This document shows positions 1-64,000 of a stretch of DNA of 64,000 nucleotides, piece by piece. The notes beneath the pieces are model-generated. The model did not search any database. It was not told the DNA's origin and saw only the letters and a list, made by a program, of their open reading frames with translations. This DNA is from Macrostomum lignano. Lineage: Eukaryota. The stretch spans positions 124,001 to 188,000 of the forward strand of contig NIVC01002115.1 in the NCBI GenBank assembly GCA_002269645.1, given 5' to 3'. The first letter of the stretch is position 1, and every line of letters starts with the position of its first letter. Position numbers and translations under genes: made by a program.

Positions 1-619
1 ATAGTACTATCATTATTATCATTTCTCATCTCATGCTTTAATCACGGCATCTTTCTGGCCAGTTAGCAGCCCTGAGAGGAATTTGTGTATCTCCAGCTCC
101 ACCACCACAGCTGGAACTCTACAGCAGTCTAACAACCAAGGAAATACGCATTTCTTAAAAGCCATTTAAATTTTAAAGTTACCTTATGCGAATCTTAATG
201 TTAAAAGCTTCATGGTGTAACTAACTAATTTAGTAGGATTGCATTGTAAACAGTTATTCATTAGTTTTTCGCTATTTTTACAAACCATCCCACATTGTCT
301 TGACTCTTGACTCTTGATTTGCAATCCACTGTTAAACTGCTGCAGACTGTCTATGTCCATACAGTACAGAGGACAGTGGTTTGAATCTCTCGCTAAACTG
401 TCTCTCCTCTCCACGCCTCTCCGGGGGTACAGAGAGGGCTATTAAAAAGTTATTCCAAAACACTGTACACTCGCTATGTACATTGAGCCCTATCGCCTGA
501 CCCTTCGTCTGAGCTGGGGGAATGAGTGAGTGAGTGGCACAAACAACAGAAAAAGCAGACAAACTTCACATGCTTACAGTTTCTTTTTCGGTTGAGTTAC
601 AGAGTTGAAACTTTACATT

Positions 620-1152
620 TAGACAGAGAATGGGTCAATGAATAATTGTGTCAAGTTTGAAGTCAATCGCTTTACGTGAAGCAAACTTATGGCAGCTGAA
701 AGTTAGTCAATTTTGAAACCCTTTTACACATCTGGGCCCAGATCGGGTAAGAGAGGCAGGCGGGCGGAGGTTGGGGTGGTTGCTACGCTGAAAAAACAGC
801 CTAACTTTAAAAGCGCACAGCACCGCTCAGGATTAACTTTGATACTCGAAATTTTACATGATTGTGCCAAAATAGTTAAAGATTATCTGTGTCAAATTTG
901 AAGAGAATCGGTAGAAGTGGAGCGGCGCTATGGAGGATTTAGTGAAAAAATTGCGCATTTTGAGCAGTTTTTTGCACTTTTAGGTAGGAAGACTTGAGTC
1001 TAGGAAATTAAAAGGTAGCCTAAGACATTCTCCGTAGTAAGTTTAGGGTGGGTGTAAAGTTTGGTGTAATTTGGTTGAGCGGTTTGGGAGTCCATAGCGA
1101 AGTAATTTGTCCACAGACAGACAGACAGAGTTTTGATTTTTATAGGTAGAGA
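620..1152 (+). mobile_element. Possible non-autonomous Helentron-associated (HINE/DINE-1-like) element; boundaries approximate
   Basis: Ends in GGTTGAGCGGTTT...CACAGACAGACAGACAGAG...TTTTTATAGGTAGAGAT (about 1070-1153), an ACAG-microsatellite 3' end typical of invertebrate DINE-1/HINE-like repeats. Recognised by pattern only. Confidence 0.3.
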
Positions 1153-1514
1153 TAATTAATTTAATCCACTAAAGGGGAACCTTACATGTAAATATATGTA
1201 CATGTACGTAAATAATAATATATATGGCTATAGTTAATTCAACACTATCAGCCTATATAGCTGGCTTCGATAAAATTGACGAGCGGTAATACGTATATAG
1301 TTGGAACAATTAAATGTAAGCGTCGACCTTTGAATACACCGACTGACATCGCATCTCCAATTACTGAATCAGATTAAAAAAATGGAGTAGCCCTGCATGC
1401 AGAGAGACGTACATGTATTTCAAGGTGGGCATGATCACGCCGGCCCTCTTGTAGTTATTTGGGCCCCTCACGCAGGTTTAGACTCGATCGATCCTATCCG
1501 GACTGCCACTTAAG

Positions 1515-1660
1515 CAGGCCCAACCAATCCCTCAAACAACCAGCTAACAGGCCCAACCAATCCTTCCAACAACCAGCTAACAGGCCCAACCAATCCTTCC
1601 AACAACCAACCAACAGGCCCAACCAATCCTTCAAAACAACCAACCAACAGGCCCAACCCA
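1515..1660. repeat. 33-bp tandem repeat, about 4.4 copies
   Basis: CAGGCCCAACC recurs at 1515, 1548, 1581, 1614 and 1648. Confidence 0.9.
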
Positions 1661-2590
1661 TCACTGCGCCTCAGGCTGTACGTCGTCCACCGAATTAACC
1701 AGCACGTATAGTAGGTGTACTGGCTCGTTAACAGCGGCTTCACCGACGGCCTAAGCTTGATTTACCTGTCCTGAGACCGTCCTGTTGTACAACGCCGAGA
1801 CCAGGCTGGACGCTGACGGACTCGTTCGCAAAGCAAGTCGATGCGGGGCGCGCACGCTGGCCTGCTACTCGCTGCCTTCAAGATCGGCTACGAGTGAGTC
1901 ACCAATGCGGCACTGGCACTCTATCGCCGCACCAGCCTGTCGCGTTCCAGCGAACTGTTGCGCCATCGGCGATTGGCGACTCCAGCTGTATGGCTGCAGG
2001 CCATATCATCTGAGCCGAGTCCGACTGTCTGCAGTCGGTGCAGGAGATGCTGTTTCTGACGCTGTTGTTGTTGTTGATTTGCTGCTCGACGGTCAGCATG
2101 CTTGTCTCTGACCGCGGCCAATTGAAAACGAGTATTTATCGTCTTCAACTAAGATCACCACCCTACGTCGATTCGTTGAATGCTCTTCCTAACCGCCGAT
2201 TACAATGGACAAGTAATCGCTTAAAACGTCGTTCGCCTTAAAGGACGTCGTTTAAAACGGAAACTGCATGACGGTGCCTGACCGACAGTTCAGATCAGGC
2301 TTGTCGGACTGTTGATGCCTCCGAGTTGTTCGAATTGCGACCTGGACAACTCGAAAAATTTAGGTGTTTCGACTCTGAATAGTCGCGATCTACTGAGATG
2401 TTTTACTTTCTCACATGCAATAACGAACTAAAGCAAATTACCTGAGTTTTGAAGGTTGCAGCTGCATTCTGATGCAATAATTATGTTGCAACTTCAGTAT
2501 ATTCAATATTATAATTAAAAAAAACTGGTGATTAGTTTCTGTAGACATGGCAAATGATCGAAAATTACACTTGGTTGTCATACCGTGCCC

Positions 2591-3795
2591 CTAGAACGTC
2601 TCTTTAATTGTCTCTAGAACGTCTCGGCATTGTCTCTATAGAACGTCTCTGCATTGTCTCTAGAACGTCTCTACACTGTCTCTAGAACGTCTCTGCATTG
2701 TCTCTAGAACGGCTCTGCATTGTCTCTAGAACGTCTCTGCATTGTCTCTAGAACGTCTCTACACTGTCTCTAGAACGTCTCTGCATTGTCTCTAGAACGG
2801 CTCTGCATTGTCTCTAGAACATCTCTGCATTGTCTCTATAGAACGTCTCTGCACTGTCTCTAGAACGTGTCTACACTGTCTCTAGAACGTGTCTACACTG
2901 TCTCTAGAACGTGTCTACACTGTCTCTAGAACGTCTCTACATTGTCTCAAAAACGTCTCTGCATTGTCTCTAGAACATCTCTGCATTGTCTCTATAGAAC
3001 GTATATGCATTGTCTCTAGAACGTCTCTGCATTGTCTCTAGAACATCTCTGCATTGTCTCTATAGAACGTCTATGCATTGTCTCTAGAACGTCTCTACAT
3101 TGTCTCTAAAACGTCTCTGCATTGTCTAGAACGTCTCTACACTGTCTCTAGAACATCTCTGCATTGTCTCAATAGAACGTCTCTGCATTGTCTCTAGAAC
3201 GTCTCTACACTGTCTCTAGAACGTGTCTACACTGTCTCTAGAACGTGTCTACACTGTCTCTAGAACGTCTCTACATTGTCTCAAAAACGTCTCTGCATTG
3301 TCTCTAGAACATCTCTGCATTGTCTCTATAGAACGTATATGCATTGTCTCTAGAACGTCTCTGCATTGTCTCTAGAACATCTCTGCATTGTCTCTATAGA
3401 ACGTCTATGCATTGTCTCTAGAACGTCTCTACATTGTCTCTAAAACGTCTCTGCATTGTCTAGAACGTCTCTACACTGTCTCTAGAACATCTCTGCATTG
3501 TCTCAATAGAACGTCTCTGCATTGTCTCTAGAACGTCTCTACACTGTCTCTAGAACGTCTCTACACTGTCTCTAGAACGTCTCTACATTGTCTCTAAAAC
3601 GTCTCTGCATTGTCTCTAGAACATCTCTGCATTGTCTCTATAGAACGTCTCTGCATTGTCTCTAGAACGTCTCTACACTGTCTCTAGAACGTCTCTACAC
3701 TGTCTCTAGAACGTCTCTACACTGTCTATAGAACGTCTCTACACTGTCTCTAGAACGTCTCTGCATTGTCTCTAGAACGTCTCTGCATTGTCTCT
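2591..3795. repeat. 22-bp minisatellite (AGAACGTCTCTGCATTGTCTCT), about 54 copies, with an internal ~334-bp higher-order duplication
   Basis: Unit read directly. The rare variant TCTCAAAAACG recurs near 2949 and 3283 with matching neighbouring variants. Confidence 0.95.
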
Positions 3796-3855
3796 ATTAT
3801 CACTTTTGAACTCCTTTAGAAATTTTTCGAGAATATCTTCAAGTTCGCAATCAGA

Positions 3856-6800
3856 TCAGTCCTGCTCCGAATTCAATTCGATGTCGTTAGGCGAATCAAG
3901 TTCAACTGTGGGCTCAGCGGCCGTCTCTGAAGAGGTTTTCCGTCGACTGTTGTACATGCTGATGAATCGCTCGCCAGAAGGTTTCTTGGCGCTGAGCCAC
4001 AGTCTGCCAGCCATCAAAGCATTTCGTCGTTCTGAAGCTGACAGAGCTGACTGCTGCGGCTGTTGCGGCTGCTGCTCATGATGCTCATAATGGTCTTGAT
4101 GAGGAGTCTCTTCCTGCAGAGGCTAAAAGTCATTTATGAGAGATTTTCGTTAGGCATTGAGGCTGATCGTACAGACCCATTGGGTCAGCTATTTTTAAAC
4201 TGAATGGAGTACAAGCATTTTACCTCACTGGTGTCGACAAATTTGGCTGCATTGCGACGTTTCTGAGACTTCTGGAATTTAGTTAAAGTGTAGAATACAT
4301 GTAGGTTTTAAACGGGCTTGCTGTGATTTGATTAGAAAGCTAGAAATACATTTAGTTGTTAAAGTGCTACATGGATAACTATTTTTGGTATGTGTTCTAT
4401 GTTCTAAAGGAATGTATGGGTGATTCCTGAGGAGTGTTGGCGCGATTCCTAAGGGGTGTTGGGGGCGACTCCTGAGGAGTGTTGGCGCGATTCCTAAGGG
4501 GTGTTGGGGGCGACTCCTGAGGAGTGTTGGCGCGATTCCTGAGGAGTGTAGGGGGTGATTCCTGAGGAGTGTAGGGGGCGATTCCTGAGGAGTGTTGGGG
4601 TGATTCCTGAGGAGTGTAGGGGGTGATTCCTGAGGAGTGTTGGGGGTGATTAATGAGGAGTGTTTGGGGTGATTCCTGAGGAGTGTAGGGGGCGATTCCT
4701 GAGGAGTGTAGGGGGCGATTCCTGAGGAGTGTTGGGGCGATTCCTGAGGAGTGTTGGGGGTGATTCCTGAGGAGTGTTGGGGGCGATTCTTGAGAAGTGT
4801 AGGGGGCGATTCCTGAGGAGTGTTGGGGGTGATTCCTGAGGAGTGTAGGGGGTGATTCCTGAGGAGTGTTGGGGTGATTAATGAGGAGTTTTTGGGGCGA
4901 TTCCTGAGGAGTGTTGGGGGCGATTCCTGAGGAGTGTTGGGGGTGATTCCTGAGGAGTGTTGGGGGTGATTCCTGAGGAGTGTTGGGGCGATTCCTGAGG
5001 AGTGTTGGGGGTGATTAATGAGGAGTGTTTGGGGTGATTCCTGAGGAGTGTAGGGGGCGATTCCTGAGAAGTGTAGGGGGCGATTCCTGAGGAGTGTTGG
5101 GGCGATTCCTGAGGAGTGTTGGGGGTGATTCCTGAGGAGTGTTGGGGGCGATTCTTGAGGAGTGTAGGGGGCGATTCCTGAGGAGTGTTGGGGGTGATTC
5201 CTGAGGAGTGTAGGGGGTGATTCCTGAGGAGTGTTGGGGGTGATTAATGAGGAGTTTTTGGGGTGATTCCTGAGGAGTGTTGGGGGTGATTCCTGAGGAG
5301 TGTAGGGGGTGATTCCTGAGGAGTGTTGGGGGTGATTAATGAGGAGTTTTTGGGGCGAATCCTGAGGAGTGTTGGGGGCGATTCCTGAGGAGTGTTGGGG
5401 GCGATTCCTGAGGAGTGTTGGGGGTGATTCCTGAGGAGTGTTGGGGTGATTAATGAGGAGTGTTTGGGGTGATTCCTGAGAAGTGTTGGGGGCGATTCCT
5501 GAGGAGTGTTGGGGGCGATTCCTGAGGAGTGTTGGGGGTGATTCCTGAGGAGTGTTGGGGCGATTCCTGAGGAGTGTTGGGGGCGATTCCTGAGGAGTGT
5601 TGAGGGTGATTCCTGAGGAGTGTTGGGGGTGATTCCTGAGGAGTGTTGGGGAGATTCCTGAGGAGTGTTGGGGTGATTAATGAGGAGTGTTTGGGGTGAT
5701 TCCTGAGGAGTGTAGGGGGCGATTCCTGAGGAGTGTAGGGGGCGATTCCTGAGGAGTGTTGGGGCGATTCCTGAGGAGTGTTGGGGGTGATTCCTGAGGA
5801 GTGTTGGGGGCGATTCTTGAGGAGTGTAGGGGGCGATTCCTGAGGAGTGTTGGGGTGATTCCTGAGGAGTGTTGGGGCGATTCCTGAGGAGTGTTGGGGT
5901 GATTAATGAGGAGTGTTTGGGGTGATTCCTGAGGAGTGTTGGGGGCGATTCCTGAGGAGTGTAGGGGGCGATTCCTGAGGAGTGTTTGGGTGATTCCTGA
6001 GGAGTGTAGGGGGCGATTCCTGAGGAGTGTTTGGGTGATTCCTGAGGAGTGTTGGGGCGATTCCTGAGGAGTGTTGGGGGTGATTAATGAGGAGTGTTTG
6101 GGGTGATTCCTGAGGAGTGTTGGGGCGATTCCTGAGGAGTGTTGGGGGCGATTCCTGAGGAGTGTTGGGGGTGATTCCTGAGGAGTGTTGGGGGTGATTC
6201 CTGAGGAGTGTTGGGGCGATTCCTGAGGAGTGTTGGGGTGATTAATAAGGAGTGTTTGGGGTGATTCCTGAGGAGTGTTGGGGGCGATTCCTGAGGAGTG
6301 TTGGGGGCGATTCCTGAGGAGTGTTGGGGTGATTCCTGAGGAGTGTTGGGGCGATTCCTGAGGAGTGTTGGGGTGATTAATGAGGAGTGTTTGGGGTGAT
6401 TCCTGAGGAGTGTTGGGGGCGATTCCTGAGGAGTGTAGGGGGCGATTCCTGAGGAGTGTTTGGGTGATTCCTGAGGAGTGTTGGGGGTGATTCCTGAGGA
6501 GTGTAGGGGTGATTCCTGAGGAGTGTTGGGGCGATTCCTGAGGAGTGTTGGGGGTGATTAATGAGGAGTGTTTGGGTGATTCCTGAGGAGTGTTGGGGGC
6601 GATTCCTGAGGAGTGTTGGGGCGATTCCTGAGGAGTGTTGGGGTGATTCCTGAGGAGTGTTGGGGCGATTCCTGAGGAGTGTTGGGGGCGATTCCTGAGG
6701 AGTGTTGGGGGTGATTCCTGAGGAGTGTTGGGGTGATTCCTGAGGAGTGTTGGGGCGATTCCTGAGGAGTGTTGGGGTGATTAATGAGGAGTGTTTGGGG

Positions 6801-9800
6801 TGATTCCTGAGGAGTGTTGGGGGCGATTCCTGAGGAGTGTAGGGGGCGATTCCTGAGGAGTGTTTGGGTGATTCCTGAGGAGTGTTGGGGGTGATTCCTG
6901 AGGAGTGTTGGGGTGATTCCTGAGGAGTGTTGGGGCGATTCCTGAGGAGTGTTGGGGGTGATTAATGAGGAGTGTTTGGGGTGATTCCTGAGGAGTGTTG
7001 GGGGCGATTCCTGAGGAGTGTTGGGGGCGATTCCTGAGGAGTGTTGGGGGTGATTCCTGAGGAGTGTTGGGGTGATTAATGAGGAGTGTTTGGGGTGATT
7101 CCTGAGAAGTGTTGGGGGCGATTCCTGAGGAGTGTTGGGGGCGATTCCTGAGGAGTGTTGGGGGTGATTCCTGAGGAGTGTTGGGGCGATTCCTGAGGAG
7201 TGTTGGGGGCGATTCCTGAGGAGTGTTGAGGGTGATTCCTGAGGAGTGTTGGGGGTGATTCCTGAGGAGTGTTGGGGAGATTCCTGAGGAGTGTTGGGGT
7301 GATTAATGAGGAGTGTTTGGGGTGATTCCTGAGGAGTGTAGGGGGCGATTCCTGAGGAGTGTAGGGGCGATTCCTGAGGAGTGTTGGGGCGATTCCTGAG
7401 GAGTGTTGGGGGTGATTCCTGAGGAGTGTTGGGGGCGATTCTTGAGGAGTGTAGGGGGCGATTCCTGAGGAGTGTTGGGGGTGATTCCTGAGGAGTGTAG
7501 GGGGTGATTCCTGAGGAGTGTTGGGGGTGATTAATGAGGAGTGTTTGGGGTGATTCCTGAGGAGTGTTGGGGCGATTCCTGAGGAGTGTTGGGGGCGATT
7601 CCTGAGGAGTGTTGGGGGCGATTCCTGAGGAGTGTTGGGGGCGATTCCTGAGGAGTGTTGGGGGTGATTCCTGAGGAGTGTTGGGGGTGATTCCTGAGGA
7701 GTGTTGGGGTGATTCCTGAGGAGTGTTGGGGCGATTCCTGAGGAGTGTTGGGGGTGATTAATGAGGAGTGTTTGGGGTGATTCCTGAGGAGTGTTGGGGG
7801 CGATTCCTGAGGAGTGTTGGGGGCGATTCCTGAGGAGTGTTGGGGTGATTCCTGAGGAGTGTTGGGGCGATTCCTAAGGAGTGTTGGGGTGATTAATGAG
7901 GAGTGTTTGGGGTGATTCCTGAGGAGTGTTGGGGGCGATTCCTGAGGAGTGTAGGGGGCGATTCCTGAGGAGTGTTTGGGTGATTCCTGAGGAGTGTTGG
8001 GGGTGATTCCTGAGGAGTGTTGGGGGTGATTCCTGAGGAGTGTTGGGGCGATTCCTGAGGAGTGTTGGGGTGATTAATGAGGAGTGTTTGGGGTGATTCC
8101 TGAGGAGTGTTGGGGCGATTCCTGAGGAGTGTAGGGGGCGATTCCTGAGGAGTGTTGGGGGTGATTCCTGAGGAGTGTTGGGGGTGATTCCTGAGGAGTG
8201 TTGGGGCGATTCCTGAGGAGTGTTGGGGGTGATTAATGAGGAGTGTTTGGGGTGATTCCTGAGGAGTGTTGGGGGCGATTCCTGAGGAGTGTAGGGGGCG
8301 ATTCCTGAGGAGTGTTTGGGTGATTCCTGAGGAGTGTTGGGGGTGATTCCTGAGGAGTGTTGGGGGTGATTCCTGAGGAGTGTTGGGGTGATTCCTGAGG
8401 AGTGTTGGGGGTGATTCCTGAGGAGTGTTGGGGGTGATTCCTGAGGAGTGTTGGGGGCGATTCCTGAGGAGTGTTGGGGGCGATTCCTGAGGAGTGTTGG
8501 GGTGATTCCTGAGGAGTGTTGGGGGCGATTCCTGAGGAGTGTTGGGGGCGATTCCTGAGGAGTGTTGGGGTGATTCCTGAGGAGTGTTGGGGCGATTCCT
8601 GAGGAGTGTTGGGGTGATTAATGAGGAGTGTTGGGGGTGATTCCTGAGGAGTGTTGGGGGCGATTCCTGAGGAGTGTAGGGGGCGATTCCTGAGGAGTGC
8701 TGGGGTGATTAATGAGGAGTGTTTGGGGTGATTCCTGAGGAGTTCAGGGCCGATTTCTGAGTCGCCCAATCAGCACCAACCTGCCCGATTTCCTCGAGCT
8801 CCTTATCGCTTAGTTTCACTCCTCCGTTGAGGCCTCTGCGATTCGCTTCATCCGCAGCTGCAGCCGCCGCTGCTGCTTCCGCTGCCGCCGCGGCTTCGTC
8901 GCCTTCAGTCCGTCGGTCCAGCCGGTTCAGTCGACGTCGGAGCAGGTGCAGCCTCAGGCGATGGAAGGCGAGGCCGGTGGCCGCCACGCGACGGTCCTGC
9001 TCGAGGCCGCTTTCGCTGTCAGGGCAGACAGAAGGGAATGAAATTTGGCGTTTTGTCAAAATGTAAACTACCCCGTATCCAATGTAAACTACCCCGCATC
9101 CAATGTAAACTACCCGTATCCAATGTAAACTACCCCGCATCCAATGTAAACTACCCCGTATCCAATGTAAACTACCCCGTATCCAATGTAAACTACCCCG
9201 TATCCAATGTAAAATACCCCGTATCCAATGTAAACTACCCCGCATCCAATGTAAACTACCCCGCATCCAATGTAAACTACCCCGTATCCAATGTAAAATA
9301 CCCCGTATCCAATGTAAACTACCCCGTATCCAATGTAAACTACCCCGTATCCAATGTAAACTACCCCGTATCCAATGTAAACTACCCCGTATCCAATGTA
9401 AACTACCCCGTATCCAATGTAAACTACCCCGTATCCAATGTAAACTACCCCGTATCCAATGTAAACTACCCGTATAACAATGGAACTCGATGCATTGCTA
9501 ATAGGGCATCTATCTGCTATTTTTAGACGATTAAATCTCGCTGACATTCGCTGATGCATGTAAGTGGATTTAAGCTAAATCAAAATAGCTACAACAGAGC
9601 CATAGGCTTCTCAACCTGTGGTTTCCTGCGGCACCCAGAGCGGCGGCTGCAGCGCTGCCAATCCGCAGACTCCGGACTCGGTCAGCCTGCTGACTGGCTG
9701 CCGACTTCGCTCTGGCAATGAACTCGCCCGTGTCTGTCGGCGAGTAGTGATCGTTCGCCTGCGGTGGGCGGTGAATGCGGACTACTGTGGTACTGCGCTG

Positions 9801-12800
9801 TGAATACTGTGGGGCTTCCCTCAATTACCCCAGCTAATGCTGGCACCCAAGGGGGCCGTAGCCCAGCGGTAGCGCAGCTGCTCTGGGGTGCCAGCGACCC
9901 AGGCTCGATTCCAAGTGCAGTCACATTAATTTGGGCAGTGTTAGGCACCGTTAATGAAAATCTTAACTTCCGTTAATAGCAAAAGCGTTAGCGTTAAAAC
10001 AAAAAAATCTTAACTTTTTAACTCCTAATTTCGTTAAGTTAACTGAAAGTTAACTGATAATCGTTAATAAGCGTTAATCCGTTAAAGTTAGCAGAGAAAA
10101 TACGGAAATCTTGCACGTTTTTTCCAAAACACACTTCGTAATGCACGTCTCTGCTATTCCATCTTTTTAGCGAAACACAGAGGTCATCTAAGCGATTTGA
10201 AAGCTAAAAAAGTAATAAATAATCATTTTAAAAACTTGCATGCATAATACTACTAAAAGTAAAGCATATGGTAAAAAAAGTAACTTATTTTATTTGAAAC
10301 TTAAAAGCTAAGAACGAGAAATTCATAATTAAATACGCATAGGAAGGTTGTTTCAGTACTATTAGCAGGCGCAGCAGAAAGTTGCGAAAGATTGGGACAG
10401 AAGTGAATCAAAGCGATCGATGCTCACGCGCAAGAAATAAAGTTTCACACTATTTTAATTCATTATTTTAAAGTTTATTTGTAAGAAGTTGTTAATTACA
10501 TGTACGTCTGTATGATTATCGTCATAAATAAAGAGATTATATTTAGGCATATAGGTAAGCTCAAATACGTTCGTAATGTTTAAACTTCTTGTAAGACTTC
10601 TATTTTTCGTTCTTTCTTTGCGTCTTTGGTCATTGACATAGACACTACCGTTAACGATGAATTTATCGTTAATTCACAAAATTTTTAACGCAAATTCGTT
10701 AATCCGTTAGTTCAAAAAAATCTTAACGACAGTCCGTTAACGTTAATGAAAAATCTTAACGCTTATTAACGCTTATTAACGCTTATTAACGGATTAAAGC
10801 TTATTAACGGACTGGTGCCCAACACTGAATTTGGGGCTGAATTGGAATCTCGGCTTGGCTCTGCTCGTGCAATTAACGGATTGAGAGCCAACCCCCCAAG
10901 GCGCAGTGAAGTGTACATGCCTAACGATAATATAAAGTTAGGGCCGTTGTACACTCCTGTGTGAGTGTGTGCCTGCGTACGTATCCGCGCGCTTGTATGC
11001 CTGCTCAGGGGAGTCGGCGGAATGGGCAGTAATGCCTCTCGCCGGTTGTGTGTTGATGTCGCTTAAAGTGCGCCAGGGTGCACACAACCCCCGTGCCTCT
11101 AATAAAAAAATGCTGGCACCCGTTTTACAGCTGGATGAACTGAAGCAATGCAAAGTTAAGTGTCTTGCTCAAAGACACAAATTGTTCTGAGTAGGGTTGA
11201 GAATCGAACCCCCGATCTTTAAGTGGTGAGTCCGATGCTGTAACCACTAGGCTACAACCCTCTGGAATACACTGTGAATACCCACATATGAAAAAGTGAG
11301 ACAAAATGGCCCTTTTAACTTTCTGACGGAGACAACTCACCAGATCCTCATTGTGGGTCTCGGCTGCAAAGATCCAGCCCTGCTTCAACTTGTTTTCATA
11401 GTCTTTGTTTGCAAAGCGACGGTGAATCTCTCTCGAATCGATGGACGAAGTGCTGCTTTTCTGTTTTGCTGTCTGTCAGTGAGTCGGATGAGCGATTGTT
11501 GGATTAGGTCTTGATATTTAAGAGTTCATAAGGCTATGATTTCATGAGTGAGTTCATGAGAGATTTCATGAGTAAGTTCATGAGAGAGTTCATGAGTGAT
11601 CTCATGAGGAACTTCATGAGTGAGTTCATAAGTGAGTTCATGAGGTTATGAGTTAGTGAGAGACCTCATAATTGAATTCTTAGTGATTTTACGAGGTATG
11701 AGAAAGTTCATTAGAGAGTTTATGAGTGAGTTCATGAGTAAGCTCATGAGTAAGATCATGAGTAGGATTAAGAGTGAGTTCATGAGTAGGATCATGAGTG
11801 AATTCATGAGTGAGTTGCCAATATCAACAGAGCCCTACCAATAGGAATTGCGTCACAGTGCCTGACAGCACTTTCCGCTTCTGTCCATCGCCGGTGATTT
11901 TGGCAGTCCCCATCGCTGCAGACAGCGGCTTTGTCTCAGCCGTCCTGAGTACGCCAGATCCAGCTGGCGATGCAGTCTGTTGGACAGGACATCCTGGCGG
12001 TTTTGTATTGTAATATTTTCCCCATTAAAAAGTTTCTATTTGATAAGGGAGCAATCTACCTACAGCAAATGATAAATTTCTTACTTTTTTGTTTGCCGCT
12101 GTTGATTTTGGCTTGAATTTCGCCTTCAATGAATTCCATATGGCGCTTCTTGAAGGTCACGTTTAGCGACGAGCTGAAATACGGGTAGTGAGAATTAAAT
12201 ATGCCGCTTTTGTACGAGCGTTCATGGAATTTTTTAAGCTGCTGTCACTTCAAGGTTGACAAACTTATCAGTAACTCACTGAAGAGCAGGGCTTACAGGA
12301 ACTACTTAATCCCAGCAACTACCCAATCCCAGCAACTACCCAATCCCAGCAACTACCCAATTTCAGCAACTACCCAATCTCAGCAACTACCGAATCTCAG
12401 CAACAACCCAATTTCAGCAACTACCCAATCTCAGCAACTACCCAATCTCAGCAACTACCCAATCTCAGCAACTACCCAATCTCAGCAACTACCCAATCCC
12501 AGCAACTACCCAATTTCAGCAACTACCCAATTACAGCAACTACCCAATCTCAGTAACTACCCAATCTCAGCAACTACCGAATCTCAGCAACAACCGAATC
12601 TCAGCAACAACTCAATTTCAGCAACTACCCAATCTCAGCAACTACCTAATCTCAGCAACTACCCAATCTCAGCAACTACCCAATTTCAGCAACTACCCAA
12701 TCTCAGCAACTACCGAATCTCAGCAACAACCCAATTTCAGCAACTACCCAATCTCAGAAACAACCCAATCTCAGCAACCACCCGCTAAGCTATAACACAC

Positions 12801-14519
12801 AACTACGCAACAGCCTACTCAACAAAAACCCTCTTAAAAACAACCCACTCTGAAGCGAACCCCTTAGCAACAAACCACTCACCACCTACGAGCGTAGCAA
12901 CAACCCTACGAGAAACAGCATCACACAGCCTATTTCATTTAGCACTGAGCCGCCAACAGCCGCAGTCCCATCCCAAAGCACTCACGGAGCCGACTGAATC
13001 CTCTTGATCCGGCTGAGTTTCTCTCGCCTACCCTCGACCAGCGAAGCCGCAGTCTCGCACCTGTACGCCTCCCAGGTGCGCACAGCCGATCGACGTTGGC
13101 GTAGTTGAGCATCAGTTGGCACGGTGCCAGCGTGTTCTCGTACGAGTCTGCTCAGATTCTGGCGACCCAGAACGGTGAGCTGGTTGCGGTGCAGCCGGTA
13201 GACGGTGACGTGAGATTTTGTGCACACAGACAGGCTCGACTCGCAGCCTTGCAGAGGGCTTTCCTCTCCGAACATGTCGCCTGAAGTTTCAGGTAATGCA
13301 GAAATTTAAAAGCAAACTCCAAAGCAGGGGGGACGGCAAATTCCGTCCAAGGAAGACTCTCTATCCGACCCTCAGGTCCTTTGGAACTTCACAATAGCAA
13401 TCTGGCCCACTTGATGTATACATGTGTATCTCTTCTCAGCGCCCTCCCTCTCAATTCTCTCTAATCTCCTCTCATGATTCACATAGGATGTACACGAGTC
13501 CTATTTGAGTCATGCATCCTATGTTGCATCCTATGTGGACTGCCACTTTGATTAGCAAGCTAACAAACAAACAAACGAATAGTTCTTCAGAACCCAGTCT
13601 CACCTTTGTCAAAAGTACTCAGAGCAAACGCTTCGGTCTTCTCTTGGCCGTCCTCCTGAAAGCTCAACATCCGGTACGCTTGACACCTGCCGGAGGTGAG
13701 AAAGTACAACCAGTCGTTACGCTCGCCCTGTTTCAGCACCAGCGAGTCGGGACGCAGGTTCTCCTTCACCAGATGGGGCACCAGGGCCTCTTTCTCCGAC
13801 ACTGGCAACTGGCTGAGAAAATTCCACTCGGCATTGAGGAAATCGATTGTTTCGTTACGCAGTTGCGCCTCGATGTTGCGCATCAGGGCGTGGAACTTGG
13901 CCCGATCGACGCGCAGCAGCTCGCAATCGGTCTTACAGTACAGCGTCGCCGGCGGTGCCAAATCGCCTTGGTCCTCGTCGCCGTGGCTGAGCAGGCCGAG
14001 GTACTCGCCCATGCCGTGAGTGTACACGATGTTGGGCTGGAACATCTGCTGCGACACCGTCGCTCTGTTGTCGTCGTCAGCAGGTGCCGCTGGCTCGTAC
14101 GTGGCCTCGAGGCTGCCGTGCAGGATGTAGTAACAGGAGAACTGCTCCTCGTGCGGTCGCTTCTGCAAGTAGTCGAACGCTTTGTACACCCCATGCGTCA
14201 GACAGTTGGCGATGGCCAGTTTCACGTGACTCCTGCCCCGGTGAATCAGGCGCAAGCTGTCAATAATATTTTTCAGTACTAGACGTTCGGAGTCGCTCAA
14301 GTGGAATTTGTGCTCCCGTTCCAGCTGCTCGTTTCGCTTCATCACTCGCGCGGCTGTGGCCGTGATAGCAATGCTGCCGACGCCGAAGATTCGTCGGTTG
14401 AAGATCGGCGGCCCCTGACTGTCGCGACCGCCGCTGCGCTGTTTCTCCTCTTCGCGCGCTTTCGCCGTGGCCTCAATGAACGACTTGCGCTCGTTGAGGC
14501 GCTGGAGCAGGCCGAGCAT
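3856..14519 (-). CDS. Protein with two degenerate cyclic-nucleotide-binding (CNB) domains, CNBD1/CNBD2-like, about 740 aa. Exons: 14519-13604, 13280-12986, 12173-12085, 11993-11839, 11472-11341, 9758-9616, 9015-8781, 4113-3856
   Basis: The exon 1-2 junction rebuilds the CNB motif LVLKQGERNDWLYFLTSG...FDK|GDMFGEE. An upstream repeat reads YYILHGSLE...GMGEYLG...CKTDCELLRVDR. All seven introns are GT-AG and phase-compatible; the exons sum to 2223 nt = 741 codons. Exons 3-8 rest on splice/phase logic only, and further 5' exons are possible. Confidence 0.75.
4418..8743. repeat. 22-23-bp G-rich minisatellite (GATTCCTGAGGAGTGTTGGGGG[C/T]), about 190 copies, filling intron 7 of the CNB-domain gene
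   Basis: Unit read directly; a GATTAATGAGGAGTGTTTGGGG variant is interspersed every 4-17 units (mostly 6-10). Confidence 0.98.
9059..9475. repeat. 21-bp minisatellite (TCCAATGTAAACTACCCCGTA), about 20 copies, in intron 6
   Basis: Unit read directly; it explains the repetitive ORFs 9038..9526 and 9110..9559. Confidence 0.97.
9852..9925 (+). mobile_element. tRNA-derived Pol III head (SINE head or tRNA pseudogene)
   Basis: GGGGCCGTAGCCCAGCGGTAG (A-box-like) and GGCTCGATTCC at 9902-9912 (B-box-like) at tRNA spacing. Acceptor and anticodon stems pair poorly, so not a functional tRNA. Confidence 0.5.
9936..10827. mobile_element. Non-autonomous hAT-type DNA transposon (MITE), 892 bp
   Basis: TIRs CAGTGTTAGGCACC / GGTGCCCAACACTG (13/14 match). 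Exact 8-bp TSD AATTTGGG at 9928-9935 and 10828-10835. Subterminal regions are packed with GTTAA/TTAAC motifs. No ORF. Confidence 0.9.
10870..11260 (-). mobile_element. tRNA-derived SINE with CORE/V-SINE-like central motif
   Basis: Minus strand begins GGGTTGTAGCCTAGTGGTTA (A box), then GGTTCGATTCT (B box), then GTGTCTTTGAGCAAGACACTTAACT, which resembles the conserved central box of CORE/V-type SINEs. 3' end approximate. Confidence 0.7.
11535..11815. repeat. Degenerate 12-bp repeat (GAGTTCATGAGT), about 22 copies, in intron 4
   Basis: TCATGAG recurs at about 12-bp period. Confidence 0.9.
12300..12780. repeat. 17-bp minisatellite (CCCAATCTCAGCAACTA), about 27 copies, in intron 2
   Basis: Unit read directly; it explains ORF 12201..12788. 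Confidence 0.95.
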
Positions 14520-16864
14520 GCTTATAGAGAGAGACGCTACCTCAGTGACATGACAGTCGCAGCGACAGGCATGTTAGCGATAGCGATCTTTACAGTCAGT
14601 GAATGGGGACGAGAACAGGTGCTATAAAGGGGAGCAGGTGGGGTTAGGGCTTCCCTAGCTACTGCAGACTACCTGTTCCCCAAGCTGCTAACTCTTTTTC
14701 CCTATCATCGATTTCAACAAGCAACGCGATAGGCCCGCCAATGGTGGTTCATTCTTGCAGGCGGGCAGGCAATGCGTTGTATAATCCCTCCGCGTGCCAT
14801 TCAGCATTTCCATGTTTCCTTCATCTCGCTCCCGCATCCATCTCTTGCCTAAAGCTCTGCCTCCCGCCCCCGTCTTCAGCTCCTATGCTCCCCATTCCCC
14901 TCATTACCAGTATAGACTTGCAACAGAAGCCGGGAGAAACAGAGAGAGGGAGAGAGACAGAGAGAAAAGATCCTGCATTTTGGGTCGCGGGCACGCGTGC
15001 TCAGGGGGAGTTGGCTGTGGGTCCCTGCAGCAACTCCAAAATAGCCTCTCATACCGGACAGCGACCGCGCGTGGAGTGAGGGGGGGAATTGTGCGCGACT
15101 GCAGAGTGCGGCAATAATCTTGAGCACTTGTTGTCATTAGCGACCGTATTGAATTGTTTTTGTGTTTCCTTCTGCGAGGAGGCAAAAATAGACAGGGGAA
15201 AGAGAGCTAGGAGAAAAAACTGTCTGTACCAATACTGACTGACTAGTAGCTGTCCAATTCACAATGCCCTGCATGCATTTTTCACTTCTAATTTCCTGCA
15301 ACTCAAAATTTGACAATCCCCACGAAACTTGCTGCATGCTACTTAAGTAAAAACGTTTTTGTTGGTTTTGACGTCTACGAGTACATGTAATTAAATTTCG
15401 CGTCTATGAATACAAAGAAATACCAGTTAGTATACGAGTGAAATTGTGACAGCAGTGCCTCAGATGACTTATTCTGATTTTTATCAATGACAAATCTATA
15501 GGCTTGCATTCACGCAGGATGCGGACAGCCAAAAACTGAAAAGCAAACTATAGATCACAATCTCAACGCAATCCTCAAGTCGACAGCTGGCGTCTCGATC
15601 AGCAATTGCAGGCAGTCGACGAAAAGTCCTCGCCGATAGTCATCAGCAGCATCTGAAGTGACCGCGATGGTGCAACAGATGGTGACAGATTGCTTGGATT
15701 GATAGAGTCCTTACATGTCCTCTGCAGCAAGTTACAAACCCATGAATTTGTGCGCAAGAGCCAAAATGAATTGCGCTTCGATCGTGATTACATATTTCTA
15801 AACGCAATACCGATCAGACATTGCGCCTGCGTCATCAGCACTAAAAATGTTAAAAGTACATTCATACTGTTATACATACCCCTACCCTACACAGGCGCCA
15901 TGTTCTAGTGCATGTATAACCTTAGTCATCATCTGTATATCCTGCATCTTCAAATAATCTTCAAAAGTCCCCAAAAATTAGGGAAAATTGTGTCTTATAC
16001 CTATGTATCTTAGAGGGAAACCTTTCCGAATCTGCTCAAACGATTACGTCATCCGTTTTTTGTAGTGGGTTTTGCACCATCGTTGGAAGCTCAACTGATG
16101 TGATTGCGTGTTTCCCTCAGATTTTGTAATACTGCGAGGGCACCCCTTGCACAACGCCTTCGGTAAGACATGTACACTCTCTGTGCCTTGGGGGGGGGGG
16201 GGTGGCCCTCATGGCTTTGAATTCCACGACAAATCCCCGAATAATATAAAATTACGCTCGTAAATGCTGACAAATTTCTGACAAAGTTATCCGGCCAGTT
16301 GTGTAACATACATGCATACATTTTTTTATTTTGGCCGAAAGTACGAGACAAGCTCAGCAAGTCGTGCGGCACCCGCTGCCCGCTCAGTTACTACTGTTTA
16401 TTTCTTATCCTTGTTCTGAGGTTCTAAAATCACTACACGGATTATATTAGTCAATCAAAAAAGACAGATCAGATTTGAAAAAAATTACAACTATCAAGGA
16501 AAAAGGTTCATTGAAATAGGTCGCAGATAGCGCTACCAGACGCGTGTAAAAAACTGTGGAGGAACTGACATCCGAATGCAGAGATGTATTTACAGATTAA
16601 CCACCAGTAAAAAAAATCATAATAGTTTATATAATTAAACAATAAAATTATAAACTCGATTACTAATCAATCAAAATTCAACAAGAAAAAGTTGATTGAT
16701 TAGTAATTATAGTAAAGTTATACGGCCAAAAATATTAGAAATAATGCTACTGCAGTACTGCCTAATAAAATAGACCCTAATAAAGTAGACTTGTCATTCA
16801 TACGCGGCAGTAGGTACAAAATGAACGGACAATAAACCATACTGCAAACTACTGATATAATTCT

Positions 16865-17280
16865 CAAGGACCTACTCAAGTAGTAGGACGGGAGACAACG
16901 TTTTTGGAAAGTTTTAGAAGGCAGATTTTAATGCTTCGCCATACCTATCGCTCGATTGATATTCGTAGAGCTTTTTGTATAGAAAATTAGGATGCTATTG
17001 TATACGTCAATTCTATTCACTACGTACAATCGCACATTGTGAATTTCTATGCCTAAAAAATCGTAAAAAAGGCACAACACAAGTCGACTCATAGGTTTTA
17101 TGAACCGATGTTATGTGACACAGTCAATAAGCTTATAATGATAAAATAGTTCATGAAAACCCGTGTCGAGCTCCGCTATTTTAAAGGTTTCTAGGTACAG
17201 GACATGAACGTCTGATGCAATAAAAATTTGTAGAATCCTAATTTTCTTAAACAAAAAGCTCTATGAATATCAATAGAGCT
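16865..17280. mobile_element. Non-autonomous derivative of the dispersed CAAGGAC...GGACGG family, with an internal ~48-bp inverted repeat
   Basis: Starts CAAGGACCTACTCAAGTAGTAGGACGG, like 22537 and 42374. Segment 16950-16997 is the imperfect reverse complement of 17232-17280. Confidence 0.55.
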
Positions 17281-18202
17281 ATAAGAAAGTTTTTTTGTTA
17301 TTTTCTAGCTTAAGAATGTGACTTTTTGACGATGTGAAATTTCGAGCTTGTGAAGTTTTTTCATTGTTTATATGACGCGACCAGTTTTTTGCCTTAATCT
17401 AACAAGAAACAGTTAATTTGCACGAGTTATTTTGATAGAAAAAGAAACAAAGGTGCACAACGATTGTACTATAATTGCATCAGTAAATTTCATAACTTGA
17501 TTTCGCATTAAGCACAGTTATTAATTCAGGGCCTAAATCTTGGCCAGAATAAAATTTGTAAAAGCGTACACCAAGTACTTCGAATGCGTACTTTGACACT
17601 TGATGATAAAAAGTGTTTAAAAAAACTTGGCAGCTACAAATTAAATGTCTACTCCAAATAAACAACGCAGCGTCTTGTACTCTAAAAAAGTAATATTATC
17701 GGATAATAACGCAAAACGCAAACGAATATCAGAGCTTTTAGCAAACGAATTAATACATTTTTGTAAGTATCTGTGACAATGCAAATAATGCAACAGTTTT
17801 CAAAAAGAACAACATACATAATTAAAACTACTTATTTTAGACATAGGAAAATTTTTTAAAAAGCAGACATGATTAAAATTAAATCAATACAATTATTGCT
17901 AAAAATTTGCTGGCTTACCAAAGAGTTCAACACCTGCTTGACGAATTTGAGAAAAGCTTACAAATTTGTTAGTTATTTAGAGATTGCATAATAAGTACAC
18001 AACATAAAGTTTCTCGCAAGCGAAGCAAAAATTTTATGCATTGATTTTAAGTAACATGGAATGCATTCGATCCTGCTCACTGATTCAACTCCTACCAGGT
18101 AGATATTTAGCTTGTCTGTCGCAATGGATCTGCAAATCAAGTCAGGATTGGTATTTGCATCTAATTGTATATACAGCTAATAAACAGCAACTAAAGTGAC
18201 TC

Positions 18203-18664
18203 ATCAACAGCATCCGGGTCAATCAAAAATGCAACATCCGGGTCAATCAACAATCCTGTAACATCCTGTAACATCATGCAACATCCGGGTCAATCAACAA
18301 TGCAACATCCGGTCAATCAACAATGCAACATCCGGGTCAATCAACAATGCAACATCCGGGTCAATCAACAATGCAACATCCGGGTCAATCAACAATGCAA
18401 CATCCGGGTCAATCAACAATGCAACATCCGGTCAATCAACAATGCAACATCCGGGTCCAATCAACAATGCAACATCCGGGTCAATCAACGATGGCAACAC
18501 CGGGTCTTCAACAATCCAACATCCGGTAACATCAATGCAACATCCGGGTCAATCAACAATGCAACACCGGTCAATCAATCAACACATGCAACATCCGGGT
18601 CAATCAAAATGCTCAAACATCCGGGCCAATAAAATCTCTAATCAACAATCCAACACCCGGTCAC
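18203..18664. repeat. 24-bp minisatellite (CATCCGGGTCAATCAACAATGCAA) running into the assembly gap
   Basis: Unit read directly; it explains the QHPGQSTM-type ORFs. Confidence 0.93.
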
Positions 18665-19072
18665 NNNNNNNNNNNNNNNNNNNNNNNNNNNNNNNNNNNN
18701 NNNNNNNNNNNNNNNNNNNNNNNNNNNNNNNNNNNNNNNNNNNNNNNNNNNNNNNNNNNNNNNNNNNNNNNNNNNNNNNNNNNNNNNNNNNNNNNNNNNN
18801 NNNNNNNNNNNNNNNNNNNNNNNNNNNNNNNNNNNNNNNNNNNNNNNNNNNNNNNNNNNNNNNNNNNNNNNNNNNNNNNNNNNNNNNNNNNNNNNNNNNN
18901 NNNNNNNNNNNNNNNNNNNNNNNNNNNNNNNNNNNNNNNNNNNNNNNNNNNNNNNNNNNNNNNNNNNNNNNNNNNNNNNNNNNNNNNNNNNNNNNNNNNN
19001 NNNNNNNNNNNNNNNNNNNNNNNNNNNNNNNNNNNNNNNNNNNNNNNNNNNNNNNNNNNNNNNNNNNNNNNN
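18665..19072. other. Assembly gap (408 N)
   Basis: Run of N; ORFs spanning it are artefacts. Confidence 1.
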
Positions 19073-20576
19073 TTGGACACATCTACGCTTCAGGAATACT
19101 CCTTTCAGTAGGCTATTCCAAACATTTCTCCAAATCCCAAGTCCCAATTTTATTTCCCAACCCATAACACAATTTGGTGACAAACAATAGGATTAAACTA
19201 TAAATAAACACCCCTACAACAGTTTTGATAGCTAAGTGGTAGGATCAAGCCATAGTAAATAGAAAAACCCCTACAACATATATTATAATTTGCTTTTAGT
19301 TTTAGATAAGACTTTCTTTTTAGTATTATAAATAATGAAGAATTATTAACTTATGATTTATAGACTAGGCCTAGTAAGTAAATAATATAAGCCACATGTC
19401 AATAGCTATTTACATTTGCTTATAAAACATTTCTATGCCTAGAACTCTAGAACTCTAATTAAACTAAGACTCTAGACTCTGGAATGTTACATGTATATTA
19501 GAAAATTTGGGTATGCAAATGACTTGTTTAAAGTTGGCATACAAATTTTGGTGTACAATTTATACATTTTTTGGTACACAAATTCATATCCATTTTTGGC
19601 CTATAACTTTTGGTGAATAAATTCATGTTGAGCATGAAAATTTCAATGTAAATTAATGTTTTATGTAAAATAAAGGAATATTTGTATACTTAAGACAGTT
19701 AGGCCTAATAATAAACTTTCTGCTTCTTTAAAATTAAAAATTATTTAGATTAGGCCTAGTAAAATTATTATAAAAATGTAAATGTTGCATCAATGTTTTT
19801 ATAGAATATAGGTATAATTAAGTTTGTCTAAAATGAAAATATTTATAATAATAATATTTTAAAGAATACTTTTCATACAAAAACCTTTCTTAGGAAACTC
19901 AACTTGTGAAAACCAAATGACCTTCTTAGGAGGCTTTTTTAGTTTACATTTTAAGGATTTTTTTGTTTTTGGCATACACTGGCATACATTTAGCTAAGAT
20001 AAGATTCTTGTTCTGGCATACACACACAATACACTATAATTACACAATCCAGACCCTAGCTAAGACTTAGAATAATTTGGTCTTTTAATTTTGCCTTTAG
20101 AAATATTAAGATTTAGTATATTTAGATAAATAAAGAAGCAAAGGATCACGACCAGGGAGTGAACGAAAATTTAAAAGTCAGTAGTAGACCCCCATCTACC
20201 ACTGTTATATTGTTTTTGGTTTGCATCAAAGCATCGAGTTAAATATTTGTTAGGACCTTACTGAAAACTTTAGGAATTTGACTTTTTAGAAATAAAAATA
20301 TTGCCACAAGTCAGCTTCAGGCCTGTGGGATCAGAACTTCAGAAGAGGTGAGACTTATAATTCAATAGGTTGTTTCCAAGGCGTCTCTCCCTAACACGCA
20401 CTGGGTGATTAACACGCACCGCACCGGCACATTAAAACAAATTGGACTATAACTGAAGACATTTCAAAATGCGTTTTCTGTTAAGCTTCAAGTTTTTATT
20501 GCAGAATCTCTTTCGTTTAAGGTGTCGTAACTGGGTTGAGCTGTATTGGTGACAATGCAGTCAACTCGTGGTATAT

Positions 20577-21783
20577 CGGGTCTATGAAATTTGCTTGCGA
20601 GAAGTTTGCTTGCGAAGTTTGCTTGCGGGACTTTTGCTTGCGGAAATTTGCTTGCCGAAGTCTGCTTGCCGAAGTTTGCTTGCGGGACTTTTGCTTGCGG
20701 AAATTTGCTTGCCGAAGTCTGCTTGCCGAACTTTGCTTGCGGAATTTTGCCTGCCGAAGTTTGCTTGCCGAGCTTTGCTTGCCGAACTTTGCTTGCCGAA
20801 TTTTGCTTGCAGGAAATTTGCTTGCTGCACATAAGCTTGCCGAAGTTTGCTTGCAGGAAATTTGCTTGCCGAACTTTGCTTGCAGGAAATTTTCTTGCGA
20901 GGTTTGCCAGCCAATTTTTTGCGGAACCTTAAAGAAACCTATTTTTGAGCTCTTGTATTTCTAATTTTCATTTTCTAAGATTCGTGGAAGTCGCCTATAG
21001 TGTTATGATTTTGTATGAGGATATGGCGGATTATTAACTAAATTTTATATACTAAAATATTATTAGTATATGCATATTACATTAGCATCACTGCAATTAT
21101 CATACCTGCTCAATCGTGCTGAAATCAGGAACTACAAATATTTATACTGTTACCGATCCCTATCTACCTATACTAAATCTCTAAGCATTCTATATACTAC
21201 ATTCTTAGAATGAAACTCTATAAGCCTAGTTTGAAAGCTTAGTGTCAAGTCAGTTTACGTCGACCCTGATAAGAATCCACTTGCAAAGCATGCATCTGTA
21301 GTAAGTAATAATTGACTGACCAACTTTACAAGCAATCAAAACAAGCAAGCAAACAAGAAAATAATTCTGCAAGTTAAAACCTTGCGATTGTGTGATTGCA
21401 AATTTCTAGAAAGCAGACATCAAAATTTCGCAAGCAAAGTTCGGCAAGCAAAATTCCTGCAAGCAAAGCTCGGCAAGCAAACTTCGGCAGGCAAAGTTCC
21501 TGCAAGCAAATTTCCTGCAAGCAATTAAAGTTCGGCAAGCAAAGTTCGGCAAGCAAACTTCAGCAAGCAAAATTCCGCAAGCAAAGTTCGGCAAGCAAAG
21601 TTCGGCAGGCAAAATTCCGCAAGCAAACTTCGGCAAGCAAAGTTCGGCAAGCAAAGTTCGGCAAGCAAAGTTCGGCAAGCAAAATTCCGCAAGCAAAGCT
21701 CGGCAAGCAAAGTTCGGCAAGCAAAATTCCTGCAAGCAAAGTTCGGCAAGCAAACTTCCCGCAAGCAAACGTCGTACTCCCGG
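20577..21783. mobile_element. Foldback-like element, about 1.2 kb: two oppositely oriented arrays of a 15-bp unit (AAGTTTGCTTGCCGA) around a ~500-bp AT-rich core
   Basis: Array 20588-20910 reads TTTGCTTGCCGA and array 21412-21770 reads TCGGCAAGCAAA. Both outer ends share CGGG-N2-TAYGA-N2-TTTGCTTGC in inverted orientation. Confidence 0.75.
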
Positions 21784-22536
21784 TATATCCTCTGCAGCCT
21801 TGCTCTAGAACACCAGAGAGAGACGCTTAGACCAGCGACGAATGGAGGCGTGCAGATCGACAGACATATATCCAGACAGATATTGCAGACAGACGACATT
21901 CGTAGCCACAACAGGGATGACAAGGCGGACAATCGCTCTGCGTCTACTAGAGCAGGACTGATGATGAGACGCGCAAGAGGATAAAGACGAGAAGATATAA
22001 ATTAGGAGGGGAATTGAAGACTTGCGAAAGGTAATTAATTAAGCGGCTGCATGTGGCGTGTTTAAGAGTGTTTTTCAATTCGGAGCAACATTTGATTAGC
22101 AATTTACATGTTAATTGTACTCGTGTGGGTTCAGTCGGTAACGGAATATAACTGCGTGGCGGCCAGACCGGTGTGTACGGCTGAGAGCGGGGCCCGCCTG
22201 TGCACTAGCTAGTGTTCGATTACCGGGAGTTGGCCACGATCGCCAGGCAGCAGAGAGAGAGACAGCGGGCGACGCCATGCGCGTCTTAAATAATAAAGGA
22301 AAAGGAGGGAGAAGGGCCGACAGGGATGACGGGCAGCCAGCGGGCAGCCAGCGCGGGGCAGCCAAGACAATCCACCCCACGACCAGCCAATCACGAGCCT
22401 CTGCTGGGGGAGGGGCTCAGGGCAGGAAGACAAATTATTGGACGAAGACAGCTAGAGCGTAGGCCAGCAGGATGAGGCGTAAGCACTAAAATTCGGCCTG
22501 ATCCACCGGCCCAATCACAATCAGTGGGTGGGGGGG

Positions 22537-22795
22537 CAAGGACTACTCAAGTAGGACGGAAACCTCGATCGTTTCTTAGAAAATTTTAATTAGGATGCAG
22601 TTTTTTTCCGAAAAAATGCAATACGGAGATAGGAACTTTTCATTTTTTCAGCACAAAAATTGTTATTGCTTTCAATAGGAGGCAGACCCAATGTTCATCT
22701 TTTGATATGTTGTGCATTTCTATATTAGCTCTGTTGATATTTACGAGTATAAAGCTTTTCGTTCAGAAAAGTAGGATTCTATGCTAAATTTTTTC
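22537..22795 (+). repeat. Dispersed repeat upstream of the transposase, probably its left end
   Basis: CAAGGACTACTCAAGTAGGACGG...AATTGTTATTGCTTTCAATAGGAGGCAGACCCA...AGCTTTTCGTTCAGAAAA aligns by eye to 42374-42615 and partly to 16865-16997. Confidence 0.7.
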
Positions 22796-23049
22796 TAGCA
22801 CGACGTACGGTTTTTCTGCAAATTGACCACCAGACCGACAACTCGACATCGTCTGCAAAGTATGATAATGATGATTACGTTGGGTACGTCGTTCTACACA
22901 CAGGTAACGGAATTTCCATGATTTCAGCAATTTGTCTGCTCTGGCAGTCTGACATAGCCAGCTGCCTTTCGTTCTGTGGGCCTGCTGGCGCCCCCTTGAA
23001 AATTCAAGAGCGAGTTACCAACGCGGTACTCTATCGCCACGCTGATTGA

Positions 23050-24938
23050 CGGGTTCGTCTGAGAAAACTATATCCGACGTCGCCGAAAAACCTTTATACG
23101 CGACAGTCCAGCAGTTGTGCTTGCAAAATATGTGAGACTGCCCGGTTCAACCCGATTGGGAAAGGACTGGGAACATGGAAACCAGAGCCACATTCGCTTG
23201 GACGACCCGCGTGTTCGGATCCAGATCATGGTCTGCCACCGGCACAACCTGTTGTCATCTGCCAGCGCTGCCACTCAATGGTTGGCAGAGGTTTGCCTCA
23301 CTACTGCACGCAAACACAGCGACGAGAAAATCTATTCAGTAAGTTGTCGCTAGACCGTCGAGGTGCCGAAATCCACGCAAGTGACGTGATCAAAGCTAAG
23401 GCTGCTTCCACCGGCTCAAACTCTAGATTTCAATTGGCAACTAGAGGTCGTGATCTTACAGTGTGTGTTGGGCAACGGGCTGGTAGTTCTACATCAATGA
23501 GAGGTGGCTGCGCCGTACCAGCAGAGGAATTCAGCCGATTCCAGCAGACGCTGTGTTTGAGCGGTCGGCAAACTAAGTTGGCCGCCCAATTTTTTCGAGC
23601 ATGGAAAGGACGCAAGAGCATTGAGCCAAATTTGCGCAGCAAACTGAGCGCCATCGACTCTGCTCTAGACGATTTGTTTGAGTTGACTAACCTAGAGATG
23701 GACTGTGCCAAAGGAAAAAGGGAAATGCGCAGCATTGTATTCTGCACTGATCCTCTGGCTCTGATTGACAGAGTGATGGCACGTCGTCAGGTCAGTGCAG
23801 ATGACGGCGCATTGATTAAAGTTGGCATCGACAGTGGAGGCGGCTTCTTGAAGTTTTGTGTTAGCATTGTGCCTGCTCAAGGTTTAAAAGATCAACCTAC
23901 CGGAAGTCGCAGCACGTACGCAGAAGGCGCATGCCGTTTCCATTTTGAGGATGGAGGAGTCCGTAAACTGCTCCTGCTTGCCATTGCCGAATCTGTTTCC
24001 GAGTCCTACGATAATCTGCAGCAGATCCTGAATCTTCTTAATTTGCAAGGATTTTCATTCTGTGCAGCAGTTGATATGAAAATTTCGAATGCGATCCTGG
24101 GACTTCAGTGCTGCAGCAGCACCCATCCCTGCCCTTGGTGCGAGACTGCCAGGATCGATTTTTCTAATCCAGACCGCACGAACGTGTTGAGATCGATCGG
24201 CGGTATTCGGCTACAGGCATTTGAGTACCAGCGCACTGTAGAAGAAAAAGCGCCGCGCAACGTGTCTGCTGCTGCTTTCAAAACTGTGTGCGTCCTCCTC
24301 TGCTCGAAGTTCCAGACAGCACGATGGTGCTCCAGGCCATTCCACCAATGGGGCTGCATCTCTTGCTTGGCGTGACCAATCGACTATTCGAAGAACTGGA
24401 CACTCAACTGCGAGGACTCGAAGACTGTCAGATAAGCACCGATGACTGGCTACAGCAGCTTGGCCTTCGACGACCATTGCAGAACGGTGGGAACTTTGCC
24501 GGAAACGCCTGCGAGTGTCTTCTAAATGGCGTCGACATTTTGATTGCAATGCTGGCTCAGCACAATGTGTTTTCGGCAATGCCTGTAGCTCACGCCCTAC
24601 GCTGCTTCCGCGATGTGAAGGCCTCGTGCTTTGGTATGAGTGTGTGTGGAGACTTTGAGAATCGAGTCCGGGCATTCGAACAAGCCTATATCGATCTTGG
24701 AATCCGCGTCACCCCGAAAGTCCACGCTGTTATTGACCACGTTGTCCAGTTTTTGAACATGTCCAATCTAGCTGGAGAACCCAAGAAGGGACTTGGCTTC
24801 TGGTCTGAGCAGGTGGTTGAGACTGCACACCACGATTTCAGCAGCATGTGGCAAGACTTTCGGATCGATTTTCATCATCCATCGTATCCAGATCGACTGC
24901 ACAAGTGTGTTGTTGCATACTGCTCTCGTCATGCCTAA
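23050..24938 (+). mobile_element. Chapaev-like (CMC/Transib/RAG1 clan) DDE transposase, about 630 aa, with one frameshift at the A-run 24280-24283
   Basis: N-terminal CACKIC (CxCxxC) and CQRC...GRGLPHYC zinc motifs. Core motifs: KVGIDSGGG (D), AVDMK (D), HPCPWC, PPMGLHLLLG, FAGN, KVHAVIDH (HxxxxH) and WSEQVVETAHHDF (E). Adding one A at TTCAAAACTGTG joins ORFs 23278..24375 and 24288..24938 as FKNCVRPPL. Confidence 0.85.
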
Positions 24939-26503
24939 ACAAAATGTGAACTAGCTAAATCAATCAAGACTGCGAATTAGGATTATACATTTCTCTTTAT
25001 TGGGATGAACAAATAGTTCTTAGTCAGACCCTGTAGACTGGAAAGCGAAATTAAACAGAACATAAACAGGAAGTAAATAATTGGAATCTTTCAAAAAGCG
25101 TGTTATCTTACCCATTCAACCCACCGAAATACAATGTCCGCATTTCAAAATTCCATTCCAGCTTTGCAATGCATGCATAGAGATTGTTAGTTCACTAGAA
25201 AATGAAATCTAAAACAGACTAGATGATCGCTAGCTATTGTCTTATCCCGATAGGACCCTAAAGTTATTTTTTCTTTTATTTATTTTTGAATTAATGATAG
25301 GAATACATTAGGTAGCTGGTGGAAACCTTAATTTAATTCTTTCTACGAGCGTATGGTAAACTTATATCGCAGAAGTCCTTGTTCTTACCCATCATCATGG
25401 AAAGGGAATAGCTTCCTTTGAAAACTCAGCAGAATTTAATAGAAGGATATGCCTATGGTTCCAAGGGCCAAAATGGCATGAATACGAGAGCTGTGCAGCA
25501 AATTTACAGGCTCACAGCCAATGAGATGGTAGCTACGTATGAGGAGGGAATAATAGCTACAACTCAAAAGCAAGCGATAGAAAAATATCTGGGATAATAT
25601 GCCCTCCATGCCTTGCATCACTCACGCACAATTTTGCGCAATGCTTCTTTGTCCACTTTTATGTAGCATTCTCTGTACTGTACGAGTGTTTATGCTGTTT
25701 TTTGTTACATTTAGTCACAATTATTCATTGATGTTTCAATTTATACTTTATACTTTGGACTTTGTAAGGTGATGGCATACCTATGAATTATAATGAAAAG
25801 TTTCTGACTTGTTTTAAGATCATTTTTTCAAATTTCACAAACTCATGTAGACACTCATTTTTTGCATCACGCATATTGAAAACCAATAGTAATTAGGTCA
25901 TATGGTAATAAAGTGCTGTAAATCAGAGATAGCTCGGGAGATTTTTTTGAAATTGCACATATGTTGTGCTAAGGTCCAGATGAGTGTGTAAATTATTGTC
26001 ATTTCAGGCTGACTTTATTTTCACCTTTAAAGGGCTTTAAGACATGTGTGGAATAAGCTGTTCAGTCGCGACTAGTGAAGACCTCTATCCAGCCTGGGAA
26101 TGCGTCTAAAACTATTTAAGTACTTAAAGTTTACTAAAACTACTTAAAGTTTCCTTTTAAGTTTTTCCGAGCCGAGTCAGCCAATCTCGATAATTATCAC
26201 ACGACAAGAAGTCATCTTTTTTCTGGACATCCCACAGCTGAGATCAATAAAAAACGATCCTCGAACTGAGAACTCCACAGTCCCAGTGACGCGTCACGGG
26301 TCTTCTAGAAGATGTTTGCACCATTTGCCTTCGCTAAGCATTCCCTTTAGGATGTGATATTTTTAAGTTACTTTTATTTATCAACTTCTCGTTGCGTTCT
26401 TTCGAATGTAGTTATTGTTCTCGTGGCTTTTAATGAAATCTTTCGTTGCCGTTGAATTCCGCTTTAGTCATAGTTTCCACCCCAACCTTATCAAAGTTCC
26501 GTT

Positions 26504-26818
26504 CTAATCATTAGGTTCCGCTCCAATCATAGGTTCCTCTCTAATCATAGGTTCCGCTCTAATCATAGGTTCCACTCTAATCATAGGTTCCAATCTAATC
26601 ATAGGTTCCAATCTAATCATAGGTTCCGCTCTAATCATAGGTTCCGCTCCAATCATAGGTTCCGCTCCAATCATAGGTTCCGCTCTAATCATAGGTTCGG
26701 CTCCAATCATAGGTTCCAATCTAATCATAGGTTCCACTCTAATCATAGGTTCCAATCTAATCATAGGTTCCAATCTAATCATAGGTTCCGCTCCAATCAT
26801 AGGTTCCGCTCTAATCAT
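26504..26818. repeat. 18-bp minisatellite (TCTAATCATAGGTTCCGC), about 17 copies, left arm
   Basis: Unit read directly; it gives the AEPMIR pseudo-ORF. Confidence 0.95.
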
Positions 26819-27261
26819 TGTGCTAAACTATACGCTCCGCTCTAATGTTTCGGTCATTTAAGTGCTCAAATACTCGTATACCGTAATAAAACATTCAAGG
26901 TACCATAAAACTTACTATGCGTCACCAGCATAGAATTCAGGGTGGTAAATAAACTGCACCTTTATAAAAATTAATGGTGCGTCAGTATCCAAAAGTCGCA
27001 ACATAAGCGCATCGGCCTTGCTATTGCACAGAAACCCGTTAACAGCGGAAGAACCCGTAAAGTTAACCAAAGCAGCAGAGCACAAAAGCATGGCAGCGTC
27101 AGTAATACGATTTCTTACTCAATGAAATCAATCGCTAACAAGATAAACAATGAGGCTTTTTGAGAAACATACACAATCACCAAAATGTGTATAAAACCGT
27201 GTAAACACGGGAGCCGTAACGTGAAGTCATAAGTTAAAGAACACTTTACTAGTCAACAGAA

Positions 27262-28500
27262 ATGAATACTTTTAAATACGTTGGAGATCCTTTGGGTGAG
27301 TATTTTTCAAAGCTTATTGAATTACATGCAGTTAGTTTAAAACAGTTTCCTTTTTATTATTGTAGGGCACAGGACCCATCTGCAGCAAAACTTCAACCGA
27401 ACCCTTTCTGAAGAATATTTAACAAAAAGATACAATTTACTTGTTCAGTCATACTGGAATGCCTTTATGAAATTTGGAGTAGGAATTTCCAAGGCCATCG
27501 GCTTCCCAACAGGCCTGCTGCTGCAGATCCTCACCGTCATTTTCCTGGTTCGCGGAAACACCGGCTTCTCTCTGTCAGCCAGGAAGTGGTTTCTCCTAGT
27601 CGTCAGTGCGGACATTGCGGGCACCTTGTACCGCGCATACGAAATGATCACTGATGATTTTTTTAATTCCAATCCCTACGCTAGTTATGGACCCGGAAAC
27701 GATCTGCAGTTTCTGATGTGGGGCCTGCGTCTAAAGACCACAGATTCCTCCAGAATGTAATGTGCAGAGTATTCTTCATCATCCTCTACTTCCCGCTGTA
27801 CCTGTCTCCGTTCGCTCTGACCATCAGCTCGCTACTGCGCTGCTACTGCATCAAGTATCCGCTGGTTGCCAAGGCCCACCTGACCAAGAGACTCGACCTG
27901 ATCTTGATTCTTGCGGCTTCGCTGCTTGCTCTGGTTGTGGCGGTCGTGTTCGGCGCTCTGATTATAGACGGCTGGAGTTTGACGTTGTTTTCCACGACAA
28001 TATACGGCATCCATGTTTACTATGGGAAATGCAGCGTTCCGGCCTTTCAGGTTATTAACACTGATAAGGAACTGCAGTTCATTGGCTTTGTTTTCATGCT
28101 AGTAGTGGCATTCTTCATATGCTTTCTGAACATGCTGTCTGCCACTATCATAATCATAGTGCTGTTTCAGTCGAAAAGGAATAGAGCTGTGCTGTCAATG
28201 AGTGGCAATGAAGGAGCTGACGCAGTGAACATGGAGGCTCGAGCCACCGCCAGGCTGCTGGGGATGAACGTCACGCTGTTGTTGTGTTTCTTCTTCTCCC
28301 GACTGCTGCTGGTGGTCAGCACGAGGATTGACAATTATGTGGATCCGATTTCTTGTGTGTTTGTAGACTTCTGCTGTTTTGTTTTATCTAGCACTACTCT
28401 ATTTAATTCGTTTGAAATAAACCTTTTTCAGATGTGGTCTCTGATCGACTGGCGGCTATGCTGTTCCACATTCCGTACTTTACTAACTCGCTGTTCATAG
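27262..28500 (+). pseudogene. Rhodopsin-family (class A, peptide-receptor-like) GPCR with a frameshift. Exons 27262-27295 and 27366-28500
   Basis: ATG exon, 70-nt GT-AG intron and an N-terminus with an NRT sequon. Hydrophobic TM segments, TM3 Cys (SRMCRVFF) and a DRY-position motif (LLRCYCIKYPL). An AATGT tandem duplication at 27754-27763 creates a frameshift and TAA. Confidence 0.8.
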
Positions 28501-29153
28501 CCGGTCTGTCCAGAAGCTTTTACCAGTTTCTGTTTCCCTGCATCGGAGACTCGAAGCCGAAGCTGTCTTCCTCCGATAGTCAGAGGACTTTTTGATTGAA
28601 TCAACATATTTCGAATGTAAGAACTCAGTGACAGTGGAGCAACTCTTAGTTGTGAAGTAAAGCAGAATAGATTGACCTTTTTGGGCATACAGAATATCTG
28701 CCTAAATAAAATATTACCGACTGACATTCTCGCTATTAATTAAGCAGGCAATAAACTTTTAATGTAGGTAAATTATTTTTTTAGCAAACATGGATGAAAA
28801 ATGTGAGCATAAACATAGATATACATGTACACAACAACTTCATGGTTCAAAGTTCAATTAACAGGAAATCATACTCAATAATGCAGGCACCTATAGACGG
28901 TGCAAGTCTGTTCTCATTGTCTCTGTGTTAATTTTAGACCCTAATTTAGAGTTGGCTCTTACGAAAAATTATCGTAGAAAATGCAATGACTTGAAACGAA
29001 GTCTTTGATTATGCACTGGAAACTGGCTTTCAAGAGGCAGACAGACAGAGATGTATCCATATTATAGGGCTCCGGTTTTACTATATATTTGTGGGCTCCT
29101 CCCACATTTGCCAGGCAAATTGTGGCACGAAACACGAAAGATAAGTACCGATG

Positions 29154-30339
29154 GTGCATTACATAGCATGGGGTCCGACTATTCAGAGGGGGTGACTACG
29201 GTGAGTCAGGAAAAGACAGTGTCGTAGTCAGTGGGAGCAGTTGACCCTGACCAGACTGTGGAGGGATCAGCCCAGACCATCACATCTCCCCTGAGGCTGG
29301 AGGCTGGAGTCAAAGTCGGTCCGGTGGTGCACGGGTGTGCTGGGGATATCGCTGGGCCGATGAATCCACTTCTAGTGCCAGGATGCCGCCGGCAGCCGAA
29401 TGTTCATCGTCAGAGTCGTCCTGCTGCTGGGCCGTTGGTGGGGGCGTGGCGGCAGCGGCAGCGGCAGGCAGGCGCGGCGGTGTGTCGGTGCCGCGGTCTG
29501 GCAGCGACAGTAGTTGATCAGTGTGACGCTGCATGAGAGGGCTGTCTGTGCTCACAGTGCAGTTTCAGGGCCCCGCCCGAAAATTTGACGGTGCCTTCTT
29601 GCCAACGGTTTCTAGTGGTAGTGCTGTAGTCTCGCAACAAAACTCGGTCTTCCGGTCGGAACGTCCTGGCTTGCCTGGGTGACTGTTGAAGCGCTGACTG
29701 CTGCTGCTGGTGCCGGTTGCTGACGAGTGAGGGCGTTAGCAGATCGAGCCGGGATCAAATCGGCGCCCGAAGAGCAGCTGGCTGGGAGCCGAGCCCGAGG
29801 CTGAATGTGGCGTGTTGCGATAGGTGAGCAGGAACTGCTGCAAAGCTTTCTCGGGCGGTCCCGATTTCTTCAGGTGCTGTTTCAACACTCACGAACCGTT
29901 CAGCTTGTCCCTTTGTCGCCGGTTGGAAATAGCGCTAAAGTCACGTGCTCGACACCGTTGATCCTCAAGAACTCGGTGAATTCCGATGACGCAAACTGGG
30001 CTCCGTTGTCCGACACCAGAGTCTGCGGCAGGCCCCTGGCGCGCAAAAAAAGCTTGCAAAGAAGCTGATTGTCTAGGCCGACCTCATGCTGGTCAGCTGC
30101 TTCACCTCCGGCCACTTGCTATGCGCGTCGATAAGCACTAGAAAAGTGCGTCAGTTCACTGGCCCAGAAAATTCGACACGCAGTCTTGACCACGGCTCCG
30201 ATGGGAAGGACAATGGGTGCTTTGGCGCTTTGGGCGGATCAGCCTGGTTGAGCCGGCAGGTTTCACATGCCTTGACGGAGTTCTCTACGAGCGCTTTCAT
30301 GTGGCTAGCACCAGGAAGATCTTGATGCTGTGCCCTCGT
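29154..30339 (-). mobile_element. Degenerate Ty3/Gypsy 3' end (integrase, PPT, LTR start), left-arm copy
   Basis: Mirror image of 31260-32445. Confidence 0.85.
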
Positions 30340-30344
30340 CTTTT

Positions 30345-30943
30345 TGCATTTTAGGGAGACCCTAGTGTTCCTAGCGATCCTTTCTCATGGCGTTGAGCTT
30401 GGCCATCATGATGCCAGCAATCTTGGAAAAGTGCGGTTTAAAGTTAAGTTCCTTACTAGAGTGACACCTAGGAGGCCGCAGGGTCGTAGTATTGAATTTC
30501 ATCCTGACAAAGTTTACGTAAGGATTGGCTTTTCGTGATGTGGTTGCCATTAAACTTAAAGAAGGAAACTGCCTTGCTTTTGATGGTGCTGCCAACGTCG
30601 CCCAGCAATTTTTTTAAGGTGCCAAAGTAGCTGTTAAGCCCCTTCGCAGACATGCTGGACTTTCTGGCGCTGGCCCAGTCAGCAAGGTGGTCAGCAAATT
30701 GGCTAATATTAACCCGGTTGTCCAGCAGTCTGGGAATGGAGCTGACATTTACTATGAAAAAAAGAGGCGAAAGCACCCCAACCTTGAGGAGACGCCAGCA
30801 GCAAGATCAAAGCCCTCGCTGACGGCACACCCACCTGGATTTTAATCTCCCTGCAATCATGATCCTTACCATGTTGTGAGGAACCTCATACTCAAAGAAC
30901 CTTTGTCTAAGATAACTATGCCAGACCCCGTCGAAAGCTCCCT
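30345..30943 (-). mobile_element. Degenerate non-LTR (LINE) reverse transcriptase fragment
   Basis: Minus-strand frames give GAFDGVWH, GVSSRLGVLSPLFFIVNV, QFADHL and LGVTL..KELNFKPH, matching the RT motifs AFDxVxH, GVPQGSVLSP, (Y/F)ADD and YLGV. Confidence 0.8.
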
Positions 30944-31255
30944 GCTTCAAATTATGAACTAGCTTCTCTATTCGCGTCTGCTTTGACGTCAAGGGAGCTT
31001 TCGTTGGCAGCACCATCAAAAGCAAGGCAGTTTCCTTCTTTAAGTTTAATGGCAACCACATCACGAAAAGCCAATCCTTACGTAAACTTTGTCAGGATGA
31101 AATTCAATACTACGACCCTGCGGCCTCCTAGGTGTCACTCTAGTAAGGAACTTAACTTTAAACCGCACTTTTCCAAGATTGCTGGCATCATGATGGCCAA
31201 GCTCAACGCCATGAGAAAGGATCGCTAGGAACACTAGGGTCTCCCTAAAATGCAA
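30944..31255 (+). mobile_element. Plus-strand copy of the same LINE fragment, carrying the native RT motif VCFDVKGAF and a 336-bp internal deletion
   Basis: GTC TGC TTT GAC GTC AAG GGA GCT TTC G (about 30976-31003) is joined directly to TTGGCAGCACC, which lies 336 nt further along in the left-arm copy. Confidence 0.75.
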
Positions 31256-31259
31256 AAAG

Positions 31260-32445
31260 ACGAGGGCACAGCATCAAGATCTTCCTGGTGCTAGCCACAT
31301 GAAAGCGCTCGTAGAGAACTCCGTCAAGGCATGTGAAACCTGCCGGCTCAACCAGGCTGATCCGCCCAAAGCGCCAAAGCACCCATTGTCCTTCCCATCG
31401 GAGCCGTGGTCAAGACTGCGTGTCGAATTTTCTGGGCCAGTGAACTGACGCACTTTTCTAGTGCTTATCGACGCGCATAGCAAGTGGCCGGAGGTGAAGC
31501 AGCTGACCAGCATGAGGTCGGCCTAGACAATCAGCTTCTTTGCAAGCTTTTTTTGCGCGCCAGGGGCCTGCCGCAGACTCTGGTGTCGGACAACGGAGCC
31601 CAGTTTGCGTCATCGGAATTCACCGAGTTCTTGAGGATCAACGGTGTCGAGCACGTGACTTTAGCGCTATTTCCAACCGGCGACAAAGGGACAAGCTGAA
31701 CGGTTCGTGAGTGTTGAAACAGCACCTGAAGAAATCGGGACCGCCCGAGAAAGCTTTGCAGCAGTTCCTGCTCACCTATCGCAACACGCCACATTCAGCC
31801 TCGGGCTCGGCTCCCAGCCAGCTGCTCTTCGGGCGCCGATTTGATCCCGGCTCGATCTGCTAACGCCCTCACTCGTCAGCAACCGGCACCAGCAGCAGCA
31901 GTCAGCGCTTCAACAGTCACCCAGGCAAGCCAGGACGTTCCGACCGGAAGACCGAGTTTTGTTGCGAGACTACAGCACTACCACTAGAAACCGTTGGCAA
32001 GAAGGCACCGTCAAATTTTCGGGCGGGGCCCTGAAACTGCACTGTGAGCACAGACAGCCCTCTCATGCAGCGTCACACTGATCAACTACTGTCGCTGCCA
32101 GACCGCGGCACCGACACACCGCCGCGCCTGCCTGCCGCTGCCGCTGCCGCCACGCCCCCACCAACGGCCCAGCAGCAGGACGACTCTGACGATGAACATT
32201 CGGCTGCCGGCGGCATCCTGGCACTAGAAGTGGATTCATCGGCCCAGCGATATCCCCAGCACACCCGTGCACCACCGGACCGACTTTGACTCCAGCCTCC
32301 AGCCTCAGGGGAGATGTGATGGTCTGGGCTGATCCCTCCACAGTCTGGTCAGGGTCAACTGCTCCCACTGACTACGACACTGTCTTTTCCTGACTCACCG
32401 TAGTCACCCCCTCTGAATAGTCGGACCCCATGCTATGTAATGCAC
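31260..32445 (+). mobile_element. Degenerate Ty3/Gypsy 3' end: integrase, PPT and start of the 3' LTR, right-arm copy
   Basis: Frames give CETC...PWSRL, LVLIDAHSKWPEV, GLPQTLVSDNGAQFASSEF, FLLTYRNTPHSASGSAPSQLLFGRR and a C-terminal RYPQHTRAPPDRL-stop. PPT AGGGGAGA at 32307-32314 is followed by TGT at 32315. Multiple stops and frameshifts; LTR end uncertain. Confidence 0.85.
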
Positions 32446-33098
32446 CATCGGTACTTATCTTTCGTGTTTCGTGCCACAATTTGCCTGGCAAATGTGGGAG
32501 GAGCCCACAAATATATAGTAAAACCGGAGCCCTATAATATGGATACATCTCTGTCTGTCTGCCTCTTGAAAGCCAGTTTCCAGTGCATAATCAAAGACTT
32601 CGTTTCAAGTCATTGCATTTTCTACGATTATTTTTCGTAAGAGCCAACTCTAAATTAGGGTCTAAAATTAACACAGAGACAATGAGAACAGACTTGCACC
32701 GTCTATAGGTGCCTGCATTATTGAGTATGATTTCCTGTTAATTGAACTTTGAACCATGAAGTTGTTGTGTACATGTATATCTATGTTTATGCTCACATTT
32801 TTCATCCATGTTTGCTAAAAAAATAATTTACCTACATTAAAAGTTTATTGCCTGCTTAATTAATAGCGAGAATGTCAGTCGGTAATATTTTATTTAGGCA
32901 GATATTCTGTATGCCCAAAAAGGTCAATCTATTCTGCTTTACTTCACAACTAAGAGTTGCTCCACTGTCACTGAGTTCTTACATTCGAAATATGTTGATT
33001 CAATCAAAAAGTCCTCTGACTATCGGAGGAAGACAGCTTCGGCTTCGAGTCTCCGATGCAGGGAAACAGAAACTGGTAAAAGCTTCTGGACAGACCGG

Positions 33099-34337
33099 CT
33101 ATGAACAGCGAGTTAGTAAAGTACGGAATGTGGAACAGCATAGCCGCCAGTCGATCAGAGACCACATCTGAAAAAGGTTTATTTCAAACGAATTAAATAG
33201 AGTAGTGCTAGATAAAACAAAACAGCAGAAGTCTACAAACACACAAGAAATCGGATCCACATAATTGTCAATCCTCGTGCTGACCACCAGCAGCAGTCGG
33301 GAGAAGAAGAAACACAACAACAGCGTGACGTTCATCCCCAGCAGCCTGGCGGTGGCTCGAGCCTCCATGTTCACTGCGTCAGCTCCTTCATTGCCACTCA
33401 TTGACAGCACAGCTCTATTCCTTTTCGACTGAAACAGCACTATGATTATGATAGTGGCAGACAGCATGTTCAGAAAGCATATGAAGAATGCCACTACTAG
33501 CATGAAAACAAAGCCAATGAACTGCAGTTCCTTATCAGTGTTAATAACCTGAAAGGCCGGAACGCTGCATTTCCCATAGTAAACATGGATGCCGTATATT
33601 GTCGTGGAAAACAACGTCAAACTCCAGCCGTCTATAATCAGAGCGCCGAACACGACCGCCACAACCAGAGCAAGCAGCGAAGCCGCAAGAATCAAGATCA
33701 GGTCGAGTCTCTTGGTCAGGTGGGCCTTGGCAACCAGCGGATACTTGATGCAGTAGCAGCGCAGTAGCGAGCTGATGGTCAGAGCGAACGGAGACAGGTA
33801 CAGCGGGAAGTAGAGGATGATGAAGAATACTCTGCACATTACATTCTGGAGGAATCTGTGGTCTTTAGACGCAGGCCCCACATCAGAAACTGCAGATCGT
33901 TTCCGGGTCCATAACTAGCGTAGGGATTGGAATTAAAAAAATCATCAGTGATCATTTCGTATGCGCGGTACAAGGTGCCCGCAATGTCCGCACTGACGAC
34001 TAGGAGAAACCACTTCCTGGCTGACAGAGAGAAGCCGGTGTTTCCGCGAACCAGGAAAATGACGGTGAGGATCTGCAGCAGCAGGCCTGTTGGGAAGCCG
34101 ATGGCCTTGGAAATTCCTACTCCAAATTTCATAAAGGCATTCCAGTATGACTGAACAAGTAAATTGTATCTTTTTGTTAAATATTCTTCAGAAAGGGTTC
34201 GGTTGAAGTTTTGCTGCAGATGGGTCCTGTGCCCTACAATAATAAAAAGGAAACTGTTTTAAACTAACTGCATGTAATTCAATAAGCTTTGAAAAATACT
34301 CACCCAAAGGATCTCCAACGTATTTAAAAGTATTCAT
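33099..34337 (-). pseudogene. Second copy of the GPCR pseudogene. Exons 34337-34304 and 34233-33099
   Basis: Mirror of 27262-28500; ORF translations are identical, including the 5-bp duplication. Confidence 0.8.
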
Positions 34338-34780
34338 TTCTGTTGACTAGTAAAGTGTTCTTTAACTTATGACTTCACGTTACGGCTCCCGTGTTTACAC
34401 GGTTTTATACACATTTTGGTGATTGTGTATGTTTCTCAAAAAGCCTCATTGTTTATCTTGTTAGCGATTGATTTCATTGAGTAAGAAATCGTATTACTGA
34501 CGCTGCCATGCTTTTGTGCTCTGCTGCTTTGGTTAACTTTACGGGTTCTTCCGCTGTTAACGGGTTTCTGTGCAATAGCAAGGCCGATGCGCTTATGTTG
34601 CGACTTTTGGATACTGACGCACCATTAATTTTTATAAAGGTGCAGTTTATTTACCACCCTGAATTCTATGCTGGTGGCGCATAGTAAGTTTTATGGTACC
34701 TTGAATGTTTTATTACGGTATACGAGTATTTGAGCACTTAAATGACCGAAACATTAGAGCGGAGCGTATAGTTTAGCACA

Positions 34781-35239
34781 ATGATTAGAGCGGAACCTAT
34801 GATTAGAGCGGAACCTATGATTAGATTGGAACCTATGATTAGATTGGAACCTATGATTAGAGTGGAACCTATGATTAGATTGGAACCTATGATTGGAGCC
34901 GAACCTATGATTAGAGCGGAACCTATGATTGGAGCGGAACCTATGATTAGATTGGAACCTATGATTAGATTGGAACCTATGATTAGAGCGGAACCTATGA
35001 TTAGAGAGGAACCTATGATTGGAGCGGAACCTATGATTAGAGCGGAACCTATGATTGGAGCGGAACCTATGATTAGATTGGAACCTATGATTAGATTGGA
35101 ACCTATGATTAGATTGGAACCTATGATTAGAGAGGAACCTATGATTGGAGCGGAACCTATGATTGGAGAGGAACCTATGATTAGAGCGGAACCTATGATT
35201 AGAGAGGAACCTATGATTGGAGCGGAACCTAATGATTAG
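34781..35239. repeat. 18-bp minisatellite, about 25 copies, right arm (8 more units than the left arm)
   Basis: Reverse complement of the 26504-26818 unit; 144 bp longer. Confidence 0.95.
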
Positions 35240-35694
35240 AACGGAACTTTGATAAGGTTGGGGTGGAAACTATGACTAAAGCGGAATTCAACGGCAACGA
35301 AAGATTTCATTAAAAGCCACGAGAACAATAACTACATTCGCAAGAACGCAACGAGAAGTTGATAAATAAAAGTAACTTAAAAATATCACATCCTAAAGGG
35401 AATGCTTAGCGAAGGCAAATGGTGCAAACATCTTCTAAAAGACCCGTGACGCGTCACTGGGGCTGTGGAGTTCTCAGTTCGAGGATCGTTTTTTATTGAT
35501 CTCAGCTGTGGGATGTCCAGAAAAAAGATGACTTCTTGTCGTGTGATAATTATCGAGATTGGCTGACTCGGCTCGGAAGAACTTAAAAGGAAACTTTAAG
35601 TAGTTTTAGTAAACTTTAAGTACTTAAATAGTTTTAGACGCATTCCCAGGCTGGATAGAGGTCTTCACTAGTCGCGACTGAACAGCTTATATTC

Positions 35695-36240
35695 TGTCAT
35701 TCGGTGCCTCACAACCGTATTCACACGTTTCGGGGTCAAGAGGTCGTCGTATCAGACAATGCGCTCGAGTTTACTATAGAGAGTCGCCCACCTCATGGTT
35801 GCGCATCAATGGTGCACGCGAGTTGGCATCACCGGCATACTACTCGCAAGCAAAAGTGGCAGCTGAAAGAATGTGCTCTGCATCATCGAATCTCTGCTTC
35901 GTCCTGAGAAGGCTGTCGCTCCAAAATAAATTTTGGAAGACGATTAAGTGTCCCGGTTGTGTCACAATTTGAGCAGGGTGACATCGTCATCTACACGCCA
36001 AACAGTTCTGCCGTCAGCAATCCAGCATCTTTCGTCATGACGGCCGGCCGCAATTTGTGTGAATTCTGACTGAGGAGAATTAACCTTCCTTTCCCCATCA
36101 CGAACCAAATTACCCCACGAGCCTCCCAATCGCCAGAAGTTACGTCGGAAGATGGGGAGAACCAGCGCCCTCTGGTCAACAGGGAGGATCAACCCTGCTC
36201 CTGAGGTCGGGACCCGGAAGAGGATATGCTCTTGTGAAGA
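35695..36240 (+). mobile_element. Second, more degraded Gypsy integrase remnant
   Basis: Shifting frames give VFTRFG..EVVVSDNALEF and SWLRINGARELASPAYYSQAKVAAERM, matching the integrase core. End approximate. Confidence 0.6.
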
Positions 36241-36949
36241 GGTAGCACGAACCGAACCGCTCCTAATCGCTTTGAGCCCTAAATTTTATTTTCTGTTCTA
36301 CAAATTTCACTGTGGTTTTTAATGAGTTCAACAGGTTTCAAAAAACTTTAATACGGCGACAATGACCTCCACTAGGAGAAGACATGTTGTGCCCTGAAGA
36401 ATCTCTCTAACACCATTACACGTTCTTTAATTTTTAGTCTTGATTCTTTAAGGTTGTATCTACAAATGATCCTAACTCTCAACAAAAGTCTCTAAGACTG
36501 GCAGCTAATTTCCTTCTCTTTCTTTCAGCGTCGATATGCCTATGCCACTTTAAGCTGCAAAGCTACGAGTAAGATGTAAGTTCAATCCACAACAAAATCT
36601 TTACAGAATGATGCTGAAAAGCCCTCTGCATACGTCATCAGGTAACGTCATCAAGTTTGTTGTCAAATAGTGCTGTCCAGCAAAATATAGAGCTGACGCT
36701 CTTGTCAAAAAGCTGTTAAAGATTCAAAGCGAAAATTGCCAAAGATAAACTAAAGGAGCAGCATATCGACCCACCAATCCATCATTTCAGCTTTCTATCT
36801 GAAGCCATATTTCTTTGAGCTCAGTATTAGATTCTATACTCTGAAGCTACAGAAGCTTGAAAATGGTAAATCAGAGAGATTTTTGGCTAGCTATTGGCTA
36901 TGTAGCTATTAATTATCAAGGCAGCAAAATCAGCATTGGAGTGCCTCAA

Positions 36950-37760
36950 GCACTTGCAGTTGAAGAACATCTACGAGAAGGAGACTGTGTCCGAAAGTCA
37001 AGTCTACAAAATCTTTGAGCAACTGCATTCCGGCTATGATTGCTCAGACGGTCGCGGCCAAAATCAGGGACCGACTGTACGAACTACAGGCCTATTCTGA
37101 TTGAGAAGGACAAACGTCTCACGGTGAAGAGAACCTGATCCATGCTCTGCAGCTGGTTGGTAACTAAACTTATCACTGATGAGAATCGTGCTGAGCACGT
37201 CCGCTGTCGACACAAGTTTTTAATTGATTATCAGCGTTCAAAACGCTGATACGCTATTACAAACTTATCATAGATATTTAATGTTAGACCCACCCATTTG
37301 CCTGCACTAAAACAGCCACGCAGACAATGTGTGCCCTCTCTGTGTTAATTTATCTAGCTGCCTAACTATGCAAAAAGCAAATAAGATGGGTGGGGCGGAA
37401 AAATATCACGCCACCACCCAACGCTGCCCCCGAGCACAATGTCGAGCATTATAAATACAATGCAATTGAAAGAGCCGAGGCTCTCCACTGCCGAGTTTAG
37501 TAGAGTTTGAGCTCAAAACTAAGAAAAGGACTTATCTCAGTTCTTTGAAGCTTCTGTCTGTCGTGGCAGAGGGGTAGCAGGAGTGTAAGGTAGTTGGCGT
37601 GAGAGGCCTTTCAGAGACTACCGATAAACGACCTGTTACATTGATGCAGAAGCCTAGCTTTCTGGACCGAATCATCACAGCCCATGAGATCTGGATGCAC
37701 TATACGTCACCCCGGAGACAAGGACTCAGTGGGTGACAAATCTTTCAGAATTGCACTGTC
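36950..37760 (+). mobile_element. Degraded mariner-type transposase, interrupted by unrelated sequence
   Basis: LKNIYEKETVSESQVYKIF...IEKDKRLTV resembles the mariner HTH region. FLDRIITAHEIWMHY (near 37660-37710) resembles FLxRIVTGDETW. TIRs not found. Confidence 0.55.
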
Positions 37761-39709
37761 AAAAAACCGTCGCGCCATATACGACATCGGAAACTGGAAA
37801 TGCAATCATTTGGAAACTTTCAAACACTAAGGAGTCATCATCGATATTTGCTGACAGAGTCGTCACCTAAATTGAAATTATCAGTGACTGATCGCAGGCC
37901 TTACGACTAACCGTCATTTACGATTAGGTGCCCATCGGAAGTGAAAACAATGACTATCTATCAGAGCAGTGTAACATTCATATCATCTACAATTATGAAT
38001 TATTGTGGCCATTTTGTGGGAAGAAGCAATTCAAATCAAGCTTTTCAAAAAGCAGCCTTTTAGCTCAACATAACAGACTTAGATATAACTTTTCGTAGCT
38101 AGCTCATTCGTACTCGCTCGTAAAATCATGCTGCAAAAAATCGGTTGAAATTGAGGATTTGCTGTCAGGCCGGTATTTCTAAACTGTATGGATTAAAAGC
38201 AGATAGGCAGACAACAAGTTATGCACCAATAACCTGGGCTGTCTCGTGAGACTCAATTTGTATACTTGCACTCTCTTTGGCGGCTCAAATTCTTCTCATT
38301 TTGAATATTTTAATAAAAATTAGAACAGAACTGTTGCGACAAACTGGCAAGAGGGTCACAGAAGTTTTTGACATCAATCATTCAGCATGCTCGTAATACG
38401 TGCTAAATATGCCTTTTTGATGAAAACTACTTCAAGACAGTTAGCAAGAGTAACAAAAAGACAAATTTTAAAGCAACTTTTGAATGTCAATTCAAAGATC
38501 AATTTCAACAAAAATAAAATCGACAAAAAACTAGAAAAAATCGGATTAGTGATCGCGATTCAAAGACGGAAGGAAAATACAGAGCCTGCAAATTTTATTG
38601 TAGGACGCGTCAATCATTTCAGTTTAGTTTTGTGACATACATGGAAGGTTCTGGTAATTTCCAGATGTCCAAAATTGGGAGTTTTTCCGTGTCTAAACAT
38701 AGTAAGGACGGCATGGTTGCTCTATAAATTATTGTCTTGTTATTTCCGTATTTTGTCGTAAACGAGTGCGCACTAATTAATATAGTTATAGAAAGATATG
38801 GATAACTTATGATTATAATATAGTCCTAGATAGTCGGGAAGCTATAATCGAAAATGGACAGCTACTTTCTTTCAAATATCCAAGTTTGCCTACTGAGAGT
38901 AGCAAATAAAAAAACAATGAGGCAAAAAATGACAAAATAAAAAAATTCTTTTTAATCCCTTTTTACAAAATAAGTGCAGTAATATATGTATATACAATCC
39001 AGCACTTCATCTTTAATAGCTTAAATGATTAGTCGGAAGTGGCTCAGTTGTCATGTGTATTGCCGACGAGAATGACCACACCGCACTTCTGAACAATTAA
39101 CTATCTATCTATCTACTGAACGCCTTCTGTGAGTAGTTCGTGTACATACGAACGGAGGGATCTTTTTCATCTGAATTTCAGTGGCTTAATGTACGAGTAT
39201 TCGCTCGAAAAGAAACCAAAGTTCGATGCTTCATTATATTAGCTGCGTACATGTATATTGCTTCTGGAAATTCCATGCTGAAGGTTTTTGATATATTAGC
39301 AAAAAACATTAAAAATAATGTAACTACATGTCACGTATTGTTGTAGGGCTTCGAGTGTTCCAACACTAACGGAAATTGATAGGGACTGCAGATAGAGGCA
39401 TAAAAATTGAACAGATAGATGTATAAAGTTACGAAATCGAAAGTAAAAACCAGCTGTGAATGTATGCACTATGCATGTACACACGTTTCAAATTTGTCAT
39501 AATTCGCATTGTTCGACACATAAAGCTTTTTAATTAGTCGCCAAAAGTACATCTGCAAGCCATTCCTGGCGCTTAACAAGACCGCCCTTTGTGCTACGCC
39601 AACTATAATTACCAGGAGGGGTTAAAAATTTGTCAAGTTTAATATTCCGAATTCAATTAGGCGAGATTACCAGTAGGAATGCCAAGCCATTTTTCCGCCC
39701 GTCGAACTA

Positions 39710-40522
39710 CCAAGAGGGGTGAAAATTTCCCCCCCCCGGACAATTTTTTGTTGCGCCGTATTGGAGCAACGCAGGCACACGAAATCCAAGAACACGCGCT
39801 AACTTTTTGTGTCGCACCTTCTTGATTCGATTCATTGAAACAAGAATCGACAAGAATAAATAAGATCAAGATCTGTCGATTCTTGAAACAAGAATCAAGT
39901 CGCCAGCCCTCCAGAGTCCAGACCGTCGAGATATTCGACGATTCTGCCAGAAGGCGATCTGATTTTTCCCACAAGCGCTAGTGTATTCAGTACACCCCCT
40001 GTGCGCCAATCAGCACTGCGCCTCAGTGCAGCCTTGCCAAGTCTCCAAATTTCATCAGCACGTCGACCACATGTGTCTGCATCAGATGACGGAATGCTCG
40101 AGAGACTAGCTGAGGATTTAGCAACCAGCAGTTGATTTTTGCCCACTGTCGAGGCTTGATCAGCGAAACTAGAAAAATGTGCAAAAGCGTGTCCATAGTC
40201 ACCTGGTGCCACCTGTTGAAGATCCAGAAGCTCCACCTGGGTGTAGGCTAGTGACCAATGAAGTCAGAGCTGATGCAGACACATGTGGTCGACGTGCTGA
40301 TGAAATTTGGAGACTTGGCAAGGCTGCACTGAGGCGCAGTGCTGATTGGCGCACAGGGGTGTACTGAATACACTAGCGCTTGTGGGAAAAATCAGACCTT
40401 CTGGCAGAATCATCGAATATCTCGACGGTCTGGACTCTGGAGGGCTGGCGACTTGATTCTTGTTTGAGAAGGTGCGCAAAAAATAATTGTCTGGCGGGGG
40501 GGGGAATTTTTCACCCCCTTGG
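39710..40522. mobile_element. Long-TIR MITE/foldback element, TA-flanked
   Basis: Ends TA-CCAAGAGGGGTGAAAATTTCCCC / GGGGAATTTTTCACCCCCTTGG-TA. Inner arms 39886-40085 and 40270-40465 are near-perfect reverse complements around a 184-nt loop. Confidence 0.8.
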
Positions 40523-41260
40523 TAGGTATTGTTAAACGGTTTTTTAAAGAATTCGGGTTCATTTAAATACTCGTAGAAGAGATTGGCATCATATAGATTT
40601 CTGAGGAACCAAAAGCCCTAGGAGTAGGACATACATGTACTGTACATGCAGTACTCGATAGGACTTCTAAAGATAATTAATTTGGGAATTTGGGATCTCA
40701 AAAAATTTGATAAAGGGATCGTGGGACTTTTCTGTCCGCAGAGGCAGATACACTGTACCTGTGGACTCAGGACTGGCGTTAAAATTTTGGAGCGATGTCT
40801 GATTACCAAATTAGGCCAGCTGGTTTCTAGTGGCGTCGTATTTTTGGTTTGGATATGAGCGCCCCTGTCATCATGGGTGCACGCCTCGACCGTCTCTTAA
40901 GCCGGCGGATGCTTTTAGAGCTCGATTTTGTGGCCCCCTCTGCCCCCCTTTGTGCGCGCCATATATTGCTGTCAATTGCTACATATGTTTTACAGTATTT
41001 CTGTCATTTATTGTTCCTCCTGCTAATATATCAGTGTTTACCCAATCGCTATCTCCTTTTTTCATATCGATCTTTCTGCGATGGAAACATGTATAAATCT
41101 GGCAGGCAAAAGTTCGCAAGCGAAAACTCGATCTGTAAAAAACCAAAGTTCAACTTCTAGGTGGCTTCCAATTAAGAAACGCGGCAAAACAGCTGATGCT
41201 GTATCATGGACGGCCGCAATTCTACGTAGACAGTGCATGGATACACATGTAGCTCGTATA

Positions 41261-41873
41261 TACTCAGCAACAGCTAAACCCCCCCCAACTCACGCTGTCA
41301 CACGGGCACAAAAGTTAAGCAATGTCTTTAATTCCAGTCTCAGTATCGTGTGTAGGAACCACGAGCATGCAAAAGTGCCGTGACTCGTCGTGGCATCCTG
41401 ATCACCAGCCGGTTGATGAACTCTTGGGGCAGCTGCTGCCAGGCATTCAGCACCGCCAGTCGCAACTGTTCAGCATTCTGTGGGGCATCCTGCTGAACTC
41501 TTCGCTTTACAAAGTCCCAGACATGCTCGATAGGGTTCATGTCTGGAGACTTTGACGGCCAGTTCAATGTGCGAATGCCGAGCTGCTCCTTCAGCAGCTG
41601 CACGTGTGCTGCTCGATGTGGCGCAGCGTTGTCGTCTTGAAGCATGCAGTTCTGCGGGCCGCCAAAGGTTGTCGTAGCAAATGGCAGAAACTTTGCAGCA
41701 ATGCAGCCACCAGTGGGTTGAGTTGCGCCACACCCTCCCCAAATCCCCCATGCCGCACTTTGCGCTCGCGTCTGGCGGCGGCAGCCTTCACACATTTCTG
41801 AGTCACCGATGGCATACAAAACTTTTAGGCCGTGTGACAGCGTGAGTGGGGGGTTTTTAGCTGTTGCTGAGTA
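41261..41873 (-). mobile_element. Internally deleted Tc1-family element (about 610 bp) with both TIRs and the C-terminal DD34E region
   Basis: About 55-bp TIRs TACTCAGCAACAGCTAAA...ACTCACGCTGTCACACGG...AAAAGTT, with TA on both sides. ORF 41340..41819 contains QDDNAAPH...WPSKSPDMNPIEHVW, with D-to-E spacing of 34. Confidence 0.92.
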
Positions 41874-42373
41874 TATTAAGAAATCGCCTACTGAAAACTA
41901 GCAAGCAATTGTAATTAATGTGAATCTAATGCTTGTATAATAAGCCTGCGCATTGATACATGTACATGTATAGTTAAATAGAACTGCGAAAACGTGTCCT
42001 ATATACGTCTACAATACATTACGTTTGGAGGCAGAGTTTTTCGTGTGATCGCACGGCTCGTACACATTTTAGTCGCTTTATTTGTACATCAGTTTGTGTG
42101 ATTCGATGACTTCATTGGTGGGTACTATGAACGAGACTTCAAGAGCTAAGAGGCAAAAACGTACATAAGTGCGGTGATGGAGTCAAATGCAGATGTATTT
42201 ACTCAATAATGGACTGAATAGCTTTCTTATAGAAATACGGCAATCTGTTTGATTTTTTTACAACCAGTATGGCGTGGTATCGACATAGAAGTGCATGTAC
42301 ATTAACAGCCTTTGACGCCATGCACTTCTCTCAGTGGATTTACTGAGGATTAGGAGGTGATCTATACTTAGTC

Positions 42374-42615
42374 CAAGGACAACTCACGTAGAAGGACGGG
42401 TAGCCTCAGTTCTTTGGAAATTTTAAGAGGCAGGTTATACCGAAAAAATACACTACGGAGATTGGAAGTTTTCAGTTTTACAGCACAAAGTTAAAAATTG
42501 TTATTGCTTTCGATAGGAGGCAGACCCAGTGCTCATCTTTTGATATCTTGTGCCTTTCTTATTTTTCTATTGATATTCATAGAGCTTTTCGTTCAGAAAA
42601 TTAAGATTCTATATA
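42374..42615 (+). repeat. Third copy of the CAAGGAC...GGACGG dispersed repeat
   Basis: Aligns by eye to 22537-22795 over about 240 bp. Confidence 0.7.
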
Positions 42616-42865
42616 TTCATAAAAAGCATTCATAAATTTTCAAATAATCGAACAATCACTGGTCGAGCAATTTAATTTGTGTTCAAAGGAATTGAAGCCA
42701 GTTTATCTTGTTGATAGGCAAAATACAGGCATGTTATACATAGATATACAGCTACAAATTCGAATTATGATTTGATGAATCGAGCACAGTAAGGTTATGA
42801 AAATCAATAACTATTAAGACAGTTTGTCAGAAAAAATCCCTAAGCTTGAAGCACAAGTACTGGGA

Positions 42866-43707
42866 TCATTCGTGAGCGTCATCGCTGGCAGCGGGGGCTG
42901 GCTGCTGCTGTTGCTGCTGCTGCCAATTCGGCACGCTTGGTCCGCCAAGCTGCTGCAGATCCTCCCGGGAGAGAAGCAGCCGCTGCACCGACTCCACAGC
43001 CTGCCGGGTCTTCGCCTGCTCGCCCTCGACGAAGCTGAGCATGTTGACCACCTGGTCCAGTCTGTAAGCGGGACGTCGGTACAGGACTGTGACTCACTGA
43101 GAAATGGGCACTGCGTCTGGGAGGGTGGAGGACCAGTCTGGGATCGATTAAGGTAGGGGATCAGCAAGTGAAGATCTGGGAGGCTGGCCTAGCAACTGAC
43201 ACTTTGGGAGGCTGGCCCAGCAACTGACACTCTGGGAGGCTGGCCCAGCAACTGAGGATCTGGGAGGCTGGCCCAGCAACTGAGGATCTGGGAGGCTGGC
43301 CCAGCAACTGAGGATCTGGGAGGCTGGCCCAGCAACTGAGGATCTGGGAGGCTGGCCCAGCAACTGAGGATCTGGGAGGCTGGCTCAGCAACTAAGGATC
43401 TGTGAGGCTGGCTCGGAAACTGAGGATCTGAGTAGGTTTAGAGAGAAATTGCTTAAACAGGTATTAAACTCGGCCATCATTGCCCATAAACACACTTGCT
43501 CTGCAGGTGGGCCAGTTTTTCCCCAGCCTCTCGCTGTGCCACGGCCACAGTGCAGATCTTGGCAAACAGCTCGTGCACTGTGGGCCCGCCAAGGATTGAT
43601 GCCAGATTGCGCCAGGATCTGCGCAATCGGCGGCGCATTAAGAAAACTAGAATCGCTAAAGCGCCTGTCCAAAACAGGCTTAAACGAGCTCGCCTTGTCA
43701 GAGCCAT
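42866..43707 (-). CDS. Putative 147-aa orphan protein with an N-terminal membrane anchor, helical core and Gln-rich tail. Exons 43707-43500, 43137-43098, 43061-42866
   Basis: Exons sum to 444 nt = 148 codons with compatible phases. Intron 2 is a 36-nt GT-AG mini-intron; intron 1 requires a GC donor (GCAAGT). Sequence: MALTRRARLSLFWTGALAILVFLMRRRLRR...LDQVVNMLSFVEGEQAKTRQAVESVQRLLL...QQQQQQQ. Confidence 0.45.
43175..43425. repeat. 28-bp tandem repeat (CTGGGAGGCTGGCCCAGCAACTGAGGAT), about 8 copies, in intron 1 of the orphan gene
   Basis: Unit read directly. Confidence 0.92.
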
Positions 43708-46700
43708 GAATATTTGTACGTTTAATTGGGACTTTTAATTGATATTATGCTATAATTGACATATAGACAATTTCTGCAGTCTAGAAAAGAACTTTATAGA
43801 GTTGCTGAAATTTCATATCTAATTTTTGTAAGCTTCTGTTGTGCCATGCTGCATCCCTATTTTTCTCTCCCTCTCTATGGTTGAGCCCATGAGCCAGTGG
43901 TTCAGGCAGCTGTTTCCTATACTATGCTACAATCTGGCCTACGCTCTACCCACTCTCCTTCCATGTTGATTTTGCGCCTAACCCCAGTTTTCTTTCTGTC
44001 CTGTGCCTTCTACCTCCAGAGACTCCTGATTGGCTGGCTGAGGGAGGGGGTGGGTTTGCTGTGGCTGTCAACCCATCCCCTGTACCTCCTCCCTCTGCTA
44101 TGCTATTTGAAGTGCACCCTTCTCCCAACCCATTTTTCCACCACGAACCCTCTCTTTTGTTCTCATGTGACTGTGCAAAAGCAGTGCTCTACAGTTAAGG
44201 TAAATACATTGGACATTGTGGCTAGCAAACCATAGGCGGTTGTGCACTTTTATGGAACTTTTGCAGCATTAGGCAGGACCTAGGCATCTCCTAGCTGGGT
44301 GTCTTTCCTTCTAGCTCCTACCATTGGTGACCTAGGGGTTGCTAATAGCTTTGGACATGATAGGTTTCTATTTAACCTATTTCTAACCTAAGAAGTGAAG
44401 ATTAAACTTTATTAAGATCCCTAAGTCATTAAAATTATTAAAATAAACAAAAGAAAACAAAATATTAAAGTTTTTTTTCTATTTTTAAAATGACCCTTGA
44501 TTAAATTATATTTAAAAAGGCTATAGAAAAATGAATATTTTGTTTTGCTTGAAGTTCAGAATAAGAAACTAACCAAGAAGGTGAGTAAAAAATATTGATA
44601 AAAATGATAGGAATTATTGACATTGTATGGTAACAAGTTTAATAATATTTACAAACTATGCATAGGCCCTAGTATAAAATGCTACATTTTATTTTTTAAG
44701 CTAGAATATTTAAAATGAACAACCTTTACACTCTAATACCGGGTACAAACTCACTATAAAAGAAAATGAATACAGACAGAATAACAATAAAAATAGCACA
44801 AATAGTTAGCCAATTAGAATTTGAAATGTGTTCCGCAAGTTTGACAAATGAGGTTTTAATCATTGTATCATTTGCTTTAGTTAGGATATTAGCTGAAAGA
44901 TATTATTATAAGCATATATGATTAAAATGCTAAATTGTTAAGTTTTGACTAAGTCTTATAGTAGCCTGTATATTAAAATTTTAAATATAGAATGTTTATA
45001 ATTATAGTTCATAACAAAGTTTTTAGGTATCTAGGTCTCTAGGTCAAGTCCTAGAAAATGCCAACATTGTAATTACCACATATTGTCACTATTATCATTA
45101 TAGATTAAATTATAAGCTAGAAACACTAGTAGATCTAGGTAGGGGGATCAAAGGGATTGGGCTGGTTGGCTAACTTTTTTTCCAAGAAAATATATCCTAT
45201 GCCTTAAATAGGGGGGCCTAACAATAAAAATTTACAAATCAAATCTCTTTGATATTATCTAACAAGATTTTTTAAACTTAAGCTTAATCAATAATCAAGC
45301 TTTTTTTAAATATATTTTAGCTCATAGAGCAGCAGCTCTTTCATTGATAGAAAGCATTAGGGCCTTAGGGGCTAGGGCCTATTATTAGCAATAGCAAATA
45401 GGCCTAGTCACTTAAAAGAATGGCTATTATTATTATTTTAGTGACTATACAAATAGTTGCAACAACTTGTCCTTTATTATTGCTACATCTTTCTAATAAT
45501 GTCAGATGTATATATTACAAGTAAATTTGTTTTTCTAACATACACTTGAATTTATGGTATTTTGAAAAAAGCCTAGGTTTCTTTGCCATTTATAGACTTA
45601 TAGTAGGCCTAATCTAATCTAGTCAATTTTGCAAAAGACCAAGTATGATAGGCATAACTATTGTTGTTAACTAATACAAATTCATCTCTTGAATATTGTT
45701 ACATTGACAGTGATTGACAAGGATAGAAAGTGATTGCATTTAAAGAATATGCCTATTTGGCAACTATGCTCGGGCTAGGCCTAGTAGGCTAGTATGTGAT
45801 TAGGCTGACAGGTCTACTAGCCAAGACTTAGAAATAAATCCCGGAACATAAGAATAGGAGTATGAATAGGAATAGGAATAGGCCTATACTATATATATCT
45901 ATATGAAAAAGCAGCATCTAGACTGTCTAATACATAAGATCTAAGGCATGATAAACAGACATTATATGATATATCTAGGCCTAGTTTTCAAAGAAAAGAG
46001 ATCTAACCAAAAACTAACCAGCAACACGGCCGGACATAATTTGCTTCTTAGAAAAAATCTTCTCGCCCTATCTCTTTTTGAGATTTCCCAGAACCCAAAA
46101 TCATAAGGGCTTTCTAAGAAAAAAGCAGTAGTATATAACAACTTCGTCAACCCTAAAGAAGGTTTTAATGTCAGAATATTTTTACGAAGTCAAGTTTTTC
46201 TGCCTTAATGATATGCTTCACAAAATATGGCTCTATAGTCCTGGAATCAAAATTGACAATGTGAAATTAAGCCCAACCATGTGGAATCTGGAATGCGTCT
46301 TATTTATACCGATCGCAGCATCGCAGTACGATGCCGAGCAGTCAACTACTGCTCCGTGAAAAGCAACAGCCCCTTCACGCCGGCGAAGAACGTAAAAAGA
46401 CGCAAAATTATGGCTTGTTGCATGCACCATCGGCCCTTACAGCCCAAGACCAAACCGACCGCGCCGAATTTGACAGCTCCCTTTCAAGTAGCTGCATATG
46501 TACCGTGCACAGGCTACAGACCACACGGCAAGCAAAACACCAAACCATGAAATTTCGCAGTAAAACCCAGCAGTTGTACAGCCGTCTACACGTGTAGCTG
46601 GCTGTACGGGCCGGTTGTACGATTTGCTGTACGGGAAATTATGTAGACGCGGTCCTTGGCCATATTAGACACACAGACGAAATAATGTACAGATCTAGAC

Positions 46701-49119
46701 ACGTCAGACGACGTTTCTGACGTCTATACATGTTATTAATGTCGCTGAATAATAAGAAATTTTGCATTACGAGCTTGGCCAACGAATAAACCCAGCTGGG
46801 AAACGTATAATGTTTAACGGTCGAAACTAGCGGCCATTATGCTCCCTCTGCAAAAGCGGCGTGCATGTACCTGGGCGTAGTCAAGAGGGATAGCTAAGGG
46901 AGCAAATTTGGCAGGTCGCCCCCTCGCCCAGGAAGATGGCCCTAATCGGCCTGCCAACGTACATATATAATTGTGAGTCCGCGACCGGTCATCTTAGTTT
47001 TATTGGACCGTTAGAAGACTGCCCTGCCAGGAACATTGGTGACTCTTTCAAGGTTCCATAGGCCTTTGGACTCGCAAAACTGTTGTCAAACTGGGGTCAA
47101 GGCTCCAGCTCGCGTTCTCCTTTTATAAGCTTCATCTTTCTCTAGAACAGATAGCAAAACAAAAGAGCAGGTGCCCATTCCGACATACCGTAAATTATAT
47201 GGAATGCTCGACCTGCAGTTATCTTTTTTTCGAGAGCCTGGTGCAGTCTGAAAAACTACTTTTTGTCAGTTTGTGATTTAGACTTCTCTTTTCCTTGTCC
47301 TGTTAATTTCATCTTTCATCTGCATCCATGCTCTCCCATTCGTCCTCCTTCACAATTCCTTTCCCCTTTTCTCTTTGATATATTGCTAGGAGGAGTTGCA
47401 TTAGCACAATAATATTTCAAGCGTATATAAGAATATCAGCATACTTTTTCATGTCATATCACCAGATGTCAAGGTACGGCTGGTACGCTCGCATTCGGCG
47501 GCCACCTGACATGCAGATGGGTCAAGGATCGAAGCAAGAGACTGGTGATTTTTTCTCATTTTTTTTTCTGACAACAAATGATCTATCAGTTTTCGGCCTG
47601 TTGTTCGCATGAATCTACATGTACAAATGTAGATGTTGGTCCTAATCTTCTGTGAATTTTCCCATTGCTTTCAACTTCATCACTGATCTATTGTGTGTAT
47701 TTTAATACTGATTTTGGACTTGGCAGTGCTGAAACTCATAAATCATTTTTATTAAAATTGGATGATTTATGGCCACACCTGTTTATCGCTTTTTGAGGGT
47801 TCCAAGAGACCTGATGTGATCTCTCAGCTTTTCGTGGGTTTTGTTTAGCAACTAGCTGCTCGGCCAATCAGAAAATTGGGTGTGCATTTTAACAAATTGG
47901 CTCAGCCAATCAGAATCGCCGTGTTTAACTAAAACAAATCGCGGACCAGTTGTTTCCTATTTAAACCGCTGATTTTACTCGCTCGGAACTACTCACAATC
48001 TTCTGCTTAAAAAGACTGCCCTGGGAACTCCATGTCGCCCTCTCCAACTGTCAGAATGATTGTCCGCGGCGCCAAAATGAGTGTTTGCCTGCAATTCTCA
48101 AAATAATGTGCATGTAGGAATCTGTCACATACATGTAGAATTCATCCCCACAATACTTGTAAAACCCATGGCGACACCCCTGAAGTCTTGTGATTTTTTG
48201 TGTGGTCCGTTTTCAGTAAGAATGATTGGGCATTGCACTTTACTTGATTGCTTTTTATGTACTCAAATTTTCGAGGCAGAAAACCAGCGTCTACTACTAC
48301 AAATAGCTTTTTCGCCCATGAATCAGTTCAAGTACTGAATGGCCATATAGTAATCAGTCGATCGATCAATAATCTATATAATTTTGAATCAGAATTCAAG
48401 TCAGTCATGTACGAGCGTACTTTAGTGCTGACTCAGGTGGCATCGTGGTTGATTTTTTATGCACTAAAATTGCCACGGGGTCAGAGCTTGCGATTCCCGC
48501 CCGTTCGTGTCAATCAACTCCCAAGGCGTAGGTCGTGTGCACATGCCTTCCGATAGGCCAAGGCCGCTGTACATAGCTGTGCGTGTGTGTGTGCTTGAGG
48601 TTCAACCCATTCAGATGGGTTCGGCCTTCTTAAGCCCTTGATCGGAGGCTTGTCCGGTCTCAAAGCTTAAAAAATCAACCACTGAATGCTTCTGGCCTCC
48701 CTCATAGATGTGGCGAGCTTCATCAATAAAAGTAGACTTTACGCCTTACCTGTTTCTCTTCCATCTGAAATTATTTTAGGAAATGGTTTTAGTAGAACTT
48801 TCGAGGGAAATTGCTTTCAAAACCATGAATTCTACGTCAAAGTGGTTTCTGACGCTGGCATGTAGCTTGTAGCTACTTAATTCTTCACGTGATCAACTAT
48901 ACAAGCAAAATATTGACGGGAACAATTGCTACTATAAGTAGACAGATACATGTAGGAAAAGATAGATGCAATCCTCAACATTCTGTTGAATGGATTAAAA
49001 ATCGCTGTAAGTTGGTCAATACGAACAGCCCAGGCCTTGATCGGCTTATCAGGGGACCACAAACTTTTTTAACTAAAGGTCCAGATAGAGAATCCAGTTC
49101 ATGGCTGCGGGCCAGATGA

Positions 49120-49490
49120 GAGTGGAATGGAGAGGAAAGGGAAGATGAGAGAAGAGATGAAAGAAGAGAGAAGAGGCGAAAGATGGCTTAAAGAAAGAGA
49201 TAGTAGAAAAGATAAGAGGAGAGAAGAGGAGAGAGAGAGGAGATGGGGGGAGAGGACAGAGGTGGGGAGAGAGAAGAGAGAGAGGAGAGAGAGGAGATGG
49301 GGAGAGAGGAGAGAGAAGAGAGGAGGGAGAATAGAAGATAGGGGGAGAGAGGAGAGAGAGGGGAGACGGGTAGTGAAGAGAGAGAGAAGAAGAGGGAGCG
49401 GGGGATAGAGAAGAGAAGAGAGGGGAAAGATGAGAGAAATCGGAGAGGGAGGGACGAGGAGAGAAGAAGAGAGCTGAGAAGAGACGCAAA
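49120..49490. repeat. GA-rich polypurine low-complexity tract
   Basis: Almost only G/A on the plus strand for about 370 bp. Confidence 0.9.
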
Positions 49491-50829
49491 CTTTGAGCGG
49501 CCCGGATTGCTATTGTGAAGTTTCGAAGGACCCGAGGGCCGGATAGACAGGCTTTGCAGGCAGTATTTTTAAACTATGAGAGGTCTCAACTGCCAACCTG
49601 AATCTCTATTTATTCTATTTATTCTCTTAAGTTGAGCTGAATTTTCCCACTATAATTTCACTTGCGTGTATATATTAACCACAGCCAACTCTGCAAGTTG
49701 CAGAGACTCCCTAGTGGATGGATTGATGTAGACTAGATTTAAAGAATACTTGATTATTTTCGTAAAATATCCCATCTACACACGAGTCAATATGATTTCA
49801 AAGAAAGTTATGAATCGATTTCCTTTCTTACTTAACACTATACTTGAATGCTTCACGCGCTGTCATGGACCAATGAAACTGCTCTACTCAACCCTGTCAA
49901 CTGCTTAAGAAAAATGTAGACACACTGCATATGGACTTGCAGTGGTATAGAGTGAGGGTAGAGGCAGAAAGAGAGAGTTGACTTAGCTAGTCTTGGAAAG
50001 AAAGCAGTAGCTGCCAACAAGCTGTTGTTCCCAGAGCGTTTGCTTCAGCGACAGCTGGCAATGGCCTCTGCATCCCAACTGTACCCCCGATTGTTAAATG
50101 TACATTTACTCGTATGCATGAATTGGCACAGCCGGGAGGGAAAGGAAAAATCAATATATCTCTATTTTAACCTCCTAAGCATTTCACTGTACATACAATG
50201 TCGCTAGTTTGAATTTCAATCTTTTACGCCGCTTATCAACGAAATTATTCCACAAATTTTCTGAATTTGCAAAAGCACTGAATTCAATCCTTCGTAGGGA
50301 CGCGCGACTCTTTCCTGAGATTTATAGTAGCAATAATAGTAACAGCAGAAAATCCCATTTCCCATAGGGCAGGATTTGTGAAAAGATAAATTGCAATACG
50401 GCTTATACTCCCTGAGTGGATCCTGGGTTTTATTGTAGTCACCGCAGTGAAAAATATTGTGCGTGTGTGTTTTTGCCCAAATTCTGGCTGATTCCTGTGT
50501 TAGCACGGGTGTGCGGGAGCTGCCGCCCGTGCACCCACAGACAGCCAATCAATTGCTCTGGCCGCGGTTCCATGAGCAAGAGAGTGAGTATTTAGCTCAG
50601 CACTTAAAGTGTAGGAGAGGCTGTTGGAGAGTTCTGCTCCTGCTACTGCAGAGTTTCATTTCCTAGCGGGTCAACCCGTTTCTGCCAGGGAGTTTTTTGG
50701 GAACATAACACGCCAAGCTTAGAGACACGTTATTTTGCCTGTTCCTGTGGCCTTGCACTCGTGACGTAAAGTACACTATACTGCGAACACCGAGTAGGTA
50801 AGATTGTCGGGTTGACTTCACGGGGAAGA

Positions 50830-50972
50830 AGATCCCCATTCACCCTGCTTCCCCCTCCATCAGATCCCCATTCTCCCTGCATCCCCCTCCATCAGATCCC
50901 CATTCTCCCTGCATCCCCCTCCATCAGATCCCCATTCTCCCTGCATCCCCTTCCATCAGATCCCATTCTCCC
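50830..50972. repeat. 32-bp tandem repeat, about 4.5 copies
   Basis: CAGATCCCC recurs at 50861, 50893 and 50925. Confidence 0.88.
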
Positions 50973-51092
50973 TCATGCTCACCATCTCCTACTTGTGATT
51001 GGCTGCTGGCATTCACGCACACCTATATTTCACTCGAGCATTATGTGCATTGTAAAATTCAGAAGCAAAAATACGGATTGGATTTAATCTAA

Positions 51093-51777
51093 AAGGCGCC
51101 AAGCACCAGGGGTGCCAAGCACCAGGGGCGCCAAGCACCAGGGGCGCCAAGCACCAGGGGCGCCAAGCACCAGGGGCGCCAAGCACCAGGGGCGCCAAGC
51201 ACCAGGGGCGCCAAGCACCAGGGGCGCCAAGCACCAGGGGCGCCAAGCACCAGGGGCGCCAAGCACCAGGGGCGCCAAGCACCAGGGGCGCCAAGCACCA
51301 GGGGCGCCAAGCACCAGGGGCGCCAAGCACCAGGGGCGCCAAGCACCAGGGGCGCCAAGCACCAGGGGCGCCAAGCACCAGGGGCGCCAAGCACCAGGGG
51401 CGCCAAGCACCAGGGGCGCCAAGCACCAGGGGCGCCAAGCACCAGGGGCGCCAAGCACCAGGGGCGCCAAGCACCAGGGGCGCCAAGCACCAGGGGCGCC
51501 AAGCACCAGGGGCGCCAAGCACCAGGGGCGCCAAGCACCAGGGGCGCCAAGCACCAGGGGCGCCAAGCACCAGGGGCGCCAAGCACCAGGGGCGCCAAGC
51601 ACCAGGGGCGCCAAGCACCAGGGGCGCCAAGCACCAGGGGCGCCAAGCACCAGGGGCGCCAAGCACCAGGGGCGCCAAGCACCAGGGGCGCCAAGCACCA
51701 GGGGCGCCAAGCACCAGGGGCGCCAAGCACCAGGGGCGCCAAGCTCCAGGGGCGCCAAGCACCAGGGGCGCCAAGCC
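51093..51777. repeat. Near-perfect 16-bp minisatellite (CAAGCACCAGGGGCGC), about 42 copies
   Basis: Unit read directly, with only a few variant units at the ends. It explains the repetitive ORFs between 51013 and 51835. Confidence 0.98.
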
Positions 51778-51877
51778 AATTAACTTTTAGAGAAGCTACT
51801 GTTCGGAGTTGCATGTATCTTTGAAAATCATCCAAATAAATCTACAGGCTGAATACAGTTCTGTCTCTCTCAGCTCA

Positions 51878-53287
51878 ATGTCGGAAACCAACAATGATCA
51901 CCACGGCGATGGCGGCGGCGACGGCGGCGGCGGCGGCGGGCCTCGTTGCGGTGGCCAGGGCCCGGTGCGCTTAAACTCGGTAGCTCGCGATGCCATCACC
52001 AGTCAGCTGACCGAGGAGCAGGTTGCCGAGTTCAAGGAGGCCTTCGCCCTATTCGACAGAGACGGCAGCGGCTCCATCACCGTCAGAGAGCTGGAGGTCA
52101 TCATGCGCTCGCTTGGTCAGAATCCGAGCGAACAGGAGCTCGCTGTGAGTATCCAGTGACTCATCTGCTTACCTGGTGTGCTGGTTGCGAATAATTAGAA
52201 TTTGCCGAGTCACAGGGCCATACCTGAAGATAAAAAAACTGGGCCTCTGCACACCCTGTGCGAATCACTGGCCAGGCCCCAAATCGCCCCAAATAAAAAT
52301 TTCGCTCCTCCAAAAACTATGTGAAACAATTGCAAGCTCGGGGAATGAAAGTAGCTTGACTTTGCCACTTCATGGACGTGACATCCGCCGGCTTGAAGAC
52401 AGTGGTTGGGGCACCCACCAAAAGACACGGGCGCCAACCAAGAGACAAGGGCGCCAACCAAGAGACAGGGACGCCCACTAAGAGACAAGGGCGCCAACCA
52501 AGAGACGGGGGTGCCCACTAAGAGACAAGGGTGCCAACCAAGAGACAGGGGCGCCCACTAAGAGACAAGGGTGCCAACCAACAGACGGGGTGCCAACCAA
52601 GAGACAGGGGCGCACACGAAGAGACAAGGGTGCCAACCAACAGACGGGGTGCCAACCAAGAGACAGGGGCACACACGAAGAGACCAAATATTTGCATCCT
52701 TTAGGGGTGCGGCCGTCTAATTAAAATGTCTGCGAACGCCACTGGTGTGAGCGTGTGCCGTGCCTGCGTACAGTACTGGCGCGCTTGTATGCGCTCATTA
52801 GGAGTCAGCGGAATGGACAAAACTGCCTCAGCGTTTGTTGTGGGACGATGTCGTGGTGCCACGGGGTGCCCCACAGCCCTTCTGCGAATGTTTACACTTA
52901 TCTCGTGTACTGATAACGTGTGCGCACACTTCTACGTTCTTATTTTAACATCCAAAAGACGCTGCGAATTGCCAACAGGAGATGATTCAAAGCGTAGACA
53001 TCGACGGGAACGGTGAGATTGACTTCCCCGAGTTCATGGCCATGATGGCCGAGAAGCTGCAGGACACCAACTCGGAGCAGGAGATCATCGCAGCATTTCA
53101 AGCCTTCGATCGAGACGGTAACGGCTATTTGAGCCGCGAAGAACTGCAGGGCATCCTGATGCACTTCGGTGAGAACAGCATGACGGAGGAGGACATCACG
53201 GAGATGATCTCGGCGGCCGATCGCAACGCCGATGGCAAGATCCAGTACGAAGAGTTCGCTCACTTCATTGCCTCCGTCATTCGTTGA
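51878..53287 (+). CDS. Calmodulin-like protein with 4 EF-hands and a Gly-rich N-terminal extension, 191 aa. Exons 51878-52144 and 52979-53287
   Basis: [17 protein letters not shown], then loops [36 protein letters not shown] and [12 protein letters not shown]. Phase-0 GT-AG intron (ELA|EMI). Too divergent to be canonical calmodulin. Confidence 0.93.
52420..52685. repeat. 20-21-bp tandem repeat (AAGAGACAAGGGCGCCAACC), about 13 copies, in the calmodulin-like intron
   Basis: Unit read directly. Confidence 0.9.
52740..52880 (-). mobile_element. Diverged SINE body related to 10870-11260, without a tRNA head
   Basis: GTGCCTGCGTAC...GCGCGCTTGTATGC...GGAGTC(A/G)GCGGAATGG(A/G)CA...TGCCTC is shared with about 10965-11040. 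Confidence 0.55.
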
Positions 53288-54042
53288 TGCTGTCGCGGTG
53301 GTAGAGGCTGTATTAAATCTTGATGTGTTTTGTGACGGGAATCGATCGATCTATATATTCGGGTACGTTGCTCGACCGAAGGACGTTACTTAGAACGAAC
53401 GTAGGAAAGTTTACGACACAACCTATATATATTCATAGTTAAAGTGATCCTTGGGTTCCGACCTTCCTGCGAGCATAATACAGATGAATTTACACGTACA
53501 CACGTTATGTTAAGACAAGTTAGGATGTTAGGTCGTTATGCACGTAGGCAACCGTTATGATTTGGTTGTTGCAGAATCTCTACATGAAATTTCGCTTCGG
53601 GCTTACATGTGATTCGCTAATGATTACATTTTCTTTACATGCTTCATGACTGACACTACGTGTTACGCTTATAACAATGCTGTCAATCATTTTTATTGAT
53701 TTTTTTCTGATGAGACTCTGAATTCTTTATATGACACAGGTGGATTTGATCTATATTACATGTCGTTTCTTCTCCGTCATGTGTTTAAAGGTAACTTTAT
53801 GGTTAAAGATTTGCAAGATTATTCAATATTTTCTTAATCATACAGTTATGCTTAGTATACTTACTTTGATCGATTTTTTTGAATACATGTAAGTATCTTA
53901 AAATACAGGCGATTTCTTGTTGAATAAAATATATGCTCTAAAATTACTTTAACAGTTATTAGTAATATGCACGTAACTTTATGCTAAGTTAGCTGTTAAT
54001 TTTATTTATTAGTGACTTCTATGCTGAAAATGAATTGAACTC

Positions 54043-54465
54043 TATCTACCCACACTCCTCCCCACTCCCTCTGCCCCACTTTCCCCCCACTCTGTCTACC
54101 TCACTCTCCTCCCCACTCCCTCTGCCCCACTTTCCCCCACTCTGTCTACCTCACTCTCCTCCCCACTCCCTCTGCCCCACTTTCCCCCACTCTGTCTACC
54201 TCACTCTCCTCCCCACTCCCTCTGCCCCACTTTCCCCCACTCTGTCTACCTCACTCTCCTCCCCACTCCCTCTGCCCCACTTTCCCCCACTCTGTCTACC
54301 TCACTCTCCTCCCCACTCCCTCTGCCCCACTTTCCCCACTCTGTCTACCTCACTCTCCTCCCCACTCCCTCTGCCCCACTTTCCCCCACTCTGTCTACCT
54401 CACTCTCCTCCCCACTCCCTCTGCCCCACTTTCCCCCACTCTGTCTACCTCACTCTCCTCCCTTA
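54043..54465. repeat. 50-bp pyrimidine-rich tandem repeat, about 8.5 copies
   Basis: TCTGTCTACC recurs at 54091, 54141, 54191, 54241 and onward. Confidence 0.95.
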
Positions 54466-55019
54466 CTCCCTCACTCCCCCTCCTCCCAACGGCCTCCATC
54501 CCACTCACTCCCTCTATCCCACTCTCTTCTCCCACTATACAATTAGTTAAATAATATTAATTTATATACCATTAATCCGGATAATTAATTACCTATTGAA
54601 CGCGTTGAGTCAATTGCCTGTTTGCTTTAGGTAAGTATGCACAATATACGATTTATTCATTGATATTGTAAGTATGCACAGCAAATATTAATACAATACA
54701 CATTTGGGTTATTAGAGCTATGATGATCATACTCCCTTTAGCATCTGCCTGACTGCGGGAAACTGGCACAAGGGGCACTTATACTGTACGCTCGTACTAA
54801 ACCATATAGCTAAATTGAATGACTGCCTGCCAATGAGTTTCCGTCGCCAATTAATCACTGTCAAAGACTAAAGACTTGAAATAGTAACGTATAAATTGGA
54901 TTATTGCTGGATCTCACCCTTGGTCTATGCAAATTAAGGATCATCTGGGATTAATGCGGAATACTGAATCAAATTTTATTATGAGAATAATTAATATATT
55001 ATAGGCTTCTCAACAGCTC

Positions 55020-56460
55020 TTGACTTACTTGACTTACTGCAGGGTGGTCCGTAGACACAGCGGGGAGGAGGCGAGGGTCGCCCATTTCGCTAGCCGCCTT
55101 CGGCAGAGGCGGGGGACCGGTCAGGGTGGTCCGCCGGTCCGTCCTGCAGCGTGGTCCTCCGTGGGGAAGAAAGTGGCTCCTCTTGTCGCCCGAAAGAACT
55201 GGCTGAGCCGTGGGATGCTGACGGGCTGGCAGATCTTGTCAGTTGACGGATCGGCCCGAGGTATCGTAGCCGCGGTCTCTGGTAAAGAAAGGGCAGTGAC
55301 AAACAAAGTGCTGAGCATCTTCATTGTCGTACTCGCAAAAAGGGCAAAGTTCGCTCTCGAGGTCGCCTCGGAGGAAGCAGTGCCTTTCAACGTAGCCATG
55401 GCCGGTAGAAATCATGACAAGGGCTCGAATGTCCTTCCGATTTTGGTTCAGAAGTACATTCAGCACGCGATTGCCTGCAGTTCTGGGTGCCCGCCCATCT
55501 GTCCCTGTGGAGGCCGAATCAGCCCAGTCATCGATCTGACGATTGATGACCGTCGAAGGGATAGGGACCAGGGTAACAGGGCCAGAGAAAAAGCCAGAGC
55601 CGCCCCTCTTGGCGAGGGTGTCTGCCAGCTCGTTTCCCGGAAACCCTGCGTGCCCTGGGATCCACTTCAGCCTGACAGTACATGTATATTGCTACTGGCC
55701 AGGAGGTTGAGCTCCCGGGCGCAGTCGGCGACTGTCCGGGAGTTCGTGGTGTTGTGGCAAAGGGCCTGTAAGGCCGCTTTGGCTATCGGAGTGGATGACA
55801 ATAGTCTCTCCTCTCGTACCCTTGGCGTTCAGCTCTGCGGCGCAGGAGCTGATAGCAAGGACTTCGTTCTGAAAGACTGTGGGAGAGTCTGCCAGTGTGC
55901 TGGGCATGCGTGGCAATGACGCGGCCGTTAATGATGATGCAGACCCGCAAAGCCGGCGTGGCCGTCTTTGATTAATCCTTCCGTGTAGCAATGGACCTCC
56001 TGGAAATTCCAGTTGTCAGTGGCAGCATCCTTGAGGGGATGGTGATCTTGTAGCGCTGAAAGAGGTTGAGAGTGGGGGTTCACTGTCAGATAAGACGTGG
56101 AGCCCGCCGCCGTCTCTCAAGTCCTTTAGGCAGAGGTGGGCGTGAGGCAGGAGCTTGGGCTTAGCTATGGCCCTATGGAAACGAATGCCGGCGTCAATCA
56201 GATGGCGGGAAGTCTTAGCCGCTTTCCTGCGCTCTCCTGAGAGTCTCCAAGCAGCTGTCTTCATCTGCAGGGCGCTAGCCCAGATCAGGCCGCCGTGTAC
56301 GAGATAGCAGGCCTAACCATTGCAGTGTACATGTAGATATCGATCCACCAGAGGCTCTTTTGGGTGGAGCCTCCAGGTGGTGCCGACGGCCCTGCGAAGC
56401 TGGGCGAGAACAGCGAGGGCGCTTGGCTTTTGCTTGAGCGTGGGGTAACCATGCAGTTCA
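55020..56460 (-). mobile_element. 5'-truncated, frameshifted non-LTR retrotransposon with RNase H and a C-terminal CCHC motif (R1/Loa/I-group-like)
   Basis: Minus frames give RAVGTTWRLHP...YGGLIW-like post-RT sequence, TVFQNEVLAI...IVIHSDSQS (RNase H) and TGHG...CPFCEYDNEDAQHFVCHCP. The 3' end is two copies of AGTAAGTCA (about 55021-55038). Confidence 0.85.
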
Positions 56461-57882
56461 GCCTGTGGTCCAGGGGTAAAAATTAAATCTGCTCAATATA
56501 GCTAGTTCATCATACCTCCTCAATTTTGTGGCGGACAGAGACTGGTGTTCATAAGTTTAGCTGTAAGCAAATTAACTCGACACAACTTTGCTTGCTTGCT
56601 AAATTCTACTGCTACTCGCAATTAAGCCACTTTAATTTACAGATTATTGAGAAAAAAATGATTACACCTGCCCTAATATGGGCAGATGTGCAACCGACAG
56701 CTTAATTAGCTGCAGCGATTATAGAGAACAGAATTTTAAAACATGAGTCTGCTTTGTGAGGTTTGGCTTTTTCTTCTCACTCATTTTTTTCTGAGTGGCC
56801 ATCTCGTGAGAAAGATTTTAAAGGATATATAGACCAAAGTATGCGGGTTCTGTATATATGATCTCCAGACTCCGATATATTTTCAGAAACGTCACTGATG
56901 AAACTACGAGCGTATTCACAAAAAATGCGCTCATTCAAGATTTTCAGCTAGTTTATTAATTTTGCTTCCTAAACTTGAGAGTTGATCGAAAATATACATG
57001 TAGCTACCAAACGCCCAATAATAGGGTGTCTCATTGTACAGTATTTTCTTGCATCTACATCTAGTGGGAAACTAAACTATCTGACTTACTTGGTAGGGGA
57101 CAAAAATCTGAACAATCTGGCGAAAAAATTAACCTTCTACGTAACCGATTCTTAACATTCATTTTAATAATCGGCCTTCTACCTTGCGCACACGATTTGC
57201 AAGTGTTGCGTCCTTCAAGTCTAGTAAGAAGGCCGTTAGACAAAGATAATGTTCATGCGTTAACATGTAATTAAAACATTAGTTGTACAATCATTTGGGC
57301 ACTAAACTGAGTGCATTTCGTACTTGATAAAAACTTTGAATGCCTAAATGGAAAAATTCCTGCACAAAAATGTTATTTTCGGTAGGATTTTTCACGGCCA
57401 AAAATTCATCGACGCTTACTGTAATTTTCTCTATATTTCTTTTACATTATTTTGATCCTTTCCTTGCAATTGAAAAAAATCCTGCATTCTGCAAGAAATA
57501 CTTTAAAGAATACCGGGACATTTTTATTTATTTTTAAAAGCTTTTAACAAAGCCAGTATCTTTGAACTATTCTTACTTCCTCAAAAAACTTCTAGAATGA
57601 TTTACAACAAGTAAAAAATGCTTGTACAAGAAATTTTTTAGCTTTCTTTACAGAAACTTTTTACATTACGGTACGTGTTTTTTAAACCTCCAATTTCCTA
57701 TTTTTAGCAACAAAGCCACGCCCGCCACTACATACTACACGCCCACCGAGCTTCCGTCAGTTTCACTAACTTCACTCTTCGTCATACTCGAGGCTTTTCA
57801 CATTACCAATTCCAGAACCAGAATCGTTCATATTTTCAAAAAATCTTTAAGGCAGGGTGGCTTTTTTGTAAAATGGTGTTTC

Positions 57883-57992
57883 CGGCTAACCTGTAGTTTC
57901 GCACGTTTAATTCCAACCCCACCCCACCACCCTTGAATAGAGGGCGAAATAATTCCGGAAATAATTAAACGTGCGAAACTACAGGATAGCCG
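57883..57992. mobile_element. 110-bp miniature inverted-repeat element
   Basis: 30-bp TIRs at 57883-57912 and 57963-57992 (one mismatch). TGTTTC is duplicated on both sides (57877-57882 and 57993-57998). Confidence 0.7.
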
Positions 57993-59615
57993 TGTTTCCT
58001 TTATGTTTGAAATGGTTTCCTTTATGTTTGAGATGCTGGCTCTTTTGTTTCACAAGATGCTTCTATTGTATTTGATCTGATGCTTCTTTTATGTTTGAAA
58101 TGGTGTCTTTTTCATGTTTGAAATGGTGGCTCTTTTATGTTTGATATGGTGTCTCTTTTATGTTTGACATGGTGGCTCTTTCATGTTTGACATGGTAGCT
58201 CAACTTCAAGCTCTTTTATGTTTCTCATGATGCTTCTAAATATTGTGTTTGACCTGACTCTTTTTTTATATTTGAAATGGTGCCTCCTTTATGTTTGACA
58301 TGATGGCTCTTTTATGTTTGAAATTGTGGCTCTTTTATGTTTGACATGGTGGCTCTTTTGTTTGACATGGTGACTCTTTTATGTTTGAAATGGTGGCTTT
58401 TTATGTTTGACATGGTGGCTCTTTCATGTTTGAAATGGTGGTTTTTTATGTTTGACATGGTGGCTCTTTCATGTTTGACATGGTAGCTCTTTTATGTTTC
58501 ACATGATGCTTCTAAACATTGTGTTTGACCTGACTCTTCTTTATATTTGAAATGGTACCTCTTAGTTTTATGTTTGAAATGTTGCCTCTTTTATGTTTGA
58601 CATGGTGCCTCTTACGTTTGAAATTGTGCCTCTTTTATGTTTGACATGGTGCCTCTTACGTTTGAAATTGTGCCTCTTTTATGTTTGACATGGTGGCTCT
58701 ATGTTTGGCATGATGCTTCTTTTATGTTTGAATTGTGGCTCTTTTATGTAGTAGTAAGAATTTGGCTCAGGCAATTAGCCTGTTTGGCCAATGGCAATTA
58801 TTATAAAGCAATGTATTTAAAAAAATTGAAAAAGAAGTTTATAAAGACAATTTGACAAGTTTTTGCAAAAAAAATAAAGTTTTTAAAAGCACTTTTATGT
58901 TTGAAATGGTTTCTCTTTTATGTTGTGCATGGTGTATCTTTTATGTTTGACATGGTGGCTCTTTTATGTTTGGCATGATGCGGCAATCCTACACTTCCGT
59001 TCGGTAAATTATTTTCACATTTGAATTCGTACCACCGAGTCAAATGACGTCAATTGGCAATGTGTCTATGGCCAAAAGTTTGAGCGAACAGAGTTTAAAG
59101 GGGTGTCAGTTTAAGGGAGCTGTTGCTTGTGAGCTGCTTGTTTTATTGAGCTTCAATTTCTCATATCTTCCAGTCTTCATTGCCATGGAGACATGTCCAT
59201 ACCAACACCGTGGAGGGCACATGGGCCCACGCGAAGCGCAAGATCCGCAACATGCATGGCACGAGCGACGCTCTCTTCGACGCACACATTGAGGAATTTC
59301 TCTGGCGTCGTCTGTATCCCCAATGTCCATTTGGGGCTATCCTGTACTGGATTGGACATTACTATCCATTGTAGACACTAAGACACCTTAATGACCTGCA
59401 GACACACTCTAAGTGACTATGCGCTCTAACAGACTGCTACCATGTTCCACTGTTTTAGTTTTGTTTGGTTACATTGTTATTTACCACGCCTGTTTAAAAT
59501 TCAATGTCAAAATAATTTACCGAAAGGAAGTGTAGGATTGCCCATGATGCTTCTTTTATATTTGAAATGGTGGCTCTTTTATGTTTGAAATGGTGGCTCT
59601 TCTATATTTGACATA
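57993..59615. repeat. Degenerate 22-23-bp minisatellite (TGGTGGCTCTTTTATGTTTGAMA), interrupted by a Merlin element
   Basis: Unit is visible at 57993-58745, 58890-58981 and 59543-59615. Confidence 0.9.
58982..59542 (+). mobile_element. Internally deleted Merlin (IS1595-like) DNA transposon, 561 bp
   Basis: About 45-bp TIRs GGCAATCCTACACTTCC(G/T)TTCGGTAAATTATTTT. Exact 8-bp TSD CATGATGC at 58974-58981 and 59543-59550. ORF 59180..59374 has VHTNTVEGTWAHAK...HIEEFLWRR, the Merlin/IS1595 C-terminal motif. Confidence 0.9.
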
Positions 59616-60511
59616 GGCCTAATGGCTTTTTATTTATAAGTTTAGCATTTTGTGTTTTCAAGGTTTTCATAATAAAAATATTTTGCATTACTAAGATTCA
59701 AACTCAGGTTGCTACATTAGCAGTCCAGTCTTTTTGCATCTAGGCTATCTCTTGTCAATCAATTGGAGAACATTAATTGTAGCCCTTATATTTCAATACT
59801 TATAGCAAGTCAGTTAGGGTAAAAGTTATGATATAATCAATTTCTCAGTCAGCTAGTATCAGTCTCAATTAAGTTAGCAATATGGCTACACAAGTTCAAT
59901 CAAGTCTAGTGCTACATGTATTTTTAACATAACAAGGCAAATAAAGTCAGTAAAATTCAGCCAGTACACGGACAATGAATTCAATATGGTTATGCAACCT
60001 CAATTAAGTTGTGTGCTTTTCTTCGATACTGTTTTCAACTTGTTGTGATGCAATCTTTGAGTTCAGACTTAAAATTTATAATTATGGTTTTTGTTGTATA
60101 TATATTTGTTTAAAAGCTTATATTTTTATTAAATACTGACTTTTTATTTGCCAGATATAAACCCAAAATTTGTTTCTATTTTATTTCTTTTTCTGTATTT
60201 AATTCATTCGTTTTTATTAAGTTTGAAATTCATTAAGTTTCATTCATAAATAAGTAGTTTTAAGAACATTAAGCATAATGTTTGTTTAGTTAAATGAATA
60301 TAGACTTAGACTTAACCATACTCAAGAAAAATATTACTTTTAGTTAATAGAATAAACTATTTTATCAACTTGCCCCCAAAACTTAATATGCTTACTTTAT
60401 AATCATAGATTATAGTTATAGTTAGTAAAAATGGTTTGTTTATTCATTTCAGAAATACTTTCACTTAAATATACTATTAAAAATTGGTTACTGATTAACT
60501 AAGCAGCAAAA

Positions 60512-62734
60512 ATGGGAAAGCCAGTGAGTTTTAAGTATTGTTTTTTTTAATTTTTCTATCACATCAGTCTGTAAAAAGACAAAACGTTCAACATTATCAA
60601 TCACCAAATCTATAGATAAATGTGAAAGTTACAACCATGGATGCTGAGCTGGAGTTTGCTATTCAGCCTAGCACAACTGGTAAACAGCTGTTTGACCAGG
60701 TGAGTAAAATTCTTGCCTTAGTTTTGTTTGTGCTTAGTGTCACCATTTAAATATAACCAATTAGGTGGCGAGGCATTAACATAAAAATGAAGCCATATTT
60801 ACTCTCGCCGTTTACCTTAACTTTTTTTCCTATAAGGTGGTAAAAACCATCGGGCTTCGCGAAATCTGGTACTTTGGCCTGCGCTACACTGATGTCAAAG
60901 GCTTCGCCACCTGGTTGAAGCTGAATAAAAAAGTTCTACAGCAGGATGTGCCAAAGGACACGCTTCTGGTGTTCGAATTTCGCGTCAAATTCTTCCCAGA
61001 GGACGCCTGCGAAGAGCTCGTCCAAGAGGTGACGCAGCGCATGTTCTACCTGCAGGTGAAGGAGTCCATTCTGCGAGGCGAGGTCTACTGCCCGCCTGAG
61101 ACAGCCGTTCTGTTGGCCAGCATTGCCTGTCAGGTGAAATTTGGCGACTACAACCCGGATGTGCACCAGCAGGGCTTCCTGGCCAACGAGACTCATTTTC
61201 CTATCTCGCAGGTGCGTTCTTGTTTAATATAAAGATTGAGTTTGCAATTTCTTACTGTTTTTTAGCCGGTTGCTTCTCTGATTGGTTATCAAAGTTGACC
61301 TATTATGCTTGCTGTTCTCTGATTGGCTGTTTGAAATTAGACGATTTTGCTTGCTGTTCCCTGATTGGCTCGTTAAAATCGGACGATTTTGCTTGCTGTT
61401 CTCGGATTGGCAGTTTTTAATTGGACGATTTTGCTTGCTGTTCTCTGATTGGCTGTTTTTAATTGGACGATTTTGCTTGCTGTTCTCTGATTGGCTGTTT
61501 TTAATTGGACGATTTTTATTGCTGTTTTCTGATAGGTTATCTTGTCACCAACACATTGCACTCGTATTGTCTAATTTAAGCTTAATCGCTCCCAATTCTT
61601 ATCAGGCCATTCTGAATCAGCACACCCTGTCCCGCCAAGATTGGGAGGACAAAATAGTGAATTGGTACCGCGAACTTAAAGGCAAAATGAAGGAGGACGC
61701 CATGCTTGAGTACCTGAAAGTTGCCCAAGATCTGGAGATGTACGGCGTGAACTATTTCGAAATCAAGAATAAGAAAGGCACTGATCTGTTTTTGGGCATC
61801 GACGCGTTGGGCCTGAACATCTATGCTCAGGAGGACAAGCTCACGCCTAAGATCGGCTTTCCCTGGTCGGAGATTCGCAACATCTCGTTTAACGATCGGA
61901 AGTTTGTCATTAAACCAATTGATCGCAAAGCACCGGTGAGATGAACTAAAATATGTCATTCACTGTTTTTAAGGAACCTCATTCACCGTGTTTAATAAGC
62001 TCCATTCACTGTTTAAAGAACCCCATTAACATCTAATAGTCCCATTCACATCCTCAAGGAATCTCATTCACATCCTCTAGGAATCTCATTCACATCCTCT
62101 AGGAATCTCATTCACATGCTCTAGGAATCTCATTCACATCCTAGAGGAATCTCATTCACATCCTCTAGGAATCTCATTCACATCCCTAGGAATCACATTC
62201 ACATCCTCTAGTAAAAATCTCATTCACATTCCTAGGAATCACATTCACATCCTCTTGGAATCTCATTCACATCCCCTTGGAATCTCATTCACATCCTCGA
62301 GGAATCTCATTCACATCCCTAGGAATCCCATTCACATCCCTAGGAATCTCATTCACATCCTCTTGGAATCTCATTCACATCCTCTTGGCATCTCATTCAC
62401 ATCCCTAGGAATCTTATTTACATCCCATTGTAATCTCATTCACATCCCCTTGGAATCTCATTCACATCCTCGAGGAATCTCTTTCACATCCCTAGGAATC
62501 TCATTCACATCCCTAGGAATCCCATTTACATGCTATTCATACCTGAAATTCTGGAATCCCTCATCCCCAGGATTTCGTGTTCTTCGCTCCGCGGCTCCGC
62601 ATCAACAAGCGCATCCTGGCGCTGTGCATGGGCAACCACGAGCTGTACATGCGCCGGCGCAAGCCCGACACCATCGAGGTGCAGCAGATGAAGGCTCAGG
62701 CCAAGGAGGATCGGGCTAACAAGCAATACGAGAG
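60512..62734 (+). CDS. Moe: Ezrin/radixin/moesin protein, FERM domain, partial (continues past the window). Exons 60512-60523, 60616-60699, 60837-61211, 61606-61935, 62571-62734
   Basis: MGKP|[28 protein letters not shown]|[15 protein letters not shown]...LEMYGVNYF...[16 protein letters not shown]...|[44 protein letters not shown]. The CMGNHELYM motif is ERM-type rather than merlin/NF2-type. All introns are GT-AG and in phase. Confidence 0.97.
61270..61530. repeat. About 42-bp tandem repeat with two ATTGG per unit, about 6 copies, in ERM intron 3
   Basis: TGCTGTTCTCTGATTGGCTGTTTTTAATTGGACGATTTTGCT recurs. Confidence 0.88.
62045..62525. repeat. 21-23-bp minisatellite (AGGAATCTCATTCACATCCTCT), about 22 copies, in ERM intron 4
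   Basis: Unit read directly. Confidence 0.93.
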
Positions 62735-62769
62735 GTGAGTCGCAGTGTAACCTCTCCAGAACCTCTATT

Positions 62770-64000
62770 AAATCCGCTCCCTGATCCTCTCCCACATCCG
62801 CTCCCTGATCCACCACCAAATCCGCTCCCTGATCCTCCCTTACCCCTGATCCTCCAAATCCGCTCCCTGATCCTTCACTAAATCCGCTCCCTGATCTTTC
62901 AAATCCGCTCCCTGATCCTCCCTTAAATCCGCTCCCTGATCTTCCCTTAAATCCACTCCCTGATCCTCCAAATCCGCTCCCTGATCCTTCACTAAATCCG
63001 CTCCCTGATCCTTCAAATCCGCTCCCTGATCCACCACTAAATCCGATCCTGATCCTCACTTAAATCCGCTCCCTGATCCTCCAAATCCGCTCCGTGATCC
63101 TTCACCAAATCTGCTCCCTGATCCTTCAAATCCGCTCCTTGATCCTCCCTCAATCCGCTCCCTGATCCTCCAAATCCGCTCCGTGATCCTTCACCAAATC
63201 CGCTCCCTGATCCTTCAAATCCGCTCCTTGATCCTCCCTCAATCCGCTCCCTGATCCACCAAATCCGCTCCCTGATCCTCTCCCACATCCGCTCCCATAA
63301 CCTCTACTATATCCGCTCCCTGATCCTCCCCAATCCGCTCCCTGATCCTCCCCCAATCCGCTCCCTGATCCTCCCCCAATCCGCTCCCTGATCCTCCCCC
63401 AATCCGCTCCCTGATCCTCCCCCAATCCGCTCCCTGATCCTCCCCCAATCCGCTCCCTGATCCTCCCCCAATCCGCTCCCTCATCCACCACCAAATCCGC
63501 TCCCTGATCCTCCCCCGAATTCGCTCACTGATCCTCCAAATCCGCTCCCTTATCCACCACCAAATACGCTCCCAAAACCTCTACTATATCCGCTCCCTGA
63601 TCCTCCCCAATCCGCTCCCTGATCCTCCCCCAATCCGCTCCCTGATCCTCCCCCAATCCGCTCCCTGATCCTCCCCCAATCCGCTCCCTGATCCTCCCCC
63701 AATCCGCTCCCTGATCCTCCCCCAATCCGCTCCCTGATCCTCCCCCAATCCGCTCCCTGATCCTCCCCCAATCCGCTCCCTCATCCACCACCAAATCCGC
63801 TCCCTGATCCTCCCCCGAATTCGCTTACTGATCCTCCAAATCCGCTCCCTTATCCACCACCAAATACGCTCCCAAAACCTCTACTATATCCGCTCCCTGA
63901 TCCTCCCCAATCCGCTCCCTGATCCTCCCCCAATCCGCTCCCTGATCCTCCCCAATCCGCTCCCTGATCCTCCCCCAATCCGCTCCCTGATCCTCCCCCA
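62770..64000. repeat. 21-24-bp C-rich minisatellite (AATCCGCTCCCTGATCCTCCCC), more than 50 copies, in ERM intron 5, running off the window
   Basis: Unit read directly; it explains the GSGSG/DQGAD pseudo-ORFs. Confidence 0.96.

Follow-up and report, generated by a model that had tools for sequence, protein, structure and literature searches.

Is the long inverted repeat at positions 26053-35690 of this stretch of Macrostomum lignano DNA (64,000 nt, hereafter the window) present in the animal or was it made by the assembly, and, if it is real, is it anything other than structural debris? The original prediction had described a near-perfect palindrome. Its arm coordinates and lengths proved exact (Table 1), and the two arms are indeed near-identical inverted copies; however, they are separated by 404 nt of non-palindromic sequence, and the structure is therefore not a true palindrome. 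The instability that had been invoked for long palindromes applies mainly to those without a spacer and would be lowered here by the 404 nt. On the evidence of this sequence, we favour a real and recent inverted segmental duplication, whose copies may have been homogenised through conversion between the arms, and put its probability at about 0.7.

Table 1. Features of the inverted structure; positions are those of the window.
Feature	Position	Size	Strand	Remarks
Left arm	26053-30597	4545 nt		edges sharp at 26052/26053 and 30597/30598
Right arm	31002-35690	4689 nt		inverted copy of 26053-30597
Single-copy spacer	30598-31001	404 nt		non-palindromic, separates the inverted arms
Outer unique segment, left arm	26053-26495	443 nt		partner 35248-35690; 4 substitutions, 0.9%
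18-nt satellite, left array	26496-26818	17.9 copies		unit-variant order ABCDEFFDBBDGFEFFBH
18-nt satellite, right array	34781-35247	25.9 copies		unit-variant order ABCDJBCFFFBDBCDFFBDGFEFFDH
7TM gene, left copy	27386-28595		+	rhodopsin-like; stop codon 28593-28595
7TM gene, right copy	33004-34213		-	sequence identical to left copy, frameshift included
-1 frameshift, extracellular loop 1	27728-27747		+	mirror site 33852-33871 identical
Two AATAAA poly(A) signals	28705 and 28750 (28705-28755)		+	mirror 32844-32894 on -
Decayed LTR-retrotransposon integrase	29521-30384		-	mirror copy 31215-32078 on +
Left arm, innermost part	30471-30597		-	spacer RT frame open for 42 codons; motif-6-like GSTIKSKAVSF
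LINE-type RT fragment	spacer, 30598-31001		-	RVT_1 match; one in-frame stop 30807-30809

Homology ends abruptly at all four arm edges and does not resume past the arms, since the outer flanks show no inverted similarity to each other at a word size of 11. Unrelated unique sequence lies beyond both arms, for about 7 kb on the left up to an N gap and for 28 kb on the right, and the right flank from 35691 onwards bears no relation to the left flank or to the spacer. This is the only long inverted repeat within the window, where we found neither a further copy of the spacer nor an LTR pair or other dispersed repeat bounding the arms; searches of 19073-42000 returned no Rfam families and no tRNAs. 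An ORF at the start of the right flank (35659-35904) was considered as a second integrase and rejected, as it has no Pfam match and gave E = 1.3 in BLASTP against the integrase P0013. The other inverted pair in the window consists of two 14-mer satellite arrays of at most 169 nt (20586-21769).

Foldback transposons have arms that differ in repeat number. The arms described here do so as well, each carries an array of tandem repeats that lies 443 bp inside its outer end, and the pair of inverted 14-mer arrays just mentioned, small and Foldback-like, lies 4.3 kb to the left. Nevertheless, a Foldback-like or composite transposon, that is, a 9.6-kb mobile unit that had captured host and transposon fragments and whose terminal inverted repeats, very long ones, included tandem repeats close to their ends as Foldback elements do, is extremely improbable. 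A search for direct repeats of 3-12 bp at 26052 and 35691 found no target-site duplication, no transposase is present, no second copy of the unit occurs within the window, and the arms are mostly ordinary genomic debris (gene, integrase and reverse transcriptase) and not repeats.

The predicted contents of each arm, namely a satellite, a GPCR gene, a Gypsy end and a LINE fragment, held in outline, except that the LINE reverse transcriptase (RT) fragment does not lie within each arm but almost wholly in the spacer, which it fills, so that each arm has just its edge. The receptor gene is rhodopsin-like and restricted to Macrostomum. Its match to the Pfam family 7tm_1 (E 3e-5, 23.7-24.2 bits) falls below the Pfam cut-off of 30.5; its M. 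lignano homologues are G_PROTEIN_RECEP_F1_2 domain proteins in UniProt naming, and seven hydrophobic segments can be made out in the translation, together with the cysteines of TM3 and ECL2 and, in TM7, an NSLFI motif. The left copy contains an intron of about 79 nt near 28354-28432, and no Met is found where the homologue P0006 starts. An exact-protein look-up of P0001, aimed at independent contigs, gave no match. Elsewhere in the genome, the paralogues P0002 and P0004 are 87-100% identical over parts, and at least one further locus has a 100%-identical stretch of the gene followed by a tandem paralogue (P0002).

The two receptor copies do point toward the axis, as had been predicted, but the same break interrupts their reading frame in either arm. 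When P0006 and P0003 were used in tblastn, the frame was found to change between ...LMWGL and LQNVMC..., in a region with 20 nt against 7 codons in the homologues; the A-run at 27733-27735 is the likely site. A 35-nt GT..AG intron (27709-27743) that would restore the frame was rejected, as it would remove LMWGL, which is conserved in P0006 and P0003, and comparison with the homologues shows a 1-nt deficit instead. Since both copies carry the same -1 frameshift, they are either pseudogenes or share an assembly indel. An identical lesion on both arms is what would be predicted by duplication after the mutation, or by conversion between the arms.

Toward the axis from the receptor gene lies a decayed integrase, with two in-frame stops (30151-30153 and 30073-30075) and about four frame changes. 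Its fragments match Pfam rve (E 6e-7) and H2C2 (E 0.03), while the joined translation reaches E 1.4e-55, with 36-51% identity to K02A2.6-like and "Gypsy retrotransposon integrase-like" proteins; judging by the names of these homologues, the integrase is of the Ty3/Gypsy type. The RT fragment matches RVT_1 (Pfam) at E 1.9e-6, and the spacer alone does so at E 3.6e-6 over profile positions 77-156, its translation showing the motifs LSPLFF and FADH. We found no homologues of the fragment among 5.8 billion proteins, and a comparison with the PDB gave a chance match only. Read on from the spacer, the RT frame remains open over 42 codons of the left arm and 21 of the right arm, and the RVT_1 score of 27.3 bits for the spacer alone becomes 28.5 when the left arm is added and 26.8 when the right arm is added. 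The left-arm stretch (30471-30597), with which the match reaches profile position 187, thus adds 1.2 bits only, which hints weakly that the spacer already adjoined the left arm when the duplication took place; the new inner junction would then be 31001/31002, as is weakly indicated. The spacer contains no 12-mers of the SMRTbell adapter. Its 3′ end shares 0 bp with the reverse complement of its 5′ end, a value obtained on the derived sequence, in which any real microhomology would count as arm.

The prediction of at least six substitutions and 8 satellite units was borne out: in an ungapped comparison we counted 8 substitutions in total and 8 units (144 bp), with no single-base indels. Four of the substitutions (26164, 26281, 26305 and 26402) lie in the unique outer segment of 443 bp, two in the satellite (26575 and 26794) and two in the inner 3779 bp (26922 and 28970). 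Divergence is therefore uneven, with 4/443 (0.9%) in the outer part against 2/3779 (0.05%) in the inner part (Fisher p = 0.0015), or 99.1% and 99.95% identity, a difference to which chance or a polishing artefact may contribute. The two satellite arrays have their ends in common while the middle is rearranged, so that they differ in the order of their units and not in length alone. With 8 substitutions and a rearranged unit order, the arms are not complementary strands of one molecule. The uneven divergence is suggestive of arm-to-arm conversion. Separately, polishing with multi-mapping short reads could by itself make the inner arms alike.

These values can be set against the divergence of 1.4-2.4% between the subgenomes of M. 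lignano (PMC10733133). Divergence in the inner 3.8 kb is smaller than this by a factor of about 30 and is incompatible with the published range (Poisson p < 1e-19). The outer 443 bp fits the lower of the published estimates, p being 0.26 at 1.39% and dropping to 0.02 at 2.41%. Taken together, the uneven divergence, the low inner value, the order of the satellite units and the shared frameshift argue against a missed adapter or fold-back read and against homeologues joined head-to-head. The latter had been put forward in the original prediction, as allelic haplotypes joined by the assembler, as a refutation of its own claim; it is weakened, since neither flank is an inverted copy of the other and the inner 3.8 kb shows about one-thirtieth of the divergence between subgenomes.

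A broader form of artefact, in which one of two or more separate near-identical 4.5-kb copies was joined in reverse to another at 31001/31002 by a chimeric or mis-overlapped read, is the most probable of the alternatives, though we consider it unlikely. The copies could lie on different subgenomes (S, L1 or L2) or be dispersed paralogues, and the right arm with its flank would then belong to another locus. The assembly is a polyploid draft with documented chimerism and internal errors: the published Canu/Pilon/SSPACE assembly has 872 fragment-coverage errors within contigs according to REAPR, and 36% of its length is in scaffolds chimeric between subgenomes (PMC5730564, PMC10733133). The window itself is apparently a draft scaffold, and its N gap, of 408, is typical of a mate-pair scaffolder. 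The further locus with a 100%-identical stretch of the receptor gene and a tandem paralogue (P0002) speaks for such a misjoin, and the difference in the outer 443 bp would suit two subgenome copies at the lower published divergence. However, a misjoin induced by a repeat yields an A-R-D arrangement and not an inverted R-spacer-R′, so that a read carrying the inverted junction would still be required. A random ligation chimera in opposite orientation with its two points 404 bp apart is improbable, and overlap-based trimming in Canu normally discards ligation-chimera reads. The inner 3.8 kb, moreover, is far too similar for two subgenome copies, and the centre is asymmetric and without adapter. 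The junction 33-mer was absent from metagenome contigs, but a control 33-mer from the arm was absent too, which makes this result uninformative.

Reads that turn back on themselves for technical reasons have a gap of less than 200 bp and show symmetry around the midpoint of the read; for the most part they lack support from other reads (PMC12870357). The locus resembles them in that the sequence returns on the opposite strand near the turning point. Unlike them, it has a gap of 404 nt with no central adapter, and its arms are unequal, differ in sequence and satellite, and run into long unique flanks with no stop at a read end (PMC12870357). From the differences between the arms, the asymmetric adapter-free centre and the unique flanks, we infer that the structure is present in the animal. 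The earlier claim of a real inverted duplication as opposed to a simple fold-back read is thus favoured, and reads would be needed to prove it.

We propose that a 4.5-kb transposon-rich intergenic stretch, comprising the unique segment, the 18-mer satellite, the 7TM gene, the integrase end of a dead Ty3/Gypsy-type element and part of a LINE fragment, was copied in reverse 404 bp beyond its own inner end. The most likely mechanism would be fold-back or template switching where the DNA broke, or a fork stalled, within the LINE RT fragment, with the fold-back loop becoming the spacer and the far end of the new copy then being joined to unrelated DNA at 35690/35691. The inner 3.8 kb, which is long and uninterrupted, was probably held near-identical by arm-to-arm gene conversion, whereas the outer 443 bp, short and cut off behind a satellite of variable length, would have drifted to about 0.9%. 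The satellite arrays may have been altered by slippage.

Whether such a structure also has a role at the RNA level is a separate question. A read-through transcript starting at or upstream of one receptor copy could fold into about 4.5 kb of dsRNA and be processed into endo-siRNAs or piRNAs, which would silence the GPCR paralogues along with the Gypsy and LINE families. In silico, 299/300 arm bases pair across the spacer (-731.8 kcal/mol for 300 + 404 + 300 nt), potential targets exist in the paralogues P0002 and P0004, and frameshifted gene copies are what would be expected of a non-coding derivative. The piRNA pathway of M. lignano is active, with uni- and bidirectional clusters (PMC4604429), and in D. 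simulans hpRNAs stem from inverted repeats that share homology with transposons and with young gene families (PMC10317233). On the other hand, two canonical AATAAA signals, which a transcript across the axis would have to read through, lie 110 and 155 nt past the stop codon of each copy, about 2.3 kb before the axis, from which transposon debris separates them. The small RNAs reported in M. lignano are 22-nt miRNAs and 28-32-nt piRNAs, with no endo-siRNA class, and no more than 0.63% of the genome falls in piRNA clusters (PMC4604429). In the Drosophila examples of hpRNAs, the homologies are much shorter, for example about 200 bp, and lie in defined transcription units (PMC10317233). What supports the regulatory-RNA reading goes no further than the geometry of the locus, and a functional hairpin-RNA locus seems to us very improbable. 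Slightly less probable still is the fuller proposal that the duplication is real and transcribed across the 404-nt loop, with small RNAs regulating the intact 7TM paralogues and the Gypsy and LINE families. The inverted duplication is best read as neutral structural debris, which could incidentally form a hairpin if transcribed.

If it is real, the locus adds one more small spacer-containing inverted duplication to those known, and its outer-to-inner divergence gradient could make it a compact system in which to test for conversion between arms in a neopolyploid flatworm. Should it prove an artefact, a misjoin has been marked in a widely used draft assembly. Neither gene annotation (a truncated GPCR model and doubled copies) nor short-read mapping will be reliable at this locus. 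The regulatory-RNA reading, if true, would matter more than the structural one. We know of no endogenous hairpin siRNA loci in flatworms, and a transcribed loop, if confirmed, would be the first flatworm hairpin-RNA locus described, with parallels to the birth of Drosophila hpRNAs from their target genes. Outside the insects, Tam and Watanabe are said to have described pseudogene-derived endo-siRNA hairpins in mouse oocytes in 2008.

Like the Drosophila hpRNA loci, the present structure holds a young, lineage-restricted gene and transposon fragments that are duplicated in inverted orientation, with near-perfect complementarity of the arms and paralogues elsewhere as potential targets (PMC10317233). 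Its arms, however, are several-fold longer than the homologies described there (about 200 bp in one), and it has poly(A) signals between each gene and the axis. The likeness to the palindromes of sex chromosomes lies in inverted arms around a unique spacer, 99.95% identity over the inner part, the same lesion on both arms and lineage-specific gene copies within them (PMC3723533, PMC8600007). In a human Y palindrome, a deletion on both arms was attributed to arm-to-arm conversion or double crossover (PMC8600007). The M. lignano structure differs from sex-chromosome palindromes in being about 10 to 300 times smaller and in that its gene copies are broken; those palindromes are maintained by conversion, whereas the case for conversion here comes from this one sequence (PMC3723533, PMC8600007).

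Closer to the proposed mechanism are human constitutional inverted duplications, in which a single-copy spacer, of 766-70,466 bp, marks formation by fold-back (PMC3907307). As in these rearrangements, adjacent inverted copies surround a single-copy spacer, which lies here inside a LINE fragment, while a LINE or SINE occurs at 3/21 junctions in the human series (PMC3907307). Unlike them, the arms measure 4.5 kb and not megabases, the 404-bp spacer falls below the human range, and the M. lignano event would be fixed or old enough for substitutions to have accumulated (PMC3907307).

An inverted-repeat search and self-BLAST recovered a single long inverted pair in the window, with exactly the arm coordinates of the original prediction. 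Homology ends abruptly at all four arm edges, with no target-site duplication at the outer edges, and a comparison of the outside sequences at a word size as low as 11 found no inverted similarity between them. The spacer is not itself palindromic and contains no 12-mer of the SMRTbell adapter. Since the edges are abrupt, the outside sequences unrelated and the spacer asymmetric and adapter-free, the structure is present in the sequence far beyond chance. In strict terms, however, the two arms and their spacer form an inverted repeat and not the palindrome that had been described, although the long inverted arms of that description stand.

Features of the inverted duplication and its surroundings (window positions)
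Feature	Position	Strand	Remarks
Left arm	26053-30597		4545 nt
Spacer	30598-31001		404 nt, between arms
Right arm	31002-35690		4689 nt
Outer unique stretch			443 bp per arm, outermost; no ORF, Rfam family or tRNA
18-mer satellite			second arm component from outside
Rhodopsin-like 7TM gene			third component; points at axis
Decayed integrase	29521-30384 (left arm)	opposite to 7TM gene	fourth component
LINE-type RT fragment, edge			innermost component
N gap	18665-19072		408 N
14-nt repeat arrays	20586-20899, 21430-21769		inverted
Minisatellite	2569-3600		period 22 nt
Minisatellite	4282-8770		period 23 nt, ~4.4 kb; yields long spurious ORFs
Minisatellite	12191-12887		period 17 nt
Minisatellite	50951-51790		period 16 nt, about 52 copies, almost perfect
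Minisatellite	63259-64000		period 23 nt
Open frames	23050-24372, 24225-24935	+	441 and 237 aa; overlapping, just left of duplication
cNMP-binding domain gene exons	13590-14573	-	host gene; cyclic-nucleotide-binding
Calmodulin-like EF-hand gene exons	51791-53284	+	host gene
FERM (ERM-type) protein gene exons	60780-61941	+	host gene
Tc1/mariner-type DDE_3 transposase fragment	41343-41897	-
RNase H fragment	55242-55691	-	transposon remnant

When the arms were compared without gaps on each side of the satellite, we found four differences in the outer 443 bp (26164, 26281, 26305 and 26402), two in the inner 3779 bp (26922 and 28970) and no 1-bp indels. Two further substitutions lie in the satellite interior (26575 and 26794), and the left array has 17.9 copies of the 18-nt unit against 25.9 in the right array, which is thus longer by 8 units (144 bp); this confirms the predicted minimum of six substitutions and the eight-unit difference. 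Coded with one letter per satellite variant, the arrays are ABCDEFFDBBDGFEFFBH (left) and ABCDJBCFFFBDBCDFFBDGFEFFDH (right); the ends are common to both while the middle is rearranged. These differences bear on the possibility that the structure is a missed-adapter or fold-back read artefact. Documented technical fold-backs show a gap of less than 200 bp and symmetry about the midpoint of the read, and most of them are singletons (PMC12870357), whereas here an asymmetric turn-back gap of 404 nt separates two unequal arms whose sequences and order of satellite units differ, and the whole is set within unique sequence of about 7 kb (to the N gap) on one side and 28 kb on the other. The centre is also free of adapter. 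The earlier argument against a simple chimeric-read foldback is therefore favoured, on indirect grounds. An exact-protein look-up found no independent contig, and a junction 33-mer and a control 33-mer from the arm were alike absent from metagenome contigs, so that this absence says nothing for or against the structure.

The N gap, 7 kb left of the inverted repeat, marks the window as scaffolded draft, and its odd size fits a mate-pair scaffolder such as SSPACE, from which we infer that the window derives from Mlig_3_7. That assembly was built with Canu 1.4 on PacBio reads, Pilon polishing and SSPACE, and REAPR detected 872 fragment-coverage errors inside its contigs (PMC5730564). In the inbred DV1 line there are three variants of the subgenome (S, L1 and L2), with an SNP divergence of 1.4-2.4% and negligible within-variant heterozygosity, and scaffolds chimeric between subgenomes represent 36% of the assembly length (PMC10733133). 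A head-to-head join of two haplotypes, which the original prediction had itself raised, or of homeologues is disfavoured by the flanks, which are not inverted copies of each other. In this inbred line no differences are expected between alleles of one subgenome, and homeologues should show 53-91 differences over the inner 3.8 kb, where we counted two (Poisson p < 1e-19). Misassembly is a substantial possibility: the draft has a record of errors, repeats can become homogenised when multi-mapped reads are used for polishing, a 100%-identical piece of the arm 7TM gene exists at a third locus (in the Macrostomum lignano protein P0002), and the divergence of the outer 443 bp, 0.9% (95% CI 0.25-2.3%), is compatible with the lower published subgenome estimates. 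Weighing these points, we consider a real inverted duplication in cis probable (about 0.7). In our best explanation, a stretch of transposon-rich DNA would have undergone a recent inverted segmental duplication of an ordinary sort, and conversion may have homogenised the copies.

The receptor gene in each arm matches Pfam 7tm_1 with an E-value of 3e-5, below the curated cut-off, and its frame is that of the M. lignano UniProt protein P0001 (A0A1I8HTC4), except for three residues at the model's splicing. Among 1.84 billion representative proteins searched exhaustively with HMMER, only seven relatives were found; as all are from M. lignano, the family is, judging by these proteins, lineage-restricted. 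When P0006 and P0003, both full-length paralogues, were aligned to the arm, a frame change became apparent: the first frame runs up to ...LMWGL (27727) and the second starts from LQNVMC... (27748), with 20 nt in place of the paralogues' seven codons. We read this as a -1 frameshift within extracellular loop 1, with the A-run at 27733-27735 as its probable site. A 35-nt intron restoring the frame was excluded, since it would delete LMWGL, which is conserved. Both arms carry this frameshift in identical form, the 7TM coding sequence is without any arm difference, and the Met is absent at the homologous start. Hence the predicted "GPCR pair", while correct in placing in each arm a gene copy that points at the axis, would be either a pair of very young pseudogenes or two copies with a common uncorrected assembly indel. 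The P0001 model begins just 3′ of the frameshift, which fits both readings alike; it also confirms an intron of about 79 nt close to the 3′ end of the gene, and AATAAA signals follow 110 and 155 nt past the stop codon. Elsewhere in the genome, the gene model of P0002 (A0A1I8J461) combines a segment that matches TM6 of the window receptor at 100% identity with the first and last exons of a paralogue, implying a putative further locus with a copy of the arm gene followed by a direct-orientation tandem paralogue.

The predicted Gypsy 3′ end of each arm corresponds to an integrase with two in-frame stops and about four frame changes. Its joined translation matches "K02A2.6-like / Gypsy retrotransposon integrase-like" proteins from many animals (E 1e-55, 36-51% identity), the label "Gypsy" coming from homologue names only. 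As for the LINE fragment that had been assigned to each arm, its edge is indeed there, but the RT domain itself lies essentially within the spacer, which alone matches RVT_1 with an E-value of 3.6e-6 over profile positions 77-156 and carries the LINE-like motifs LSPLFF and FADH. On the left-arm side the RT frame continues for 42 codons without a stop, and a motif-6-like GSTIKSKAVSF there has the spacing from FADH that would be expected. With the left-arm residues included, the RVT_1 match reaches profile position 187, but the score rises by only 1.2 bits; including right-arm residues instead lowers it by 0.5 bits. This slight continuation hints that left arm plus spacer may be the original arrangement, with 31001/31002 and 35690/35691 as the new junctions; no homologue of the RT fragment that might decide between the junctions turned up among 5.8 billion proteins.

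Many minisatellites occur in the window, the tabulated arrays being very large, and the ordinary host genes (cNMP-binding, EF-hand and FERM) lie at a distance from the inverted repeat. The two overlapping open frames have a CPWC motif and no Pfam domain, and may represent an uncharacterised transposon protein with one frameshift. Located 4.3 kb left of the duplication, the two arrays of one 14-nt repeat, about 530 nt apart, form a Foldback-like structure, with 82-92% complementarity along as much as 169 nt.

The original prediction also saw in the structure a candidate endo-siRNA/piRNA source. Folded in silico, an RNA comprising the loop and 300 nt from each arm pairs 299 of 300 arm bases, with a free energy of -731.8 kcal/mol; an axis-crossing RNA would thus fold as a perfect hairpin, which is geometry and not evidence. 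A regulatory hairpin-RNA locus, with small RNAs produced from the arms, seems to us very improbable. Transcription would have to pass two canonical poly(A) signals as well as some 2.3 kb of dead transposon DNA. In M. lignano, 22-nt miRNAs and 28-32-nt piRNAs have been reported, an endo-siRNA class has not, and 436 piRNA clusters cover 0.63% of the genome (PMC4604429). The inverted repeats that give rise to Drosophila hpRNAs have homology to transposons and to gene families of young age (PMC10317233), a likeness that the present structure shares, and the analogy is a fair lead given that intact or partial 7TM paralogues exist as potential targets.

The succession of arm, single-copy spacer, inverted arm and unrelated DNA is the layout of fold-back inverted duplications. 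A break or fork collapse may have taken place within the LINE RT fragment; a two-step replicative template switch would yield the same product. Divergence is higher in the outer block than in the inner segment (0.9% vs 0.05%, Fisher p = 0.0015), a gradient that would fit gene conversion between the arms along their long, uninterrupted inner homology. Short homology blocks generally escape gene conversion, and the outer block, confined between the homology edge and a length-variable satellite, would largely do so. In human fold-back inverted duplications, 21/21 sequenced junctions had a spacer (766-70,466 bp), 13 showed 2-8 bp of inverted microhomology and three were in interspersed repeats, LINE or SINE (PMC3907307); the single-copy spacer between inverted arms is common to these and to our structure, whose proposed break lies in a LINE fragment. 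Human Y palindromes keep an arm identity of >99.9% by arm-to-arm conversion, and a deletion on both arms of one of them was attributed to such conversion or to a double crossover (PMC3723533, PMC8600007), which resembles the present case in that one lesion, there a deletion and here a frameshift, is found on both arms.

Follow-up and report, generated by a model that had tools for sequence, protein, structure and literature searches.

Organization of the inverted duplication

The DNA analyzed here, referred to as the window, is a 64,000-nt stretch of the Macrostomum lignano genome (contig NIVC01002115.1, positions 124,001 to 188,000 of the forward strand). It contains a near-perfect inverted duplication (palindrome) of 9.6 kb, the axis of which lies within a dead LINE. 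A repeat search of the window identified core inverted arms at 26512-30597 and 31002-35087 with 404 nt between them, and blastn stretched these arms outward, across an 18-bp minisatellite, to 26053 and 35690. The palindrome accordingly consists of a 4.9-kb arm (26053-30943) and a 4.7-kb arm (30992-35690) around a loop at 30944-30991. Its features are listed in Table 1.

Table 1. Features of the palindrome, with positions counted from the first base of the window
Feature	Position	Strand	Description
Outer block, left arm	26053-26495		4 substitutions relative to its partner at 35248-35690, located at 26164, 26281, 26305 and 26402
Left arm	26053-30943		4891 nt; keeps the 336 nt missing from the right arm; putative inverted copy
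18-bp minisatellite, left copy	26496-26818		About 18 units
Rhodopsin-type GPCR gene copy, left arm	27386-28592	+	2 exons; frame change near 27733
Decayed LTR-retrotransposon integrase fragment (rve), left-arm copy	29725-30303	-
Decayed LINE reverse-transcriptase fragment	30471-30943	-	Contiguous from motif A through B and C into the region that follows
336 nt, reverse transcriptase motifs A to C	30596-30931 (or equivalently 30598-30933; CG ambiguity)	-	Left arm only
Left 12-mer, CGAAAGCTCCCT	30932-30943		Innermost end of the putatively copied arm; probable novel (U-turn) junction at 30943/30944
48-nt loop	30944-30991	+	Encodes the reverse transcriptase segment ...SIRVCFDVK, running into motif A; 30970-30991 native by homology
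Sequence of the loop or right-arm-specific junction			AGCTTTCG|TTGGCAGC
Right 12-mer, AGGGAGCTTTCG	30992-31003	+	Encodes GAF; natively continuous with the loop; deletion junction 31003/31004 follows
Remainder of the right arm	31004-35690		Putative template; natively continuous with the loop except for the 336-nt deletion
Integrase (rve) fragment, right-arm copy	31296-31874	+
GPCR gene copy, right arm	33007-34213	-
18-bp minisatellite, right copy	34781-35247		About 26 units, 8 more than the left copy
Outer block, right arm	35248-35690		443 nt; palindrome ends at 35690/35691

In right-arm orientation, the features follow one another as reverse transcriptase (RT), integrase core, two-exon GPCR gene on the opposite strand, minisatellite and outer block. 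A 260-aa 7TM open reading frame within the palindrome is 99% identical to a UniRef Macrostomum lignano GPCR, and the same frame change is found in the GPCR gene of both arms. The integrase core matched rve with 41.9 bits and is decayed. The arms are host DNA with old transposon debris and do not constitute a mobile unit.

Outside the minisatellite, the arms differ by six substitutions in 4227 nt, two of which are in the inner 3779 nt and four in the outer 448 nt. All six differences are base changes, including four C/T transitions, with no indels among them. The minisatellite copies differ in length by 144 nt (8 units), and their variants are reshuffled in the middle of the array. The arms had been reported as '100%' complementary, which is correct as to their near identity but not exact, given the six substitutions.

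The flanks beyond 26053 and 35690 are unrelated to each other. No target-site duplication or direct repeat was found at 26052/35691, and at the boundary 26052/26053 the two flanks do not have any base in common. No second copy of the palindrome unit was detected in the window by blastn. The window also includes a gap of 408 Ns at 18665-19072 and dozens of minisatellites.

A decayed LINE reverse transcriptase at the centre

The element at the centre of the palindrome is a dead non-LTR (LINE-type) RT. It matched Pfam RVT_1 with 27.6-36.4 bits, with stops and frameshifts in the frame, and the RT motifs A (xDxxxAFD), B (GxPQGxxLSP) and C (xADD) are present in order, with KVGVLSPLFF and FADH as decayed forms. 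Because the nearest RT relatives are APE+RT proteins of 900 aa, including P0004 and P0006, which carry both Exo_endo_phos and RVT_1, the label 'LINE' is correct. The earlier placement of a dead LINE at the palindrome centre is thus upheld by the RVT_1 match, the stops and frameshifts, and the APE+RT relatives.

Neither tblastn nor sensitive blastn identified other copies of this LINE in the window. A word-indexed search of protein databases for close relatives returned no match, and an exhaustive phmmer search returned 24 matches, which were at most 41% identical. Sixteen APE+RT relatives, 29-41% identical, were fetched, and comparisons with them are usable at the motif level only. If the right arm was the template, native copies would be expected to carry TTTGACGTCA upstream of AGGGAGCTTTCGACGGGG; two exact patterns of the predicted native order gave no match in metagenomes. 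The APE domain and the N-terminal sequence of the RT were not found anywhere in the window by tblastn with 13 relatives, and the sequence distal to the turn, which would be the 5' part of the LINE, appears to have been lost.

The 12-bp inverted pair and the loop

The two 12-mers flanking the loop are exact reverse complements, in agreement with the perfect 12-bp inverted pair around a 48-nt loop that had been described, and the axis, which had been placed near 30967, was computed to be at 30967.5. Ten of the bases beside the right arm belong only to the spacer between the core arms; they have a perfect reverse-complement partner in the spacer (P = 4.8e-4 in 200,000 shuffles; 3.7e-4 analytically), and this partner is located exactly where the left arm would be expected to continue. 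The 12-mer pair is therefore beyond chance (P about 4e-4). When the 84-nt centre was folded as single-stranded DNA, a free energy of -16.4 kcal/mol was obtained (z = -4.2). The loop-side neighbours of the stem, G at 30944 and A at 30991, are mismatched.

The complementarity that had also been noted between the loop ends, GCTTCAAA and TTTGACGTCA, did not hold up, since it is confined to TCAAA/TTTGA, 5 bp whose offsets from the two ends are unequal, and the minimum-energy fold does not include it. By our own estimate, a match of this kind has a probability of about 3-5%, which is near chance level, and it was given no weight as evidence. Two other origins of the loop were considered and rejected. 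Templating from elsewhere in the window was rejected on the basis of matches that are 10-11-mers, at chance level, and derivation from a SMRTbell adapter or filler was rejected on the basis of the right 22 nt, which encode an RT motif.

Orientation of the loop and the native arm

The plus strand translates as ...SIRVCFDVKGAF followed by VGSTIKSK, and the minus strand as ...KLVHNLKQGAFDGVWH.... The pattern [LF]-D-x-x-x-A-F-D-x-[VI]-W is present in all 16 of the fetched relatives, and the plus-strand loop reading, FDVKGAFDGVWH, fits it. The minus reading, NLKQGAFD, has no Asp at the catalytic position and contains one extra residue. Against Pfam RVT_1, the plus reading scored 36.4 bits versus 27.6 for the minus reading. 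A family HMM built from 23 relatives scored 82.8 bits with the loop in the plus reading, 75.4 bits with the loop in the minus reading and 74.2 bits without the loop, so that the loop contributes 8.6 bits in the plus reading and 1.2 bits in the minus reading. The plus score was reached by 4 of 3000 shuffled loops (P about 0.001), and the minus reading is equal to the shuffle mean. Furthermore, the minus-strand tblastn alignments of 13 relatives all start at 30938-30944, at the loop edge, and none of them enters the loop.

The native partner of the loop is thus the right 12-mer, a result that homology resolves for the 22 nt at the right end of the loop (30970-30991). The novel junction is accordingly the one at 30943/30944. 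These results support the first-pass annotation, in which the loop was read as running natively into the right arm (VCFDVKGAF) and NLKQGAFD was considered to be non-consensus. The opposite order, with ...TTTGAAGCAGGGAGCTTTCGACGG native on the minus strand, did not emerge from the comparison with the relatives, which at 29-41% identity informs at the motif level. A conserved RT motif in a dead LINE serves here as a built-in orientation marker.

The 336-nt deletion in the right arm

In the left arm, the minus-strand reading of the RT is unbroken from motif A (GAFDGVWH) through motifs B (GVLSPLFF) and C (FADH) to the STIKSKAV region and covers HMM positions 37-171, whereas in the right arm GAF jumps directly to VGSTIKSK. 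Because the 336 nt are contiguous RT sequence, motifs A to C, in the left arm, the difference is a deletion in the right arm; an insertion of 336 nt into the left arm was rejected on the same ground. The inverted copy retains these 336 nt and was therefore made from an undeleted template.

CG is found at both breakpoints (30596-7, 30932-3 and 31002-3), each of which lies within a CGACG pentamer, and the join keeps CG only. The gap and its CG flanks agree with the earlier description of a right arm that skips 336 nt at a CG microhomology. The deletion is one-sided, begins 12 nt from the loop and has a 2-nt microhomology, features which would be expected from end joining after a break near the tip of a hairpin. 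Through it, the unpaired part of the centre grew to about 400 nt, compared with 48 nt before. Longer spacers lower the fragility of palindromes (PMC7999016), and by analogy with this literature it is plausible that the deletion stabilised the palindrome.

Proposed origin of the palindrome

The locus is probably a genuine interstitial inverted duplication that arose by a U-turn inside the dead LINE and that subsequently underwent the 336-nt deletion in its right arm. Two arms, a short asymmetric loop native to one of them, and loss of the upstream sequence are the signature of a U-turn. The ancestral order on the plus strand would have been LINE RT, loop, AGGGAGCTTTCG, the 336 nt of RT, the rest of the RT and the integrase debris, and onward the GPCR gene (minus strand), the minisatellite, the outer block and the right flank. 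A break or a stalled fork in the dead LINE may have produced a 3' end at or just left of 30944, which would then have turned onto the complementary strand 48 nt away, either by intrastrand fold-back priming or by a template switch at the fork. The turned-back end would have copied about 4.9 kb outward, generating the left arm, and the new strand would have been joined to the present left flank at 26052/26053 with loss of the 5' part of the LINE. This second junction could have been formed by end joining of the displaced nascent strand or by a second template switch.

At a later time, or with lower probability during the same event, the template (right) arm would have lost 336 nt beside the loop, with the break on either side at a CG dinucleotide. 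The deletion itself and its side can be read from the two arms, and we infer its timing and any stabilising effect. Afterwards, the minisatellite presumably changed by 8 units and six substitutions were gained, mostly in the outer block, while the inner 3.8 kb may have undergone arm-to-arm gene conversion.

The first-pass annotation had proposed that the left arm was copied by fold-back. The motif order supports the part of this proposal in which the right arm is the template, but fold-back alone does not yield an interstitial 4.9-kb copy with unlike flanks. Because a second junction at 26052/26053 is required, a replicative U-turn or template switch fits as well as fold-back at a double-strand break (DSB). 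The 12-bp pair, which had been taken to be the priming site, cannot be regarded as such, since the pairing ran for 4.9 kb before the deletion and the length of 12 nt was fixed by the deletion breakpoint. The real priming microhomology is hidden within the 12-mer, and its recovery needs a native copy of the LINE. No function of the palindrome is evident.

Alternative explanations

The duplication and the deletion may instead have been produced by one FoSTeS/MMBIR-type replicative event with three template switches, in which case the deletion would not be a later stabilising step. The order of events would be a 336-nt skip at CG, a U-turn after a further 12 nt and 48 nt, copying of the undeleted parental strand for 4.9 kb, and a switch to the left flank. 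The 2-nt microhomology at the deletion and the location of the breakpoints in a repeated CGACG pentamer are consistent with such an event, and the interstitial outcome demands at least two switches in any case. A very short copied tract between two junctions, here of 12 nt, is typical of serial template switching. However, the second pass would have to use a template other than that of the first, one that contains the 336 nt. A duplication and, after it, an ordinary deletion at a microhomology would be the more parsimonious explanation, and the time elapsed since the duplication, indicated by the minisatellite and the substitutions, leaves room for such a later deletion. We therefore consider a single replicative event to be unlikely.

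An assembly artefact is slightly less likely again; it could stem from a chimeric long read that snapped back or retained a missed adapter, from chimera formation during amplification, or from the misjoining of near-identical copies in a redundant neopolyploid genome. The four junctions of the palindrome rest on one assembly, there is an N gap in the window, and the arms are very similar. M. lignano is difficult to assemble; its published assemblies, which are repeat-rich and redundant, were obtained by processing PacBio CLR reads with the programs Canu, Pilon and SSPACE (PMC5730564). An exact look-up of eight open reading frames from the window, including two that span the junctions, gave no match in the protein collection, and no record of the UniRef M. 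lignano GPCR models P0025 and P0027 was found in the contig index. The locus nevertheless does not have the marks of a chimeric read, which are identical arms, an axis at an adapter or a molecule end, and a run to the contig end. The two strands of one molecule would give identical arms, whereas a 336-nt indel, 144 nt of minisatellite and six substitutions separate the arms of this locus. In addition, the palindrome is internal, with unrelated flanks, and does not reach the contig end, the loop is RT-coding sequence rather than adapter, and a misjoin would need a read overlap over a junction at which just 12 nt are shared.

It is very unlikely that the original locus is represented by the left arm, in which case the LINE would natively run on the minus strand, the right arm would be the copy and NLKQGAFD would be a decayed motif A. 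The left arm is indeed the more complete, as it retains the 336 nt, and the heavy decay of the LINE makes a damaged motif conceivable. However, the minus reading, with its extra residue and without the catalytic Asp, gains nothing over random loops in the family HMM, while the plus reading matches the motif of all 16 relatives (P about 0.001) and the minus-strand alignments of the 13 relatives end at the loop edge.

Finally, it is scarcely credible that all 9.6 kb belong to a mobile element of the Foldback type or arose by LINE twin priming or RT snap-back at insertion. The minisatellite arrays near the arm ends do resemble those of Foldback elements and the axis does lie inside a LINE RT, but the interior is palindromic up to the 48-nt loop, the ends at 26053/35690 carry no target-site duplication, and no further copy was found in the window. 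In addition, the arms are not LINE cDNA because they hold a GPCR gene of the host as well as debris from an unrelated integrase. A transposon insertion comprising the entire unit was accordingly rejected on the lack of a target-site duplication, and LINE twin priming on the presence of the host gene in the arms.

Age of the palindrome and possible gene conversion

The six substitutions are unevenly spread, with four of them in the outer 448 nt (binomial P = 0.0016), although they are few and a similar pattern could be produced by consensus polishing where the mapping to the arms is ambiguous. The palindrome may not be brand new, and gene conversion between the arms may have homogenised its interior, with the outer block set apart by the length-polymorphic minisatellite; we regard this as a lead rather than a result. 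A broader proposal would be that the locus, far from being a passive scar, is a small and persistent autosomal gene-bearing palindrome, with about 0.9% divergence at its edge, in which gene conversion keeps the inner 3.8 kb, including the GPCR pair, near identical, in which the one-sided central deletion made the palindrome heritable, and which reflects a general tendency of an unstable neopolyploid genome. Taken as a whole, this proposal is improbable. If it were true and such loci were widespread in M. lignano, the gene redundancy and karyotype instability of this neopolyploid flatworm could regularly stem from fold-back duplication.

The locus can be easily verified by PCR or long reads, and it calls for caution in annotating duplicated GPCR genes in M. 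lignano assemblies.

Comparison with known systems

The structure behaves like an inverted duplication made by fold-back or template switching in which a secondary deletion then removed part of the centre; both classes are well described, and the locus reveals neither a new mechanism nor a function. Classical DSB fold-back leads to a hairpin-capped end and a dicentric chromosome. In wild-type yeast, fold-back priming occurs at inverted repeats of 5-11 bp, including a 5-bp repeat with a 35-bp spacer (PMC10622511). Human inverted duplications are also reported to form by fold-back (PMC3907307), and fold-back inverted duplications are known from Mre11/Sae2 systems of yeast, from mammalian cells cut with I-SceI, from constitutional cases in humans and from cancer (PMC10622511, PMC3907307, PMC7999016). 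As in these fold-back inversions, the inverted arms studied here meet at a short non-palindromic spacer that is native to one arm only, the sequence past the turn is lost, and the 48-nt loop is within the reported range. In contrast to them, the duplication is 4.9 kb long and interstitial with a second junction, rather than chromosome-arm-long with a dicentric intermediate; it is a fixed germline structure in a flatworm rather than an induced one, and its priming microhomology is hidden.

With FoSTeS/MMBIR rearrangements, the locus shares an interstitial product that arises by a U-turn to the complementary strand, junctions with 0-2 nt of microhomology and a short tract of 12 nt between two breakpoints. 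It has no triplicated segment, and its sequence fits either one event or two. Central asymmetric deletions stabilise long palindromes, as in the 'centre-break' processing of mouse transgene palindromes. The deletion described here resembles those of palindromes subject to SbcCD/Mre11-dependent processing in that it is one-sided, lies 12 nt from the loop, enlarges the spacer from 48 nt to about 400 nt and has the 2-nt microhomology of end joining, a link that is drawn by analogy.

Gene-bearing palindromes of primate and mouse sex chromosomes are kept alike by arm-to-arm gene conversion, according to two reports (PMC8327919; bioRxiv 10.1101/800185). Like those palindromes, the present locus has interior arms that are more than 99.9% identical, one gene copy per arm, and divergence at the outer edge, past the minisatellite. 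Unlike them, it is 100 to 1000 times smaller, its gene copies carry a frame change, and conversion would be deduced from six substitutions.

In conclusion, the locus provides a tidy worked example of what is probably a U-turn duplication with a subsequent deletion at its centre, and the animal genome that contains it is known to be redundant and to have unstable karyotypes. A readable centre is seldom preserved in natural palindromes of the germline, whereas here both the template arm with its loop and the side that was later deleted can be read.

Divergence between the palindrome arms

Substitutions between the two palindrome arms were concentrated in the outer block, the part of each arm that lies beyond the minisatellite (26053-26495 versus 35248-35690), where 4 substitutions were found in 448 nt, compared with 2 in 3779 nt of the inner part (P = 0.0016). 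Arm-to-arm gene conversion of the interior could account for this cluster, as could an effect of polishing. The left and right arrays of the 18-bp minisatellite match at both ends and mismatch in the middle, and therefore unit gain or loss postdates the duplication.

At the 336-nt deletion, the pentamer CGACG (LINE sense) is present at both breakpoints (30596-30600 and 30929-30933), but the join keeps CG only, and its register differs by 3 nt from that of a simple 5-nt microhomology deletion.

Features present in both palindrome arms
Feature	Position	Strand	Copies	Evidence
18-bp minisatellite, unit AGGTTCCGCTCTAATCAT, left-arm array	26496-26818		~18 units	
18-bp minisatellite, unit AGGTTCCGCTCTAATCAT, right-arm array	34781-35247		~26 units	
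Rhodopsin-type GPCR gene, left-arm copy	27386-28592	+		Identity to UniRef model P0025
Rhodopsin-type GPCR gene, right-arm copy	34213-33007	-		Identity to UniRef model P0025

GPCR gene copies

The GPCR encoded in the arms showed 98.5% identity to the M. lignano UniRef protein model P0025 and 43-51% identity to the paralogue P0026. Both gene copies have in common a 1-nt frame change at ~27733, adjoining an AAA run; either the gene is a pseudogene or the assembly consensus contains an indel here.

Left flank and other repeats in the window

In the left flank, a 212-codon open frame (24300-24935, plus strand), which enters from upstream of 24300, lies ~1.1 kb from the palindrome edge; this frame had no Pfam match and may represent the C-terminal portion of an unclassified gene, either transposase-like or belonging to the host. 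To the left of the palindrome, at a distance of 7 kb, the scaffold has a gap of 408 N (18665-19072).

A 4.3-kb satellite at 4418-8761 consists of ~190 copies of a 23-bp unit, GGGTGATTCCTGAGGAGTGTTGG, at ~90% identity, and the window contains many more minisatellites, such as those at 2591-3796, 51095-51776 and 62770-64000.

Other inverted repeats were also observed. One of 200 nt (39886-40085 and 40270-40465), which is 97.5% complementary across a 184-nt spacer, may represent a small element of the foldback or MITE-like type. Two 14-bp minisatellite arrays (20586-20899 and 21430-21769) are inverted relative to each other, ~85% complementary and separated by ~520 nt, a layout similar to that of Foldback-type elements, the inverted termini of which are built of repeats.
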